DNA from: Corallococcus exiguus
GTDB lineage: Bacteria > Myxococcota > Myxococcia > Myxococcales > Myxococcaceae
NCBI RefSeq assembly: GCF_013248915.1
Contig: NZ_JABNNE010000050.1
Length of the DNA stretch: 41,125 nucleotides
Reading direction: 5' to 3' (one strand)
Shown: positions 1 to 41,125 of the stretch, piece after piece
Layout of the letters: every line of letters starts with the position of its first letter
Position numbering within the stretch: the first letter of the stretch is position 1
Position numbers and translations under genes: made by a program
Notes under the pieces: generated by a model
Database searches by the model: none
Seen by the model: the letters and a program-made list of their open reading frames with translations, nothing else
What the model was told of the DNA's origin: nothing

Positions 1-36
1 GGCCATGACTCCCCCACCTTCTTTGGGGGGTGAACG

Positions 37-435
37 ATGAAGCGAGGCCATTGGAGAGGTGCCTGGGGGCTGGCTGCCGCGCTGCTCGGGCTTCCGGCGG
101 TGGGGCAGATGGAAGGCCCACCCGAGGGTGCGTCGCAATACTCCTGCTTCGAAGCGGCGCGCCAGGGCAGCTCGGTGAGCGAGAGCATCGCGGCGCAGCT
201 CTGCCAGGGTGCCCGTTCCGACACCCCGGCACGGTGCTTCCTCCGGGTGCAGGAGAAAGGCTTCCTCGCCGACCCGCAGGCGCTCCAGCTCTGCCAGTAC
301 GCCCAGCCCTCGGATGATCCCGCGGCCTGCTTCTTCAAGGCGCGGACCTCCTCGTTCCTGGACGAGACACAGCTCCTGGAGCTCTGCCGCCCGCCCATCG
401 CGCAGATGCTGAAGATGTGCCCCTACGGTCCGTGA
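37..435 (+). CDS. small secreted Cys-containing repeat protein (3 x ~30-aa repeats of pattern QLCQ..S(D)xPAxCF....FL)
   Basis: N-terminal hydrophobic signal-like segment (WGLAAALLGLPAVGQ); three internal repeats each with 2 Cys; function unknown. Confidence 0.5.
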   Translation: MKRGHWRGAWGLAAALLGLPAVGQMEGPPEGASQYSCFEAARQGSSVSESIAAQLCQGARSDTPARCFLRVQEKGFLADPQALQLCQYAQPSDDPAACFFKARTSSFLDETQLLELCRPPIAQMLKMCPYGP

Positions 436-453
436 GGCGTCAGGCCGTGGGGC

Positions 454-3138
454 TCACCGGGCGCGGAGGAACGCCTTGACGCTCGGGGACTGGAGCTTCT
501 GGGACTCGATGCACAGCCGGATGGACTCCAGGGCCCGGGTGAGCGCGCGCGGTCCGCCTTCAATCTTGTCCACGCGGGGCGTCAGGAACGTCTCCACCTG
601 CGCCAGGTGGATGTCATCGCAGAGGCTCCCCGTCTGGCCAATCAGCCGACCCAGCTCATCCGAACGCAGCCGCTGGGTCAGCGCATCGAAGTGCGTCTGA
701 TAGAAGTTCCACGCCAGCGACTGCGACTCCGGCAACATCAACGCCATCCGGAGGATGCTCTGCGAGTCCCGCACATCGAAGTCCGGCGACACCACGAGCC
801 CCAGCGCCCGCCACAACAGCTCCGGGTTCCGGAAGTAGCCCAGCGACATCAGCAGCCGGGAACGCTCGGTGCGGTCCTGTTCCTTCTTCGCCGCTTCCAG
901 CAGCGCGTCGAACAGCGCCGCATCGCCGTGCGTCGCCGCTCGGGGCAGCGCGGCACTGAACGCCTCCGGGTCCACCGACTTCCGGTCCGCCAGCCATGCG
1001 CGCACCAGGGGCAGCGCCTCCTTCACCAGCCGAGGGTCATCGCCCAGGCCACCGGCCAGCCGGAGGAACAGGGAGCGTGAATCCTTCACGGAGTCGTCCT
1101 CGCCCGGCTTCGGCACCCAGCCCATGGCCCGCGCACGTGCCGAGTAGAGCGAGGCCACCCACGCGCGGAAGCGCTGGCGCTCCTCGGGCGTGAGCTGATC
1201 CAGGCGCACGAGTTCCAGCAGCGAGGCGCCGCTCTGCACCACGAGCCGGTTCGTCGACTTCGCGGAGGCAGGCACCGCCTTCAGCGCCTCCCCCAGCGGC
1301 AGGTCGCCCCGGCTCACCGCCGCATCCACATCCGCCCAGAGCGCCATCTGCTCCGCGGGAGTGAAGGCCGCGACCGGAGTCGCGAGCAGCTTCGTCAACT
1401 GCTCGCGGGTGTAACCGCCGCGGTAGTAACCCGTGCCGCCCGCGTTGAGCAGCACCCACGCCGGGCACTGCTTCGAGGGCAGCGCGACCTCCGTCGAGGG
1501 CCCCTGCACCATCGAGCACACCCGCGACGACTGCGTGCCCGTGCCCACGCGAAGACACACGGGCACCTGCCATTCCTGCCGCGAGTCCGCCTTGGAGCCC
1601 ACGGGCAGGTACCGCTCCTGCGACAGCTTCACGGACGGAGCGCCGCCCGCCGGGCACGACAGCTGCGCGGTGATCCGAGGCGCCCCGCTCCGCTCGATGA
1701 ACCCGCCTAAGGATTGCGCCACCTCCGGTCCCGCCGCCTGGGACAGGTCCGCGAGGAAGTCCTCCATCGTCGCGACCTTCCACTCGTGCTTGCGGACATA
1801 GCCCCGGAGGAAGTCGCGGAAGCGCTCCGGTCCCATCCAGGCCTCGTACATGGCGATGACGGACGAGCCCTTGTCATACGTCGTCCCGTTGTCGAACGAG
1901 CCCACGATGTCGTCATTGCTCTCCACCGGCTTGCGAACGGGCAGCGCCGACGCCAGCTCATCCGACGCCAGGGCGGAGCGGGTCGCGGACATGGCGCGCT
2001 CCTGCTGGTAGTCCCAGGACGGCTCCAGCCGGTCCACGGTCTGCCGGTCCAACCACGCGGTGAAGGACTCGTTCAGCCAGATGTCGTTCCACCAGGAGCA
2101 GGTGACGACGTCCCCGAACCAGTAGTGCCCCAGCTCATGGTTGGCGATGACCGCGTACGACTTGCGGCGGGCCAGCGTCTCCTCGCCGGGCGGAATGAGC
2201 GTGAGCGGCTGTCCGAGCGCGACGATGCCCGGGTGCTCCATGGTGCCCCAGTACCGGGGCACGACCGCCACATCGAGCTTCTCGTACGGATACGGCTGGT
2301 CGAAGAAGTCCTCCAGGCCCTTCACGATGCGAGGCGTGATGCTCGCGGCGTAGCGCGTCTCCGCGCCCCGGCCCTTGGGGACGATGAAGCGCAGCGGCAC
2401 GTTCGTGCGTCCCACGGTGCCGGCCTCGACGATGTCGAACGGCCCCACCATGAAGGCCACGAGGTAGCTGGGCATCGGCTTGCTCTCCGCGAAGGTGACG
2501 CGCTCCAGTCCGTCCGCCAGAGGCTCGCGCGACACGACGGGATGGTTGGCCAGCGCCACGTGTCCGGCCTTCACGGTGAAGCGCAGGCGCCACGGCACCT
2601 TGAAGGTCGGCTCGTCGAAGCACGGGAAGGCGCGGCGCGCGTCGATGGGTTCGAAGAACGTGTAGAGGTAGGGCTCACCGCCCTCCTCCACCCCGTAGAT
2701 GCCCTGGCTGCGCTCGCGGTCCACCTTGCCGGTGAAGTCGAGCAGGAGCTGGGCCTTGCCCACCGGCAGTTCCTCCGGCAGCAGCAATCCCAGACGTCCT
2801 TCGGGCGCGGTGACAGGCTTCGCATCGAACGTGCGACCCGCCACGGTGACACGAGCCCGCGTCACGTCCACGTCCTGCGCATGCAGCCACACCTGGCGCA
2901 CGGGCTCGCGGACCTCCACGTCGATGGTGACGCTGCCCGGGTACGTGTCCTCCGAGGGCACGAGCTTCAGATCCAGCGCGTAGTGCACGGGCCGAACGGT
3001 GTCCGGCAGCCGCAGCGCGGGGGGCAGGGCCTCCGGCCACGAAACGGAGGGCGGCGCGGATGCAGTCGGCGCGGCCTCCGGCGCGTGGGCGCAGCGGACG
3101 GTCAACACCACCAGGGCGAGGAGTGGGAGCAGTCGCAT
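454..3138 (-). CDS. pepN: M1-family zinc aminopeptidase (aminopeptidase N-like), secreted
   Basis: Signal peptide MRLLPLLALVVLTVRCAHA; GAMEN-like exopeptidase motif (WGTMEHPG); HEXXH-X18-E zinc site (HELGHYWFGD...WLNESFTAW); ERAP1-like C-terminal helical domain. Confidence 0.85.
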   Translation of the reverse strand: MRLLPLLALVVLTVRCAHAPEAAPTASAPPSVSWPEALPPALRLPDTVRPVHYALDLKLVPSEDTYPGSVTIDVEVREPVRQVWLHAQDVDVTRARVTVAGRTFDAKPVTAPEGRLGLLLPEELPVGKAQLLLDFTGKVDRERSQGIYGVEEGGEPYLYTFFEPIDARRAFPCFDEPTFKVPWRLRFTVKAGHVALANHPVVSREPLADGLERVTFAESKPMPSYLVAFMVGPFDIVEAGTVGRTNVPLRFIVPKGRGAETRYAASITPRIVKGLEDFFDQPYPYEKLDVAVVPRYWGTMEHPGIVALGQPLTLIPPGEETLARRKSYAVIANHELGHYWFGDVVTCSWWNDIWLNESFTAWLDRQTVDRLEPSWDYQQERAMSATRSALASDELASALPVRKPVESNDDIVGSFDNGTTYDKGSSVIAMYEAWMGPERFRDFLRGYVRKHEWKVATMEDFLADLSQAAGPEVAQSLGGFIERSGAPRITAQLSCPAGGAPSVKLSQERYLPVGSKADSRQEWQVPVCLRVGTGTQSSRVCSMVQGPSTEVALPSKQCPAWVLLNAGGTGYYRGGYTREQLTKLLATPVAAFTPAEQMALWADVDAAVSRGDLPLGEALKAVPASAKSTNRLVVQSGASLLELVRLDQLTPEERQRFRAWVASLYSARARAMGWVPKPGEDDSVKDSRSLFLRLAGGLGDDPRLVKEALPLVRAWLADRKSVDPEAFSAALPRAATHGDAALFDALLEAAKKEQDRTERSRLLMSLGYFRNPELLWRALGLVVSPDFDVRDSQSILRMALMLPESQSLAWNFYQTHFDALTQRLRSDELGRLIGQTGSLCDDIHLAQVETFLTPRVDKIEGGPRALTRALESIRLCIESQKLQSPSVKAFLRAR

Positions 3139-3300
3139 GGGGGCGCAGCGTAGACCATGCGCGGGTCGTGCACCGCGCCTACGTCTCGGCTCGCACCCAC
3201 CGCATTCTCGAGATGTCTCCTACCCGTGAATCGGTGCTTTCAACCCCGCGAGCCGCTACGGTCCTGATCCCCCCGCATCACCCTCTAGCCGAGGATAAAC

Positions 3301-4191
3301 ATGTTTCGTCGCAGCAGCGATCTTCCCTCCCTCTTCGTGTCCCTGCTTTTCGTCGTGGGCTTCGCGTCGTCGGCCAGCGCTGACACCTACCAGACCTATG
3401 TGACGCCCACGGTCAATGGCTATCAGATTGGCACGTACCTCCCCAACCAGCCCACCGGGAACTTCAGCAGCGCCGCCGACACCGCCCGCCGCTTCTGTCA
3501 GGACCAGGGCCACAGCGGCGCGCAAAGCTTCACCACCGCCATCCGTGGCTCCGCCTACTCGTTCATCGTGGGTACGAATGGCGTGGGCAACTGGGGCACC
3601 ACCGGCAATTCCAACGTGACCATGCTGGAGACCGTCACCTGCTTCACCTCCAACTCGGGCGTCACCTACACGACGCCCGCGGTCAATGGCTATCAGATTG
3701 GCACGTACCTCCCCAACCAGCCCACCGGGAACTTCAGCAGCGCCGCCGATACCGCCCGCCGCTTCTGCCAGGACCAGGGCCACACCGGCGCGAGCAGCTT
3801 CACCACCGCCATCCGTGGCTCCGCCTACTCATTCGTCGTGGGCACGAACGGCGTGGGCAACTGGGGCACCACCGGCAATTCCAACGTGACCATGCTGGAG
3901 ACCATCACCTGCTTCGACGCGACGGTGCTCACGTACACGACGCCAACGGTCAACGGCTACCAGATCGGCACCGTCCAGCCCAACTTCCCGTCCGGCAACT
4001 ACAGCACCCCGGCGGCTACCGCCCGCCGCTTCTGCCAGGACCAGGGCCATGTCAACGCGAGCAACTTCACCATCGCCATCCGCGGCTCCGCCTACTCGTT
4101 CATCGTGGGCACGAACGGCGTGGGCAACTGGGGCACCACCGGCAATTCCAATGTGACCATGCTCGAAACGGTCACCTGCATCACGCAGTAA
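3301..4191 (+). CDS. secreted protein composed of three tandem ~90-aa repeats (2 Cys per repeat), unknown function
   Basis: Signal peptide (LFVSLLFVVGFASSASA); repeat unit TPTVNGYQIGTYLPNQPTGNFSSAADTARRFCQDQGH...NWGTTGNSNVTMLETVTC occurs 3 times; RBS GAGGA upstream of ATG. Confidence 0.7.
   Translation: MFRRSSDLPSLFVSLLFVVGFASSASADTYQTYVTPTVNGYQIGTYLPNQPTGNFSSAADTARRFCQDQGHSGAQSFTTAIRGSAYSFIVGTNGVGNWGTTGNSNVTMLETVTCFTSNSGVTYTTPAVNGYQIGTYLPNQPTGNFSSAADTARRFCQDQGHTGASSFTTAIRGSAYSFVVGTNGVGNWGTTGNSNVTMLETITCFDATVLTYTTPTVNGYQIGTVQPNFPSGNYSTPAATARRFCQDQGHVNASNFTIAIRGSAYSFIVGTNGVGNWGTTGNSNVTMLETVTCITQ
3387..4188 (+). repeat. 3 x ~270-bp tandem direct repeat inside the CDS (units 1 and 2 ~97% identical at DNA level, unit 3 ~80%)
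   Basis: Off-frame ORFs 3416..3619 and 3686..3889 translate to near-identical peptides, confirming DNA-level identity of units 1 and 2. Confidence 0.75.
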
Positions 4192-4204
4192 CCGACAGTC
4201 CGGG

Positions 4205-4230
4205 GACCGGGGCTCCTCGCGGCCCCGGTC
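4205..4230 (+). terminator. GC hairpin downstream of repeat-protein gene (stem gaccggggc / gccccggtc, 8-nt loop)
   Basis: Perfect 9-bp inverted repeat 14 nt after the TAA stop, followed by a weak T-rich stretch (tgtcttcc). Confidence 0.4.
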
Positions 4231-4283
4231 CACCGGGTGTCTTCCAGATGCACGCGGCGGTGGAGTGGGTCAGGATGCGGCCC

Positions 4284-5105
4284 ATGTCCAACCTCCAAGG
4301 CAAGACCCTCTTCATCACCGGCGCCAGCCGCGGCATCGGCAAGGCCATCGCGCTGCGTGCGGCCCGCGACGGCGCAAACATCGTCATCGCCGCGAAAACC
4401 ACGGACCCGCACCCCAAGCTGCCCGGCACCATCTACACGGCGGCGAAGGAGATTGAAGAGGCCGGCGGCAAGGCCCTCCCCTGCGTGGTGGACATCCGCG
4501 ACGAGGCGCAGATCCACGCCGCCGTCGCCAAGGCCGTGGAGACCTTCGGCGGCATCGACATCCTGGTGAACAACGCCAGCGCCATCAGCCTCACCGGCAC
4601 CCTGGAGACGCCGCTCAAGCGCTTCGACCTGATGCACGGCATCAACACGCGCGGCACCTTCGCGTGCTCGCAGGCGTGCATCCCGTACCTCAAGAAGTCC
4701 TCCAACCCGCACATCCTCAACAACTCGCCGCCGCTCAACATGGAGCCGCGCTGGTTCGGCCCCCACGTGGCCTACACCATCGCGAAGTACGGCATGAGCC
4801 TGTGCGCGCTGGGCATGGCGGAGGAGCTCAAGGACGACGGCATCGCCGTCAACACGCTGTGGCCCCGCACCGTCATCGCCACCGCCGCCGTGCAGAACCT
4901 GCTGGGCGGCGACGACACCATCAAGGGCAGCCGCACGCCGGAGATCATGGCCGACGCCGCCTACACCATCCTCACCAAGCCCAGCCGCTCCTTCACCGGC
5001 AACTTCTGCATCGACGATGAAGTGCTGCGCGCCGCCGGCGTCACCAACCTGGACAAGTACCAGTCCGTCCCCGGCGCGGAGCTGCTGCCCGACTTCTTCC
5101 TCTAG
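4284..5105 (+). CDS. short-chain dehydrogenase/reductase (SDR) family oxidoreductase
   Basis: TGASRGIGKAIA Rossmann motif; YxxxK catalytic motif (YTIAKYG); likely true start at MSNLQGKTLFITGAS (4284) rather than the track's 4248. Confidence 0.8.
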   Translation: MSNLQGKTLFITGASRGIGKAIALRAARDGANIVIAAKTTDPHPKLPGTIYTAAKEIEEAGGKALPCVVDIRDEAQIHAAVAKAVETFGGIDILVNNASAISLTGTLETPLKRFDLMHGINTRGTFACSQACIPYLKKSSNPHILNNSPPLNMEPRWFGPHVAYTIAKYGMSLCALGMAEELKDDGIAVNTLWPRTVIATAAVQNLLGGDDTIKGSRTPEIMADAAYTILTKPSRSFTGNFCIDDEVLRAAGVTNLDKYQSVPGAELLPDFFL

Positions 5106-5119
5106 CGCGTCTTGGCCCC

Positions 5120-6040
5120 ATGCCCCCGCGCAAGCTCCAGCGACATCTGGTCTGGCTCGAGTCCTTCACCGCCGCCGTGGAGGCCGGCAGCATCGACGCC
5201 GCCGCGGAGCACCTGGGCGTCGCCCGCTCCGTCGTGAGCGAGCACATCCGCGCCCTGGAGGAAGCGCTCGCGGATGGCGCCGCCCTGCTGGAGCGGGGGC
5301 CGGGCCGGCGCCTGCAACTGTCCGCGCGTGGAGAGCGCCTCTACGCGGGCACCCAGACGCCGCTGCACCAGCTGGACGTGAAGCGGCTGATGGACCTGGC
5401 CCGCGTGGAGCCCACCCTGCGCCTGGGCCTCAACCCCACGCTGTCCATGTCGCTGTTGGGCGGCATCGCGCAGGACGCCGCCGCCGCCGACCTCAAGCTG
5501 GTGGTGGGCTTCGGCGGCTCGCACGAGCTCATGCGGCAGGTGCAGACGCGGCAGCAGGACCTGGCGCTCGACTTCACCCCCCTGCCCCCGCACGAGGGCG
5601 TGGACACCGAGTCCCTGCTGCGCATGTCCTTCGTCGTCATCGCGGGCCCGGACTCCGCGCTCGCCCGGACGCACACCTCCCGCCGCTCCCTGGACGTGAA
5701 GGACCTCCAGGATCAGCGTTTCGTGGACTGGCTGCGGGACGACCCCTACGGCGGCGCCAACAGCGCGCGCTTCGCAGCGCACGGCGTCTCCGTCACCGAG
5801 GTCGGCCGGGTGGAGAGCTTCCTCCACCTCTACGAGCTGCTGCGCGCGTACAAGGCCTGCACCATCGCCCCGGACGTGCGCCCCACCCAGCCGTTCCCCG
5901 CGGATCTCCACGTCTGGCCCCTGCGCGAATTGGAGCCCCAGGTCGTGGAGGTGGTGGCCGTCTGGCCCTCTGGCGGCCTCAGCCCCGCCGTCCAGGCCAT
6001 CCTCGACGGGGTGCGTCGCCGCTTGAACAAACGACGATAA
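5120..6040 (+). CDS. LysR-family transcriptional regulator
   Basis: N-terminal wHTH (LVWLESFTAAVEAGSIDAAAEHLGVARSVVSEHIRALEEAL) and C-terminal substrate-binding-like domain; located immediately upstream of the hydroxylase gene. Confidence 0.8.
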   Translation: MPPRKLQRHLVWLESFTAAVEAGSIDAAAEHLGVARSVVSEHIRALEEALADGAALLERGPGRRLQLSARGERLYAGTQTPLHQLDVKRLMDLARVEPTLRLGLNPTLSMSLLGGIAQDAAAADLKLVVGFGGSHELMRQVQTRQQDLALDFTPLPPHEGVDTESLLRMSFVVIAGPDSALARTHTSRRSLDVKDLQDQRFVDWLRDDPYGGANSARFAAHGVSVTEVGRVESFLHLYELLRAYKACTIAPDVRPTQPFPADLHVWPLRELEPQVVEVVAVWPSGGLSPAVQAILDGVRRRLNKRR

Positions 6041-6096
6041 TCCGACGAAGACGTCGAATTCTGCCGGATTTCCGTCTTGCAGTGGGGTGCGTATTC

Positions 6097-6120
6097 TTCA
6101 GGAGTCCTGCATCTCCTGAA
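6097..6120 (+). promoter_or_regulatory. perfect dyad TTCAGGAG-N8-CTCCTGAA overlapping the RBS (GAAGGAG) of the hydroxylase gene
   Basis: 8-bp inverted repeat seen directly; placed between the LysR gene and the ATG at 6134; candidate LysR-type operator or translational hairpin. Confidence 0.3.
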
Positions 6121-6133
6121 GGAGCCGCTCGCG

Positions 6134-7729
6134 ATGACGCCCACGGAACGGACCATTGCCCGCCTTCCCGCCCACCTGCGCCGCTACGTGGTGGGCCAGG
6201 ACTACGCGGCGTACACGCCCAGGGATCAGGCGGTGTGGCGGCACATCCTGGGGCAGCTGCGCGAGCACCTGAGCGACAAGGCGCACCCCGTCTACCTGGA
6301 GGGCCTGGAGGCCACGGGCATTGGCGCGGAGGCCATCCCCAGCCTGGACGAGATGAACGAGAAGCTGTCCCAGCTGGGCTGGTCCTGCGTGGCGGTGCGC
6401 GGCTTCATCCCGCCGGCCGTCTTCACGGAGCTGCAGGCGCTGGGCGTGCTGGCCATCGCGGCGGACATCCGCACGCACGAGCACATCCAGTACACGCCCG
6501 CGCCGGACATCGTCCATGAGAGCGCGGGCCACGCGCCCATCATCGCGAACGCGCGGTACGCCCAGTACCTCAAGGCCGTGGGGCTGGTGGGCTTCAAGGC
6601 CATCGCCAGCGTGGAGGACCAGGCCGTCTTCGAGGCCATCCGCAACCTCTCCGTGGTGAAGGAGGACCCCACCGCGACGGAGGAGGAGATCGCCCACGCC
6701 CAGGCCCGCCTGGAGGCCGCCAACGCCAGCCACCGCTACATCAGCGAGAGCACCCGCGCGAGCCGCCTGTACTGGTGGACCGCGGAGTACGGGCTGATTG
6801 GCGACCTGAAGCACCCGCGCATCTACGGCGCGGGCCTGCTGTCCAGCATCGGCGAGGCCCGGCACTGCCTGACGTCCGCCGTGCACAAGCTGCCCCTGGG
6901 CGTGGCGTGCGCGGACACGGACTACGACATCACCCGCATGCAGCCGCAGCTCTTCGTGGCGCGCGACTTCGAGCACCTCTTCGAAGTCCTGTCCGAGTTC
7001 GAGTCCACGCTCGCGTGGAAGCGCGGCGGAGACCTGGGCCTGAACGAGGCGCTGCGCGCGCGCACGGTCAACCACCTGGTGCTCGCGGACGGCCGCGAGG
7101 TGACGGGCAAGGTGGTGGAGCTGCTGCCCGCCGCGAAGGACGTGGCCCCGGGCCTGTCCACCGCGCTGGCCCGGCTGGAGGGCCCCATCCTCACGTCCAT
7201 GAACGGGCACGCCCTGGACAAGCCGTTCAGCGGCGCGGCGCTGGTCGCCTTTGGCCAGGGCACCCTGCCGGAGCGCGGGAACTTCACGCTCACGCTCGAC
7301 AGCGGGCTGGTGCTGGAGGGCTTCGCGGTAGGTGGCGGAGAAGTGATTGCCCTGCGCGGCACGCTGGCCGGCCAGGAGCTGACGCTGCCGTCCATGGCGC
7401 GCCTGTACCTGACGGAGCGGCTGCCGTCCGTGGCGGGCGGCCCCGCCGACCCGGGCACGTGGGACGAGTGGTTCGGGGAAATGGACGCCTTCACCGCGGG
7501 CGACGGCGAGGCCCAGGCGCGCGAGCGCAAGGCGCAGGCCCTGCCCGCGTCGCTGGCCGCCCTCTACACGGAGGTGCGCCGCATCCGCGAGACGGGGCAG
7601 CTGGCCGCCGAGCGGCTGGAGCAGATCGCCCGCGCGTCCACGGACTTCCCCACCGACTGGCTCCTGCGCGCCGAGGTCGCGGAGCTGCGCGGCGAGGTGC
7701 CCGCGCGGCGCGAGGCGGCGCAGGCGTAG
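6134..7729 (+). CDS. phhA: aromatic amino-acid hydroxylase (phenylalanine-4-hydroxylase family), long form with ~250-aa C-terminal extension
   Basis: Iron-ligand motifs PDIVHESAGHAP (HxxxxH) and YWWTAEYGL (Glu ligand); YGAGLLSSIGE; co-linear with eukaryotic PAH catalytic core; start moved to MTPTER (RBS GGAG 9 nt upstream). Confidence 0.75.
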   Translation: MTPTERTIARLPAHLRRYVVGQDYAAYTPRDQAVWRHILGQLREHLSDKAHPVYLEGLEATGIGAEAIPSLDEMNEKLSQLGWSCVAVRGFIPPAVFTELQALGVLAIAADIRTHEHIQYTPAPDIVHESAGHAPIIANARYAQYLKAVGLVGFKAIASVEDQAVFEAIRNLSVVKEDPTATEEEIAHAQARLEAANASHRYISESTRASRLYWWTAEYGLIGDLKHPRIYGAGLLSSIGEARHCLTSAVHKLPLGVACADTDYDITRMQPQLFVARDFEHLFEVLSEFESTLAWKRGGDLGLNEALRARTVNHLVLADGREVTGKVVELLPAAKDVAPGLSTALARLEGPILTSMNGHALDKPFSGAALVAFGQGTLPERGNFTLTLDSGLVLEGFAVGGGEVIALRGTLAGQELTLPSMARLYLTERLPSVAGGPADPGTWDEWFGEMDAFTAGDGEAQARERKAQALPASLAALYTEVRRIRETGQLAAERLEQIARASTDFPTDWLLRAEVAELRGEVPARREAAQA

Positions 7730-7767
7730 GGCCCGTCGCTTCGAATCCCGGACGGATGACGCGCAAC

Positions 7768-7801
7768 GGCCCGGTCGACCTCTTCACGAGGTCGCCGGGC
7801 C
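7768..7801 (+). terminator. hairpin between convergent hydroxylase and LysM-peptidase genes (ggcccggtcgacctc / gaggtcgccgggcc)
   Basis: 14/15-bp inverted repeat with 5-nt loop in the 100-bp convergent intergenic region. Confidence 0.45.
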
Positions 7802-7831
7802 GAATCACTTCCAGGGCTTTCGCCGCCGGGG

Positions 7832-9556
7832 CTACTTGTTGATGCGCACCATGGCCACGTCGTAGTGGCGCTCGGTCACGTAGCCGTTCGCGGCCTTGCC
7901 GGGGCGGTACATGTTCCCGGTCTTGTCATCCACGTAGAAGCGGTTGTTCGGGTTCGTGTCCTTGCCCGTGCTGGCGTTCTTCGTGCCCGGGTCGTGGAAC
8001 GTGTAGTAGGTGCGGCCCTTGTCGTCGACGCCGCGGCCCGTGATGGTCACGAAGTGGTCCGTGAGGCCGTCCGCGTTGTAGCTCGCGTCCTTGTGGCTCA
8101 CGCCCACGACCACCGGCTTGCCGGCCTCCAGCTGCTTGTCGATGTAGCTGCGCCCCTCGGCGGCCTTCTTCGAGTCCACGTTGAGCGCGCCGACGCCGTT
8201 CTCGCTCTTGCCCACCTGGATGCGGCGGTCCGGGCCCAGCACGGTCGCGCCGGAGTCACGCGCCATCGCCGTCGCGGCCTTGAAGCACGCCGTGTCGCTC
8301 GCGGTGTAGCCGTGGCCGTTCTCGAACTGGCTGTAGTACGGCACCTTCACGTGCACCGCCGGCTTGTCCTTGGACGGGGCCACCTGCTCCGTGTTCGCGG
8401 GAGCCGCCTCCGTGGTGGGCTTGGAGGTGTTCGTGCCCTGCGTCGTGGGCTTGCCTTCCGTGGTGCCCGGCTTCGAGCCGTTGTTCACGGACGGGGGAAC
8501 CACGCCCGTGTTGGTGTTGGCCGGCTTCGTCGTGGTGCCCGACTTCTCCTGCTTCAGCATCGCGAGGGCGTCCTTCGCCTCCGACTTGAAGCGGTTGGCC
8601 ACGCCCTTCTGCACGTCCTTGGAGCTGCCGGAGAAGTGCACCAGGGTGCCGCTGGCGTTGGTGCGGCCGCGCTCGGCGTAGATGTCCTTGATGAGCTGCT
8701 CGTCGCTCACCTTCGCGGGGTCGCGCCCGTTGAGCGCCTTCTTGAAGATGTCATCCGCCTTGCCCGGGCCGTGCTGCACGGAGGTGGACCAGGCCACGTC
8801 CCGCAGCGCCGCGGAGCGCTTGTCCAGGTCGATGCCCGTCGCCTTCTTGATGTTGGCGGCGCCCGCGTCGTAGTGCGTGGTCTTGATGTAGTCGTGCTGC
8901 GCCTTGTCGAAGCCCTTCGGGTCCTTCGCCGCCAGCTGCTTCCACGCGGCGGAGAACTCCGCGGTGCCCGGCTTGCTGCCCGACAGCGCCTTGTGGAAGT
9001 CCGGGTTCGTCTTCTTCAGCGAGTTGACGAACGACTGCGCGGACCCGTTCGCGGAGGCGAACTGGTAGGAGCCGTAGGACACGCCGCCCTTGTCACCCTT
9101 GCCCGTGGACACGGTGCCGGGGCCGCGCGCCTCGTACTTGCGGCTCAGCCCGCCCAGCTCCCCGTTGGTCGCGCTGCTGGAGTTCGTGTTCGCGGCGGGC
9201 GTGGTCGCCTTCGCGCCGTCCGTGGACTGCGTGAAGCTGTCGCCCGACGTCTTCGTCCCCGCGCTCGACTTGTTGGTGCCCTTCGTGTCGAAGCCGTCCT
9301 GCACCTTCAGCGTCTGGCCAGCCAGGATCTTGTTCGGATCCTTGATGTTGTTCGCCTTGGCCAGCGCGTCAACGGTCGTGTTGTAGCGCTTCGCGAGGCC
9401 GGAAAGCGTGTCGCCCGAATTGACGCGGATGTTGGAGACGGTCACGGAGAAGACCCCTCTATGTCTGGCCGCGACCAAAGGCGCCGCGGACGTGCTTGGA
9501 TTGCCCGGATTATCGAAAGGCAATGTGATCAGTTTCGCATTCCCAGTCACAATCAT
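7832..9556 (-). CDS. LysM domain + central unknown domain + C-terminal C39-like (papain-fold) cysteine peptidase; putative cell-wall-targeting hydrolase
   Basis: LysM near N-terminus ([48 protein letters not shown]); C-terminal VPYYSQ...[12 protein letters not shown]...[10 protein letters not shown] matches Peptidase_C39-like YYxQ/Cys/His pattern; Thr/Ser/Asn/Pro-rich linkers; no obvious signal peptide. Confidence 0.7.
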
Positions 9557-9578
9557 GTGAAACCAGTGATTCCAGCAA

Positions 9579-9614
9579 CTTCAGTTTCAACGGATCGATC
9601 CGCTGAGACTGAAG
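9579..9614. promoter_or_regulatory. nested dyad in divergent promoter region: CTTCAGT-N22-ACTGAAG enclosing the perfect palindrome GGATCGATCC
   Basis: Seen directly; lies ~25 bp upstream of both divergent start codons (9556 minus, 9639 plus). Confidence 0.3.
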
Positions 9615-9638
9615 AACCTGCCCAGGAGGACCAGTCCG

Positions 9639-17192: not shown

Positions 17193-20100
17193 CTACCGGC
17201 GCGCCTTGCGAGCCGGCTTGCCCCGAGTGGTCTTCTTCGCCGCGGCCTTCTTCGCGGCGGTCTTCTTCCCCGCCGCCTTCTTCGCCGAAGCCTTCTTCGC
17301 AGGAGCCTTCTTCACCGCCGCCTTCTTCGCGGCCGTCTTCTTGCCCGCTGCCTTCTTCGAGGAAGCCTTATTCGCAGGGGCCTTCTTCGCGGCGGACTTC
17401 TTGCTCGCCGCCTTCTTCGCGGAGGCCTTCTTCGCAGCGGCCTTCTTCACCGCCGCCTTCTTCGCGGAGGCCTTCTTCGCAGGGGCCTTCTTCACCGCCG
17501 CCTTCTTCGCGGAGGCCTTCTTCGTCGGAGCCTTCTTCACCGGCTTCGCCGAACCCTCCGGAGCCTCGCGGGCGTCGCCGCCCTCCTTGGCCCGGTCGAA
17601 CTCGCGCATCGCGTCGTCCACGAGGCCCATGCTCATGTACGCGACGCCCAGGTCGTGGTGGTCCGCCGGGGACAGCCCTTCCTTGGTGCCCTCGCGCAGC
17701 TTGTTGAGGGCCTCCTCCACCACCGGATCCGCGGCCTGGGGCGCCTGCGAAGCCTCTTCGGCTTCAATCTCGCCCTTCAGCTCCTGGCCCAGGTTCACCG
17801 CATCGTCCTTCGGTGCCTGCGGCTCGGTGGCCACCTTCACCTGGGCGCTCTCGGGCGCGGGGGACTCGGACGCTTCAGGGGCTTCGGACTCGGTGCTGCC
17901 CGGCAACGGCGACGGCGTCTCGGACATGGGGGGCTCCGGGGCGATGCGCTGGAGGTGATCCTGCAGCTTGACCGTGCGCTCCTGGAGCTCCGCCACCCGG
18001 GCCTTGTCCTTCTCCACCACGTCCGGCGGAGCACGGGCCACGAAGTTCGGGTTGTCCAGCTTGCGCTGCAAACCGGTGAGTTCCTGCTCGGAGCGGACGA
18101 TCTCCTTCTTCAGGCGGTCGCGCTCCGCGTCCAGGTCCACCAGGCCCGCCAGGGGCACGTAGATTTCCAGGTTGCCGCTCACGAACGCCGCCGCCTGCGG
18201 AGGCTTGGCGCCCGGGGGGCCCACCACCACCTCGGACAGGCCCGCGAGCGGCATCAGGTACGCGCGCCAACGCTCCAACAGCTCGCGCGTCGTCGCGTCC
18301 GGGCTCTGCACCACCGCCTTCACCTTGGCGGACGGCGGCAGGTTGCTCTCGCCGCGCAGCGTGCGCAGGCCCTCGATGGCCGCGATGACCGGCGCCATCT
18401 CGCCTTCCGCGGCCGCGTCCACCCACGCCGTCTCCGGCGCCGGGTACGCCGCGATGCAGATGCTCTCCGTGGGCCGGGACATCGGCAGCTTCTGCCAGAT
18501 CTCCTCGGTGATGAACGGCATGAACGGGTGCATCAGCCGCAGGATGCGGTCCAGGCACGTCACCAGCACCGCGCGCGTGGTGTCCTTGGCCTCCGCGTCG
18601 TCGCCGTACAGCGAGCCCTTCGCCAGCTCGATGTACCAGTCGCAGAACTCCGCCCACAGGAACTGGTACAGCGTGGATGCCGCCTCCGCGAAGCCGAACG
18701 CCTCCAGCGACGCGCGCGTCTCCTCCGTGGCCTTCTGCAGGCGGGAGAGGATCCACCGGTCCGCCAGCGTCAGCTTGCGGCCCTCGAGCGGCGTCTTGTC
18801 CAGGCTGAAGTCGCCCATGTTCATCAGGGCGAACCGGCTGGCGTTCCACAGCTTGTTGCAGAACGCCTTGTAGCCACCCAGGCGGTCCATCGACAGCTTG
18901 ATGTCACGGCCCTGCTGCGTGAGCGACGCCAGCGTGAAGCGCAGCGCGTCCGCGCCGTGCGCCGGCATGCCCTGCGGGAAGCGGTTGCGCAAGGACGGCT
19001 GCAGCGACTCCGCCTTCGCGCCGAGGATGACGTCCAGGGGATCGATGACGTTCCCCTTCGTCTTGGACATCTTCTCGCCCTTCTCGTCGCGCACCATCGC
19101 GTGCAGGTACACGGTGCGGAAGGGCACGTCGTTCATGAAGTGCAGGCCCATCATCATCATCCGGGCGACCCAGAAGAAGATGATGTCGTGGCCCGTCTCC
19201 ATCACGGACGTCGGGTAGAAGGTCTGGAGGTCCGCCGTCTGCTTCGGCCAGCCCAGCGTGGAGAACGGCCACAGCGCGGACGAGAACCAGGTGTCCAGCA
19301 CGTCCGGATCCTGCGTCAGCTCCTTGCCGCCGCACTTCGGGCAGGACTCCGGCGCCGTGCGAGACACGATGACGTCCGCCGTGTCCTTGGAGCGCTCCTC
19401 CGCCGGGGTGCACGCCGCGCAGTACCACGCGGGGATCTGGTGGCCCCACCACAGCTGGCGGCTCACGCACCAGTCGTGGATGTTGTTCATCCAGTGGAAG
19501 TACGTGTTCGTCCACGACTCGGGGACGAACTTCGTGCGGCCCTCCTCCACGGCCTGGATGGCCGGCTTCGCCAGCGGTTCAATCTTGATGAACCACTGCG
19601 GCGACAGGCGCGGCTCCACCACCGTGGTGCAGCGCTGGCAGGTGCCCACGTTCAGCTTGTGCGGCTCCTCCTTCTCCAGCAGGCCCAGCTCCGTCAGGTC
19701 CGCCAGCACCTGCTTGCGCGCCTCCCGGCTCTCCAGGCCCGCGTACTTGCCGGTGTCCTTCGTCATCCGCGCCGCTTCGTCCAGGATGGACAGCATCGGC
19801 AGCTTGTGGCGCAGGCCCGTCTGGTAGTCGTTGAAGTCGTGCGCGGGCGTGACCTTCACCACGCCGGTGCCGAACTCCATGTTCACCAGCTCGCCGTCCG
19901 CGATGACCGGAATCTCACGGTCGGTGAGCGGCAGCGCCACGCTCTTGCCGATGAGGTCCTGGTAGCGCGGATCCTCCGGGTGCACGGCGACGGCCGTGTC
20001 GCCCAGCAGCGTCTCCGGGCGCGTCGTCGCCACGGTGAGGAAGCGCTCCGTGCCCTTCACCGGGTAGCGGATGTGCCAGAGCGAGCCGTTCTTCTCCTCG

Positions 20101-20687
20101 TGCTCCACTTCCAGGTCGGAGAGGGCCGTGCGGCAGGACGGGCACCAGTTGATCAGCTTCTGGGCCCGGTACATCAGGCCCTCTTCGTACAGCCGGACGA
20201 ACACCTCGCGCACCGCGGCCGAGGACTGCTCGTCCATGGTGAAGCGCTCGCGGCTCCAGTCCAGGGACGCGCCCAGGTAGCGGTGCTGCTCACCGATGCG
20301 CGCGCCGAACTTGCCCTTCCACGTCCAGACGCGCTCGAGGAACGCCTCGCGGCCCAGGTCGTGGCGGCTCTTGCCCTCCCTCTTCTTGAGCTCCTTCTCC
20401 ACCACCATCTGCGTGGCGATGCCCGCGTGGTCCGTGCCCGGCAGCCAGAGCGCGTTGAAGCCGCTCATCCGCTTCCAGCGCGTGAGGATGTCCTGGATGG
20501 TCGCGGTGAGCGCGTGGCCGATGTGCAGGCTGCCCGTCACGTTGGGCGGCGGCAGCACGATGCTGAACGGCGGCTTGGAGGAAGGGGCTTCGGCGCGGAA
20601 GTAGTCGCGCTCCAGCCAGTGGTTGTACCACCGCGCCTCCACTTCGGAGGGCTCGTAGGCCTTGGACAGTTCAGTCGTGTCAGTCAT
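17193..20687 (-). CDS. valS: valyl-tRNA synthetase with ~280-aa C-terminal extension (acidic S/P/E linker, TPR-like helix pair, Lys/Ala-rich histone-H1-like tail)
   Basis: HIGH motif [15 protein letters not shown]; KMSKS motif KMSKTKGN; canonical C-terminal coiled coil, then the extension ending in [22 protein letters not shown] repeats. Confidence 0.9.
17200..17560 (-). repeat. low-complexity codon repeat (gccttcttcgc units on plus strand) encoding the (A/S/P)KKA tail of ValRS
   Basis: Seen directly as ~12-nt periodicity. Confidence 0.55.
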
Positions 20688-20695
20688 TGCAAGCG

Positions 20696-20717
20696 GCCGG
20701 CCCCCGACGGGGCCGGC
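20696..20717 (-). other. GC hairpin (gccggcccc / ggggccggc, 4-nt loop) between romR-like gene and valS, no U-tract
   Basis: Perfect 9-bp stem in the 53-nt intergenic spacer; possible attenuator or processing site. Confidence 0.3.
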
Positions 20718-20740
20718 GGGGAATCAGAGGGGACTGCGAA

Positions 20741-22003
20741 TCAATGCTGGGTCTCGCGGTCCTTGATGAGCCGCTCCAGCTCTTCCCGGATGATGGTCTC
20801 CGCCAGCTGCGGAACGACCTCCCAGGCAATCTTCTCGATGACCTCGCGGGACGCCTTCGACAGCGCCTCGCGCAGCAGCGCCTCTCCGCCATCCGCGGCC
20901 GGACGGGCGCGCGCGGGCGGAGTCGCCGGCGAGGGACCGCCGATGTCCAGGGAGATCTCCTCCGCGCCGCTGGGCTCGGGCAGCGAGTCCTCGATGCGAA
21001 TGCTCTCCGTACGGGCCTGCGCCGCGGGCGGGGCGGCCGGAGCGCCCAGCCCGAACGGATCCCGGGCACGGGCGGCCGGAGGCACCGCGGCGGGCGGGGG
21101 CGCGGACGGCAGCGGCGCGGCGCCCGGAGGACGCGGGAAGCCGCCCGGGATGTTCGGGGCGCCAGGGCCCGGAGGACGCGCGGCCATGCCCGGAGGCGGT
21201 GCACCCGGCGGACGCGCGCCCGGAGGCACGGCACCCGGAGGAGGACGCGCACCCGGCGGCATGGCGCCCGGAGGCGGCGCCCCCGGAGGACGCGCGCCCA
21301 TGCCCGGAGGCGGCGCACCCGGCGGAGGACGTGCACCCGGCGGCATGGCGCCCGGAGGCGGCGCACCCGGAGGACGCGCGCCCGGAGGAACAGCGCCCGG
21401 CAGCGGACGCGCCGCACCCGGAGGAGGAGGCACACCGGCGCCCGGAGGACGCGCGCCCGGAGGCGGCGCACCCGGCGGAGGACGCGCACCCGGCGGCATG
21501 GCGCCCGGAGGCGGCGCACCCGCGGGACGCGCACCCGGCGGCACGGCGGCGGCGGGCGGCGCGCTGACCGGAGCGCTCGGGGCGGAGGTCTGGGGCAGAA
21601 TGCGCGTCGCGGCGGACGCGGGCATCGTGTTGGACTTCTGGCCCACCAGCGCCTTCACCTTGTCGAGGAGGATCTGGCTCTCGAAGGGCTTGGTGATGTG
21701 GTCATCCGCCCGGGCGGCCTTCGCGCGGTTCTCGTCGAACGCCTCGAAGGTGCCGGCGAGCAGCAGCACCGGGATGGCCTGCGTGGAGGGGTCGCCCTTG
21801 AGCGCCTCGCAGACCTCGTAGCCGCTCTTGCCCGGCATCATCACGTCGGCGAGCACCACGTCCGGACGCAGCTCGCGCGTGCGGGAGATGGCGTCCAGCC
21901 CGTTGTCCACCGCGGTCACCTGGAAGTCTTCCGTCGCGAAGATCATCCCGATCACCTTGCGGATGGTGAGCGAGTCGTCGGCGATCAGTAGATTCTTGGG
22001 CAT
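20741..22003 (-). CDS. romR: RomR-like response regulator (REC domain, long Pro-rich linker, conserved acidic C-terminal helix region)
   Basis: N-terminal REC (MPKNLLIADDSLTIRKVIGMIFATEDFQVTAVDNGLDAISRTRELRPDVVLADVMMPGKSGYEVCEAL); ~200-aa PGARPPGAPPPG repeats; Glu-rich C-terminal tail; 420 aa; start set to MPKNLL (22003), not the track's 22087. Confidence 0.75.
   Translation of the reverse strand: MPKNLLIADDSLTIRKVIGMIFATEDFQVTAVDNGLDAISRTRELRPDVVLADVMMPGKSGYEVCEALKGDPSTQAIPVLLLAGTFEAFDENRAKAARADDHITKPFESQILLDKVKALVGQKSNTMPASAATRILPQTSAPSAPVSAPPAAAVPPGARPAGAPPPGAMPPGARPPPGAPPPGARPPGAGVPPPPGAARPLPGAVPPGARPPGAPPPGAMPPGARPPPGAPPPGMGARPPGAPPPGAMPPGARPPPGAVPPGARPPGAPPPGMAARPPGPGAPNIPGGFPRPPGAAPLPSAPPPAAVPPAARARDPFGLGAPAAPPAAQARTESIRIEDSLPEPSGAEEISLDIGGPSPATPPARARPAADGGEALLREALSKASREVIEKIAWEVVPQLAETIIREELERLIKDRETQH
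21090..21560 (-). repeat. GC-rich degenerate tandem repeat (~15-18 nt units) encoding the Pro-rich linker
   Basis: Seen directly (cccggaggacgcgcgcccggaggcggcgcacccggcgg iterations). Confidence 0.6.
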
Positions 22004-22120
22004 CGGCTCCGGCCTCGGGGGGCGCATACCCCCCTGAATTCGTTTGAGATTTCGGGCGAGCAAGCCTGCCTGCACGCCCTGTGTCAATCGGAGAAGCTTA
22101 GGATTCGCGCGTTGGGCCGA

Positions 22121-22987
22121 TCAAGAAAACATGCGCTGCAGGTCCAGTAACATCACCGGATCCGGCAGCCCCGGCGCCCGGAACGTTCCGGGAAGCTCGG
22201 CCGGCTTGAACTTCTGCAGCACACCCAGCACCCGGGTGGCCGCCAGCCCTACGTTCCGCCCCGCCAGTTCCGTGAGGACGAACAGCTCCTCCGCCTGGGC
22301 CGGCGCACCCAGCAGCGCTGGAATCGAACAGATGGGCCATAGCGCCTGCGCGTGGGGATAGACGCCCGCCACCGGCCCGCTCTGCACCGGGAGCACGCTG
22401 AACGCCTCGCCCCGGGGTACCACCTGGGAGACGCAACCCAGCGGGACGCCGAACAGCACCCCCTGGGACTCCAGCACCAGCGCCCGCTCCGGGGGCGCGT
22501 CCGCATAGTGCACGGGCCGGGGCTCTGGCGGGGTCGCCCGGGGGCCCGCCCGGTGCGGCAGCGCTTCCACGATGAGCTCCAGGTACAGCCGGTCCTTGTG
22601 CAGCACCGCGCCCCGGCTCAGCGGCGCCAGCGAGTCCGCCAGGCCCGGAGGCAGCAGGAAGAACGGGTCCCTCGCGACGTCCGCGACCTCCACCACGGCG
22701 CGCACCCGCACCGCGAGCGTGGGGCTGACGTCCAGGACCACCACCATGCCCGGCACTTCCTCAGGCAGGCCGCCGAGCAGCGCGGCGAGGTCCTTCACTT
22801 CCAGTACGCCGCGCAGACTCGCGCCGCGAGCGCCCGGCATCGCGACCTCGATGACGGAGGTGGCCTCCACCGCGTAGCGCGTCTCTCCGGCCTCCACCAG
22901 CAGGCAGAGCCGCCGTCCGCTTTCAAAGGGCACGGCCCGGGACCCTAGCAGCCTTCCAGCGTTGGGTGCTAAGCCCTGAACAGTCAT
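22121..22987 (-). CDS. tandem CheW-like domain protein
   Basis: Two CheW-like segments (LLVEAGETRYAVEATSVIEV...; LVLESQGVLFGVPLGCVSQVV...); RBS GAGGAG 12 nt upstream of ATG at 22987; start codon overlaps the divergent gene's start (CATG). Confidence 0.55.
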   Translation of the reverse strand: MTVQGLAPNAGRLLGSRAVPFESGRRLCLLVEAGETRYAVEATSVIEVAMPGARGASLRGVLEVKDLAALLGGLPEEVPGMVVVLDVSPTLAVRVRAVVEVADVARDPFFLLPPGLADSLAPLSRGAVLHKDRLYLELIVEALPHRAGPRATPPEPRPVHYADAPPERALVLESQGVLFGVPLGCVSQVVPRGEAFSVLPVQSGPVAGVYPHAQALWPICSIPALLGAPAQAEELFVLTELAGRNVGLAATRVLGVLQKFKPAELPGTFRAPGLPDPVMLLDLQRMFS

Positions 22988-24374
22988 GGCGCGACTGCTC
23001 CTCGTCGACGACGAAAAGATCGCCCGCAATCTCTACGGCGACTACCTCACGGCCGCGGGACACCTGGTCACGGCGGTGCCCACCGTGGCGGACGCGAAGG
23101 CCGCCCTCTCCGCGGCGCGGTTCGACGCGGTGGTGACGGACCTCATCCTCCCCGGCGGCGACGGCATGGAGGTGCTTCGCCACGTGCGCGAGCGCTACCC
23201 CGGCGTGGAGGTGCTGGTCATCACCGGCCTGGACAAGGTGGCCCCCGCGGTGCGCGCCATCAAGAGCGGCGCGGCGGAGTACCTGGTCAAGCCCGTGGCG
23301 CCGGAGGCCCTGGAGCACGCGCTGCGCCGCGCGCTCACCACGCGCGACCTGATGCGTGAGAACGCATCCCTGCGCCAGCACGTCGCGCTGCTGGAGGCGG
23401 GCCAGCGCATCGCCACCACGCTCGACCGCGAGCGGCTGTCCACGGCCGCGTCCGACGCGCTGGAGTCCATGGCCAACGCCTCCGCGGTGATGCTCCTGGA
23501 GCGGGACCCCGGCGGCACGGGCTTCCGCTCGCACGGCATGCGCGGGCTGCCGGTGGACCTGCACGAGGCGCTCGTCCCGCTGCTCATCGAGCGGCTTTCG
23601 GGCACGCGCACGCAGGTGGAGCTCGACGGACTTCAAGTTCCCTGGCCGCGCACCCTCTCCTTCCCCGCCGTGGACGGCGAGCTGGTGCTGGGCCACGCGG
23701 TGCTCTTCCACGACAACGCGCCCGCGGAGCACCACGCGGAGACCGTGGGCTTCCTCGTGCGCAACTGGGCGCTGGCCCTGCGCAACCTGGGCCGCTTCGC
23801 CGCCGTGGAGGACCTGGCCTACGTCGATGATCTCACCCGCCTGTTCAACACGCGCTACCTGCACCTGGTGCTGGACCGCGAGGTGAACGAGGCCCTCCAG
23901 ACGGAGCGCCCCTTCTCCCTGCTGTTCCTGGACCTGGACCGCTTCAAGGCCATCAACGACACGCACGGGCACCTGGTGGGCTCGCGGGTGCTGGTGGAGG
24001 CCGCGCGCGTGCTCAAGGGCTGCGTGCGCGACCCGGACGTGGTGGCGCGCTTCGGCGGCGACGAGTACGTGGTGCTCCTGCGCGGCACGGACTCCGGCGG
24101 GGCCCTCAAGGTCGCCGAGCGCATCCGCCGCACCATGGAGACCCATCAGTTCCTGGGCCGCGAGGGGCTGGCGCTCAAGCTCACCACCTGCATCGGCGTG
24201 GCCAGCTTCCCGGAGCACGCCCAGGACAAGGACCACCTGCTGGACCTGTCCGACCGGGCCATGTACCGGGGCAAGCGCGGCACCCGGAACGTCGTCTACA
24301 TGGCGGCGCAGGACCTGGAAGCCACCCCGGCCGAGCGCCGTCAGAATCCCCCGCCCCCGCAGGGCCAGGGCTGA
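22986..24374 (+). CDS. response regulator with REC - GAF-like - GGDEF domains (GGDEY variant)
   Basis: REC (LLLVDDEKIARNL...DLILPGGDGMEV...KPV); GGDEF domain with RFGGDEYVVLL active-site variant and RxxD-like I-site context (DRFKAIND). Confidence 0.8.
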   Translation: MARLLLVDDEKIARNLYGDYLTAAGHLVTAVPTVADAKAALSAARFDAVVTDLILPGGDGMEVLRHVRERYPGVEVLVITGLDKVAPAVRAIKSGAAEYLVKPVAPEALEHALRRALTTRDLMRENASLRQHVALLEAGQRIATTLDRERLSTAASDALESMANASAVMLLERDPGGTGFRSHGMRGLPVDLHEALVPLLIERLSGTRTQVELDGLQVPWPRTLSFPAVDGELVLGHAVLFHDNAPAEHHAETVGFLVRNWALALRNLGRFAAVEDLAYVDDLTRLFNTRYLHLVLDREVNEALQTERPFSLLFLDLDRFKAINDTHGHLVGSRVLVEAARVLKGCVRDPDVVARFGGDEYVVLLRGTDSGGALKVAERIRRTMETHQFLGREGLALKLTTCIGVASFPEHAQDKDHLLDLSDRAMYRGKRGTRNVVYMAAQDLEATPAERRQNPPPPQGQG

Positions 24375-24388
24375 ACGCCGGACGCGCG

Positions 24389-24782
24389 CTACTTGCGCAG
24401 GCTGCCCACGGTGAGGTGCTTGGGCAGCTCCACTTCCGCGGGCACGCCGCCGCCGCCGCCGCCCTCGCCCACCGCCTCCACCTCTTCGTGAGACGCGCCG
24501 GTGGTGATGAGGCGGTACTTCTGCGACGCCTCGCGGTCGTGCTGGGCCTGCTCCGGATCCAACCGCGCGATGAGCTGCCAGAAGAGGGCCGCGTGCTCGC
24601 GCTCCTCGTCCATGACGTGCCGCAGGATGGCCTTCGCCTCCTCATTGTCCGTCGCGTCCAGGTGCGCGGCGTAGAGGTTGATGGCGTCCAGCTCCGCCTC
24701 GATGTTGAGCCGGATGGAGCGGGCCAGTTCGGAGTCCGTCAGCTTCCGGGGCACCAGCGAGTGGAACGGGTTCGTCTGCGGC
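24389..24782 (-). CDS. encC: encapsulin cargo protein, ferritin-like (EncC-like) with C-terminal targeting peptide
   Basis: 130 aa; ferritin-like ExxH motifs (DEEREHAALFW); Gly-rich linker then C-terminal LTVGSLRK matching encapsulin cargo-loading peptide consensus; RBS GAGG 6 nt upstream. Confidence 0.7.
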
Positions 24783-24940
24783 ATGAGGACCTCAGCGACA
24801 GGGAGAGTCCCCAACAGGCGAGCGGGCAACGACGTTCCGTCAGGCCGGGCTGGAGGACGTGCGCGAGCATCCGTTCGGTCGCGAGCGCGGTCAACCGAAT
24901 CCCGCTGGGGGTGCGTTGCGCGTGAACACCTGCCTCCGCC

Positions 24941-26470
24941 ATGCTCCCGCGCATGGAGACCCCCTCGCCGCTCGCGCAGCTGCTCCAGGCCCTGGACGCG
25001 GGGGACCTGGAGAAGGCACGGGTCGCGGCCGGGGCGCTGCAGCGCGCCAACGCCCACACCCATCAGGTCGCCGCGGAGGTCCTCCACGAGCTGCGCCAGC
25101 CCCTGCTGGGCGCGAAGGCCTACGCCCAGCTGCTGGCCGAGGAAGGAGGCTCCAGCGGCCCGCTGAAGCTGCTGCTCGCGCAGGTGGAGCGGATGGAGCA
25201 GATCGTCTCCGACTTCATCCGCCTGGCCAGCGAGCGGCCGGCCCCGCAGCAGCGGCTGTCCCTGGCCGCGCCCATCTGGGCGGCGGCGAAGGTGTTCAGC
25301 GTCAACCCGGACTCGGCGCGCATCTCACTGGAGGTGGAGGCCCCCGAGGACCTCACCATCCAGGGCAACGCGCGGCTGATTGAGCAGCTCACGCTCAACC
25401 TGCTCAACAACGCCCGCGACGCCATGTCCGGCCGGGGCCGCGTGAAGGTGACGCTCACGCGCGATGGCGCCTCCGCGGCCCTCTACGTTTCCGACTGGGG
25501 ACCGGGCATCCCGGACGAGCTGAAGACGCGCATCTTCGAGCCCTACGTCTCCGCCAGCAAACGCGGCACGGGCCTGGGGCTCGCCGTCTGTCGTCGCATC
25601 GCGCAGGAGCACCACGCGCAGATTGCCCTGGTGCCGCCCACGACGCTGCGCGAAGTGCCGCCCCCGGCCACCGTGTTCCGCGTGCTCTTCCCGCCCACGG
25701 ACGCGCCGCGCCCGCCGCGCAAGCGCCTGCTGGTGGTGGACGACGAGGGCATCATCCGGATGGTCTTCAAGGACCTGATGGACAAGGAGTGCGAAGTCAT
25801 TGAAGCGGCCACGGGCGAAGCCGCGCTCGAAATCCTCCGCTCGTCGCGCGTGGATCTCATCGTCACGGACAAGAACCTGCCCGGAATCTCCGGCCTGGAG
25901 TTGGCCCAGCACGCGCGGAAGCTGGATCCCGCGTCGCGCGTCATCCTGATGACGGGCTACCCCTCGCTGGTGACGACGCAGCAGGCGCTGCAGCTGGGCC
26001 TGGTGGACTACCTGCTCAAGCCCTTCGACGACATCCGCCAGGTGCGCGCGCTGTTGCGGCAGGCGCTGTACACACCGGCCGCGCCGCCTGTCCCCGCCCC
26101 CAGCGCTGGCGTGCGCCGGGTGGACGTGCTGGAGGACAACCCGGCCACCGCGCGGCTGATTTCAGAGGCGCTGACGCTGTTGGGCCTGGAGGCGCGCGTC
26201 GTCGCGGGCGCGGAGGTGGCCACCATGGAGCCGCCCATGGGCGTGGTGGTGTCTTGGGACTTCGCGCCGGCCTACGGCAAGAAGGCGCTGGAGCTGGCCC
26301 GGGCCCTGAGCCAGGGCGCGCCCTTCGTCGTCCTGGCCGAGCACCTCACCATGGACACGGCCCTGGCATCGCTGCGCGCCGGGGCCGCCGCGTGCCTGCC
26401 CAAGCTGCTCTCCGACACCACGGCGCTCAGCCGCGAGCTGGGCCTGGCCTTCAAGAAGACCGCTTCCTGA
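24941..26470 (+). CDS. hybrid sensor histidine kinase (HisKA-HATPase_c-REC-degenerate REC)
   Basis: H-box LHELRQPL; N/G boxes (LLNNARDAM, SDWGPGIP, GTGLGLAV); REC with LLVVDDE...DLIVTDKNLPGISG...KP. Confidence 0.75.
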   Translation: MLPRMETPSPLAQLLQALDAGDLEKARVAAGALQRANAHTHQVAAEVLHELRQPLLGAKAYAQLLAEEGGSSGPLKLLLAQVERMEQIVSDFIRLASERPAPQQRLSLAAPIWAAAKVFSVNPDSARISLEVEAPEDLTIQGNARLIEQLTLNLLNNARDAMSGRGRVKVTLTRDGASAALYVSDWGPGIPDELKTRIFEPYVSASKRGTGLGLAVCRRIAQEHHAQIALVPPTTLREVPPPATVFRVLFPPTDAPRPPRKRLLVVDDEGIIRMVFKDLMDKECEVIEAATGEAALEILRSSRVDLIVTDKNLPGISGLELAQHARKLDPASRVILMTGYPSLVTTQQALQLGLVDYLLKPFDDIRQVRALLRQALYTPAAPPVPAPSAGVRRVDVLEDNPATARLISEALTLLGLEARVVAGAEVATMEPPMGVVVSWDFAPAYGKKALELARALSQGAPFVVLAEHLTMDTALASLRAGAAACLPKLLSDTTALSRELGLAFKKTAS

Positions 26471-26477
26471 AAAAGAC

Positions 26478-26522
26478 TCCGGCCCCGGGCGCCCCGCTTT
26501 CGCGGAGCCCACCGGGGCCGGA
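26478..26522 (-). terminator. intrinsic terminator for groEL (11-bp stem tccggccccgg / ccggggccgga, 23-nt loop, followed by TTTTTC on minus strand)
   Basis: Perfect inverted repeat between convergent kinase and groEL genes. Confidence 0.6.
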
Positions 26523-26555
26523 AACCCTACGAAGCTACGGAGCCGTTACGTCGGC

Positions 26556-28247
<1,692 letters not shown>

Positions 28248-28274
28248 TTAGCACTCGGCCATGTCGAGCGCCAA
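28248..28274. promoter_or_regulatory. CIRCE-like HrcA operator (TTAGCACTC-N9-GAGCGCCAA) upstream of groEL
   Basis: Left half-site perfect, right half-site 7/9 match to the consensus TTAGCACTC-N9-GAGTGCTAA. Confidence 0.55.
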
Positions 28275-28378
28275 CATAAGGGCCGCATCGACGATGTCAA
28301 CGGAAAGGGGCAGCCGTGTGGGCCTGAGGACGCCTACTGGCCCGTCCGGGTGGGGGGCCGGGCCGCCTTGGGAAGGCC

Positions 28379-28735
28379 CTACTCCGCGAAGCGCACGAGG
28401 TTGAGCAGCTGCCCCATGTCCAGGGGCTTCTGCAGGGTGATGGCGACGCCCTTGCGCAGGCCCCGGTCGGAGATGTTGGCGTCCGTGCTGGCGGTCATCA
28501 TCAGGACGGAGATGCGCTGGAAGCGGGGGTCCGCCTTCAGCATCTCCGTGAAGTGGATGCCGTCCAGGTGGGGCATCAGGTAGTCGGTGATGACCAGCCC
28601 CACGGGGTGACGCTCCATGATGTCCAGGGCCTGGAGCGCGTCCGACGCCGAGAACACGGTGTAGCCATGCATCTCCAGGTAGCGAGAGAGCATGGTGCAC
28701 AGCTCGTAATCGTCGTCGACGACCAGGATGTTCAC
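28379..28735 (-). CDS. single-domain CheY-like response regulator
   Basis: MNILVVDDD...GLVITDYLMPHLDG...MTAS...KP; GTG start. Confidence 0.8.
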   Translation of the reverse strand: MNILVVDDDYELCTMLSRYLEMHGYTVFSASDALQALDIMERHPVGLVITDYLMPHLDGIHFTEMLKADPRFQRISVLMMTASTDANISDRGLRKGVAITLQKPLDMGQLLNLVRFAE

Positions 28736-28862
28736 GGGGTTCGGGCCGAAACGGGGCGCTGGAAGGTAACAGCGACGCCGGTCGTTGACAACGCGAAGGA
28801 CGGCTTCTTAGCTGCCGGCCCGAATGGCGAAGCGCATGGCGAAGCAAGGGGAGGCGCGGGAC

Positions 28863-29897
28863 ATGGACGCGCGGCTGGAGGGAGTCGCGGACGCCTTCGA
28901 GGCGCGGGACTTCGAGGCCGCGCTCACCAGCGCCGACGCCCTGCTCCGGGACGTTCCGGACTCACCAGAAGCCCTGCACTACCGGGCCGCCGCGCTGGTG
29001 GAGGTGGGACGCCTGGAGGACGCGGGCAAGGCCTATGGCGCCGCCCTCAAGATGGCCCCGGAAGACCTGGAGATCCTCTTCGGCGCGGCGGAATTCCTCG
29101 TGTGCCGCACCGGCGAGGACCGCGAGGCGGTGGAGGAAGGGCTGGAGTGGTGCGGCCGCGGGCGGAAGCTGGCGCAGCGGGCCGATGACGTGGAGCTCGT
29201 CTACGAGTTCCTCCTCCTGGAGGGCATGGGCCTCAACCAGCTGGGGGAATGTGAGTCCGCGCTGAAAATCCTGGACCAGGCGCTGACGCACATGCCGCGC
29301 TCGACGGACGCGCAGCTGGAGCGGGGCATCGCGCTGTTCGAGTTGTGCCGCTTCGCGCCCGCGCAGGAGGCCTTCGAGCGGGTGTTGAAGGACGCGCCGG
29401 ACGAGGCCTGGGCGCACCACTACCTGGGGCTGGTCGCGGAGCGGCGCCAGGATGCGAAGGAGGCGAAGAAGCGCTTCTCCCGGGCGCAGGCGCTGGCCCC
29501 GGAGGAGCTGCCGCCGCCGGTGGCGCTGGAGGAGGCGGCGTTCGACCGCGCGGTGGAGGACGCGATGCGCGCCCTGCCCTCGCAGGTGAAGCAGTACATG
29601 GACAACGTGACGCTGGCGGTGGAGGACCTGCCGTCGGATGAGGACCTGCTGGGTCAGCAGCCGCCACTGTCACCGTGCATCCTGGGGGTGTTCCGGGGCA
29701 CGCCCGTGGGCGAGCGCAGCGTGATGGACGCGGCGGATCACTTCCCGCCCTCCATCGTGCTGTACCAGAAGAACCTGGAGCGCTTCGCGCGGACCCGCGA
29801 GGAACTCATCGAACAGATTGGCATCACGGTGATGCACGAAGTCGGTCACTTGATGGGTCTGGATGAAGACGACCTGTGGGAGCGGGGGCTGGACTAG
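28863..29897 (+). CDS. TPR-repeat protein with C-terminal zincin-like HExxH domain (Zincin_1/DUF1025-like)
   Basis: Several TPR-like helical pairs; C-terminal TVMHEVGHLMGLDEDDLWERGLD; start moved to ATG with RBS GGGGAGG (28863) instead of the track's 28824. Confidence 0.65.
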   Translation: MDARLEGVADAFEARDFEAALTSADALLRDVPDSPEALHYRAAALVEVGRLEDAGKAYGAALKMAPEDLEILFGAAEFLVCRTGEDREAVEEGLEWCGRGRKLAQRADDVELVYEFLLLEGMGLNQLGECESALKILDQALTHMPRSTDAQLERGIALFELCRFAPAQEAFERVLKDAPDEAWAHHYLGLVAERRQDAKEAKKRFSRAQALAPEELPPPVALEEAAFDRAVEDAMRALPSQVKQYMDNVTLAVEDLPSDEDLLGQQPPLSPCILGVFRGTPVGERSVMDAADHFPPSIVLYQKNLERFARTREELIEQIGITVMHEVGHLMGLDEDDLWERGLD

Positions 29898-29917
29898 CGC
29901 CGTTCTCCCCTGCCCTG

Positions 29918-30220
29918 ATGCGCGCCATGCATGCATGGACGAAGCTGGGGCTGATGGCGGTGCTGGGTCTGACGGGCTGTCTGGGCGACGACGACGAAGA
30001 GCCGCGCACGTGTCCGCAGGTGGTGGTGTTCGCGCGCTCGGACAGCGAGACGTGCCAGTCCTTCCCGACGCCGTGTGACGTGCCGGAGGGGTACGTCGAG
30101 TGCTGCGGCGGCCTCTTCGGGGGCTGCGCGGGGAACGTGTCCGGGAACACCTGCGTGGATGATCCGTCCGACACGTGTCAGCCCGGGGGCAGCGCGGACT
30201 GCCCGGGCATCTGCCAGTAG
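29918..30220 (+). CDS. small Cys-rich lipoprotein (about 12 Cys in 100 aa)
   Basis: Lipobox LGLTGC; Cys-rich mature region (ECCGGLFGGCAGN...CPGICQ); start uncertain (29918 or 29927). Confidence 0.45.
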   Translation: MRAMHAWTKLGLMAVLGLTGCLGDDDEEPRTCPQVVVFARSDSETCQSFPTPCDVPEGYVECCGGLFGGCAGNVSGNTCVDDPSDTCQPGGSADCPGICQ

Positions 30221-30223
30221 GCG

Positions 30224-32623
30224 TCAGGCGGCGCGCGAGCCTTTGTCCTCGAAGTAGGCGCGGCGGGCTCGGGCGCAGGTGGGGCACTGCCACTGCACCA
30301 GGGTGAGGTGGCGGTCGCCCAGGACGACGGCCTCGTGGCGGAGCGACTCCCGTGGGGCCTCGCTGGTGGCTCCACAGGCGCAGCGCAGCCGGCCCAGCGT
30401 GGACAGCAGCTCCTGCGGGCTGGTGATGGGGATGGCGGTTCCTGCGCTGTCGCCCCGGTGGTCCGCATCGAACTTGCGTGCGAAGGCGCGGCGCCGGCCC
30501 CAGGCGCGGCCCTTGCGCCAGAGCGCCACCGGGCCGCCCTGCGCGATGACGAACCACAGCACGAGGCACGTCGCGATGACGCCCAGGAGGATGGCACCCG
30601 CCTCGCCGGACGGAACGGATGAGGCCTGGGGGCGGGCGGCCCGGCTCCTGAGTTGGATGGCGTAGCCGCGCTGGGCCTCGGTGGCGCGCACGGCCTTCAC
30701 GTACTCGGCGATGCGCTCGGGCGGGACCGAGTCCGCGGTGCTGCGATAGCTGTAGTCGAGCAGCAGCGTCTTGTCTTCGGCGCGGGTGTCGGCCACGAAG
30801 CGGAAGGCCGGACCGTCCACGACCTCGTACTCCGTTTTGACGGGGGGCAGCTCGCCGGCCTTCAGCGTGATGCGGTGGCGGGCGAAGACGGGGTGCTCCA
30901 CCTCCAGCGGGAAGGCGCGGTGGGAGTAGTTCGGCACGGAGAGGTGCTGGCGCAGGCCATGCGCGCGGAACTCCCGGCGACCGTCCGAGGTCCAGAAGTC
31001 CTCGATGCGGTAGTGCTCTTGCGTGACGAGCACGTTCGTCACGGTGTCGTCGTCCACCGACATGGGCTTCGCGATGGAGATGTCCGCGTCCGTCTTCGCG
31101 TAGTAGTTGAAGTAGAGGCGGGACACCTCGGACAGGGACGTGCCCGCGAGCGCGCGGCGCATGGAGTTGGCGGCCGCCCCCGTGCGCGTGGTGACGACGT
31201 CGAGTGTCGCGGCCCCGTCGCGGCCCTTCGCGACGTAGGTCTCGTCCACGAAGATGGAGGGCTCCGTCAGCGTGGGCGTGGGGATGACGGAGAGCGCCGT
31301 GGTGGCGGGGGCGACGAGGAGGGCCCGGCCGTAGGAGGGCGGCTCGTAGCTTTCCAGCCCGCCGCGCTCCAGCGTCGCCGTGGGATCCACCCACAGCTCG
31401 CGGCCGGCCACGGTGGCATGGACGATGACGTGGTTGAACGCGGTGGCGGTGGGACGCAAGCCGTCCAGAAGCTGCGTGAGGTCCGTGCTCACGAGCGCCG
31501 GCTGCGCGTCGATGCCCAGCCCCTTGAGGAGCGACACCAAGAGGAGCGACTTGTCCTTGCAGTCGCCGAAGCGGCGCTGGAGGACCTCGTCGGGCGGATG
31601 GGGCTGGTGGGAGTTGGGGCCCATCTCGATGCCCAGGTAGCGCACCTCGTCCTGGACGAAGCGAAGCGCGGCGAGGAAGCGAGCCTCCGGGGTGGGCTCC
31701 TTCGACAGCCGGCGGACCTCCTGCTCCAGCGACTTCGAGCGGGCGGGCACCTGGAACAGCGTGGAGGCCCAGCGCGCGACGTCGTTCCAGTCCTTGTATT
31801 CGCTGAACTGGATCCACGGGTAGACGGGCTGCCAGCCGGGGACGTTGTCCTCGTGGCGGACCGCGGGCACGTGGTGGCGCTCCAGGATGATTTCACGCTC
31901 GCCGTTCAGCATCGACTCCGAGCGCGACAGGCCCGGCGCGGCGAAGTCCCGGATGAAGAGCGTGCGCCCCCGCCCTTCCGGCCACAGCAGCCGGTAGGCG
32001 AAGTGGACCACGGGATAGGAATGGCCCACGCCGACGACGTCGGAGAAGCGGCCACCAAAGACGGGGTTGGCGCCTTCGAAGGAGTACGCGACCTCCACGG
32101 TGTCGCCCACGCGTACGTCGTGGAGGAAGGGCACCACGGAGAGGTTGCCGTTGTAGAGCCGGTTCTGGAGCTCGGTCTCCTGCTGGATGACCCGGGCCTC
32201 GGCGGGCTGGAAGACGTCCTCGCGGCGGCCGTCGCGGATGCGCCAGATGCCGTGGACGGTGAGCTTCTGGTACGTCGGATCGAAGCGGAACTGGATGTCC
32301 GTGACGCGGTCGATGCCCCGCGGAGAGAGGACCTTCTGGGCCGAGTGCAGGTAGTGCACGCGCGATGGGCCGGACACGCGCACCTGTTCCTCGATCAGCA
32401 GCCGGGAGACGCTGGTCTCCTCCTCGCCCTCGGGAGTCGGGCCGGGGTCTGGAGGAATGGGAAGCGGCTTCACCCACGCGGCGGGAGGCCCGACGCGGAA
32501 CGGCCTGGCGTTCGTCGCCGCCGGTGCTGCCCCGGCGCTCAAGGACAGACACAGACACAGCAGCAGGACGGGCACCGGAAAGAAGCCCGGTGCCAGGAGG
32601 ACGGAACGGAAGGTTCGGCGCAT
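30224..32623 (-). CDS. DUF3857 + transglutaminase-like domain protein with C-terminal TM helix and cytoplasmic 4-Cys zinc-ribbon-like tail
   Basis: Signal peptide; transglutaminase core GDCKDKSLLLVSLLKGLGIDA; TM AILLGVIATCLVLWFVIA; tail LRCACG...WQCPTCARA; start set to MRRTFRS (32623). Confidence 0.7.
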   Translation of the reverse strand: MRRTFRSVLLAPGFFPVPVLLLCLCLSLSAGAAPAATNARPFRVGPPAAWVKPLPIPPDPGPTPEGEEETSVSRLLIEEQVRVSGPSRVHYLHSAQKVLSPRGIDRVTDIQFRFDPTYQKLTVHGIWRIRDGRREDVFQPAEARVIQQETELQNRLYNGNLSVVPFLHDVRVGDTVEVAYSFEGANPVFGGRFSDVVGVGHSYPVVHFAYRLLWPEGRGRTLFIRDFAAPGLSRSESMLNGEREIILERHHVPAVRHEDNVPGWQPVYPWIQFSEYKDWNDVARWASTLFQVPARSKSLEQEVRRLSKEPTPEARFLAALRFVQDEVRYLGIEMGPNSHQPHPPDEVLQRRFGDCKDKSLLLVSLLKGLGIDAQPALVSTDLTQLLDGLRPTATAFNHVIVHATVAGRELWVDPTATLERGGLESYEPPSYGRALLVAPATTALSVIPTPTLTEPSIFVDETYVAKGRDGAATLDVVTTRTGAAANSMRRALAGTSLSEVSRLYFNYYAKTDADISIAKPMSVDDDTVTNVLVTQEHYRIEDFWTSDGRREFRAHGLRQHLSVPNYSHRAFPLEVEHPVFARHRITLKAGELPPVKTEYEVVDGPAFRFVADTRAEDKTLLLDYSYRSTADSVPPERIAEYVKAVRATEAQRGYAIQLRSRAARPQASSVPSGEAGAILLGVIATCLVLWFVIAQGGPVALWRKGRAWGRRRAFARKFDADHRGDSAGTAIPITSPQELLSTLGRLRCACGATSEAPRESLRHEAVVLGDRHLTLVQWQCPTCARARRAYFEDKGSRAA

Positions 32624-32801
32624 GGCGGAAGGGCGCTCATCATGGAGCCCGGATGACGCGCCGGGCAAGGCGCCCCCTGGGACACCGGGCGAGCGGCCCC
32701 GCTTCATTCACCAGTGAAAACCGTCATGCAGGCCAAGCCTGGAATTGCCGTGACACGGGCTAGGGTTCCGGCCATCGGTTGGACGGCCCAGGAGGCTGGC
32801 G

Positions 32802-33770
32802 ATGGTCAACGTGAGGCAGGTCGCGACGCGGCTGAAGAGTGCGTTCCTGGCGGACCCGGAGCGCTTCTATACGAACGAGACGGGAGCCTGGGTGGCGGGG
32901 ATGCCGGCGCCGAGCGACATCCGGGTGACGACAGGCCGGGAGCCCTTCTGGATCAACCTGGGCTACTGGAAGCACGTGGAGAAGGTGGACGACTCCAACG
33001 TGGAGCGCGTGGGGGAGCTGTTCCGGTCCGCCCAGGCGGAGATGGCGCGCCTGTTGGCGAGGACGGCGAAGCTGGGGCCTGGGGATGCCGTCTTGGACTG
33101 CGGCTTCGGGTACGCGGACCAGGACCTGCTGTGGGCGGAGGAGTTCAAGCCCGCGAGCATCGTCGGGGTGAACATCACGCCGAACCAGGTGAAGGTGGGC
33201 CGGGAGCGCGTGAAGCTGACGGGGCTGGAGGGCGTGATCCGGCTGGAGGTGGGGAGCGCGACGGCGCTGCCTGGGCCGGAGGGAGCGTTCGACGGGGTGT
33301 TCGCGCTGGAGTCCGCGATGCACTTCCGGACGCGGCAGGACTTCCTGCGCGAGGCCTTCCGGGTGTTGAAGCCGGGAGGCCGGCTGGTGATGGCGGACAT
33401 GGCGCAGAAGACGGACCGTGAGGCTGGAGCAGGACTCCGAGCGCGGCTGCGCTACCGCTACTGGCGGGGGCTGATTGCCTTCCCGGAAGAGAACGTCTGG
33501 TCGACGGAGCGCTACCAGTCGGAGCTGCGGCGGGCGGGGTTCCAGGACGTGAAGGTGGAGTCCATCGCGGAGGATGTGTACCCGGCGGTGAACACGGCGC
33601 TGGTGGCGCTGCGGGGCATGACGCAGCTGGAACGCAATCCAGGGAGCACGTCCCTGCACCAGGTGCGCGCGGACGTGCACAAGGCGATGCGGATGACACC
33701 GGAGCAGCTCCAGTGGCCCGCGCTGTTCAACTGCGACGAGTACGCCGTGGTGTCCGCGCGCAAGCCGTGA
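32802..33770 (+). CDS. class I SAM-dependent methyltransferase (natural-product O-methyltransferase-like)
   Basis: Motif I VLDCGFGYADQDL, motif post-I/II, LKPGGRLVMADM. Confidence 0.75.
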   Translation: MVNVRQVATRLKSAFLADPERFYTNETGAWVAGMPAPSDIRVTTGREPFWINLGYWKHVEKVDDSNVERVGELFRSAQAEMARLLARTAKLGPGDAVLDCGFGYADQDLLWAEEFKPASIVGVNITPNQVKVGRERVKLTGLEGVIRLEVGSATALPGPEGAFDGVFALESAMHFRTRQDFLREAFRVLKPGGRLVMADMAQKTDREAGAGLRARLRYRYWRGLIAFPEENVWSTERYQSELRRAGFQDVKVESIAEDVYPAVNTALVALRGMTQLERNPGSTSLHQVRADVHKAMRMTPEQLQWPALFNCDEYAVVSARKP

Positions 33771-33812
33771 CGGTGGTTGACGGACTGGGGCGGAGCGGCG
33801 GTAATCGGAAGC

Positions 33813-33911
33813 GGTAGGGCCTCCGGACCTGGTGGCCGGCCCGGTCTTCAAAACCGGTGAGGGGCTGCGAGAGCAGTCCCTGGCGAGTTCGATTCCCGTG
33901 CCCTACCGCCA
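33813..33911 (+). tRNA. selC: tRNA with UCA anticodon and long variable arm; probable tRNA-Sec (selC-like)
   Basis: 8-bp acceptor stem GGTAGGGC/GCCCTACC + G73 + CCA; anticodon arm CCGGT-cTTCAaa-ACCGG (U33, UCA, A37); 8-bp variable-arm stem with GAGA loop; T-arm GCGAG-TTCGATT-CCCGT (one A.C mismatch); 8/5 architecture. Confidence 0.5.
33847..33911 (+). repeat. attL-like: 3' 65 nt of the tRNA (anticodon loop to CCA), direct repeat partner at 38137..38201
   Basis: 62/65 identity with the downstream copy, same orientation. Confidence 0.65.
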
Positions 33912-33965
33912 CCCACTCCTCTGCGAACCTGGTGGTTGAAAAAGCTGTGCGCGACGTGACGACCC

Positions 33966-34481
33966 TCAGAATGCTGCGACACCGAGACTCATCCCCGCAA
34001 TCGTGTTGATCTTGGTACGCCAAGCCTCTGGCGTCATGAGGTAGGGCTCAAGCATTCTGATCAACTCCTGGCTTGGGCGATTCGTCGTATAGCCAGGCTT
34101 TCCTGTTCGCCCCCCCGTCTTCCATGAATCCGTTTTCGTCCACTCCATCGCCTCCGCGACGCCAACGGACTCTGCGTACGTCAGCGCATACGCGCGAGTA
34201 TCGGAGGGGCGATCGAGGTCCCATACATAGACGAGGAGAAGCCGTCGAAACTTCTCGTACTTCTTGTGGACGCTGAACGACCTATCCGAGTGTGCCTTCA
34301 GTTGGATGGGACAGGCGATGAAGTCTCCCACCTGCTGATCCAGGTCGCTGTAGACGATCAGGTCGATTCCGCGGTCTCGCTCTGGGCGTGCCACTTCCAA
34401 ACCGGCACGGAGGAGTTCTGTTACGATCCAGTTTCGACCAACAAGCTCCACCATCTGAGAGTCCATACCAGCTTGTACCAC
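33966..34481 (-). CDS. hypothetical protein with PD-(D/E)xK-like motif (restriction-endonuclease fold candidate)
   Basis: ELLRAGLEV...RGIDLIVY...IQLKAHS pattern resembling the Hjc/PD-(D/E)xK core; AT-rich upstream region. Confidence 0.4.
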   Translation of the reverse strand: MVQAGMDSQMVELVGRNWIVTELLRAGLEVARPERDRGIDLIVYSDLDQQVGDFIACPIQLKAHSDRSFSVHKKYEKFRRLLLVYVWDLDRPSDTRAYALTYAESVGVAEAMEWTKTDSWKTGGRTGKPGYTTNRPSQELIRMLEPYLMTPEAWRTKINTIAGMSLGVAAF

Positions 34482-34717
34482 TCGACCAACGTGGCCTCGT
34501 GACGAAGAGGCGCTATGCCGTCAGGCGGACTACGCGGAGTGGCAAACTCTTGCGCTTGCCGCCGCACCCACACGGCCGAGCCCTATGGTCGCTTTCAATA
34601 CCTATTGGGTTTATTGATATTAGACTTTTCACCGCGAGCGCCACAGGCCCTGTCCCACGCAGCCGAGGCCCCACCAGTGTACCGCACCGGATTGTTGAGA
34701 CACCAGGTTGGTCGTAA

Positions 34718-35611
34718 TCAGGCCGCTTGCTTCTGCATCAGTTCCCGCCGGGCCTGACTCGGCGAGAGGAAGTGGTGACGCTCCAGCAACCAGTGCTCGT
34801 TGTACCGGTGAGCCCACTCCAGCAGCGCCAGCCGGAGTTCCTCCACGGTGGCGAAGGTGCGCACCCAGAGCAGTTGCTCCTTGAGGGTACGGATGAAGCG
34901 CTCGGCACAGCCGTTGCCCTCGGGACTGCGGACGAAGGAGGGACTGGACACGGCCCCCAGGAAGCGCAGCTCGTTCTGGAAGGCGTCGGAAGTGTACTGG
35001 CTGCCGTTGTCGTGGCGGATGGACAGCCCCGCGGCCACGCCCCGGCCGTACGCCCCGAAGCGAGCCTTGACGCCCTGGCGGATGGGCTCGAGGGCCTCGA
35101 AACGGGTGCCGACCTTGGCCGCGTGGATGCCGACGCACTCGGCGGTGCCGTGGTCGATGGCGATGAAGACGGTGGCCTGGCCCTCCAGCTTCGTCACGGT
35201 GCAGGTGGCGTCGGTGCCCCACATGACGTCGGGCTTGTCGGTGGTAATCGTGCCGTCATGGTTGCGCGGTCCCAGCACCCGGCGGGCCCTGCCCGGTGCC
35301 AGCAGCCCTGCCTCGCGCATCCGCCGCAGGCAGCGGGCCTTCGACGTGCGTACGCCCTGAGCGCGAAGCCGGGCCCATACCTTGCGGTGCCCCTCGCCCA
35401 GAAACGGGGAGGCGGCCAGCACGCCGCGGATGGCCTCCAGCAGCGCCTCGTCCGTCAGCGCCGTCTTCGGGCCTCGCCGGGCTGTCGGAGAGAGCGCTGC
35501 CTGCCGGCGGGCACGGTGCCGGTACACCGTGGCGCGAGGCACTCGCCAGGTGGCCGTCACGAGCACCAGTCCGTACGGCTTGCCGCTGGAAGGCGAGAGA
35601 CTGGCGCTCAT
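34718..35611 (-). CDS. IS3-family transposase OrfB (rve integrase core, DDE)
   Basis: VMWGTDATCT...FIAIDHGTAECVG...IRHDNGSQYTS...NGCAERFIRTLKEQ (D, D, E catalytic residues in rve spacing); the track's 445-aa ORF is a frame read-through over orfA. Confidence 0.75.
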   Translation of the reverse strand: MSASLSPSSGKPYGLVLVTATWRVPRATVYRHRARRQAALSPTARRGPKTALTDEALLEAIRGVLAASPFLGEGHRKVWARLRAQGVRTSKARCLRRMREAGLLAPGRARRVLGPRNHDGTITTDKPDVMWGTDATCTVTKLEGQATVFIAIDHGTAECVGIHAAKVGTRFEALEPIRQGVKARFGAYGRGVAAGLSIRHDNGSQYTSDAFQNELRFLGAVSSPSFVRSPEGNGCAERFIRTLKEQLLWVRTFATVEELRLALLEWAHRYNEHWLLERHHFLSPSQARRELMQKQAA

Positions 35612-35952
35612 CCTCTCGACTTCCTCCAGGGAAAACCCGGCGCGTTGCCCTCCAGCAGCCGGGCCTTCTGCGCCAGCAACTCGTTCTTCATCATCAGCTC
35701 GCCCACCATGGCCTTGAGCCGCAGCACCTCGTCGTCCGCTGCTTCCGGCTCGCGGCTCTTGAGGTTCGCCTCGGCCCCAGCCAGGAACTTCTCCCGCCAC
35801 TCGCTCAGCACCGCTGCCGTGACGCCCAACTCTCGGGAGAGGGCGTCGAGCTCCTCGCCCTTGAGCAGACGGAGCACGGCCTCCTTCTTCCGCTTCGCCG
35901 AGAACCGACCGCGCTCTGCCGTCCTGTCCTGCTTCTGCTTCTTCACATCCAC
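35608..35952 (-). CDS. IS3-family transposase OrfA (HTH DNA-binding)
   Basis: MDVKKQKQDRTAERGRFSAKRKKEAVLRLLKGEELDALSRELGVTAAVLSEWREKF + leucine-zipper-like C-terminus. Confidence 0.75.
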   Translation of the reverse strand: MDVKKQKQDRTAERGRFSAKRKKEAVLRLLKGEELDALSRELGVTAAVLSEWREKFLAGAEANLKSREPEAADDEVLRLKAMVGELMMKNELLAQKARLLEGNAPGFPWRKSRG

Positions 35953-36241
35953 CTCGCGAGGGGGAGGCTATCCCCCAGAAAGGTGTCTCAGGAATCCCTG
36001 GGGCGGAGGAAGGGCGACGTGGCGTACACCTCGTCCGGTGACCGGTAAGCTGCACGAAGTGTCGGCCGCCGCGCGCTGAGATCCGAGCGGACGTGCAGTT
36101 CCCGTAGGCACGCCGTCAGCCCCACGCACTCGCCCCAGCGATGGGTCAGCCTGGAGCACCTGTCAGCTCTATCTGGTATTGCACGACCTCGTGACGACGT
36201 GGCCTTCCGGCGAACGGGGGCCAGCGCCAGGAGGCCTCCGC

Positions 36242-37594
36242 ATGCTGCCACGATGGTCGATTGCGCTGCTGATCGTGATGCTGGCCGGATGCAGCAGCAC
36301 TACGAAGTCCGTGCGCCTACACACGGGCCACGGCGACCCCATCGTCCTCGCCCCACGCAGCGGCGATGCCGCGCCGGTGGAGTTGGACGAAGACGACTTT
36401 GTTGAAGCCGTAGCAGCGCTCGCTCAGCGCGTGCGGCCGTCCACGCGTCCCCAGGAAACAGCCCGGGGGTTGTTCGAGGTGGATCCACGCAGCGGTTCGT
36501 ACCTGTACGAGCCGCGCAGCCACCGTGTCATCCCGCTGGGACCGGGCGAACACCTGGAGGGCGAACGCCCCTCAACAGAGGTGGAGTTGACGCGCGCATA
36601 CCTTCGCTGGTGCGAGCGAACGAGCAATCCCGGCGATTGCCTGCGCCTCCTGATGGAGAGCCCCACTGTCACCGGGGATGGCCGTTACGCCCTGGCCATG
36701 GCCTTGGCCCAAGGCGTCGTGCGGGACGAGATGATGGACGCCTTCAAGGAGATGGCTGATCCCCAGGCCATGATGGCTGCGGTTCTTTGGACGTGGACCA
36801 CGTACTGCATCTTGCTCGCGGTGCCCGAGCCTTTCTCGAAGGGCGTGGCCGCGGTGATGACCGCCTCCCTCATTGCCTACGTGGGGGTCGATACGTTCTG
36901 GAGCCTCATCTTGGGCTTCAAGCAGCTGGTGGAGGAGGTGGAGCTGGCCACCACGTTTGACGAACTCCGCGAGGCGGGTGAGCGCTACGGCAAGGTCATG
37001 GGCCGCAACGCGGCGCGCGCGTTCGCCATGTTGGCCACGGCCGCCCTTGGGAACACGGCGGCGGGGCTGGGGGCGAAGGTGCCCATGCTGCCCGGCGCCG
37101 CGCAGGCGGCGGTCCAGGCTGAAGCGCAAATGGGCATCAGGCTCGCGGCGGTCGCGGACGTGGGAACGGTGGCCGTGAGCGCCGAGACCGTCACCATCGC
37201 CCTCGCGCCCGGCGCGGTGGCCATGGGGGCCAAAGCCACGGGCGGCAGCGCCTCCGCCAAGGCGCGCCCCTCGGGCTACAGGGCCTGGGGCTCGTTCAGT
37301 GGTTTCAAGAAGGCCATGGGCCCGGCGGGCAAGAACAAGGAGTGGCACCACATCGTCGAGCAAACCACGGGCAACGTGAAGCGCTTCGGCCCCCAGGCCC
37401 TCCACAACACCGAGAACCTCATCCCACTGGACAAGAGCCTGCACAGCGACGTCAGCGCGTTCTTTTCGTCGATTCGACGCGATATCACCGGCTCGCCATT
37501 GACCGTACGGCAATGGTTGAGCACGCAGTCCTACGAGGCCCAACGTGACTTCGGGCTTCTGGCCATCGAGAACGTCGGAAAGGGGCTCTGGTGA
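36242..37594 (+). CDS. lipoprotein polymorphic toxin with C-terminal WHH-type HNH/EndoVII nuclease domain (SitA-like)
   Basis: Lipobox LIVMLAGCSS after signal peptide; strong RBS GGAGG; Ala/Gly-rich pre-toxin linker; C-terminal KNKEWHHIVEQ...NTENLIPLDKSLHSD (WHH His-Asn-His HNH core). Confidence 0.7.
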   Translation: MLPRWSIALLIVMLAGCSSTTKSVRLHTGHGDPIVLAPRSGDAAPVELDEDDFVEAVAALAQRVRPSTRPQETARGLFEVDPRSGSYLYEPRSHRVIPLGPGEHLEGERPSTEVELTRAYLRWCERTSNPGDCLRLLMESPTVTGDGRYALAMALAQGVVRDEMMDAFKEMADPQAMMAAVLWTWTTYCILLAVPEPFSKGVAAVMTASLIAYVGVDTFWSLILGFKQLVEEVELATTFDELREAGERYGKVMGRNAARAFAMLATAALGNTAAGLGAKVPMLPGAAQAAVQAEAQMGIRLAAVADVGTVAVSAETVTIALAPGAVAMGAKATGGSASAKARPSGYRAWGSFSGFKKAMGPAGKNKEWHHIVEQTTGNVKRFGPQALHNTENLIPLDKSLHSDVSAFFSSIRRDITGSPLTVRQWLSTQSYEAQRDFGLLAIENVGKGLW

Positions 37595-37944
37595 TGAAGT
37601 TGCAGGACCTTGTCGAGCAGTTCGTCGAGAACGTAGTCGCGCAGAACGAGGCCATCTTCCGGGGAGACGCCAAGACGGGAAACAAGCACGCCAGGAAGTA
37701 CGGTGCCGCCGTCGATAAGCTCCTGGCCCACGGCAATGCCGGACGTGACGCTCTCGCCGTACTGCTCAAGCATGAGCGCATGGACGTGCGCGTGATGGCT
37801 GCCGCGCATCTGCTCCGCTATCGGACGGCCGAAGCCAAAGCGGTCCTGGAGGAAGCGGCCAAGGGGCAGGGGCTGGTCCCGTTCGGAGCGCAGCAGGCAT
37901 TGAAACGTTGGGAAGAAGGAACCTGGGCGCTCGATCCTGAGTAG
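37591..37944 (+). CDS. putative cognate immunity protein (all-helical, 116-117 aa)
   Basis: Start (GTG 37591 or ATG 37594 with RBS AAAGGGG) overlaps the toxin stop (GTGATG); small cytoplasmic helical protein, the typical size and placement of an immunity gene. Confidence 0.5.
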   Translation: MMKLQDLVEQFVENVVAQNEAIFRGDAKTGNKHARKYGAAVDKLLAHGNAGRDALAVLLKHERMDVRVMAAAHLLRYRTAEAKAVLEEAAKGQGLVPFGAQQALKRWEEGTWALDPE

Positions 37945-38136
37945 TTCTGATCGTGGCTGAGGAGGCCATGGCGCGCGCGGGCATCTCCGGCGCGCAGGTC
38001 ACAGCTTTCACCGTCCAGGTGCAGCCAATGGACGGACGCGGGTGAAGCGCCATGGACTCGCCACCCACCCCACTCCAGAGGGAAACCGGCCGCCCCTCCA
38101 GCCCTCCGAGCACCTCGCGGCTCGGGGTGGCGGGGA

Positions 38137-38201
38137 TTCAAAACCGGTGAGGGACTGCGAGAGCAGTCCCTGGTGAGTTCGATTCCCGTTCCCTACCGCC
38201 A
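38137..38201 (+). repeat. attR-like partial tRNA 3'-half copy (direct repeat of 33847..33911)
   Basis: TTCAAAACCGGTGAGGGACTGCGAGAGCAGTCCCTGGTGAGTTCGATTCCCGTTCCCTACCGCCA; 5' half of the tRNA is absent. Confidence 0.65.
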
Positions 38202-38331
38202 ATATCAACGCGAGACAGATTGACGTCCCGGAATGAGACGCCGGCGGCCGGCAACCGGCCGTGAATCCGGGAAGCGGGGCGCACGATATCTGCATGCAGG
38301 GCGTGTCCTCCGCTGAGAACTCCGGCCTGCC

Positions 38332-39534
38332 ATGCTCACGCTCCCTGACGTAGCCACAGAAACGCGCGTTGCACGGGTTCGCAAGGCGCTCTCCGAGGAG
38401 CTGTTCTTCGTCCGCGGCGTCAGCCTGCTGCTCGTGGTGCTGGTCCATGTGATTGGCGTGGAGCCCTTCCAGGGGTTGCGCAAGCTCTTCGCTCCGGAAC
38501 GTGCGGAGTTGCGGTTCGCGGCGGAGCTCATCCACAGCTTCAACATGGCGGTGATGATCATCGGCTCGGGTGTGGCGGTGTCGCTCTTCGGCGCGCCGGA
38601 ATCGTCCTTTCGGGAGTTCGTGCACAAGAAGCTGCGCAAGCTCGTCATCCCCATGGGGGTGTGGGCCCCCGTCTTCCTCTACACCCATGAACTCTCCCAG
38701 GCGCGCCCGCGGACACCTGGCGGATGGCTGGCGCTGCTGGGCCAGTTCCCTGCCGCGTGGTTCCCTCCGTACGCCATCTTCTGGTTCATTCACGCCCTGG
38801 TGGGATGCACCTGTCTGGCGTGGGTGTATCAGCGCATCGTGCCCGCCCGGTATCACTGGGACGGGCTGAGCTACCTGGGCCTGTCCTGGGTGCTGTATGC
38901 CGCTGTCGAGGCCCTGGACTCTCCCCTGTCTGGAATTGGGATGAGATACCTCCGCTTCATCCTCTTCTGGAACTGCCTCTTCGGTCTGGGAATGAGCCTG
39001 TCTCCCTGGCTGGTGCTGGCGCGCACCCGGCTGTCCCAGTGGCCTCTGGCGCTCCAGGGACTGGTGCCCTTGGGATTCCTGGGACTGCTGGTCTCGTTCC
39101 ATGTCTCGGGGCTCGCGGAGGGGCTTCTGGATCCGCGACTGATCACGGGGCCGCTGGGCTTCTGCATGCAATTCACCCTGGCCATCTTCCTCCTGGGTGC
39201 CTCGTGGAAGGGATTGGCGATCCGGCTTGTCTACCTGGGCTCGATCAGCATGCCCCTCTACCTGTTCCACATCTATTTCGTGTCCGGGATGCGACTGGCT
39301 TTGGGCAAGGTGCTGCCAGGAGCGCCGCTCGTGCTGCACCTGGCGCTGGGCTCACTCGTCGGGCTGATGGGACCCCTGGGCCTCTACCTCCTCCTGGAGA
39401 GGAACCGTGCCTTCCGGTGGAGCATCGGTCTGCCGGGTGTCCCTTTGGACACGCCCGGCCTCGGCGCGGATGAGTCCCCTGGCACCCGGCCACGGCGGGT
39501 GGAGGCATCAACCATGAAAGGGGCCGACGTATGA
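38332..39534 (+). CDS. polytopic membrane protein, acyltransferase-3 (OafA-like) family candidate
   Basis: ~10 predicted TM helices; N-terminal R-x10-VRGVSLLLVVLVH resembles the acyltransferase_3 RG...H start motif. Confidence 0.5.
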   Translation: MLTLPDVATETRVARVRKALSEELFFVRGVSLLLVVLVHVIGVEPFQGLRKLFAPERAELRFAAELIHSFNMAVMIIGSGVAVSLFGAPESSFREFVHKKLRKLVIPMGVWAPVFLYTHELSQARPRTPGGWLALLGQFPAAWFPPYAIFWFIHALVGCTCLAWVYQRIVPARYHWDGLSYLGLSWVLYAAVEALDSPLSGIGMRYLRFILFWNCLFGLGMSLSPWLVLARTRLSQWPLALQGLVPLGFLGLLVSFHVSGLAEGLLDPRLITGPLGFCMQFTLAIFLLGASWKGLAIRLVYLGSISMPLYLFHIYFVSGMRLALGKVLPGAPLVLHLALGSLVGLMGPLGLYLLLERNRAFRWSIGLPGVPLDTPGLGADESPGTRPRRVEASTMKGADV

Positions 39535-39657
39535 ACCCAAATGAAGTGTTTCCTAATCGACAAAATGTTTGTGTTTCAGGGAGGGACGGCCATGCTGGCT
39601 GGCTAAACCAAAGTTCATGGAGGCCCCCTCTGAGCGCCTCCATTCCCCGGAGTTGTC

Positions 39658-41125
39658 ATGGACGTGATGCGAGCCAGCAGGGCCCTGCTGCTGGGACTGG
39701 TCTGTGTTGCAGCAGGCTGTAGCAGCAAGCCGCCAGAAGAGAAAACGCTGACCCACAGCGCTTCGCCGTTGGTGGTGGAGGGGTGGACCGAGACCGCACC
39801 CATGGCGGAGGCTCGGAAATACCACGCGGGTGTCGTGCTGCCTTCCGGCAAGGTGCTGGTGACGGGCGGATACAACGCCAGTGGTTATCTCTCCTCCTCC
39901 ACGCTCTTCGACCCCGCGACCGGTGCGTGGACAGCGGCCGCGCCCATGCCGGAGGCCCGACAGAGTCACGCCCTGACGCTGCTGCCTTCGGGCAAGGTGC
40001 TGGTCGTCGGCGGAGAGAATGCGACGGGCCGCCTGGCTTCCGCGGCGGTGTATTCCCCGGACACCAATACCTGGGCCCCCGCGGGAAGCTTCGCCACGGG
40101 CGTGGCTCGGGCGGCCATGACGACGACGCTGCTGCCTTCAGGCAAGGTGCTGGTGGCCGGCGGTGGAAACGGTACGGGGGCGTCCTTCCGGGTGGATGTG
40201 TATGACCCGGCCTCCGGAAGCTGGAGTGTCGGACCGAACCTGGGCGCGCCGCGTCGCAACCACACGGCGACACTGCTGCCTTCGGGCCAGGTGCTGGTGG
40301 CGGGCGGCGTCGAGAGCGGGAGCCTGGCGACTGCCGAGGTGTACACCCCCTCGAGCAATACCTGGTCGGCGACGGGGAGCCTCGCGACAGCGCGCTACGA
40401 CCATACGGAGACGCTGCTGCCTTCGGGCAAGGTGCTGGTGGTGGGTGGCCGTAACAGCAGCGGACTGTTGGCGACAGCGGAGGAGTATGACCCGAGCACC
40501 GGGCAGTGGAGTGCGACGGGCGCGCTGGGCGCGGCCAGGATGCTGCACACCGCCACCCTGCTGAGCACCGGGAAGGTGCTGGTGGCCGGCGGAATGTTTG
40601 GCAGCGCCGCGACGGCTGCCCTGGCGAACACGGAACTGTACGACCCTGTCACCCGGCAGTGGAGCGCGGCGACGCCGATGGCTGGTGCGCGGTATTCGCA
40701 TGTGGCGGTGTCGCTGGGGACGCATGCCAAGGTGTTGGTGGTGGGCGGCATCGGCGCCAACGCCGCGAGCCAGAAGACGGCGGAGGTGTATGGGTATGAC
40801 GCGTGCGCCGGAGTGACGTGCAACAACTCCCCAGGGTCCTGCCATGAGGCGGCGGGAACATGCAGCAATGGGGTGTGCAGCTACGCGCCGAAGGCGACCG
40901 GGGCCACCTGTGACGACGGCAATGCGTGCACCGGGGCGGACGTGTGCAACGGCGCGGGCGTGTGCGCGGGGAGTGCCACCCAGTGCGGCAGTCCTCCGGG
41001 GCAGTGCTACGAGACGGCGGGAACGTGCAGCGATGGGACGTGCTCCTACGCGTACAAGGCGACGGGCGCCGCGTGTGATGATGGGGATGCGTGTACGGTG
41101 GACGAAACGTGCAACGGGGCGGGCG
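39658..41125 (+). CDS. Kelch-repeat beta-propeller lipoprotein with C-terminal Cys-rich (CxDGxxCT) repeats; 3'-truncated by window end
   Basis: Signal/lipobox LVCVAAGCSS; at least 7 Kelch-type repeats (PR..H.ATLLPSGKVLVAGG); tandem Cys-rich modules CDDGNACTGADVCNGAGVC; not in ORF track because no stop is reached. Confidence 0.7.
   Translation, partial: MDVMRASRALLLGLVCVAAGCSSKPPEEKTLTHSASPLVVEGWTETAPMAEARKYHAGVVLPSGKVLVTGGYNASGYLSSSTLFDPATGAWTAAAPMPEARQSHALTLLPSGKVLVVGGENATGRLASAAVYSPDTNTWAPAGSFATGVARAAMTTTLLPSGKVLVAGGGNGTGASFRVDVYDPASGSWSVGPNLGAPRRNHTATLLPSGQVLVAGGVESGSLATAEVYTPSSNTWSATGSLATARYDHTETLLPSGKVLVVGGRNSSGLLATAEEYDPSTGQWSATGALGAARMLHTATLLSTGKVLVAGGMFGSAATAALANTELYDPVTRQWSAATPMAGARYSHVAVSLGTHAKVLVVGGIGANAASQKTAEVYGYDACAGVTCNNSPGSCHEAAGTCSNGVCSYAPKATGATCDDGNACTGADVCNGAGVCAGSATQCGSPPGQCYETAGTCSDGTCSYAYKATGAACDDGDACTVDETCNGAG

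Follow-up and report, generated by a model that had tools for sequence, protein, structure and literature searches.

Domains that bind RNA non-specifically and are appended to aminoacyl-tRNA synthetases are commonly presented as an invention of eukaryotes. Acting in cis, they reduce the Km for tRNA. One of their carriers is yeast ValRS, which was reportedly also used in a study whose title speaks of a non-specific tRNA-binding domain promoting an active synthetase/tRNA complex. In eukaryotic synthetases, such lysine-rich extensions show non-specific RNA binding, for instance the appended domain of GlnRS with a Kd of about 0.6 uM (PMC2992532), and a further source describes RNA binding without sequence specificity for lysine-rich appended domains such as the N-terminal domain of mammalian LysRS (PMC6213541). 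Among bacteria, the K/A/P-rich tails of AlgP and PhaF bind DNA or polyphosphate granules (PMC9239181), as do the PAKKA repeats of M. smegmatis Ku (PMC3553676). In the myxobacterium Anaeromyxobacter, CarD carries an H1-like domain in place of the DNA-binding HMGA domain (PMC2919716). The Trbp111/Arc1p/EMAPII-type module exists as a free tRNA-binding protein or as the C-terminal domain of MetRS (background in PMC11286949). For the extension of myxobacterial ValRS, no study was found in the literature, where the sole mention is that MXAN4460 ("similar to Val-tRNA synthetases") flanks romR (MXAN4461) in M. xanthus (PMC2034494).

The window, i.e., the whole stretch of DNA that was analyzed, comprises 41,125 nucleotides of Corallococcus exiguus. 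The valS gene, its neighbors and the regular parts of the encoded enzyme are as follows.

20741-22087, minus strand: romR orthologue, upstream neighbor (Pfam Response_reg; receiver domain, Pro-rich region and Glu-rich C-terminus)
17193-20687, minus strand: valS, long-form valine--tRNA ligase, 1164 aa plus stop (ORF list)
18138-20687, minus strand: ValRS body, aa 1-850 (Pfam; AF2 pLDDT mostly 85-97)
17943-18137, minus strand: C-terminal coiled-coil tRNA-binding arm, aa 851-915 (Pfam Val_tRNA-synt_C; AF2 helices 852-878 and 888-914)
16305-17189, minus strand: nadC, quinolinate phosphoribosyltransferase, downstream neighbor (Pfam QRPTase_N and QRPTase_C)

The valS product is a class Ia valine--tRNA ligase. 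Its body contains the catalytic Rossmann fold, in which the translated HIGH motif reads LHIGH (aa 54-58) and the KMSKS motif reads KMSKT (aa 539-543), followed by the CP1 editing domain, the anticodon-binding domain and the coiled-coil arm. Pfam identified tRNA-synt_1 (aa 20-599), tRNA-synt_1_2, Anticodon_1 (aa 643-792) and Val_tRNA-synt_C (aa 851-915), and the NCBIfam equivalogs TIGR00422 (1137 bits, cutoff 612) and PRK05729 (1255 bits, cutoff 704) were both passed. Moreover, the 1044-position model NF011492/PRK14900 was matched with 1818.6 bits (cutoff 1783), residues 1-1110 corresponding to model positions 3-1031. PRK14900 already captures the long form including the extension, and this curated annotation predates the present analysis; however, it names the protein only and is silent on the parts or the function of the extension. 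What is new here is the conserved Met/GGAG after the coiled coil and the existence of fused, split and absent lineages.

The gene order romR-valS-nadC was kept across related loci. Of 81 loci, 68 had the RomR C-terminus upstream of valS in the same orientation, and nadC was downstream of valS in nearly all related loci. The start of romR in the window is likely Met29, giving a protein of 420 aa. A first-pass annotation of the window had placed nadC 4 nt downstream of valS. The two genes do adjoin, but the earliest candidate GTG of nadC (17189) lies 3 nt past the valS stop, and a start at 17183 (GTG with GGAGG 5 nt upstream) is more likely.

The coiled-coil arm is the usual terminus of bacterial ValRS, and extension-less relatives end there with ..NLxRI(x) before the stop. 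In the window, 249 additional residues (aa 916-1164) follow in frame after aa 915 and can be divided into four parts.

17850-17942, minus strand: acidic Ser/Pro/Glu-rich disordered linker, aa 916-946 (composition; net charge -7)
17730-17849, minus strand: semi-conserved acidic segment, the VKVA..VNLGxELK stretch, aa 947-986 (alignment consensus VKxAP..G.VDL..ELK.EL)
17568-17729, minus strand: helix plus single TPR unit (one hairpin), aa 987-1040 (conservation; AF2 helices 988-1000, 1007-1019 and 1023-1035; TPR matches)
17196-17540, minus strand: histone-H1-like polycationic tail of 115 aa, aa 1050-1164 ((KKxxx)n with a 15-aa super-unit; Pfam HC2)

This anatomy, with ValRS core, acidic linker, TPR-like helix pair and H1-like lysine tail in one frame, had been recognized in the first-pass annotation and agrees with Pfam, AF2 and the ORF; the two 26-residue strings quoted there were located at aa 922-947 (acidic) and aa 1009-1034 (TPR-like). 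The length of about 280 aa given there was too large, as the interval 17193-18050 (285 codons) also counts 36 residues at the end of the coiled coil. GC3 was 0.83-0.95 in the valS frame over the entire extension, a measure that alone cannot separate a sense frame from an antisense frame sharing its third positions. The strand and frame of the extension are settled because it is continuous with the ValRS core and is kept in 79 of 80 related loci.

The four parts differed substantially in conservation. The majority fraction was only 0.23 for the acidic linker, which is hypervariable and is missing in a short-linker clade, and 0.55 for the segment at aa 947-986, compared with 0.81 for the TPR unit; the catalytic core and the coiled coil scored 0.83 and 0.71, respectively. 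AF2 predicted four helices in the extension, of which the first (aa 966-980) lies in the semi-conserved segment and the other three (988-1000, 1007-1019 and 1023-1035) form the helix plus TPR unit. In the full-length model, pLDDT was < 50 in the linker (aa 921-971) and in the tail, where it was about 30, in keeping with disorder. Neither strand pairing nor a gain in confidence that would indicate docking of the VKVA segment or the TPR on the enzyme was seen in this model. As modeled, the extension is a beads-on-a-string appendage, in which a disordered acidic linker is followed by a small folded helix plus TPR unit and a disordered polycationic tail.

The TPR reading of the helix pair is supported by profile and model comparisons. 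Pfam matches were sub-threshold (TPR_2, 17.9 bits with a cutoff of 27 and an E-value of 0.003; TPR_14, 15.5 bits with a cutoff of 23.5), and a profile of the unit searched against PDB matched MamA (E = 1.5e-6) and consensus TPR proteins. The hairpin was predicted with pLDDT > 90 in an isolated model and superposed on known TPRs at 0.4-0.6 A over 29-30 residues; the Foldseek E-values were not significant, the unit being short. These results support the TPR-like motif named in the first-pass annotation. No tandem TPR array of at least three repeats with a superhelical groove was present, only one hairpin and one preceding helix. A close structural parallel is FimV TPR3 (PDB 4mal/4mbq), on which the unit superposed with an rmsd of 1.2 A over 33-34 residues and with which it shares the single TPR hairpin, the capping helix and the acidic disordered flanks. 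The likeness is structural, and no membership in a common sequence family was shown.

The best NCBIfam match of the TPR unit was the C-terminal part of SgmX, a polar type IV pilus activator whose last three TPRs bind MglA-GTP (PMC9811614), a match that drew attention also because valS neighbors romR. The match to the SgmX model NF052243, which comprises 14 TPRs, covered model positions 831-925 only (38.8 bits, E = 3.5e-10) and failed the cutoff of 1800 bits. Unrelated multi-TPR proteins matched the same model segment, and a link specific to SgmX was rejected. Free-standing copies of the helix plus TPR unit were sought in an exhaustive profile search, in which full-length single matches were ValRS C-terminal fragments only (28 inspected). 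The other matches of this search were generic multi-repeat TPR proteins, matched at profile positions 23-50 only, which lends further support to the TPR reading, and an unrelated TPR family of ~900 aa. A search with a second profile (A2) returned short ValRS fragments only and left the taxonomic breadth unchanged.

The tail contains 43 K and 42 A among its 115 residues, with a net charge of +47 and 20 KK dipeptides in a 5-residue register. In the DNA, a tandem repeat at 17232-17542 can be read as a 15-nt unit in 20.7 copies or as a 45-nt unit in 6.9 copies; about 21 repeats were counted in place of the ~25 reported earlier. The earlier description of the tail as H1-like is supported by Pfam HC2 (PF07382, histone H1-like), a family defined largely by composition, which matched aa 1051-1161 above its cutoff of 40 bits (42.9 bits for the whole protein and 49 bits for the tail alone). 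The NCBIfam H1-like equivalogs NF038053 and NF038052 (Hc2) were not reached (45.7 bits vs. a cutoff of 80 and 28.2 bits vs. a cutoff of 135, respectively). The best matches of the tail were the C-terminal tails of mycobacterial and Streptomyces HU (HupB), phasins, SWIB, DksA-type, topoisomerase I, RsfS and L30/L21 proteins, and no aminoacyl-tRNA synthetase was among the best 120. Similar to HC2, HupB, Ku, AlgP/PhaF and CarD, the tail combines this composition with a lysine periodicity of 4-5 residues, disorder and variation in repeat number. Those tails, however, sit on DNA-, granule- or transcription-associated proteins, whereas the one in the window sits on a synthetase. Neither the KPAA tetrapeptide repeats of AlgP/PhaF nor an AlgP or PhaF N-terminal domain was found in the extension; its repeat is a pentapeptide (KKxxx/AKKAx) with a 15-nt period and is closer to the PAKKA than to the KPAA type.

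Our comparison of ValRS lengths across relatives showed that the extension is widespread. The unit is encoded by at least 127 species genomes of Myxococcaceae/Archangiaceae, and in 79 of 80 loci it shares one ORF with the ValRS core and precedes a tail that contains 19-74 K+R. Extended ValRSs of 1040-1332 aa were found in Corallococcus, Myxococcus, Pyxidicoccus, Citreicoccus, Hyalangium, Stigmatella, Melittangium and Archangium as well as in many assemblies of uncultured genomes, and some lineages are tail-less. The helix plus TPR unit was nearly invariant in 86 of 120 homologues, its invariant residues including D1011, L1012, G1013, A1015, M1019, G1020, L1021, D1023 and A1025. Enzymes of the Archangium/Melittangium type no longer have the TPR unit and retain only a poly-E/D block and the K tail. 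The lengths of the tails ranged from 42 to 282 aa, acidic residues being nearly absent throughout, and their composition, KK periodicity and basic ..RR end were maintained in > 100 species. Among Corallococcus, KK positions were retained, x positions varied and indels came in 5-aa units. Conservation of this kind indicates that selection acts on the extension, because the TPR unit is conserved like the core and the tail, although variable in length, keeps its composition and KK dipeptides.

The extension was not always fused to valS. In the lineage of P0116, P0113 and P0101, a 918-aa valS ends with a stop and is followed by a separate 136-aa ORF that has an acidic N-terminal and a basic C-terminal part and its own GGAGG, and then by nadC. 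BLASTP of this ORF against the extension of the window gave no significant similarity (E = 12), and its putative kinship to the extension is one of position and architecture only. On the contig of P0091 (JGI 3300047160), an ORF of 172 aa (P0174) with the order VKV..TPR..K-tail comes after valS as a separate gene, although a frameshift there is possible; a metagenome scan for further split genes of this type yielded one partial locus and nothing usable. Finally, valS lies directly before nadC with no tail in four lineages. The earlier view that the extension is not a gene-fusion artefact holds in that neither an artefact nor a fusion with nadC was found; over evolution, however, the extension behaves as a gene fusion/fission module in the valS-nadC slot. 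As several close lineages are without it, the appendage is dispensable for ValRS as such. Given its separate encoding in relatives, the module does not need to be covalently linked to ValRS and may act independently. The alternation of free and C-terminally fused forms follows the same logic as in the Trbp111-type modules. Trbp111, however, is a folded OB-fold dimer, whereas the valS extension consists of one TPR hairpin and a disordered polycation; no OB fold was matched in the extension by Pfam or NCBIfam, and AF2 predicted helices and disorder only.

Taken as a whole, these results are best explained, in our view with middling confidence, by a genuine lineage-specific ValRS appendage, that is, a fusion/fission module that has a polyanion-binding tail and a protein-docking TPR. 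Its most likely function, by analogy, would be to bind polyanions (tRNA/nucleic acid) without specificity, with the TPR serving for protein docking. The +47 tail would be a non-specific binder of polyanions, chiefly of nucleic acids (tRNA, other RNA or DNA). Tethered beside the tRNA-binding arm, it would raise the local tRNA concentration and the affinity of ValRS for tRNA, parallel to the action of the lysine-rich domains appended to eukaryotic synthetases. The acidic blocks (net charge -19) may temper or auto-inhibit the tail, and the strongly conserved TPR unit may dock a protein partner. The roles proposed in the first-pass annotation, namely capture of tRNA, binding of DNA or polyphosphate, and localisation, are all plausible. 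Similar to the appended domains of yeast ValRS, GlnRS and LysRS, the extension is a disordered/helical, lysine-rich and non-catalytic part of a synthetase, a likeness of composition and context. Different from it, the eukaryotic domains are N-terminal, have no tandem pentapeptides, no acidic linker and no TPR, and show no sequence homology to the tail in the window. The ligand of the tail is uncertain because the bacterial tails of such composition that have been tested bind DNA or polyphosphate, not tRNA.

Compatible with this explanation is the possibility that valS gives two products. A methionine codon shortly after the coiled coil could be a working internal start.

17925-17937, minus strand: candidate internal start or relic gene boundary, Met921 ATG (17925-17927) and GGAG (17934-17937) (Met conserved)

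The GGAG ends 6 nt upstream of the ATG. If used, full-length ValRS would be made together with a free acidic/TPR/H1-like protein of ~244 aa, possibly nucleoid- or RNA-associated, and the fusion would represent a pair of translationally coupled genes that has become frozen; we regard such dual output as possible, though on the less probable side. A Met exactly 4 residues past ..APE was found in 47 of 52 long-linker loci (about 90%), where the neighboring residues are free to vary, and the fused sequences that branch off earliest (P0114, P0119 and P0120) also have a Met soon after an acidic codon. The Met is absent, however, from 5 of the 52 long forms, from all short-linker forms and from most Archangium-type forms, all of which keep the tail. 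The Pro codon was CCG, which makes the GGAG, in 50 of 51 long forms vs. 20 of 27 Met-less short forms, but "PE" also ends some tail-less ValRSs and the GGAG may simply follow from the amino acids encoded there. The SD-like pairing was moderate (-5.8 kcal/mol), ranking fourth of 30 in-frame ATGs and thus unexceptional within valS. Over 45 loci, mRNA structure was weakest near the ATG (mean 40-nt MFE of -6 to -7.5 vs. -10 to -13 in the flanks), which could also stem from the C-rich Ser/Pro/Glu codons. In addition, valS of L082, L083, L089 and L090 ends with TGA and a separate ORF (MSE..) opens at an ATG preceded by GGAGG; this ATG is 15 nt past the last shared Ile codon, a spacing identical to that in the window. 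Against this parallel stands the BLASTP result above, in which the split 136-aa ORF was not significantly similar to the extension. A nested gene formed by the last 244 codons of valS, whose free protein would act on the nucleoid, RNA or polyphosphate or serve as a trans-acting tRNA cofactor, can likewise be put forward only tentatively.

Somewhat less probable still, the appendage may serve enzyme placement or storage, e.g., during development or sporulation, and not catalysis. The polycation would then tether ValRS to the nucleoid, ribosomes or polyphosphate granules or drive condensates, and the TPR would bind a cellular landmark. Consistent with this, tails of the AlgP, PhaF, Ku and HupB type bind DNA or polyphosphate granules where tested, the acidic-then-basic block layout resembles the CarD/HMGA-type domains of myxobacteria, and some lineages dispense with the tail, which can also be a gene of its own. 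The conserved romR-valS order also points in this direction, romR being a polarity gene; however, romR is adjacent to valS in tail-less lineages as well and says nothing specific on the tail, and the SgmX match of the TPR unit is not specific, being shared with generic TPR proteins. The appendage with a polyanion-binding tail and a docking TPR remains our preferred reading.

Neutral growth of a low-complexity sequence, in which the extension would be tolerated junk from read-through and repeat slippage, is very improbable. The length of the tail is indeed highly variable, with indels in repeat units, 6 of the 7 differences between the window product and the 99% identical C. exiguus ValRS in the database fall within the extension, and the extension has been lost several times. 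On the other hand, the TPR unit is conserved like the catalytic core among sequences that are only about 60-70% identical overall, the tail keeps its features in > 100 species as described above, and the module is kept as a separate gene where the fusion is broken. An assembly or frameshift artefact joining valS to a separate downstream ORF in the window can practically be dismissed: repeat regions are prone to assembler or polymerase slippage and some tail-only gene calls exist in metagenomes, but the same continuous ORF occurs in 79 of 80 independent genomes including complete chromosomes, the GC3 phase is unbroken, and the tail-only calls checked were themselves errors, one at a contig end (P0130, at the contig start) and one in a frameshift-ridden long-read assembly (P0446).

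The results from this study suggest that a ValRS appendage comparable with those of eukaryotes has been kept by a bacterial lineage of social, developmental myxobacteria. Its parts are bacterial, namely a polycation of the histone-H1/PAKKA type, an acidic counter-block and one TPR conserved to the same degree as the active site. Should the tail promote tRNA capture, evolution would have converged on the solution found in eukaryotes. Should it anchor ValRS at the nucleoid, at ribosomes or at polyphosphate, translation supply would be linked to cell organisation in an organism of complex development. Together with the conserved Met, the series of fused, split and absent states is a natural experiment on the gain of accessory domains and perhaps on dual-product genes, and if the nested gene is real, these states would show a gene boundary that switches on and off, caught at different moments. 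Questions on the valS extension can be addressed in M. xanthus (MXAN4460), which is genetically tractable.

The ValRS of the window carries a conserved, selected and mostly disordered appendage, which includes one folded tetratricopeptide repeat (TPR) unit as well as an H1/PAKKA-class polycation and which can also exist as a module separate from valS. The window ValRS passed three NCBIfam ValRS equivalogs and was 99% identical to a Corallococcus exiguus ValRS; six of the seven differences from this database protein fall in the extension. GC3 was 0.83–0.95 in the valS frame, right to the stop codon. The gene and the parts of its product are as follows.

17193..20687, minus strand: valS, a single ORF for a 1164-aa protein
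aa 20–599: class I catalytic domain (Pfam)
aa 643–792: anticodon-binding domain (Pfam)
aa 851–915: ValRS coiled-coil tRNA-binding arm (Pfam)
aa 916–946: linker rich in Ser, Pro and Glu, predicted to be disordered, net charge -7
aa 947–986: semi-conserved acidic stretch (QVKVA...), one predicted helix
aa 987–1040: a helix, then one TPR-type helical hairpin
aa 1041–1049: short spacer
aa 1050–1164: (KKxxx) tail, about 21 pentapeptides with a 15-aa super-unit
aa 1051–1161: histone-H1-like HC2 match (Pfam, exceeds the gathering score)

The anatomy proposed in the first-pass annotation, a ValRS followed by an acidic linker, TPR-like helices and an H1-like tail, was confirmed by Pfam, composition and AlphaFold, and the three sequence strings quoted there were all found in the translation. 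The extension is real but 249 aa long, as the proposed span of ~280 aa took in the last 36 residues of the coiled coil; similarly, the KKA/AKKAS repeats are present but fewer than the ~25 first counted. The tail contains 43 Lys and 42 Ala and has a net charge of +47, while that of the extension ahead of it is -19 in total. The tail DNA is a tandem array with a 15-nt/45-nt unit at 17232–17542. In an AlphaFold model of the full-length ValRS, built on a 64-sequence alignment, the ValRS body was confident and helices were found across aa 966–1035, with pLDDT <50 for aa 921–971, aa 977–986 and the entire tail. This model gave no sign of docking of the extension onto the enzyme.

The near-invariant motif DPQV.e...MGLVDDAvREF was found in 86 of the 120 best ValRS relatives. 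Conservation by column was 0.81 for the TPR unit, 0.83 for the catalytic core, 0.71 for the coiled coil and 0.23 for the linker, and such conservation of the unit implies a specific contact. When 1.84 billion representative proteins were searched exhaustively with a profile, the complete unit was matched only in ValRS C-terminal fragments, the remaining matches being multi-repeat TPR proteins that aligned at profile positions 23–50. Matches in the PDB were MamA and designed consensus TPRs, and Pfam TPR models scored below threshold. The predicted hairpin superposed on TPRs at 0.4–0.6 Å and, at 1.2 Å, on TPR3 of FimV, an isolated repeat; as the unit is so short, the Foldseek E-values did not reach significance. 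Given the profile matches and the superposition of the hairpin, the unit is probably one lone TPR rather than a TPR domain. In the representative library, a family of ~880–990-aa TPR proteins (P0170, P0178, P0212, P0219, P0220, P0245, and P0252) contained isolated units of a helix plus HYDLGVAY.eMGL.dEAi.EF three times, with long acidic linkers between them; their local architecture is the same as that of the ValRS extension, in an unrelated protein.

Among the best 120 matches of the tail in 5.8 billion proteins, the closest were C-terminal HU tails from mycobacteria and Streptomyces, followed by phasins, SWIB, DksA-type, topoisomerase I, RsfS and ribosomal L30/L21 proteins; the Pfam HC2 signal was common to them, and no other synthetase was among these 120. 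The tails of Corallococcus differ by 5-residue indels, with the KK columns fixed. The tail would bind polyanions. The ValRS arm contacts the tRNA elbow, as in the T. thermophilus ValRS–tRNA complex. Because the tail is tethered at the base of this arm, non-specific capture of tRNA/RNA in cis would be the most economical reading, and the Lys-rich extensions found on eukaryotic synthetases have been described in these terms (PMC2992532). In this reading, the acidic blocks would serve as a counter-ion within the protein, and docking would take place at the TPR. The tail might instead tether ValRS to DNA, the ribosome or polyphosphate, for which the tested bacterial tails of the same class, those of AlgP and PhaF (PMC9239181) and Ku (PMC3553676), and the H1-like domain of CarD (PMC2919716) are the guides.

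A scan that took a single genome for each species found at least 127 genomes encoding the motif, and all named ones belonged to Myxococcaceae or Archangiaceae, except one 'Comamonas sp.' record. This locus (L021, BNCN01000007.1, 'Comamonas sp. KCTC 72670') has a long valS of the Myxococcus type, a 1363-codon ORF that includes both the TPR unit and the tail, with nadC next to it downstream; its organism label is probably wrong. In 79 of 80 fetched loci, the unit shares its ORF with the ValRS core, and after it comes a basic tail, 42–282 aa long, with 19–74 Lys+Arg and nearly no acidic residues. Three variants were found: a short-linker clade (..RIAPVEVKIAPP..), an Archangium/Melittangium-type ValRS with a poly-Glu/Asp block in place of the TPR region and the K tail kept, and ValRSs of 910–934 aa that end with the coiled coil.

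The gene is split in the lineage of P0116, represented by 21 contigs of independent samples, and in the related P0113 and P0101. Their valS encodes 918 aa, ending ..SRI-TGA, and a separate ORF lies between valS and nadC. Its ATG is 15 nt past the Ile codon with GGAGG ahead, a spacing identical to that in the window. This ORF is 136 aa long in loci L082 and L083, cut by the contig end in L089 and visible only at its start in L090. Its product starts MSE.., is acidic and rich in Gly and Met in its N-terminal part, and closes with a Lys/Arg-rich tail whose last residues are ..SRR. The ORF differs from cluster to cluster, with the frame intact and a GC3 of 0.85. BLASTP found no significant similarity between the 136-aa ORF and the window extension, so the two correspond in position and architecture. 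A putative second split form, on the single P0091 contig, has valS followed by a 172-aa ORF (P0174) that carries the VKV..TPR..K-tail sequence. In four other lineages valS abuts nadC directly. In locus L081 (GCA_964268505.1, on a contig of 6.1 Mb), gene calling fragments valS into several pieces, among them one of 538 aa and one of 115 aa, a pattern typical of uncorrected long-read frameshifts; tail-only gene calls in such assemblies are therefore not to be counted as split genes.

In a neighbour-joining tree of ValRS cores rooted with E. coli ValRS, fused TPR-bearing sequences fell outside all others in 99.5% of 200 bootstraps, and the tail-less forms were recovered as one group in none. By this topology, fusion would be the ancestral state in the sample, with loss or fission several times over, a reading that is provisional because of the long outgroup branch.

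The other main alternative is a nested gene that might be translated from Met921, just after the coiled coil. A Met lies four positions past ..APE in 47 of 52 long-linker loci, while its surroundings vary freely; the codons a little upstream of it are CCG GAG, containing GGAG, and a Met soon after an acidic codon is likewise present in the fused sequences that branch earliest. Conservation of Met921 and the split genes would favor such a gene, but the Shine–Dalgarno strength and the dip in mRNA structure are weak or confounded.

The neighbors upstream of valS are as follows.

20741..22087, minus strand: orthologue of the polarity regulator RomR, with receiver domain, Pro-rich region and Glu-rich end
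22121..23029, minus strand: CheW-domain protein, ahead of romR

Of 81 related loci, 68 had romR upstream of valS, some of them in lineages with tail-less ValRS, and nadC was downstream in nearly all 80 fetched loci. The window order CheW-romR-valS-nadC agrees with the M. xanthus romR locus, where MXAN4460 was described as 'similar to Val-tRNA synthetases' (PMC2034494). The Pro-rich region of the window romR reaches a G+C of 0.84. Translation of romR probably starts at Met29, which would make the protein 420 aa long, the length found in M. xanthus. For nadC, the first GTG (17189) is 3 nt past the valS stop and overlaps GGAGG; GTG 17183, 5 nt from GGAGG, is more likely the start. The two genes are probably coupled in translation. 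The window also contains the following.

12250..13239, minus strand: 329-aa HmuY-like-domain protein (E 3.4e-14), N-terminal region acidic and Thr/Asp/Gly-rich
13325..15601, minus strand: 758-aa Major Vault Protein-repeat protein (Vault, Vault_2/3/4; MVP shoulder domain, E 9e-45)
33813..33907, plus strand: selenocysteine tRNA gene (Rfam tRNA-Sec, 70.5 bits, E 1.4e-12)

The 758-aa protein matched no NCBIfam family; it is homologous to the shell protein of eukaryotic vaults, which is unusual in bacteria.

Long-form ValRS is captured by the NCBI PRK14900 model, and with the Pfam HC2 flag the sequence is thus already catalogued. Literature searches found no paper describing or testing the myxobacterial ValRS extension. 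As far as our searches show, the series of fused, split and absent forms is new, and so is the conserved internal Met. The extension joins two known kinds, the appended RNA-binding domains of synthetases and the H1-like tails of bacteria, and what is new is the arrangement, in which this combination occurs together with a TPR.

Follow-up and report, generated by a model that had tools for sequence, protein, structure and literature searches.

A Corallococcus ortholog of the Myxococcus xanthus encapsulin cargo EncC, encoded within a conserved signalling cluster and apart from the shell operon

The stretch of Corallococcus DNA considered here—41,125 nucleotides in all, and referred to below as the window—contains on its minus strand a short gene, encC, whose product carries a ferritin-like helical domain followed by a flexible linker and a C-terminal targeting peptide, and which gene lies between genes for signalling proteins (Table 1). 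The encC reading frame begins at an ATG (24784-24782) and ends at a TAG (24389-24391), and its translation yields a product of 131 aa, MPQTNPFHSLVPRKLTDSELARSIRLNIEAELDAINLYAAHLDATDNEEAKAILRHVMDEEREHAALFWQLIARLDPEQAQHDREASQKYRLITTGASHEEVEAVGEGGGGGGVPAEVELPKHLTVGSLRK, in which residues 59-69 read DEEREHAALFW, residues 108-113 form a run of Gly, and residues 124-131 read LTVGSLRK. The earlier note had given the gene the span 24389-24782 and a product of 130 aa, of which description the open reading frame stands, but not the end coordinate or the length, which are short by 2 nt and one residue, respectively; the interval 24389..24782, if translated as a coding span, is out of frame and gives a product with a stop. 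A longer, GTG-started ORF of 232 aa that extends to 25087 was likewise discarded as the encC coding sequence, since the homologs have lengths of 127-133 aa, the initial MPQT (M1-P2-Q3-T4) is invariant, and the extension would overlap the divergent kinase gene. The GAGG upstream from the ATG is likely, from its sequence and position, to be the Shine–Dalgarno element of encC.

Table 1. Position, strand, and basis of assignment of the features in and around encC; coordinates are those of the window.
Feature	Coordinates	Strand	Basis
ValRS	17193-20687	minus	
RomR-like REC + Pro-rich protein	20741-22087	minus	
CheW-domain protein	22121-23029	minus	
REC-GGDEF	22986-24374	plus	
encC coding sequence	24389..24784	minus	131 codons + TAG stop; translation
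Targeting (cargo-loading) peptide LTVGSLRK, residues 124-131	24392..24415	minus	Conservation, window-unique motif, published peptide
Flexible linker, residues 104-122	24419..24475	minus	Low conservation, low pLDDT
EncFtn helical domain, residues 17-94	24503..24736	minus	AF2 model, Foldseek, conservation
Likely Shine–Dalgarno GAGG	24790..24793	minus	5 nt 5' of encC ATG; read by eye
Candidate sigma-70-type promoter TTGACC-17 nt-GATGCT	24866..24894	minus	Conservation in 156-bp divergent spacer
Hybrid HK-REC	24941-26470	plus	
GroEL	26556-28199	minus	
Single REC	28379-28735	minus	
TPR-zincin	28824-29897	plus	

The order ValRS–RomR–CheW–REC/GGDEF–encC–HK/REC–GroEL is kept across at least four genera, the gene order of the window being found also in Myxococcus hansupus, Stigmatella aurantiaca, Aggregicoccus, and one metagenomic contig; and in every lineage examined encC is placed between the REC-GGDEF and the hybrid HK genes, inside the RomR/CheW/GroEL2 cluster. 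In M. xanthus, MXAN4460, MXAN4461, MXAN4462, and MXAN4463 encode, in turn, ValRS, RomR, a double-CheW protein, and a REC-GGDEF protein (PMC2034494); MXAN_4464 is EncC (PMC11202242), and MXAN_4467 is GroEL. The synteny with the M. xanthus encC region, which had been proposed from the window alone, is thus borne out by the published gene order. Two members of the cluster contain repetitive segments. The ValRS, of 1164 aa, ends in a Lys/Ala-rich C-terminal tail of about 120 aa that resembles histone H1/HC2 (Pfam HC2, 7.5e-11; 17193-17560, minus strand), the DNA for this tail being a 15/45-nt tandem repeat (17232-17542) whose copy number appears to be strain-variable (1159 versus 1164 aa). The RomR-like gene, for its part, has a Pro/Gly/Ala-rich middle portion (21168-21562, minus strand) whose DNA consists of degenerate tandem repeats, their periods ranging from 15 to 114 nt; its longest ORF in the window encodes 448 aa, and the protein is called as 420 aa in the sister strains.

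The window, which comes from a strain of the Corallococcus exiguus type, is 99.2% identical to the corresponding locus of assembly GCA_003668965.1 and 98.7% identical to that of GCA_013155175.1, over 18-19.5 kb, and 99.25% identical to the C. exiguus loci. Farther from encC, the minus-strand gene at 13325-15601 encodes a 758-aa homolog of the eukaryotic Major Vault Protein (MVP), with Pfam Vault repeats and an MVP_shoulder domain (9e-45), which protein, through its residues 111-742, matches the MVP structures of rat and human at E=4e-139; since this gene is present in GCA_003668965.1 but replaced by NmrA, aldo-keto-reductase, and SDR genes in GCA_013155175.1, its occurrence varies between strains. 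A preprint (10.1101/872010) has remarked on MVP homologs in myxobacteria. A selenocysteine tRNA gene occupies 33813-33911 on the plus strand (Rfam 70.5 bits; ARAGORN anticodon TCA), and the similarity to the sister strains stops at 33911, the end of that tRNA-Sec; the strain-specific remainder (33912-41125), which contains an rve-type transposase/integrase ORF (34718-36055, minus strand) and an acyltransferase gene (38332-39534, plus strand), looks like an island inserted at the tRNA-Sec. The window also encodes a protein with LysM and a VgrG3-like C-terminal portion of the peptidoglycan-hydrolase type (7832-9556, minus strand) and an HmuY-like protein (12250-13239, minus strand), together with two adjacent ORFs (9639-10673, plus strand; and 10670-12325, minus strand) for which Pfam returned no match.

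With respect to the transcription of encC, this gene and the REC-GGDEF gene converge, with 14 nt between their stops (24374-24389); and because no terminator-like hairpin was found between those stops, the two transcripts may read into one another. On its other side, encC diverges from the hybrid-kinase gene across 156 bp, in which spacer the elements TTGACC and GATGCT, as well as the 17 nt between them, are common to Corallococcus and Myxococcus hansupus, with the TTGACC being present also in Stigmatella. We propose this sequence, with low confidence, as a candidate encC promoter only, since a strict consensus promoter/terminator scan of 24200-25100 called nothing, the TTGACC-17-GATGCT included. 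The sole GG...GC candidate for a sigma-54 promoter 5' of encC, GGAACGTCGTTGC, was rejected upon inspection by eye because of its 9-nt, instead of 10-nt, spacing, and Rfam returned no RNA element near encC.

The encC product scored 111.2 bits with the NCBIfam model EncB_fam (NF058679), above the curated cutoff of 90 and over residues 1-129 of the 131 aa, and 36.5 bits (4.2e-9) with the Pfam model EncFtn-like (PF22277), also above the curated cutoff, which is 27. Its top match in the PDB was M. xanthus EncC (7S8T), over the full length and at E=3.5e-64, followed by other encapsulated ferritins—EncB among them—at 1e-9 to 1e-6. In a global alignment with M. xanthus EncC, 105 of 131 positions were identical (80%), with the differences falling almost entirely in the linker, and the identity was about 86% within the folded, crystallised domain. 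As judged from its sequence, the product of 24389..24784 is an ortholog of M. xanthus EncC (MXAN_4464), a secondary cargo of a family-1 encapsulin, and the ferritin-like cargo identity claimed by the earlier note is upheld by the two family models and by the closest relative in the PDB. The same note had called the cargo an orphan, which label is misleading because the literature's term for such an arrangement—the usual one for EncC—is secondary cargo. An identical protein is present in NCBI for Corallococcus sp. AB030 as well as in a multispecies Corallococcus record, and is encoded in the assemblies GCA_003668965.1 and GCA_013155175.1.

The public names of this family suggest a different identity: in RefSeq most EncC orthologs are 'demethoxyubiquinone hydroxylase family protein', in JGI 'rubrerythrin', and in other records 'ferritin', so that the NCBI, UniRef, and JGI names follow a reading in which EncC is a demethoxyubiquinone hydroxylase of the COQ7 family, a rubrerythrin, or a classical ferritin. 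EncC does indeed reach 25.6 bits with Pfam COQ7 (cutoff 23.5) and 25.9 bits with Rubrerythrin (cutoff 22.8), values marginally over the thresholds; those matches, however, cover positions 2-59 of the 169 in the COQ7 profile and 5-69 of the 137 in the Rubrerythrin profile, that is, one E...EXXH half-site and not a full four-helix bundle. Moreover, the NCBIfam model DMQ_monoox_COQ7 gave 14.5 bits, its cutoff being 180, and both EncB_fam and EncFtn-like score far higher than the generic profiles. A COQ7 protein has a full four-helix domain of some 170-200 aa with two EXXH motifs, whereas EncC has a single EXXH and an ordered part of about 90 residues, and it likewise does not form the intrachain four-helix bundle of a rubrerythrin or a classical ferritin. 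We accordingly regard this reading as exceedingly improbable, and the COQ7 and rubrerythrin names look like a carry-over from a generic di-iron-motif match; by contrast with those names, the shell protein from the encB-encA operon is correctly designated EncA in the public record. Labels of this kind in the records of the EncC family let encapsulin secondary cargos escape genome mining.

The AlphaFold2 model of EncC, built on 34 homologs, comprises helices at residues 17-44, 48-75, and 77-94 with pLDDT values of 86-98, so that the ordered part amounts to some 80-90 residues with two long helices. Foldseek placed the EncC chains of 7S8T first, followed by the encapsulated ferritins (EncFtn) of P. 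furiosus and R. rubrum. The predicted hairpin formed by helices 17-44 and 48-75 bears half of a ferroxidase site (Glu, Tyr, Glu-x-x-His), whose residues E31, Y38, E61, and H64 show no variation among 112 homologs and, in the PDB alignment, correspond with a register of +1 to Glu32, Tyr39, Glu62, and His65 of the R. rubrum EncFtn, which residues coordinate the di-iron centre across the dimer interface (PMC5012862). The equivalent of the R. rubrum entry-site Glu31 is Ala30 in EncC.

The helical domain is followed by a segment that is both variable and predicted to be disordered: residues 108-121 are about 30-60% conserved, constituting the lowest columns among the 112 homologs, and residues 109-118 have a pLDDT below 50 in the AlphaFold2 model. 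A perfect (GGC)6 at 24446-24463 (minus strand) encodes G108-G113, and the encC allele of C. exiguus JAAAPK01 has (GGC)4, and consequently two Gly fewer, in a protein otherwise identical; which comparison of alleles indicates that the linker length varies within the species by slippage at the GGC run. The tail beyond the linker is, on the contrary, strongly conserved, with L124 at 92%, T125 at 93%, V126 at 95%, G127 at 100%, and R130 at 88% in the 112 homologs, and variants of LTVGSLRR end nearly all the EncC homologs among the 120 matches listed. With the form of a targeting peptide taken as hydrophobic-x-hydrophobic-G-x-hydrophobic followed by a basic residue, EncC has such a peptide, LTVGSLRK, at its C-terminus after the disordered linker. 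The relaxed pattern [LMF][TS][VI]G[STNGA][LMF] has a single occurrence when the 41-kb window is translated in all six frames, two residues before the encC stop, so that a chance match would not explain the tail. Both elements noticed at the outset, the Gly-rich linker and the C-terminal LTVGSLRK, are therefore present, and the latter is the published targeting peptide of M. xanthus EncC, PEKRLTVGSLRR (PMC10402063), with the conservative change of the last residue from Arg in M. xanthus to Lys here. The structure of the M. xanthus EncC peptide bound on the inner face of EncA has been solved (PMC10402063; PMC11126975): the Leu, Val, and Leu occupy hydrophobic pockets, and the arginines touch Asp39, Asp214, and Tyr217 of EncA (PMC10402063; PMC11126975; PMC11202242).

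A tblastn search of the window with M. xanthus EncA, a query 100% identical to PDB 4PT2, gave nothing better than E=7, and none of the 30 called ORFs matched Pfam Linocin_M18; the window accordingly contains no encapsulin shell gene detectable by either search, as the earlier note had stated. That note had further proposed that the shell was encoded elsewhere and had set a genome search for encA as the check, which search located encA in the 99%-identical sister strain and in C. exiguus JAAAPK01. In GCA_003668965.1—whose 99.2%-identical locus encodes an identical EncC—encB, encA, and a sigma-54-activator gene are adjacent on the contig RAWQ01000007.1, which is other than that of encC. The EncB encoded there is an EncFtn-like protein of 162 aa with the motif LTIGSLRR; the EncA, of 290 aa, is a Linocin_M18 protein identical to M. 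xanthus EncA at 272 of the 290 positions, and keeps D39, D214, and Y217, with which the arginines of the targeting peptide reportedly make contact (PMC11126975). A family-1 shell gene with an intact peptide pocket is hence present in that sister assembly, one step removed from the window itself. In C. exiguus both genes lie on the contig JAAAPK010000002.1, encC at 370,822-371,211 and encA at 914,956-915,828, and are thus 544 kb apart. Among myxobacteria, EncA turned up at 73 genome loci, and each representative of a Corallococcus species that the search returned is among these. The objection that the genome might possess no shell gene at all falls away with the finding of encA in the sister-strain and C. 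exiguus assemblies.

Two other fates of EncC need to be weighed against loading into EncA. The first is that EncC be loaded into a second, different encapsulin shell, a proposition that has nothing direct in its favour and draws on the circumstance that the genome-wide search was made with EncA-derived patterns only, from which divergent shells would escape. Since, however, the EncC tail is near-identical to the peptide bound in the M. xanthus EncA structures, and since the same strain's EncB, whose gene adjoins encA, bears the same motif, we give a second shell hardly any credence. The second is that EncC be an EncFtn-like ferroxidase now free in the cytosol and no longer loaded into any shell, with the tail either being a relic or serving some other interaction connected with the neighbouring signalling genes. 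The distance of 0.5 Mb between encC and the shell gene, the location of encC in a conserved cluster with RomR, CheW, REC-GGDEF, and HK-REC, and the absence, stated in the reviews, of data on secondary-cargo regulation (PMC8229669) would accord with that notion; but a relic tail would decay, whereas conservation in the LTVG core stands at 92-100% next to a linker that drifts, even within a species. In addition, the partner EncA and its peptide-contact residues are conserved, and the M. xanthus ortholog is the most abundant cargo of the native shells, with some 92 EncC copies that make up about 52% of the cargo (PMC11126975; PMC10402063). A tail so strongly constrained beside a drifting linker makes a free ferroxidase very unlikely.

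We return to the EncA shell, against which no finding speaks, and consider it highly probable that encC specifies an encapsulated ferritin that is loaded by means of LTVGSLRK into an EncA shell encoded about 0.5 Mb away and that stores iron there. What was observed is the orthology, the conservation of the catalytic and targeting residues, a window without a shell gene, and the presence of encB-encA, along with the EncA contact residues, in a near-identical genome. By analogy with the work on M. xanthus, the Corallococcus EncC would form decamers, have ferroxidase activity, be encapsulated, and fulfil the corresponding physiological role. The two-helix monomers would pair so that E31, Y38, E61, and H64 of two chains would make up a di-iron ferroxidase centre, with five such dimers forming a decameric ring, and the disordered Gly/Pro/Ala linker would tether that ring to the LTVGSLRK. 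The peptide would dock in an inward-facing pocket of the HK97-fold EncA while the shell assembles, the EncA being made from the operon with the core cargo EncB some 0.5 Mb from encC. Fe2+ would enter by the shell pores and be oxidised by EncC to Fe3+, to be stored as mineral inside the shell, which storage would guard the cell from iron-driven oxidative damage under starvation.

That the EncC of M. xanthus is an encapsulin cargo with a remotely located gene was reportedly recognised in 2014, and the crystal and cryo-EM structures of the EncC system are said to date from 2022-2024. In that organism EncB and EncC are ferroxidase decamers, with EncC and EncD being encoded elsewhere in the genome (PMC11126975; PMC10402063; PMC8229669), and the encapsulin system is starvation-induced and protective against peroxide (PMC11126975, PMC10402063, PMC7355545, PMC8229669); in the reviews, EncC serves as the textbook case of a secondary cargo whose gene lies elsewhere (PMC8229669). 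Because the gene described here is an ortholog, in conserved synteny, of that published EncC, its biology—structure, targeting peptide, stoichiometry, and remote location—is already known, and the finding is a re-discovery. What the window adds is small: the conserved placement by signalling genes, and a linker whose length varies within the species, both of which could guide work on the regulation and the tuning of secondary-cargo loading.

That regulation is a subject about which, according to the reviews, nothing is known (PMC8229669). The supply of EncC might conceivably be under the control of the adjacent two-component and c-di-GMP signalling module, in which event the EncB:EncC:EncD cargo stoichiometry of the shell would depend on developmental or polarity signalling and not on the shell operon. 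We consider such control rather unlikely, and take the invariant linkage of encC with the kinase and diguanylate-cyclase genes as at most a weak lead on secondary-cargo regulation.

The closest known system is M. xanthus EncC (MXAN_4464, UniProt Q1D3Y8, PDB 7S8T), of 130 aa as opposed to 131 here, whose shell is the T=3, family-1 EncA. The two proteins share the ferroxidase residues, the linker with the LTVGSLR tail, the gene neighbourhood, and the separation from encBA; they differ in the linker (GEGGGGGGVPAEVELPKH in Corallococcus versus GKEGAAPSPADVTPEKR in M. xanthus), in the terminal Lys for Arg, and in a His for Arg before the Leu, the present protein being from another genus and known here from its sequence. 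EncB (MXAN_3557, PDB 7S5C) resembles EncC in the EncFtn fold, the EXXH half-site, the targeting motif (LTIGSLRR in the Corallococcus EncB), and the use of the same shell, but the two sequences are only distantly alike (PDB E=1.8e-6; 30 bits with the NCBIfam EncB exception model, whose cutoff is 210); in addition, EncB, with its 162 aa, has a Pro-rich linker and residues beyond the motif, and its gene is located in the shell operon. The R. rubrum EncFtn (Rru_A0973, PDB 5DA5), the prototype of these proteins, has in common with EncC the two-helix monomer, the equivalents Glu32/Tyr39/Glu62/His65 of the ferroxidase residues, and a C-terminal tail of the GSL type, and possesses the decameric-ring architecture that, on the basis of the M. 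xanthus protein, the Corallococcus EncC would also adopt. It differs, with an identity of about 30%, in having its gene directly upstream from that of a T=1 shell, in a tail consensus of SLGIGSLK versus LTVGSLRR (PMC11202242), and in an entry-site Glu31 where EncC has Ala.

Follow-up and report, generated by a model that had tools for sequence, protein, structure and literature searches.

The stretch of Corallococcus exiguus DNA analysed here (the window; 41,125 nucleotides of contig NZ_JABNNE010000050.1) contains a single predicted tRNA gene, at 33813..33911 on the + strand, which ARAGORN calls as tRNA-SeC with anticodon tca (UCA at 33848-33850). Rfam matches the same interval to RF01852 tRNA-Sec at 70.5 bits (gathering score 47, E 1.4e-12), and its RNA fold is a cloverleaf (z-score -3.1): the acceptor stem has 8 bp, the anticodon loop 7 nt (CUUCAAA) and the variable arm 9 bp, capped by a GAGA loop. 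Direct reading of the sequence places the encoded CCA immediately after a G. The gene is a tRNA-Sec, as a preliminary description of the locus had proposed, and the acceptor stem, long variable arm, UCA anticodon and CCA end named there are all seen in the fold and the sequence. An identical tRNA sequence (100%) is present in loci of six further Corallococcus genomes.

Repeat searching and blastn revealed that the 3′ part of this gene, starting at base two of the anticodon loop and ending with CCA (attL, 33847..33911, + strand), recurs in the same orientation at 38137..38201 (attR). The two copies match at 62/65 positions (blastn E 6e-26), and attR differs by three private substitutions (G>A at 38154, C>T at 38174, G>T at 38190). 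The second copy has no tRNA 5′ half beside it, and blastn returned no further copies of the 65-nt repeat in the window; the repeat thus has the extent and the missing 5′ half first ascribed to it. In relatives, the block of identity reaches one more base in the 5′ direction, to C32 (33846), with which the anticodon loop opens, giving 66 nt; the attL core corresponds to the last 65-66 nt of the tRNA-Sec gene. Among related loci (numbered with an L prefix below), L021 holds an attR homologue of 66 nt at 100% identity, and further homologues occur in L024, L002, L029 (45 nt) and L020 (18 nt).

The DNA directly after the CCA end (33912..34677) forms a conserved left module of 58% GC, compared with 69% in the flanks, that holds a nuclease gene and, upstream of it, an AT-rich region. 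The AT-rich patch, earlier placed at 34560..34640, is real, with 33% GC at 34590-34632 versus 69% for the window. The module matches L023 at 84% identity as far as its last position, 34677, and at 95% identity the DNA that follows an internal att copy in L024; L029 holds a homologue of 34558-34677. The nuclease gene (33966..34481, - strand) encodes 171 aa and belongs to an uncharacterised, widespread family, for which structure confirms the PD-(D/E)xK fold suspected from the sequence. In structure comparison the protein resembles Hjc and restriction enzymes nearly as closely as I-Ssp6803I, so that what is shared is only the fold, at ~12% sequence identity to I-Ssp6803I and Hjc-type small PD-(D/E)xK nucleases; unlike I-Ssp6803I, the window nuclease has no intron context. 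The gene lies ~55 nt past CCA in three places, namely the window, L023 and the DNA after the internal att copy of L024. Together with the absence of an integrase, this position would fit a homing scheme in which the enzyme cuts an empty tRNA-Sec gene and repair copies in the islet, along with a replacement 3′ half that keeps the tRNA gene working. We consider such homing very improbable: the three nuclease-tRNA associations represent one inherited module (84-95% nucleotide identity) rather than independent cases, homologues of the 171-aa protein in other phyla have ICE or defence-like surroundings that lack a tRNA, the resemblance to known enzymes is confined to the fold, and the architecture is already explained by the same-site integrases and arm repeats described below.

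Adjoining the left module is an IS3-family insertion sequence (34678..36030, - strand), which NCBIfam (transpos_IS3) and Pfam (HTH_Tnp_1 and rve) confirm as such. Its left end is exact, being set where L023 homology stops (34677), and its right end falls between ~36010 and 36058; an internal inverted repeat lies at 34689-34704 / 35982-35997. The element encodes orfA (35608..35952, - strand; 114 aa, HTH_Tnp_1), overlapped in another frame by orfB (34718..35640, - strand, 5′ limit approximate), a DDE/rve transposase in which transpos_IS3 covers residues 159-436 of a 445-aa ORF and Pfam recognises rve, rve_3 and HTH_21 domains. This overlapping arrangement, the length of ~1.35 kb and the imperfect terminal inverted repeats are as in other IS3-family elements; unlike them, the window copy shows no identified target-site duplication at the candidate ends examined and stands at a deletion junction. 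The IS occupies precisely the place of a 5.2-kb kinase block found in relatives, and an IS-associated deletion probably took place at the islet.

The remainder of the interior is largely a toxin-immunity cassette that recurs as a unit (36088..38027, + strand) comprising an upstream region, toxin gene, immunity gene and 85-nt tail. The toxin-immunity pair noticed beforehand can now be named: it consists of SitA5 (36242..37594, + strand; 450 aa), a lipoprotein polymorphic toxin by family that matches NF050093 SitA5_escort at 385.6 bits (cutoff 160), and SitI (37591..37944, + strand; 117 aa), a DUF2019 immunity protein (Pfam PF09450, 27.9 bits versus a cutoff of 23.3) whose gene shares its first 4 nt with the end of sitA5. 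The SitA5 translation begins with a signal peptide bearing the lipobox LAGC, and is 100% identical to an NCBI protein annotated 'SitA5 family polymorphic toxin [C. exiguus]'. Its C-terminal domain found no match among solved structures; a WHH motif and a sub-threshold HNH_2 match (E 0.034) suggest that it is possibly an HNH-type nuclease, an assignment short of confident. The sitA5-sitI order is repeated in L029 and L030, where the units are 91-94% identical (two complete copies and a truncated third in L029), and cassette fragments occur in L004, L020 and L024. Since L030 carries the cassette with neither arm nor attR, the cassette may have come, or been swapped, independently of the integrase event.

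In the SitA/SitI system of Myxococcus, polymorphic lipoprotein toxins reach other cells through outer membrane exchange (PMC5562445, PMC8546572), the loci being operons, often on mobile DNA, with modular HNH/AHH toxin domains in SitA5 (PMC8546572; PMC5562445). The window pair resembles these systems in its escort domain, well over the curated cutoff, in its lipobox and overlapping downstream immunity gene, and in its location on mobile-element DNA. It differs in the kind of element: the best-studied sitAI loci reside in Mx-alpha prophage-like units, whereas the window operon sits in a tRNA-Sec island, and at that one site SitA5 cassettes turn up repeatedly, in tandem or as orphan or truncated sitI remnants.

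Between the cassette and attR, alignments with relatives and motif statistics define a conserved right end of the island, a P-arm remnant (38028..38136, + strand) that is 75% identical to L002, 90% to L021 and 81% to L024. This ~110-nt arm carries two copies of an integrase-linked repeat, (G/T)TACCCAAG, that are intact in relatives (L020, L021) and degenerate in the window. The motif GTACCCAAG occurs seven times across 24 loci, every time within ~110 nt of an att core: as a tandem pair beside the integrase in L006 and L017, the second copy one base off, and as a tandem pair within the attR arm of L020 and L021. Its position suggests that GTACCCAAG serves as an arm-type site.

Comparison of related loci bears out attL and attR as the products of integration. 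In ten Corallococcus loci (L001-L006, L017, L018, L020 and L030), synteny is lost 0-12 nt past the CCA end, and at least seven different sequences follow tRNA-Sec among the nine loci listed, although many compared loci stem from one ancestral island and are therefore not independent events. In two species, C. llansteffanensis and C. interemptor, a tyrosine integrase is encoded ~110 nt past this tRNA; the integrase seen at that distance in L006 and L017 belongs to the Phage_integrase family and is accompanied by a DUF3854/DUF5906 protein that we read as primase/helicase-like. A further integrase, 43% identical, adjoins an att copy in L032. Two metagenome contigs contain islands stacked in tandem with a 66-nt att copy between them, the order being tRNA, island A, arm plus att, and window-type left module in L024, and integrase element, att and L001-type island in L032. 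Arm motifs adjoin the att cores. L023 and L021 overlap to give an island of ~8.6 kb with both ends as in the window islet, L029 reads kinase block, three sitA5I units and 45-nt att remnant, and two C. carmarthensis strains differ in cargo between identical flanks.

These data also bear on a reading in which the second repeat copy is a partial tRNA pseudogene, produced by duplication, IS3-mediated rearrangement or illegitimate recombination and unrelated to integration. An IS3 element does lie between the copies, and its want of a target-site duplication at the candidate ends implies that rearrangement has occurred. A pseudogene origin is nonetheless extremely unlikely, given that every lineage has the 5′ boundary of the copy at the anticodon loop, that a conserved arm with integrase-linked repeats stands before it, that homologous att copies exist in genomes free of this IS3 (L021, L024, L002), and that such copies are flanked by integrases in L006, L017 and L032.

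Beyond attR lies an acyltransferase gene (Acyl_transf_3 by Pfam; 38332..39534, + strand) that is outside the islet. Its homologues are patchily distributed, and this flank is common to only a few lineages, among them L020, L021 and L022. The preliminary description had predicted an empty site in relatives, with tRNA followed directly by the acyltransferase; none was found among the genomes sharing this flank, as all three (L020, L021, L022) retain attR or a remnant of it. AttR and the arm are conserved across several Corallococcus species, which indicates that the integration is old and that the locus is a hotspot of cargo turnover rather than the site of a recent single insertion. The repeat could in principle have been a conserved, non-mobile feature of related genomes; it is indeed conserved, but this conservation is tied to mobile DNA, and so does not speak against integration.

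Neither Pfam nor tblastn with a sister-species integrase detected an integrase, whole or fragmentary, in the 41-kb contig, in line with its reported absence from the enclosed DNA. With the integrase missing and IS3 in place of the relatives' kinase block, the original view of a decayed integrative island holds: 33912-38201 is very probably the remnant of an element that a tyrosine recombinase inserted into tRNA-Sec, and that now holds SitA5 cargo with a predicted role in kin discrimination. In our model, crossover would have taken place within the 7-nt anticodon loop, the element supplying a tRNA portion of its own, anticodon loop to CCA, which would now complete the functional gene (attL), and the original 3′ part being displaced to the far end (attR, 38137-38201). 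The ~110-nt arm before attR would have held arm-type sites for the integrase. The presence of the same left module and right arm/att in several Corallococcus lineages again argues that this happened long ago. The integrase would later have been lost from the islet, cargo deleted, replaced, duplicated in tandem or reshaped by IS activity, and further elements stacked in front by re-using tRNA-Sec. What this genome retains is the gene for the PD-(D/E)xK nuclease along with an undamaged sitA5-sitI operon. Judged by its Myxococcus homologues, SitA5 would be an outer-membrane lipoprotein passed to neighbours by TraA/B-dependent outer membrane exchange, with a C-terminal nuclease predicted to kill recipients that lack the cognate SitI, so that the cargo would serve kin discrimination.

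Alternatively, the islet may still be mobile, as an att-flanked, integrase-less CIME or satellite moved in trans by a tRNA-Sec-specific integrase and acting as a vehicle for sitA5I. CIMEs, cis-mobilisable elements that are flanked by att sites and devoid of mobility genes, have been described in streptococci, as has the site-specific accretion of integrative elements. The islet shares the att-flanked organisation and the lack of recombination and transfer genes; little has changed in either att core, and nothing in the anticodon-loop region TTCAAAACCGG; integrases targeting tRNA-Sec exist in the genus; L024 and L032 show accretion in tandem with elements that carry an integrase and use the same att site, a prerequisite of cis-mobilisation; and near-identical sitA5I units occur in several species. 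We nevertheless regard present mobility as unlikely. Compared with those of L020 and L021, the arm-type repeats before attR are degenerate in the window, which also sets the islet, known here from sequence, apart from CIMEs; the contig supplies no integrase; the backbone looks vertically inherited, its divergence tracking that of the flanks (84-90% in more distant lineages); and L030 has the cassette but no attR. Unlike CIME and accretion systems, the related elements compared show no conjugation module, only the DUF3854/DUF5906 protein of L006 and L017.

The decayed-island interpretation also places the locus beside the selC-linked islands of Escherichia coli (LEE and others). In both, insertion is at the 3′ part of tRNA-Sec, the direct repeat is the tRNA 3′ end, strains differ in what the island contains, part of the DNA has an atypical composition and an integrase lies beside the tRNA in related genomes. 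The repeats at enterobacterial selC are short 3′-end sequences, whereas the window has a long repeat of 65-66 nt whose start is in the anticodon loop; the host here is a myxobacterium, the window copy has no integrase, and the cargo is an inter-bacterial toxin-immunity pair rather than virulence genes. Integration at selC is documented (e.g. PMC6174562, PMC2704930). The 4.3-kb islet, though well supported, is an ordinary genomic island of a known, CIME-like kind. For Corallococcus, tRNA-Sec emerges as a place where mobile DNA has landed repeatedly, and as a hotspot at which conflict systems gather.

The sole tRNA gene that ARAGORN finds in the window lies on the plus strand at 33813..33911 and is called as tRNA-SeC, anticodon tca. 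Rfam model RF01852 matches 33813..33907 over its full length (model positions 1-91) at 70.5 bits, above its gathering threshold of 47. Folded by itself, the RNA adopts a cloverleaf (z-score -3.1) in which the acceptor stem has 8 bp, the anticodon loop 7 nt (CUUCAAA) and the variable arm 9 bp. Direct reading of the sequence places a G and then an encoded CCA at the 3' end (33908-33911). These results bear out the preliminary description, which had assigned the gene to tRNA-Sec from its UCA anticodon, long variable arm, 8-bp acceptor stem, G73 and CCA end. The gene is perfectly conserved in six other Corallococcus genomes, which argues that it is probably under selection. Its last 65 nt (33847-33911; attL) recur at 38137-38201 (attR) with 62 of 65 positions identical (blastn E 6e-26) and mismatches at 38154, 38174 and 38190; blastn returned neither a 5' tRNA half beside this second copy nor any further copy in the window. 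The 65-nt direct repeat without a 5' half, which had been noticed by eye, is far beyond chance at these positions.

A scan of species-representative genomes with the methyltransferase encoded upstream of tRNA-Sec yielded 19 loci, eight of which, all from Corallococcus, carry the same tRNA-Sec right after the methyltransferase gene; the addition, through homologous proteins, of loci from Corallococcus sp. AB038B (L020) and C. carmarthensis (L030) brought the set to ten. (The window's own acyltransferase and methyltransferase have no exact protein on record, and homologues were used instead.) In 10 of 10 loci, the left flank is 79-98% identical to the window and similarity stops 0-12 nt past the CCA; nine loci compared beyond this point have no fewer than seven different sequences there. 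Two loci, L006 and L017 (C. llansteffanensis and C. interemptor), have a Phage_integrase-family gene ~110 nt after tRNA-Sec, together with a DUF3854/DUF5906 protein that we read as primase/helicase-like. Elsewhere the tRNA is followed by Ser/Thr kinase, DUF2381 and HTH genes (L001), or abuts a high-GC AlkZ-like gene and then an ORF of >1,600 aa (L003). Two metagenome contigs hold composite arrangements. The first, L024, reads tRNA-Sec, an island (island A) with transposases, a SitA5-family AHH toxin and Imm11, an arm, a 66-nt att copy, and a left module of the window's type at 95% identity. The second, L032, reads integrase (43% identical to that of L006), 66-nt att copy and an island of the L001 type, and represents a second integrase family that uses this tRNA-Sec core, the integrase gene being on the opposite arm. 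Within L032, the 5' end of the integrase gene lies ~107 nt from the att copy and a SitA5-family gene is found downstream (3864-5154 and 7503-8648). Viral contigs gave no match for the att core (45 nt) or for the L006 integrase.

Inspection of the better-preserved att copies (L021, L024 and L032) revealed that the block of identity starts at the first base of the anticodon loop, the boundary expected for integrases that cross over in that loop. All 66 nt of the L021 attR agree with the tRNA, as do the 18 nt of the remnant in L020. An origin of the second tRNA copy in a duplication that was not site-specific is contradicted by the fixed anticodon-loop boundary, as well as by a conserved arm and by the integrases that neighbor the site.

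The arm in question occupies ~110 nt upstream of attR (38028-38136) and is conserved in L002 (75%), L021 (90%) and L024 (81%), with different cargo adjoining it in each. The arms of L020 and L021 contain GTACCCAAG twice, 11 nt apart, and a similar pair lies between tRNA-Sec and the integrase gene of L006 and L017 (in L006, GTACCCAAG then TTACCCAAG). Seven occurrences of the exact 9-mer of the arm repeat are present in 24 loci, all within ~110 nt of an att core. From position only, we infer that the (G/T)TACCCAAG repeats are candidate arm-type integrase sites; in the window, these repeats are degenerate. Two further resemblances were set aside. Similarity between the arm and L005 reduces to one 13-mer, CTCCAGAGGGAAA, found at window 38073-38085, in the L002, L021 and L024 arms, and ~70 nt after the L005 tRNA in otherwise unrelated sequence; the match is probably chance, and may alternatively mark a short functional site. 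The spacer between integrase and att copy in L032 is not homologous to the window arm and has its own repeat, GTCGTTAGCGCG, twice.

No tyrosine recombinase gene or fragment was detected in the window by Pfam, and tblastn gave only hits with E above 1. Because L006, L017 and L032 do have integrases at this site, the absence of one here points to a decayed derivative, in agreement with the earlier view of an integrase-less, decayed island. One prediction of that view did not hold: an empty site, in which tRNA-Sec would be followed by the acyltransferase flank (junction: tRNA-Sec CCA plus ATATCAACGCGAGAC), was not found, and an exact search of metagenome contigs for the 23 nt that join the attR end to the right flank gave no match. 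By class, the islet (33912-38201) is a tRNA-integrated tyrosine-recombinase island, decayed, integrase-less and CIME-like. It has the repeat bounds and content polymorphism of tyrosine-recombinase tRNA islands, but is missing the integrase at one end. As in a CIME (an att-flanked element without mobility genes), there are two att sites and no integrase, excisionase or transfer genes; accretion arrays exist in L024 and L032, and by analogy a related integrase might excise the window islet. The islet might still be open to mobilization in trans, as a CIME would be, an unlikely option that is weakened by the degenerate arm of the window and by a divergence that tracks that of the flanks.

Adjacent to attL, on the minus strand, is a gene for a 171-aa protein (33966-34481) that has no Pfam or NCBIfam match. 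Its 312 homologues come mainly from soil metagenomes and from MAGs such as Acidobacteria, and the family keeps E12, D40 and Q60 without exception and K62 almost always. A confident AlphaFold model (pLDDT 89.8) displays the alpha-beta-beta-beta-alpha-beta core of the PD-(D/E)xK superfamily, with acidic residues and a lysine on strands 2-3, and the label 'PD-(D/E)xK-like' given to the gene at first sight is right at the level of fold. The AT-rich patch pointed out at the same time is also present, 34590-34632 being 33% GC and lying upstream of the nuclease gene; this gene and its AT-rich upstream region form a left module of 58% GC, as against 69% in the flanks, with the IS3 element and sitA5-sitI cassette near host composition (66-69%). 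The I-Ssp6803I-like fold of the protein and the position of its gene beside attL suggest that the islet could have spread by nuclease-driven homing. Two observations speak against such spread: the three co-occurrences of nuclease and tRNA trace back to a single inherited module, and the homologues found elsewhere have no tRNA gene nearby.

The left module is followed by an IS3-family element (34678 to ~36030), whose orfA (HTH_Tnp_1) and orfB (rve), in overlapping frames, are identified by NCBIfam and Pfam between the two repeat copies, where the preliminary description had placed an IS3 element. The whole-protein NCBIfam score of 132 falls below the cutoff of 160 because the two ORFs are scored separately. 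The element has an imperfect inverted repeat, its right end is not fixed to the base, and no target duplication (3-4 bp in the IS3 family) was found at its candidate ends. What stands in the element's place elsewhere can be gauged from relatives. L023 and L021 overlap at 97.6% identity and combine into one ~8.6-kb island that runs from tRNA-Sec and the nuclease gene through a kinase block (kinase, HTH, HTH, kinase, DUF2381) to a 271-aa gene, PIN_12, an Imm11 remnant, the arm and, last, an attR of 66 nt; next come a PMT_2 gene and the acyltransferase flank that the window also has. C. coralloides CP034669.1 (L029) retains DNA homologous to window 34558-34677 as well as this kinase block, and has an att remnant of 45 nt. 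Similarity between the window and the relatives' left module stops exactly at 34677, one base before IS3, and the sitA5-sitI unit begins near 36088, so that IS3 occupies the place of the relatives' 5.2-kb kinase block. The simplest reading of these alignments would be an IS-associated deletion, and the islet appears to be a deletion derivative of the older, shared island.

The remaining cargo consists of two plus-strand genes. The first, sitA5 (36242-37594), encodes a 450-aa lipoprotein whose SitA5 escort domain (NCBIfam NF050093) scores 385.6 bits against a cutoff of 160 over residues 30-295 of the longer ORF, and which is 100% identical to the NCBI entry 'SitA5 family polymorphic toxin [Corallococcus exiguus]'. 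Read by eye from the translation, the protein starts with a lipoprotein signal peptide with a lipobox cysteine (MLPRWSIALLIVMLAGC, lipobox LAGC). Its C-terminal domain gives a sub-threshold HNH_2 match in Pfam (E 0.034, 14.5 bits vs 21), with a visible WHH...N...N...H motif; a sequence search of the PDB gave no useful match for this domain among solved structures. The product of the second gene, sitI (37591-37944), whose start overlaps the sitA5 stop codon by 4 nt, belongs to DUF2019 (Pfam) and is the expected SitI immunity partner of SitA5; the same pairing is repeated in L029 and L030. The escort domain and the overlapping downstream DUF2019 gene substantiate the toxin-immunity pair anticipated for the islet, and the cargo belongs to the known SitA5/SitI family. 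A consensus scan for sigma-70 promoters and terminators was uninformative. In Myxococcus, SitA lipoproteins pass from cell to cell by TraA/B-dependent outer membrane exchange, enter the cytoplasm via a family-specific escort domain, and kill cells without the cognate SitI, which is not transferred; sitAI loci are often on mobile DNA, with 25-80 loci per genome (PMC5562445, PMC8546572). By analogy, we infer that the window's SitA5 allele would be delivered and toxic in the same manner.

SitA5-family genes or fragments are present in tRNA-Sec-linked DNA of the window, L030, L029, L024, L032, L020 and L004, loci that are phylogenetically non-independent. The closest relative, L020, has flanks 98% identical to the window and a more scrambled islet, with two sitI 3' fragments, an inverted IS3 fragment, an internal sitA5 fragment and an attR of 18 nt; in L004 (C. 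aberystwythensis), what is left ~95 nt after tRNA-Sec is the 3' end of sitA5 and a sitI with an internal deletion. Two C. carmarthensis strains, L002 and L030, share flanks that are 98.5% and 95.2% identical. The space between tRNA-Sec and these flanks is taken up in L002 by 3.5 kb of low-GC cargo, a ParA-like gene among it, with the arm and a degenerate attR, and in L030 by a sitA5-sitI cassette 93.8% identical to the window's, without arm or attR. The L029 locus (5628-10777) contains two full tandem sitA5-sitI units, 91-93% identical to that of the window, and a truncated third in which the promoter and 5' part of sitA5 are fused to a divergent sitI, the att remnant coming directly after; it looks like a toxin/orphan-immunity cassette array built by tandem duplication. 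A complete Pycsar pair, a cNMP-binding TIR effector and a PycC cyclase (PADLOC E 1e-111 and 1.6e-104), stands just downstream of tRNA-Sec in Corallococcus sp. CA053C (L005, 11285-12887), from which it follows that the hotspot also holds phage-defense systems. A few kb downstream of tRNA-Sec, L004 (17850-20113) and C. exercitus AB043A (L018, 8064-10185) have genes that, by the look of their N-terminal sequences, resemble the phage-tail-like sheath and tube of a contractile injection system.

The surroundings of the islet vary as well. The order of methyltransferase then tRNA-Sec is confined to Corallococcus (L008-L016 vs L001-L006); no tRNA lies within 10 kb of the methyltransferase orthologues in Myxococcus, Pyxidicoccus and Archangium. 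Other genes precede tRNA-Sec in L023 and L024, either TetR and an epimerase or, directly, a TPR/Zincin_1 gene. Rearrangement between lineages has therefore also affected the left flank of tRNA-Sec. The methyltransferase encoded by L015, a contig that bears the label of an Actinocatenispora MAG, is 70% identical to the Corallococcus protein (78% nucleotide identity); L015 is probably a mis-binned myxobacterial contig. The window's methyltransferase gene (32802-33770) has sub-threshold NCBIfam matches to methyltransferase selenoprotein families (e.g. NF047649, 60.9 bits vs 460), which is only shared-domain similarity; the gene ends in an ordinary TGA stop, with no sign of recoding. On the other side, 39600-41125 is the start of a large, secreted-looking repeat protein that continues past the window end (~1297 aa in L020 and L021), with ~48-aa units that by look resemble Kelch repeats followed by ~55-aa cysteine-rich repeats. 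In relatives, a 1023-aa paralogue lies just downstream, and the cluster, found in few lineages only, continues with Wzy_C, PIG-L and glycosyltransferase genes.

The most likely history is that an element whose attP held the tRNA from the anticodon loop to the CCA recombined with the chromosomal gene by way of a tyrosine integrase. On this reading, the tRNA gene is now completed by the element's copy, and the displaced chromosomal copy turned into attR, which has since drifted by three substitutions private to the window genome. Loss of the integrase fixed the island; IS3 insertion and deletion, cassette duplication or replacement, and further integrations in other lineages are later events that the comparisons record, with sitA5-sitI as the presumed functional payload.

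Use of tRNA-Sec as an integration site is well documented in enterobacteria and has been reported in other bacteria (e.g. PMC6174562, PMC2704930). The novel points are the host group, a defined att core, the candidate arm motif, and the recurrence of SitA5 cassettes and other conflict systems at one site. The islet does not overturn current understanding; it adds Myxococcota to the groups in which tRNA-Sec (selC) serves for integration, and the att core, which spans anticodon loop to CCA, could, together with the candidate arm motif, be of use for site-specific integration tools in Corallococcus. A bolder proposal, to which we give little credence, is that tRNA-Sec in Corallococcus and its relatives acts as a dedicated exchange point for conflict systems, where integrase-less islets would be moved in trans by tRNA-Sec integrases through accretion and co-excision, shuttling sitA5-sitI, Pycsar and kinase modules between strains, and where the nuclease at attL might aid persistence or spread. 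The locus is a concrete, well-delimited example of kin-discrimination cassettes that sit on, and move with, integrative elements in myxobacteria. Related genomes have, at this site, single intact cassettes, tandem triplications, orphan immunity remnants, and a swap of the whole cargo between two strains of one species, the pattern that would be expected if social compatibility types were reshuffled there.

Follow-up and report, generated by a model that had tools for sequence, protein, structure and literature searches.

A probable sitA5-sitI5 toxin-immunity operon in a tRNA-SeC islet of Corallococcus exiguus

Myxobacterial genomes carry 25-80 sitAI loci each, and these loci serve as self-identity barcodes in kin discrimination (PMC8546572). 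Two genes at positions 36242-37944 of a 41,125-nt stretch of Corallococcus exiguus DNA (the window) raise the question of whether they are a further locus of this type and, if so, by which route the toxin would enter a neighboring cell, what it would do there, and how the pair came to lie in a small islet beside a tRNA gene. A first-pass annotation, made from the letters of the sequence, had proposed a SitA/SitI-type polymorphic toxin and immunity gene on mobile DNA. Our analysis agrees with this proposal, and we regard it as very probable that the genes form a sitA5-sitI5 toxin-immunity operon acting by the mechanism set out below.

Family identity of the lipoprotein

The first gene, sitA5 (36242-37594, + strand), was delimited from its open reading frame, a match to the SitA5_escort family and an identical RefSeq protein. 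It encodes a lipoprotein polymorphic toxin of 450 aa, a length counted from an ATG that has AGGAGG 7 nt ahead of it (36229-36234); a longer version starting at a TTG (36179) is possible. Given a third-codon-position GC of 0.85, more than 1000 homologous proteins and 286 loci with a relative, sitA5 is not a chance open reading frame. The RefSeq protein WP_172813180.1 is 100% identical to its product and is titled "SitA5 family polymorphic toxin [Corallococcus exiguus]".

The N-terminus, MLPRWSIALLIVMLAGC, reads as a type II signal peptide (36242-36292, + strand) that ends in the lipobox LAGC with Cys17 and is followed by SSTTKS. The lipobox cysteine is invariant among 44 full-length homologs, and both the 450-aa product and the LAGC-type signal peptide described in the first-pass annotation stand. 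Inner-membrane retention has been linked to Lys at +2 and Ala at +7 after the lipidated cysteine (PMC5562445). SitA5 has Ser at both positions and thus, by this rule, lacks an inner-membrane retention signal.

The SitA5 escort domain spans aa 9-274 (36266-37063, + strand). A search for SitA N-terminal families, which had been suggested along with the original proposal, placed this region in NCBIfam SitA5_escort (NF050093) with an E-value of 1e-115 and 385.8 bits (cut-off 160) over the whole profile (positions 1-262 of 262). Two hydrophobic helices within the domain, at aa 176-194 and 198-226, were identified by a hydropathy scan and are modeled as helices by AlphaFold at low confidence. The escort domain is followed by a linker or pre-toxin segment (aa 275-345; 37064-37276, + strand), recognized from its composition and from AlphaFold pLDDT values below 50. 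Ala and Gly together make up 45% of aa 255-345, compared with 23% of the whole protein, in keeping with the Ala/Gly-rich pre-toxin region noticed at first reading.

The SitA5/SitI5 family of myxobacterial outer-membrane-exchange toxins was reportedly treated by Vassallo and Wall in 2019. Judged from its sequence, the pair studied here belongs among the ordinary members of the SitA5/SitI family, has already been annotated as such and represents a known kind. It shares with the family a lipobox lipoprotein, a full-length escort match, an HNH-like tail and a sitI gene directly downstream in an operon, as well as several paralogs per genome and adjoining mobile DNA. No defining difference was found; the likeness to the SitA5 allele of M. 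fulvus HW-1, which has an HNH (PF13391) tail (Vassallo et al., 2021; PMC8546572), is drawn here at family level. No sitB gene was found at the locus in the window.

The C-terminal module

The last ~105 residues of SitA5 (aa 346-450; 37277-37591, + strand), delimited from the AlphaFold model, profile searches and conservation, form a candidate HNH-like toxin module. The motifs that had first drawn attention to this region are present as described: EWHHIVEQ at aa 367-374, NTENLIPLD at aa 389-397 and SLHSD at aa 399-403. They contain most of the notable residues of the module, which are W368-H369-H370, N389, N392, H401 and R423. Across 96 diverse relatives, H369 and N392 are present in every sequence, H370 in 95 and W368 in 93; His occupies position 401 in 86 and Asn in the other 10. 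Alternation of His and Asn at a metal-ligand position is classical for HNH/HNN nucleases. AlphaFold predicts, with pLDDT values of 88-96, a strand at 366-370, a second strand at 393-397 and a helix at 398-408 that holds H401.

A profile built from the last ~104 aa matched 1848 cluster representatives (50% clustering, E ≤ 1e-3), without exception at the very C-terminal end of proteins that range from 73 to 2544 aa. Several of the long carriers belong to the RHS or Tc-toxin type.

For SitA5, the 44 full-length homologs and the 96 diverse relatives, no match to a Pfam nuclease model is above threshold. The sole recurrent Pfam signal is HNH_2 (PF13391), which remains below threshold on SitA5 (11.9 bits for the full protein and 14.8 for the tail alone, against 21) and matches weakly in 13 of the 44 full-length homologs and 11 of the 96 diverse relatives (best E-value 0.0015). 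Its alignment falls exactly on the predicted beta-beta-alpha core. The first-pass annotation had assigned the module to the WHH clade of HNH nucleases. The letters WHH and an HNH-like core are indeed there, but the Tox-WHH model (PF14414) gave no match in any of the three sets even at E ≤ 1, and what is shared with WHH proteins is the tripeptide W368-H369-H370 only. Tox-AHH and other toxin-HNH models in Pfam likewise gave no match. Searches of PDB sequences using the protein and two profiles as queries returned no relevant solved structure, and fold searches returned no HNH match. One PDB match, to the encapsulin MMP-I (E-value 0.004), spans only the helix after the motif and was treated as chance. 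Recognition of an HNH-like domain is therefore a narrow call, made through conservation and predicted secondary structure with no significant database match. We find the tail best called an HNH-like module outside the Pfam classification; membership in the WHH family is not demonstrated.

Could the module be toxic without being an HNH-type DNase, acting for example as an RNase or adopting another fold with His/Asn motifs? The lack of a significant Pfam nuclease match, of a solved structure found by sequence and of an HNH match in the fold searches would all agree with such a reading. So would two features of the module itself. The two predicted strands are separated by two short helices (376-387), an insert longer than that of textbook HNH hairpins, and R423 and W425, which lie outside the HNH core, are conserved across the 96 diverse relatives to the same degree as the His residues. 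However, the order and spacing of the residues (HH, N, N, and H or N at the start of the helix that follows the second strand) fit a beta-beta-alpha-metal arrangement, the exchange of His for Asn at position 401 is of the kind seen in HNH/HNN families, and the only Pfam signal that recurs is an HNH model aligned to this core. In addition, one SitA5 allele, that of M. fulvus HW-1 noted above, has itself been classed as HNH PF13391 (PMC8546572). We consider a non-HNH activity unlikely. In the reading that we prefer, the module would act in the cytoplasm of the target cell as a metal-dependent nuclease of the HNH (beta-beta-alpha-metal) type; from conservation and predicted secondary structure, the general base would come from H369/H370, with structural and metal-binding roles for N392 and H401.

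The DUF2019 partner and the route of delivery

The second gene, sitI (37594-37944, + strand), encodes a 116-aa DUF2019 protein, identified as a probable immunity protein from its PF09450 match, an AlphaFold model, a Foldseek search and comparison of loci. The sitA5 stop codon TGA (37592-37594) and the sitI ATG share 1 nt within GTGATG. The protein scores 28.0 bits against DUF2019 (PF09450; cut-off 23.3), and more than 830 homologs are named DUF2019, nearly all of which, among those listed, carry PF09450. Its AlphaFold model consists of six helices (pLDDT 90.7), confirming the small helical product that the first-pass annotation had inferred for the reading frame overlapping the toxin stop codon. 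The top Foldseek match of the model is PDB 2I9C (RPA1889), with TM scores of 0.89/0.85 and an E-value of 9e-5.

Linkage of the two genes is widely kept. Of 83 related loci, 79 have an intact SitI homolog whose start lies no more than 15 nt from where the SitA match ends, and in most of these 79 the homolog overlaps or abuts the sitA stop codon. About 11 loci with a disrupted or truncated sitA have nevertheless kept sitI whole, which we also count in favor of an immunity function. The same arrangement occurs outside the SitA5 context, in that the gene for an RHS protein bearing this tail precedes one whose product shares 48% identity with SitI. The tail and its DUF2019 neighbor stay together in SitA5 and RHS settings alike, which allows DUF2019 to be read as the tail's immunity partner, and the comparative evidence that the downstream DUF2019 gene is the immunity gene is strong. 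Co-evolution of tail and SitI was also considered from identity correlations across loci and was set aside: the correlation of the escort domain with SitI (Spearman 0.51) exceeds that of the tail with SitI (0.43), so the signal lacks the specificity that such an argument would need.

Rhs/YD-repeat polymorphic toxins with C-terminal HNH-type nucleases resemble this pair in carrying, at the ends of RHS proteins, the same ~100-aa module and a DUF2019-type immunity homolog, and they differ in delivery, with an RHS shell and export by a secretion system in place of a lipoprotein escort and membrane exchange. Since RHS-type systems use the same toxin-immunity module, the module is not tied to one delivery route. 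This observation, together with the absence of traA and traB from the 41-kb window, is what could be brought forward for delivery of SitA5 by some means other than TraAB exchange, such as outer membrane vesicles directed against prey or competitors. The escort domain, which defines the family, nevertheless matches SitA5 at full length, and its relatives were found in myxobacterial genera only (80 retained loci of 286). Furthermore, SitA families share a dependence on TraAB for delivery (PMC8546572), killing by SitA1-3 is TraA-dependent, and SitA toxins move by a TraA-dependent route, with SitA1-3 orthologs reported only in species that bear traAB (PMC5562445). Delivery by another route thus appears highly improbable.

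TraAB-mediated exchange remains our preferred reading, and the sequence of events that we propose is as follows. SitA5 would be synthesized with its type II signal peptide and then receive a lipid at Cys17. TraA/TraB-compatible cells would fuse their outer membranes and, by analogy with other members of the family, SitA5 would pass to the neighbor; transfer of other SitA5 alleles by outer-membrane exchange has been shown in M. xanthus (PMC8546572). The escort domain (aa ~18-274) and the Ala/Gly linker would then carry the ~105-aa module through the periplasm and inner membrane, as may be expected from tested SitA5 alleles, whose translocation depends on ExbB1 and MXAN_0057 (PMC8546572). In that work killing by SitA5 alleles, of which one has an HNH PF13391 tail, is family-specific; resistance follows the escort domain and has been mapped to ExbB1 and MXAN_0057 (PMC8546572). 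SitI, probably coupled in translation to sitA5 through its overlapping start, would stay in the cytoplasm of the producer, where it would bind and block the toxin; clonemates would then be immune and non-kin would be killed.

This proposed way of working recalls the colicin E7 and E9 DNases with their immunity proteins Im7 and Im9. In those systems N-terminal translocation domains hijack envelope proteins and carry an HNH nuclease into the cytoplasm, and the gene next downstream encodes a small helical immunity protein that neutralizes the toxin in the producer. On the other hand, the colicins have no detectable sequence relation to SitA5, and the Im proteins have a four-helix fold, unlike the six-helix, 2I9C-like DUF2019 fold predicted for SitI. 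Colicins are secreted, whereas SitA5 would be lipid-anchored and passed by cell contact.

The tRNA-SeC islet and related loci

The pair lies in an islet bounded on its left by a tRNA-SeC gene (selC; 33813-33911, + strand), identified by ARAGORN (anticodon TCA) and by Rfam (RF01852; 70.5 bits against a gathering threshold of 47). A repeat search showed that the last 65 nt of this gene (33847-33911), its 3' part, recur with 95% identity at 38137-38201, at a spacing of 4290 nt. This right-hand copy forms the right boundary of the islet and is a partial tRNA-SeC, in which neither ARAGORN nor Rfam found a complete tRNA. The tRNA-bounded islet that the first-pass annotation had described is thereby corroborated. 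Between the repeats (33912-38136) there are only a 171-aa ORF, an IS3 transposase, sitA and sitI; Pfam and NCBIfam searches of this segment found no tyrosine or serine integrase. The 171-aa ORF (33966-34481, - strand) has no Pfam or NCBIfam match and a weak, partial PADLOC match to PDC-M02A (E-value 9e-5). It belongs to a low-GC part of the islet, with 57% GC in the ORF and 58% in the segment 33912-34677, compared with 69-70% in the flanks.

The IS3-family insertion sequence (~34677-36010, - strand) was recognized by Pfam, NCBIfam and homology to other copies. Its orfA (35608-35952, - strand) matches HTH_Tnp_1 and its orfB (34718-~35620, - strand) matches rve; rve_3 and HTH_21 are the further Pfam matches in these ORFs. 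The NCBIfam model transpos_IS3 spans both ORFs; its match to orfB has an E-value of 1e-38, and orfB alone scores 133.6 bits, below a cut-off of 160 that is set for the whole protein. The limits of the element were set by homology to copies in three other loci (L017, L001 and L035), where copies or fragments are 84-91% identical. It has imperfect inverted repeats (34689-34704 and 35982-35997), and no convincing target-site duplication was found. With these limits, IS3 ends 231 bp upstream of the sitA5 ATG, close to the ~210 bp estimated at first.

Homology between sitA5 cassettes starts at ~36088-36092, and an alignment of nine upstream regions revealed a conserved block at 36150-36195 (+ strand), putatively a promoter or regulatory element, that has been kept 3' of IS3. 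A scan for one consensus type found no sigma-70-like promoter between IS3 and sitA5.

The position of IS3 allows the pair to be viewed as a silent or decaying relic, in which the insertion cut sitA5 from its promoter and the locus was kept for immunity against toxin-making neighbors. The short distance to IS3 and the result of the promoter scan are in line with this, as are about 11 related loci in which a stop codon, a frameshift or 5' truncation disrupts sitA and sitI is intact. In Stigmatella hybrida, for example, TGG has become TAG at W184; Cystobacter fuscus has a frameshift; and copies at contig starts are truncated at aa 189. These loci indicate that loss of the toxin with retention of immunity is a common fate of the cassette. 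At the locus in the window, however, the sitA5 frame is unbroken through 450 codons with all conserved residues present, the shared ~150-nt upstream block that includes 36150-36195 is undisturbed, and the promoter scan covered a single consensus type. We judge the relic reading quite unlikely, a little less likely even than a non-HNH activity of the tail, and continue to treat the pair as an intact operon.

The 80 retained loci among the 286 related sitA5 loci are all myxobacterial and come from Myxococcus, Corallococcus, Pyxidicoccus, Archangium, Cystobacter, Hyalangium, Vitiosangium and Citreicoccus, and several genomes have multiple paralogs. A search with the tail, in which every match was 100-300 aa long, had suggested that all relatives are truncated at the 5' end. 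This idea was dropped when a genome scan and a full-length query gave mostly intact lipoproteins of ~450 aa; the short matches were truly disrupted copies mixed with a bias in the collection of candidates.

Sites were compared through close SitA5 homologs; an empty-site search by exact-match look-up of the flanking methyltransferase returned no record. The tRNA-SeC fragment after sitI is also present in Corallococcus sp. AB045 (L001) and in another C. exiguus strain (L087), and at this site other strains of C. exiguus carry the cassette next to different neighbors. In C. coralloides, three tandem cassettes end 5 nt ahead of a tRNA-SeC fragment. In an Archangium genome, a 2.3-kb segment with sitAI alone is flanked by 48-nt repeats of tRNA-Met. 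The islet in the window resembles selC genomic islands in having an intact tRNA-SeC at one end, a 65-nt 3' copy at the other and DNA of foreign composition between them, with content that differs between strains. It differs from them in being only 4.3 kb long and in having no integrase, the IS3 transposase being its sole recombinase.

In our preferred reading the pair is a discrete ~1.9-kb cassette lodged in a variable islet at tRNA-SeC. A further and tentative idea, which we hold to be doubtful though less so than the alternatives weighed above, is that sitAI5 is a self-contained cassette (~150-nt upstream block, sitA and sitI) that is shuffled into tRNA genes and multiplied there while encoding no integrase itself. 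The loci from which this idea derives are those at tRNA-SeC, at the Archangium tRNA-Met, in the C. coralloides tandem and in the C. exiguus strains. Candidate routes are an integrase encoded elsewhere and acting in trans, or recombination via the tRNA fragment and the upstream block. Instead of a dedicated mechanism, larger islands may simply have decayed.

As one more allele in the sitAI repertoire, the pair has little weight as a discovery. Three by-products are of use to annotators. The HNH-like tail represents a very large toxin family, with 1848 representatives, that is not captured by any Pfam model, and DUF2019, a family of "unknown function", would become defined as the immunity partner of this family. 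In Corallococcus the tRNA-SeC site is a variable hotspot at which sitAI cassettes accumulate and decay. If a dedicated cassette mechanism proved true, it would be a new way for kin-discrimination loci to spread.

Family membership and lipoprotein N-terminus of SitA5

The 450-aa ORF sitA5 (sitA; 36242-37594, + strand) encodes a member of the SitA5 family of polymorphic toxins. Residues 9-274 of the product, the escort domain, match NCBIfam SitA5_escort (NF050093) over the full length of the profile (E 1e-115; 385.8 bits, cut-off 160), and an identical Corallococcus exiguus protein on record, WP_172813180.1, is named SitA5 family polymorphic toxin. Both observations bear out the SitA/SitI-like candidate proposed in the first-pass annotation. 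SitA toxins are outer-membrane lipoproteins moved from cell to cell by TraAB-dependent outer membrane exchange; families are defined by the N-terminal escort domain, and nuclease domains are carried as modules at the C-terminus (PMC8546572). The SitA5 family has already been described and tested, with one tested allele carrying an HNH (PF13391) tail, and resistance to SitA5 tracks the escort domain and maps to ExbB1 and MXAN_0057 (PMC8546572). The gene pair is a recognized, named member of a described family, and the finding is already known. Homologous proteins number more than 1000. Scanning one genome per species gave 286 loci that encode a SitA5 relative; the 80 loci retained all fall in myxobacterial genera, and several genomes have multiple paralogs.

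The sequence AGGAGG lies 7 nt 5' of the sitA ATG. The N-terminus of SitA5, MLPRWSIALLIVMLAGC, is a type II signal peptide with the lipobox LAGC, as read at first pass, and Cys17 is invariant across 44 full-length homologs. The residues that follow (SSTTKS) include neither Lys at +2 nor Ala at +7, which are inner-membrane retention signals for Myxococcus lipoproteins (PMC5562445). We consider delivery by a route other than outer membrane exchange very improbable.

Two helices predicted within the escort domain, at aa 176-194 and 198-226 (36767-36919 for aa 176-226), are strongly hydrophobic (Kyte-Doolittle above 1.5), which is unusual in an outer-membrane lipoprotein. They could form a helical hairpin for insertion into the target inner membrane. 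Several truncated sitA copies elsewhere start within or just 5' of this hydrophobic segment. The Ala/Gly-rich region noted earlier is also present, at aa 255-345 (45% Ala+Gly vs 23% in the whole protein).

The C-terminal toxin module

The tail of SitA5 (aa 346-450) is a toxin module. Its profile, searched against 1.84 billion cluster representatives, matched 1848 proteins at E<=1e-3, in every case at the extreme C-terminus of host proteins of 73 to 2544 aa, long examples being of RHS-repeat and SpvB/TcdB type. Such an always-terminal position across varied proteins is a hallmark of the end module of polymorphic toxins.

All three motifs named in the first-pass annotation occur in the tail: EWHHIVEQ (aa 367-374), NTENLIPLD (389-397) and SLHSD (399-403). 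Across 96 diverse relatives, H369, N392 and R423 are conserved in all, H370 in 95 and W368 in 93; position 401 is His in 86 and Asn in 10, an alternation as in HNH/HNN nucleases. AlphaFold, run with a 57-sequence alignment, modeled aa 1-345 poorly and aa 346-450 with pLDDT 88-96. In the well-modeled part, two short helices separate the predicted strands 366-370 (EWHHI) and 393-397 (LIPLD), and H401 falls in a predicted helix that spans 398-408. Pfam HNH_2 aligns on this conserved core at sub-threshold scores (11.9-14.8 bits vs a cut-off of 21), with matches in 13 of 44 and 11 of 96 relatives (best E 0.0015), and sequence searches of the PDB with SitA5 and its profiles found nothing. Judged by residue conservation and predicted elements, the tail is very probably an HNH-type nuclease, database support being weak; a non-HNH activity appears unlikely. 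The earlier assignment to the WHH clade was not borne out: Pfam WHH never matches the window protein, the 44 full-length homologs or the 96 diverse relatives, and membership in that family is not shown. The tail belongs to a very large HNH-like toxin family that lacks a Pfam model, a point curators may find useful.

SitI, its probable immunity role and a proposed mechanism

The 116-aa ORF sitI (37594-37944, + strand) begins on the last base of the sitA stop codon (TGA, 37592-37594), so the overlap described at first pass amounts to one shared base. SitI matches Pfam DUF2019 (28 bits, above the 23.3 threshold), as do nearly all of those listed among its more than 830 homologs. The AlphaFold model has six helices (pLDDT 90.7). 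Its top Foldseek match (TM 0.89/0.85) has the same six-helix fold: 2I9C, the structural-genomics entry for the uncharacterized R. palustris protein RPA1889.

Linkage of the toxin and immunity genes is conserved. Of 83 related loci, 79 have an intact sitI homolog that begins no more than 15 nt from where the SitA match ends; most of these starts, like that in the window, overlap the sitA stop codon or directly adjoin it. The tail also occurs at the end of an 830-aa RHS protein that is followed by a 115-aa protein with 48% identity to SitI (hhalign probability 99.8%). In an RHS protein from a metagenome (locus L084, 5498-5842, and protein P0380), where the HNH-like tail and a DUF2019-type immunity gene stand together, more RHS fragments lie downstream. 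Their joint occurrence in an RHS context shows that the two modules pass as a pair from one delivery system to another. The genes stay linked even where the delivery domain is an entirely different one, and this is strong comparative evidence that SitI acts as the cognate immunity protein. No paper naming both DUF2019 and immunity turned up in a full-text search; DUF2019 appears to be the immunity partner of this HNH-like toxin family, a possible curator note.

About eleven related loci retain an intact sitI behind a sitA5 gene that a nonsense codon, frameshift or 5' truncation has inactivated. Examples include W184 TGG->TAG in Stigmatella hybrida and a Cystobacter fuscus frameshift; other copies, at contig starts, are truncated at aa 189. 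Nine loci have a diverged second sitI copy in tandem (loci listed for either arrangement: L001, L002/L049, L003, L046, L051, L052, L054, L055, L056 and L075). Both patterns fit selection for immunity after toxin loss. That the pair in the window is a silent relic kept for immunity seems quite unlikely. An IS3-family element (~34677-36010, limits by homology to other copies; orfA matching HTH_Tnp_1, orfB matching rve and NCBIfam transpos_IS3) ends 231 bp before the sitA ATG, close to the ~210 bp estimated earlier. Homology between cassettes starts ~150 nt upstream of the ATG (~36088) and takes in a strongly conserved block (36150-36195). Since this block lies downstream of IS3, the insertion has probably left the proximal control region intact. 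A scan of that region detected no sigma-70 consensus promoter; sitA is presumably expressed in this strain.

We regard the following mechanism, that of the SitA5 family, taken as a whole, as highly probable for this pair. SitA5 would be lipidated and sorted to the outer membrane, and would pass to neighbors through TraAB-mediated membrane fusion. Entry into the cytoplasm would depend on the escort domain, and the HNH-like tail would then cleave nucleic acid in a metal-dependent reaction. In the producer, translationally coupled cytoplasmic SitI would neutralize the toxin.

The tRNA-SeC islet and the rest of the window

Elsewhere in the window, a 758-aa protein (13328-15601, - strand) is, by its domains, a bacterial homolog of Major Vault Protein, the shell protein of eukaryotic vaults: it has Vault, Vault_2, Vault_3 and Vault_4 repeat domains and an MVP shoulder domain (E 9e-45). 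The valyl-tRNA synthetase (1164 aa; 17196-20687, - strand) has a ~115-aa C-terminal extension resembling histone H1-like protein HC2 (Pfam HC2, E 7.5e-11). A LysM domain and a VgrG3-like C-terminal domain (E 3.6e-53) make a 574-aa protein (7835-9556, - strand) a probable peptidoglycan-targeting effector or enzyme. A lipoprotein gene (39658-41125, + strand) that continues past the window end encodes a lipobox (AAGC), a Kelch beta-propeller and Cys-rich CxxGxCSYAxKAxGxxCDDGxAC repeats; its homolog in another strain has 1133 aa.

The tRNA-bounded islet first recognized around the pair is delimited by tRNA-SeC (33813-33911) and a 65-nt copy of its 3' end (38137-38201, 95% identity). The interval (33912-38136) contains a 171-aa ORF, IS3, sitA and sitI, and no integrase by Pfam or NCBIfam. 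The segment around the 171-aa ORF (33966-34481, - strand) has 58% GC. Neither Pfam nor NCBIfam assigns this ORF to a family, and the sole match, to PDC-M02A, a candidate phage-defence family, is weak and partial (E 9e-5).

Two other C. exiguus strains (L087/L088) share the flanks: identity is 98% up to the tRNA-SeC end, and the acyltransferase gene past the islet is ~90% identical. In these strains the interval from the tRNA to its partial copy is occupied by GmrSD, an IS66 remnant, sitAI5 and an Imm11 gene, and additional genes lie between the partial copy and the acyltransferase. C. coralloides (L086) has three tandem sitAI5 cassettes, two intact and one internally deleted, the last sitI stop lying 5 nt before a 45-nt tRNA-SeC fragment. 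In C. fuscus (L002) a tRNA-SeC fragment lies ~55 nt upstream of a frameshifted sitA copy, and in Archangium sp. (L059) a 2.3-kb segment with sitAI alone sits between 48-nt tRNA-Met repeats. No integrase was found inside any of these compared segments, the window included. With common flanks and differing cargo around the same sitAI5 cassette in strains of one species, the tRNA-SeC site is, on sequence comparison, a variable hotspot. The recurrence of sitAI5 cassettes at tRNA sites without an integrase, which may merit a curator note, could stem from a mobility mechanism acting on the cassette, or simply from the decay of islands.
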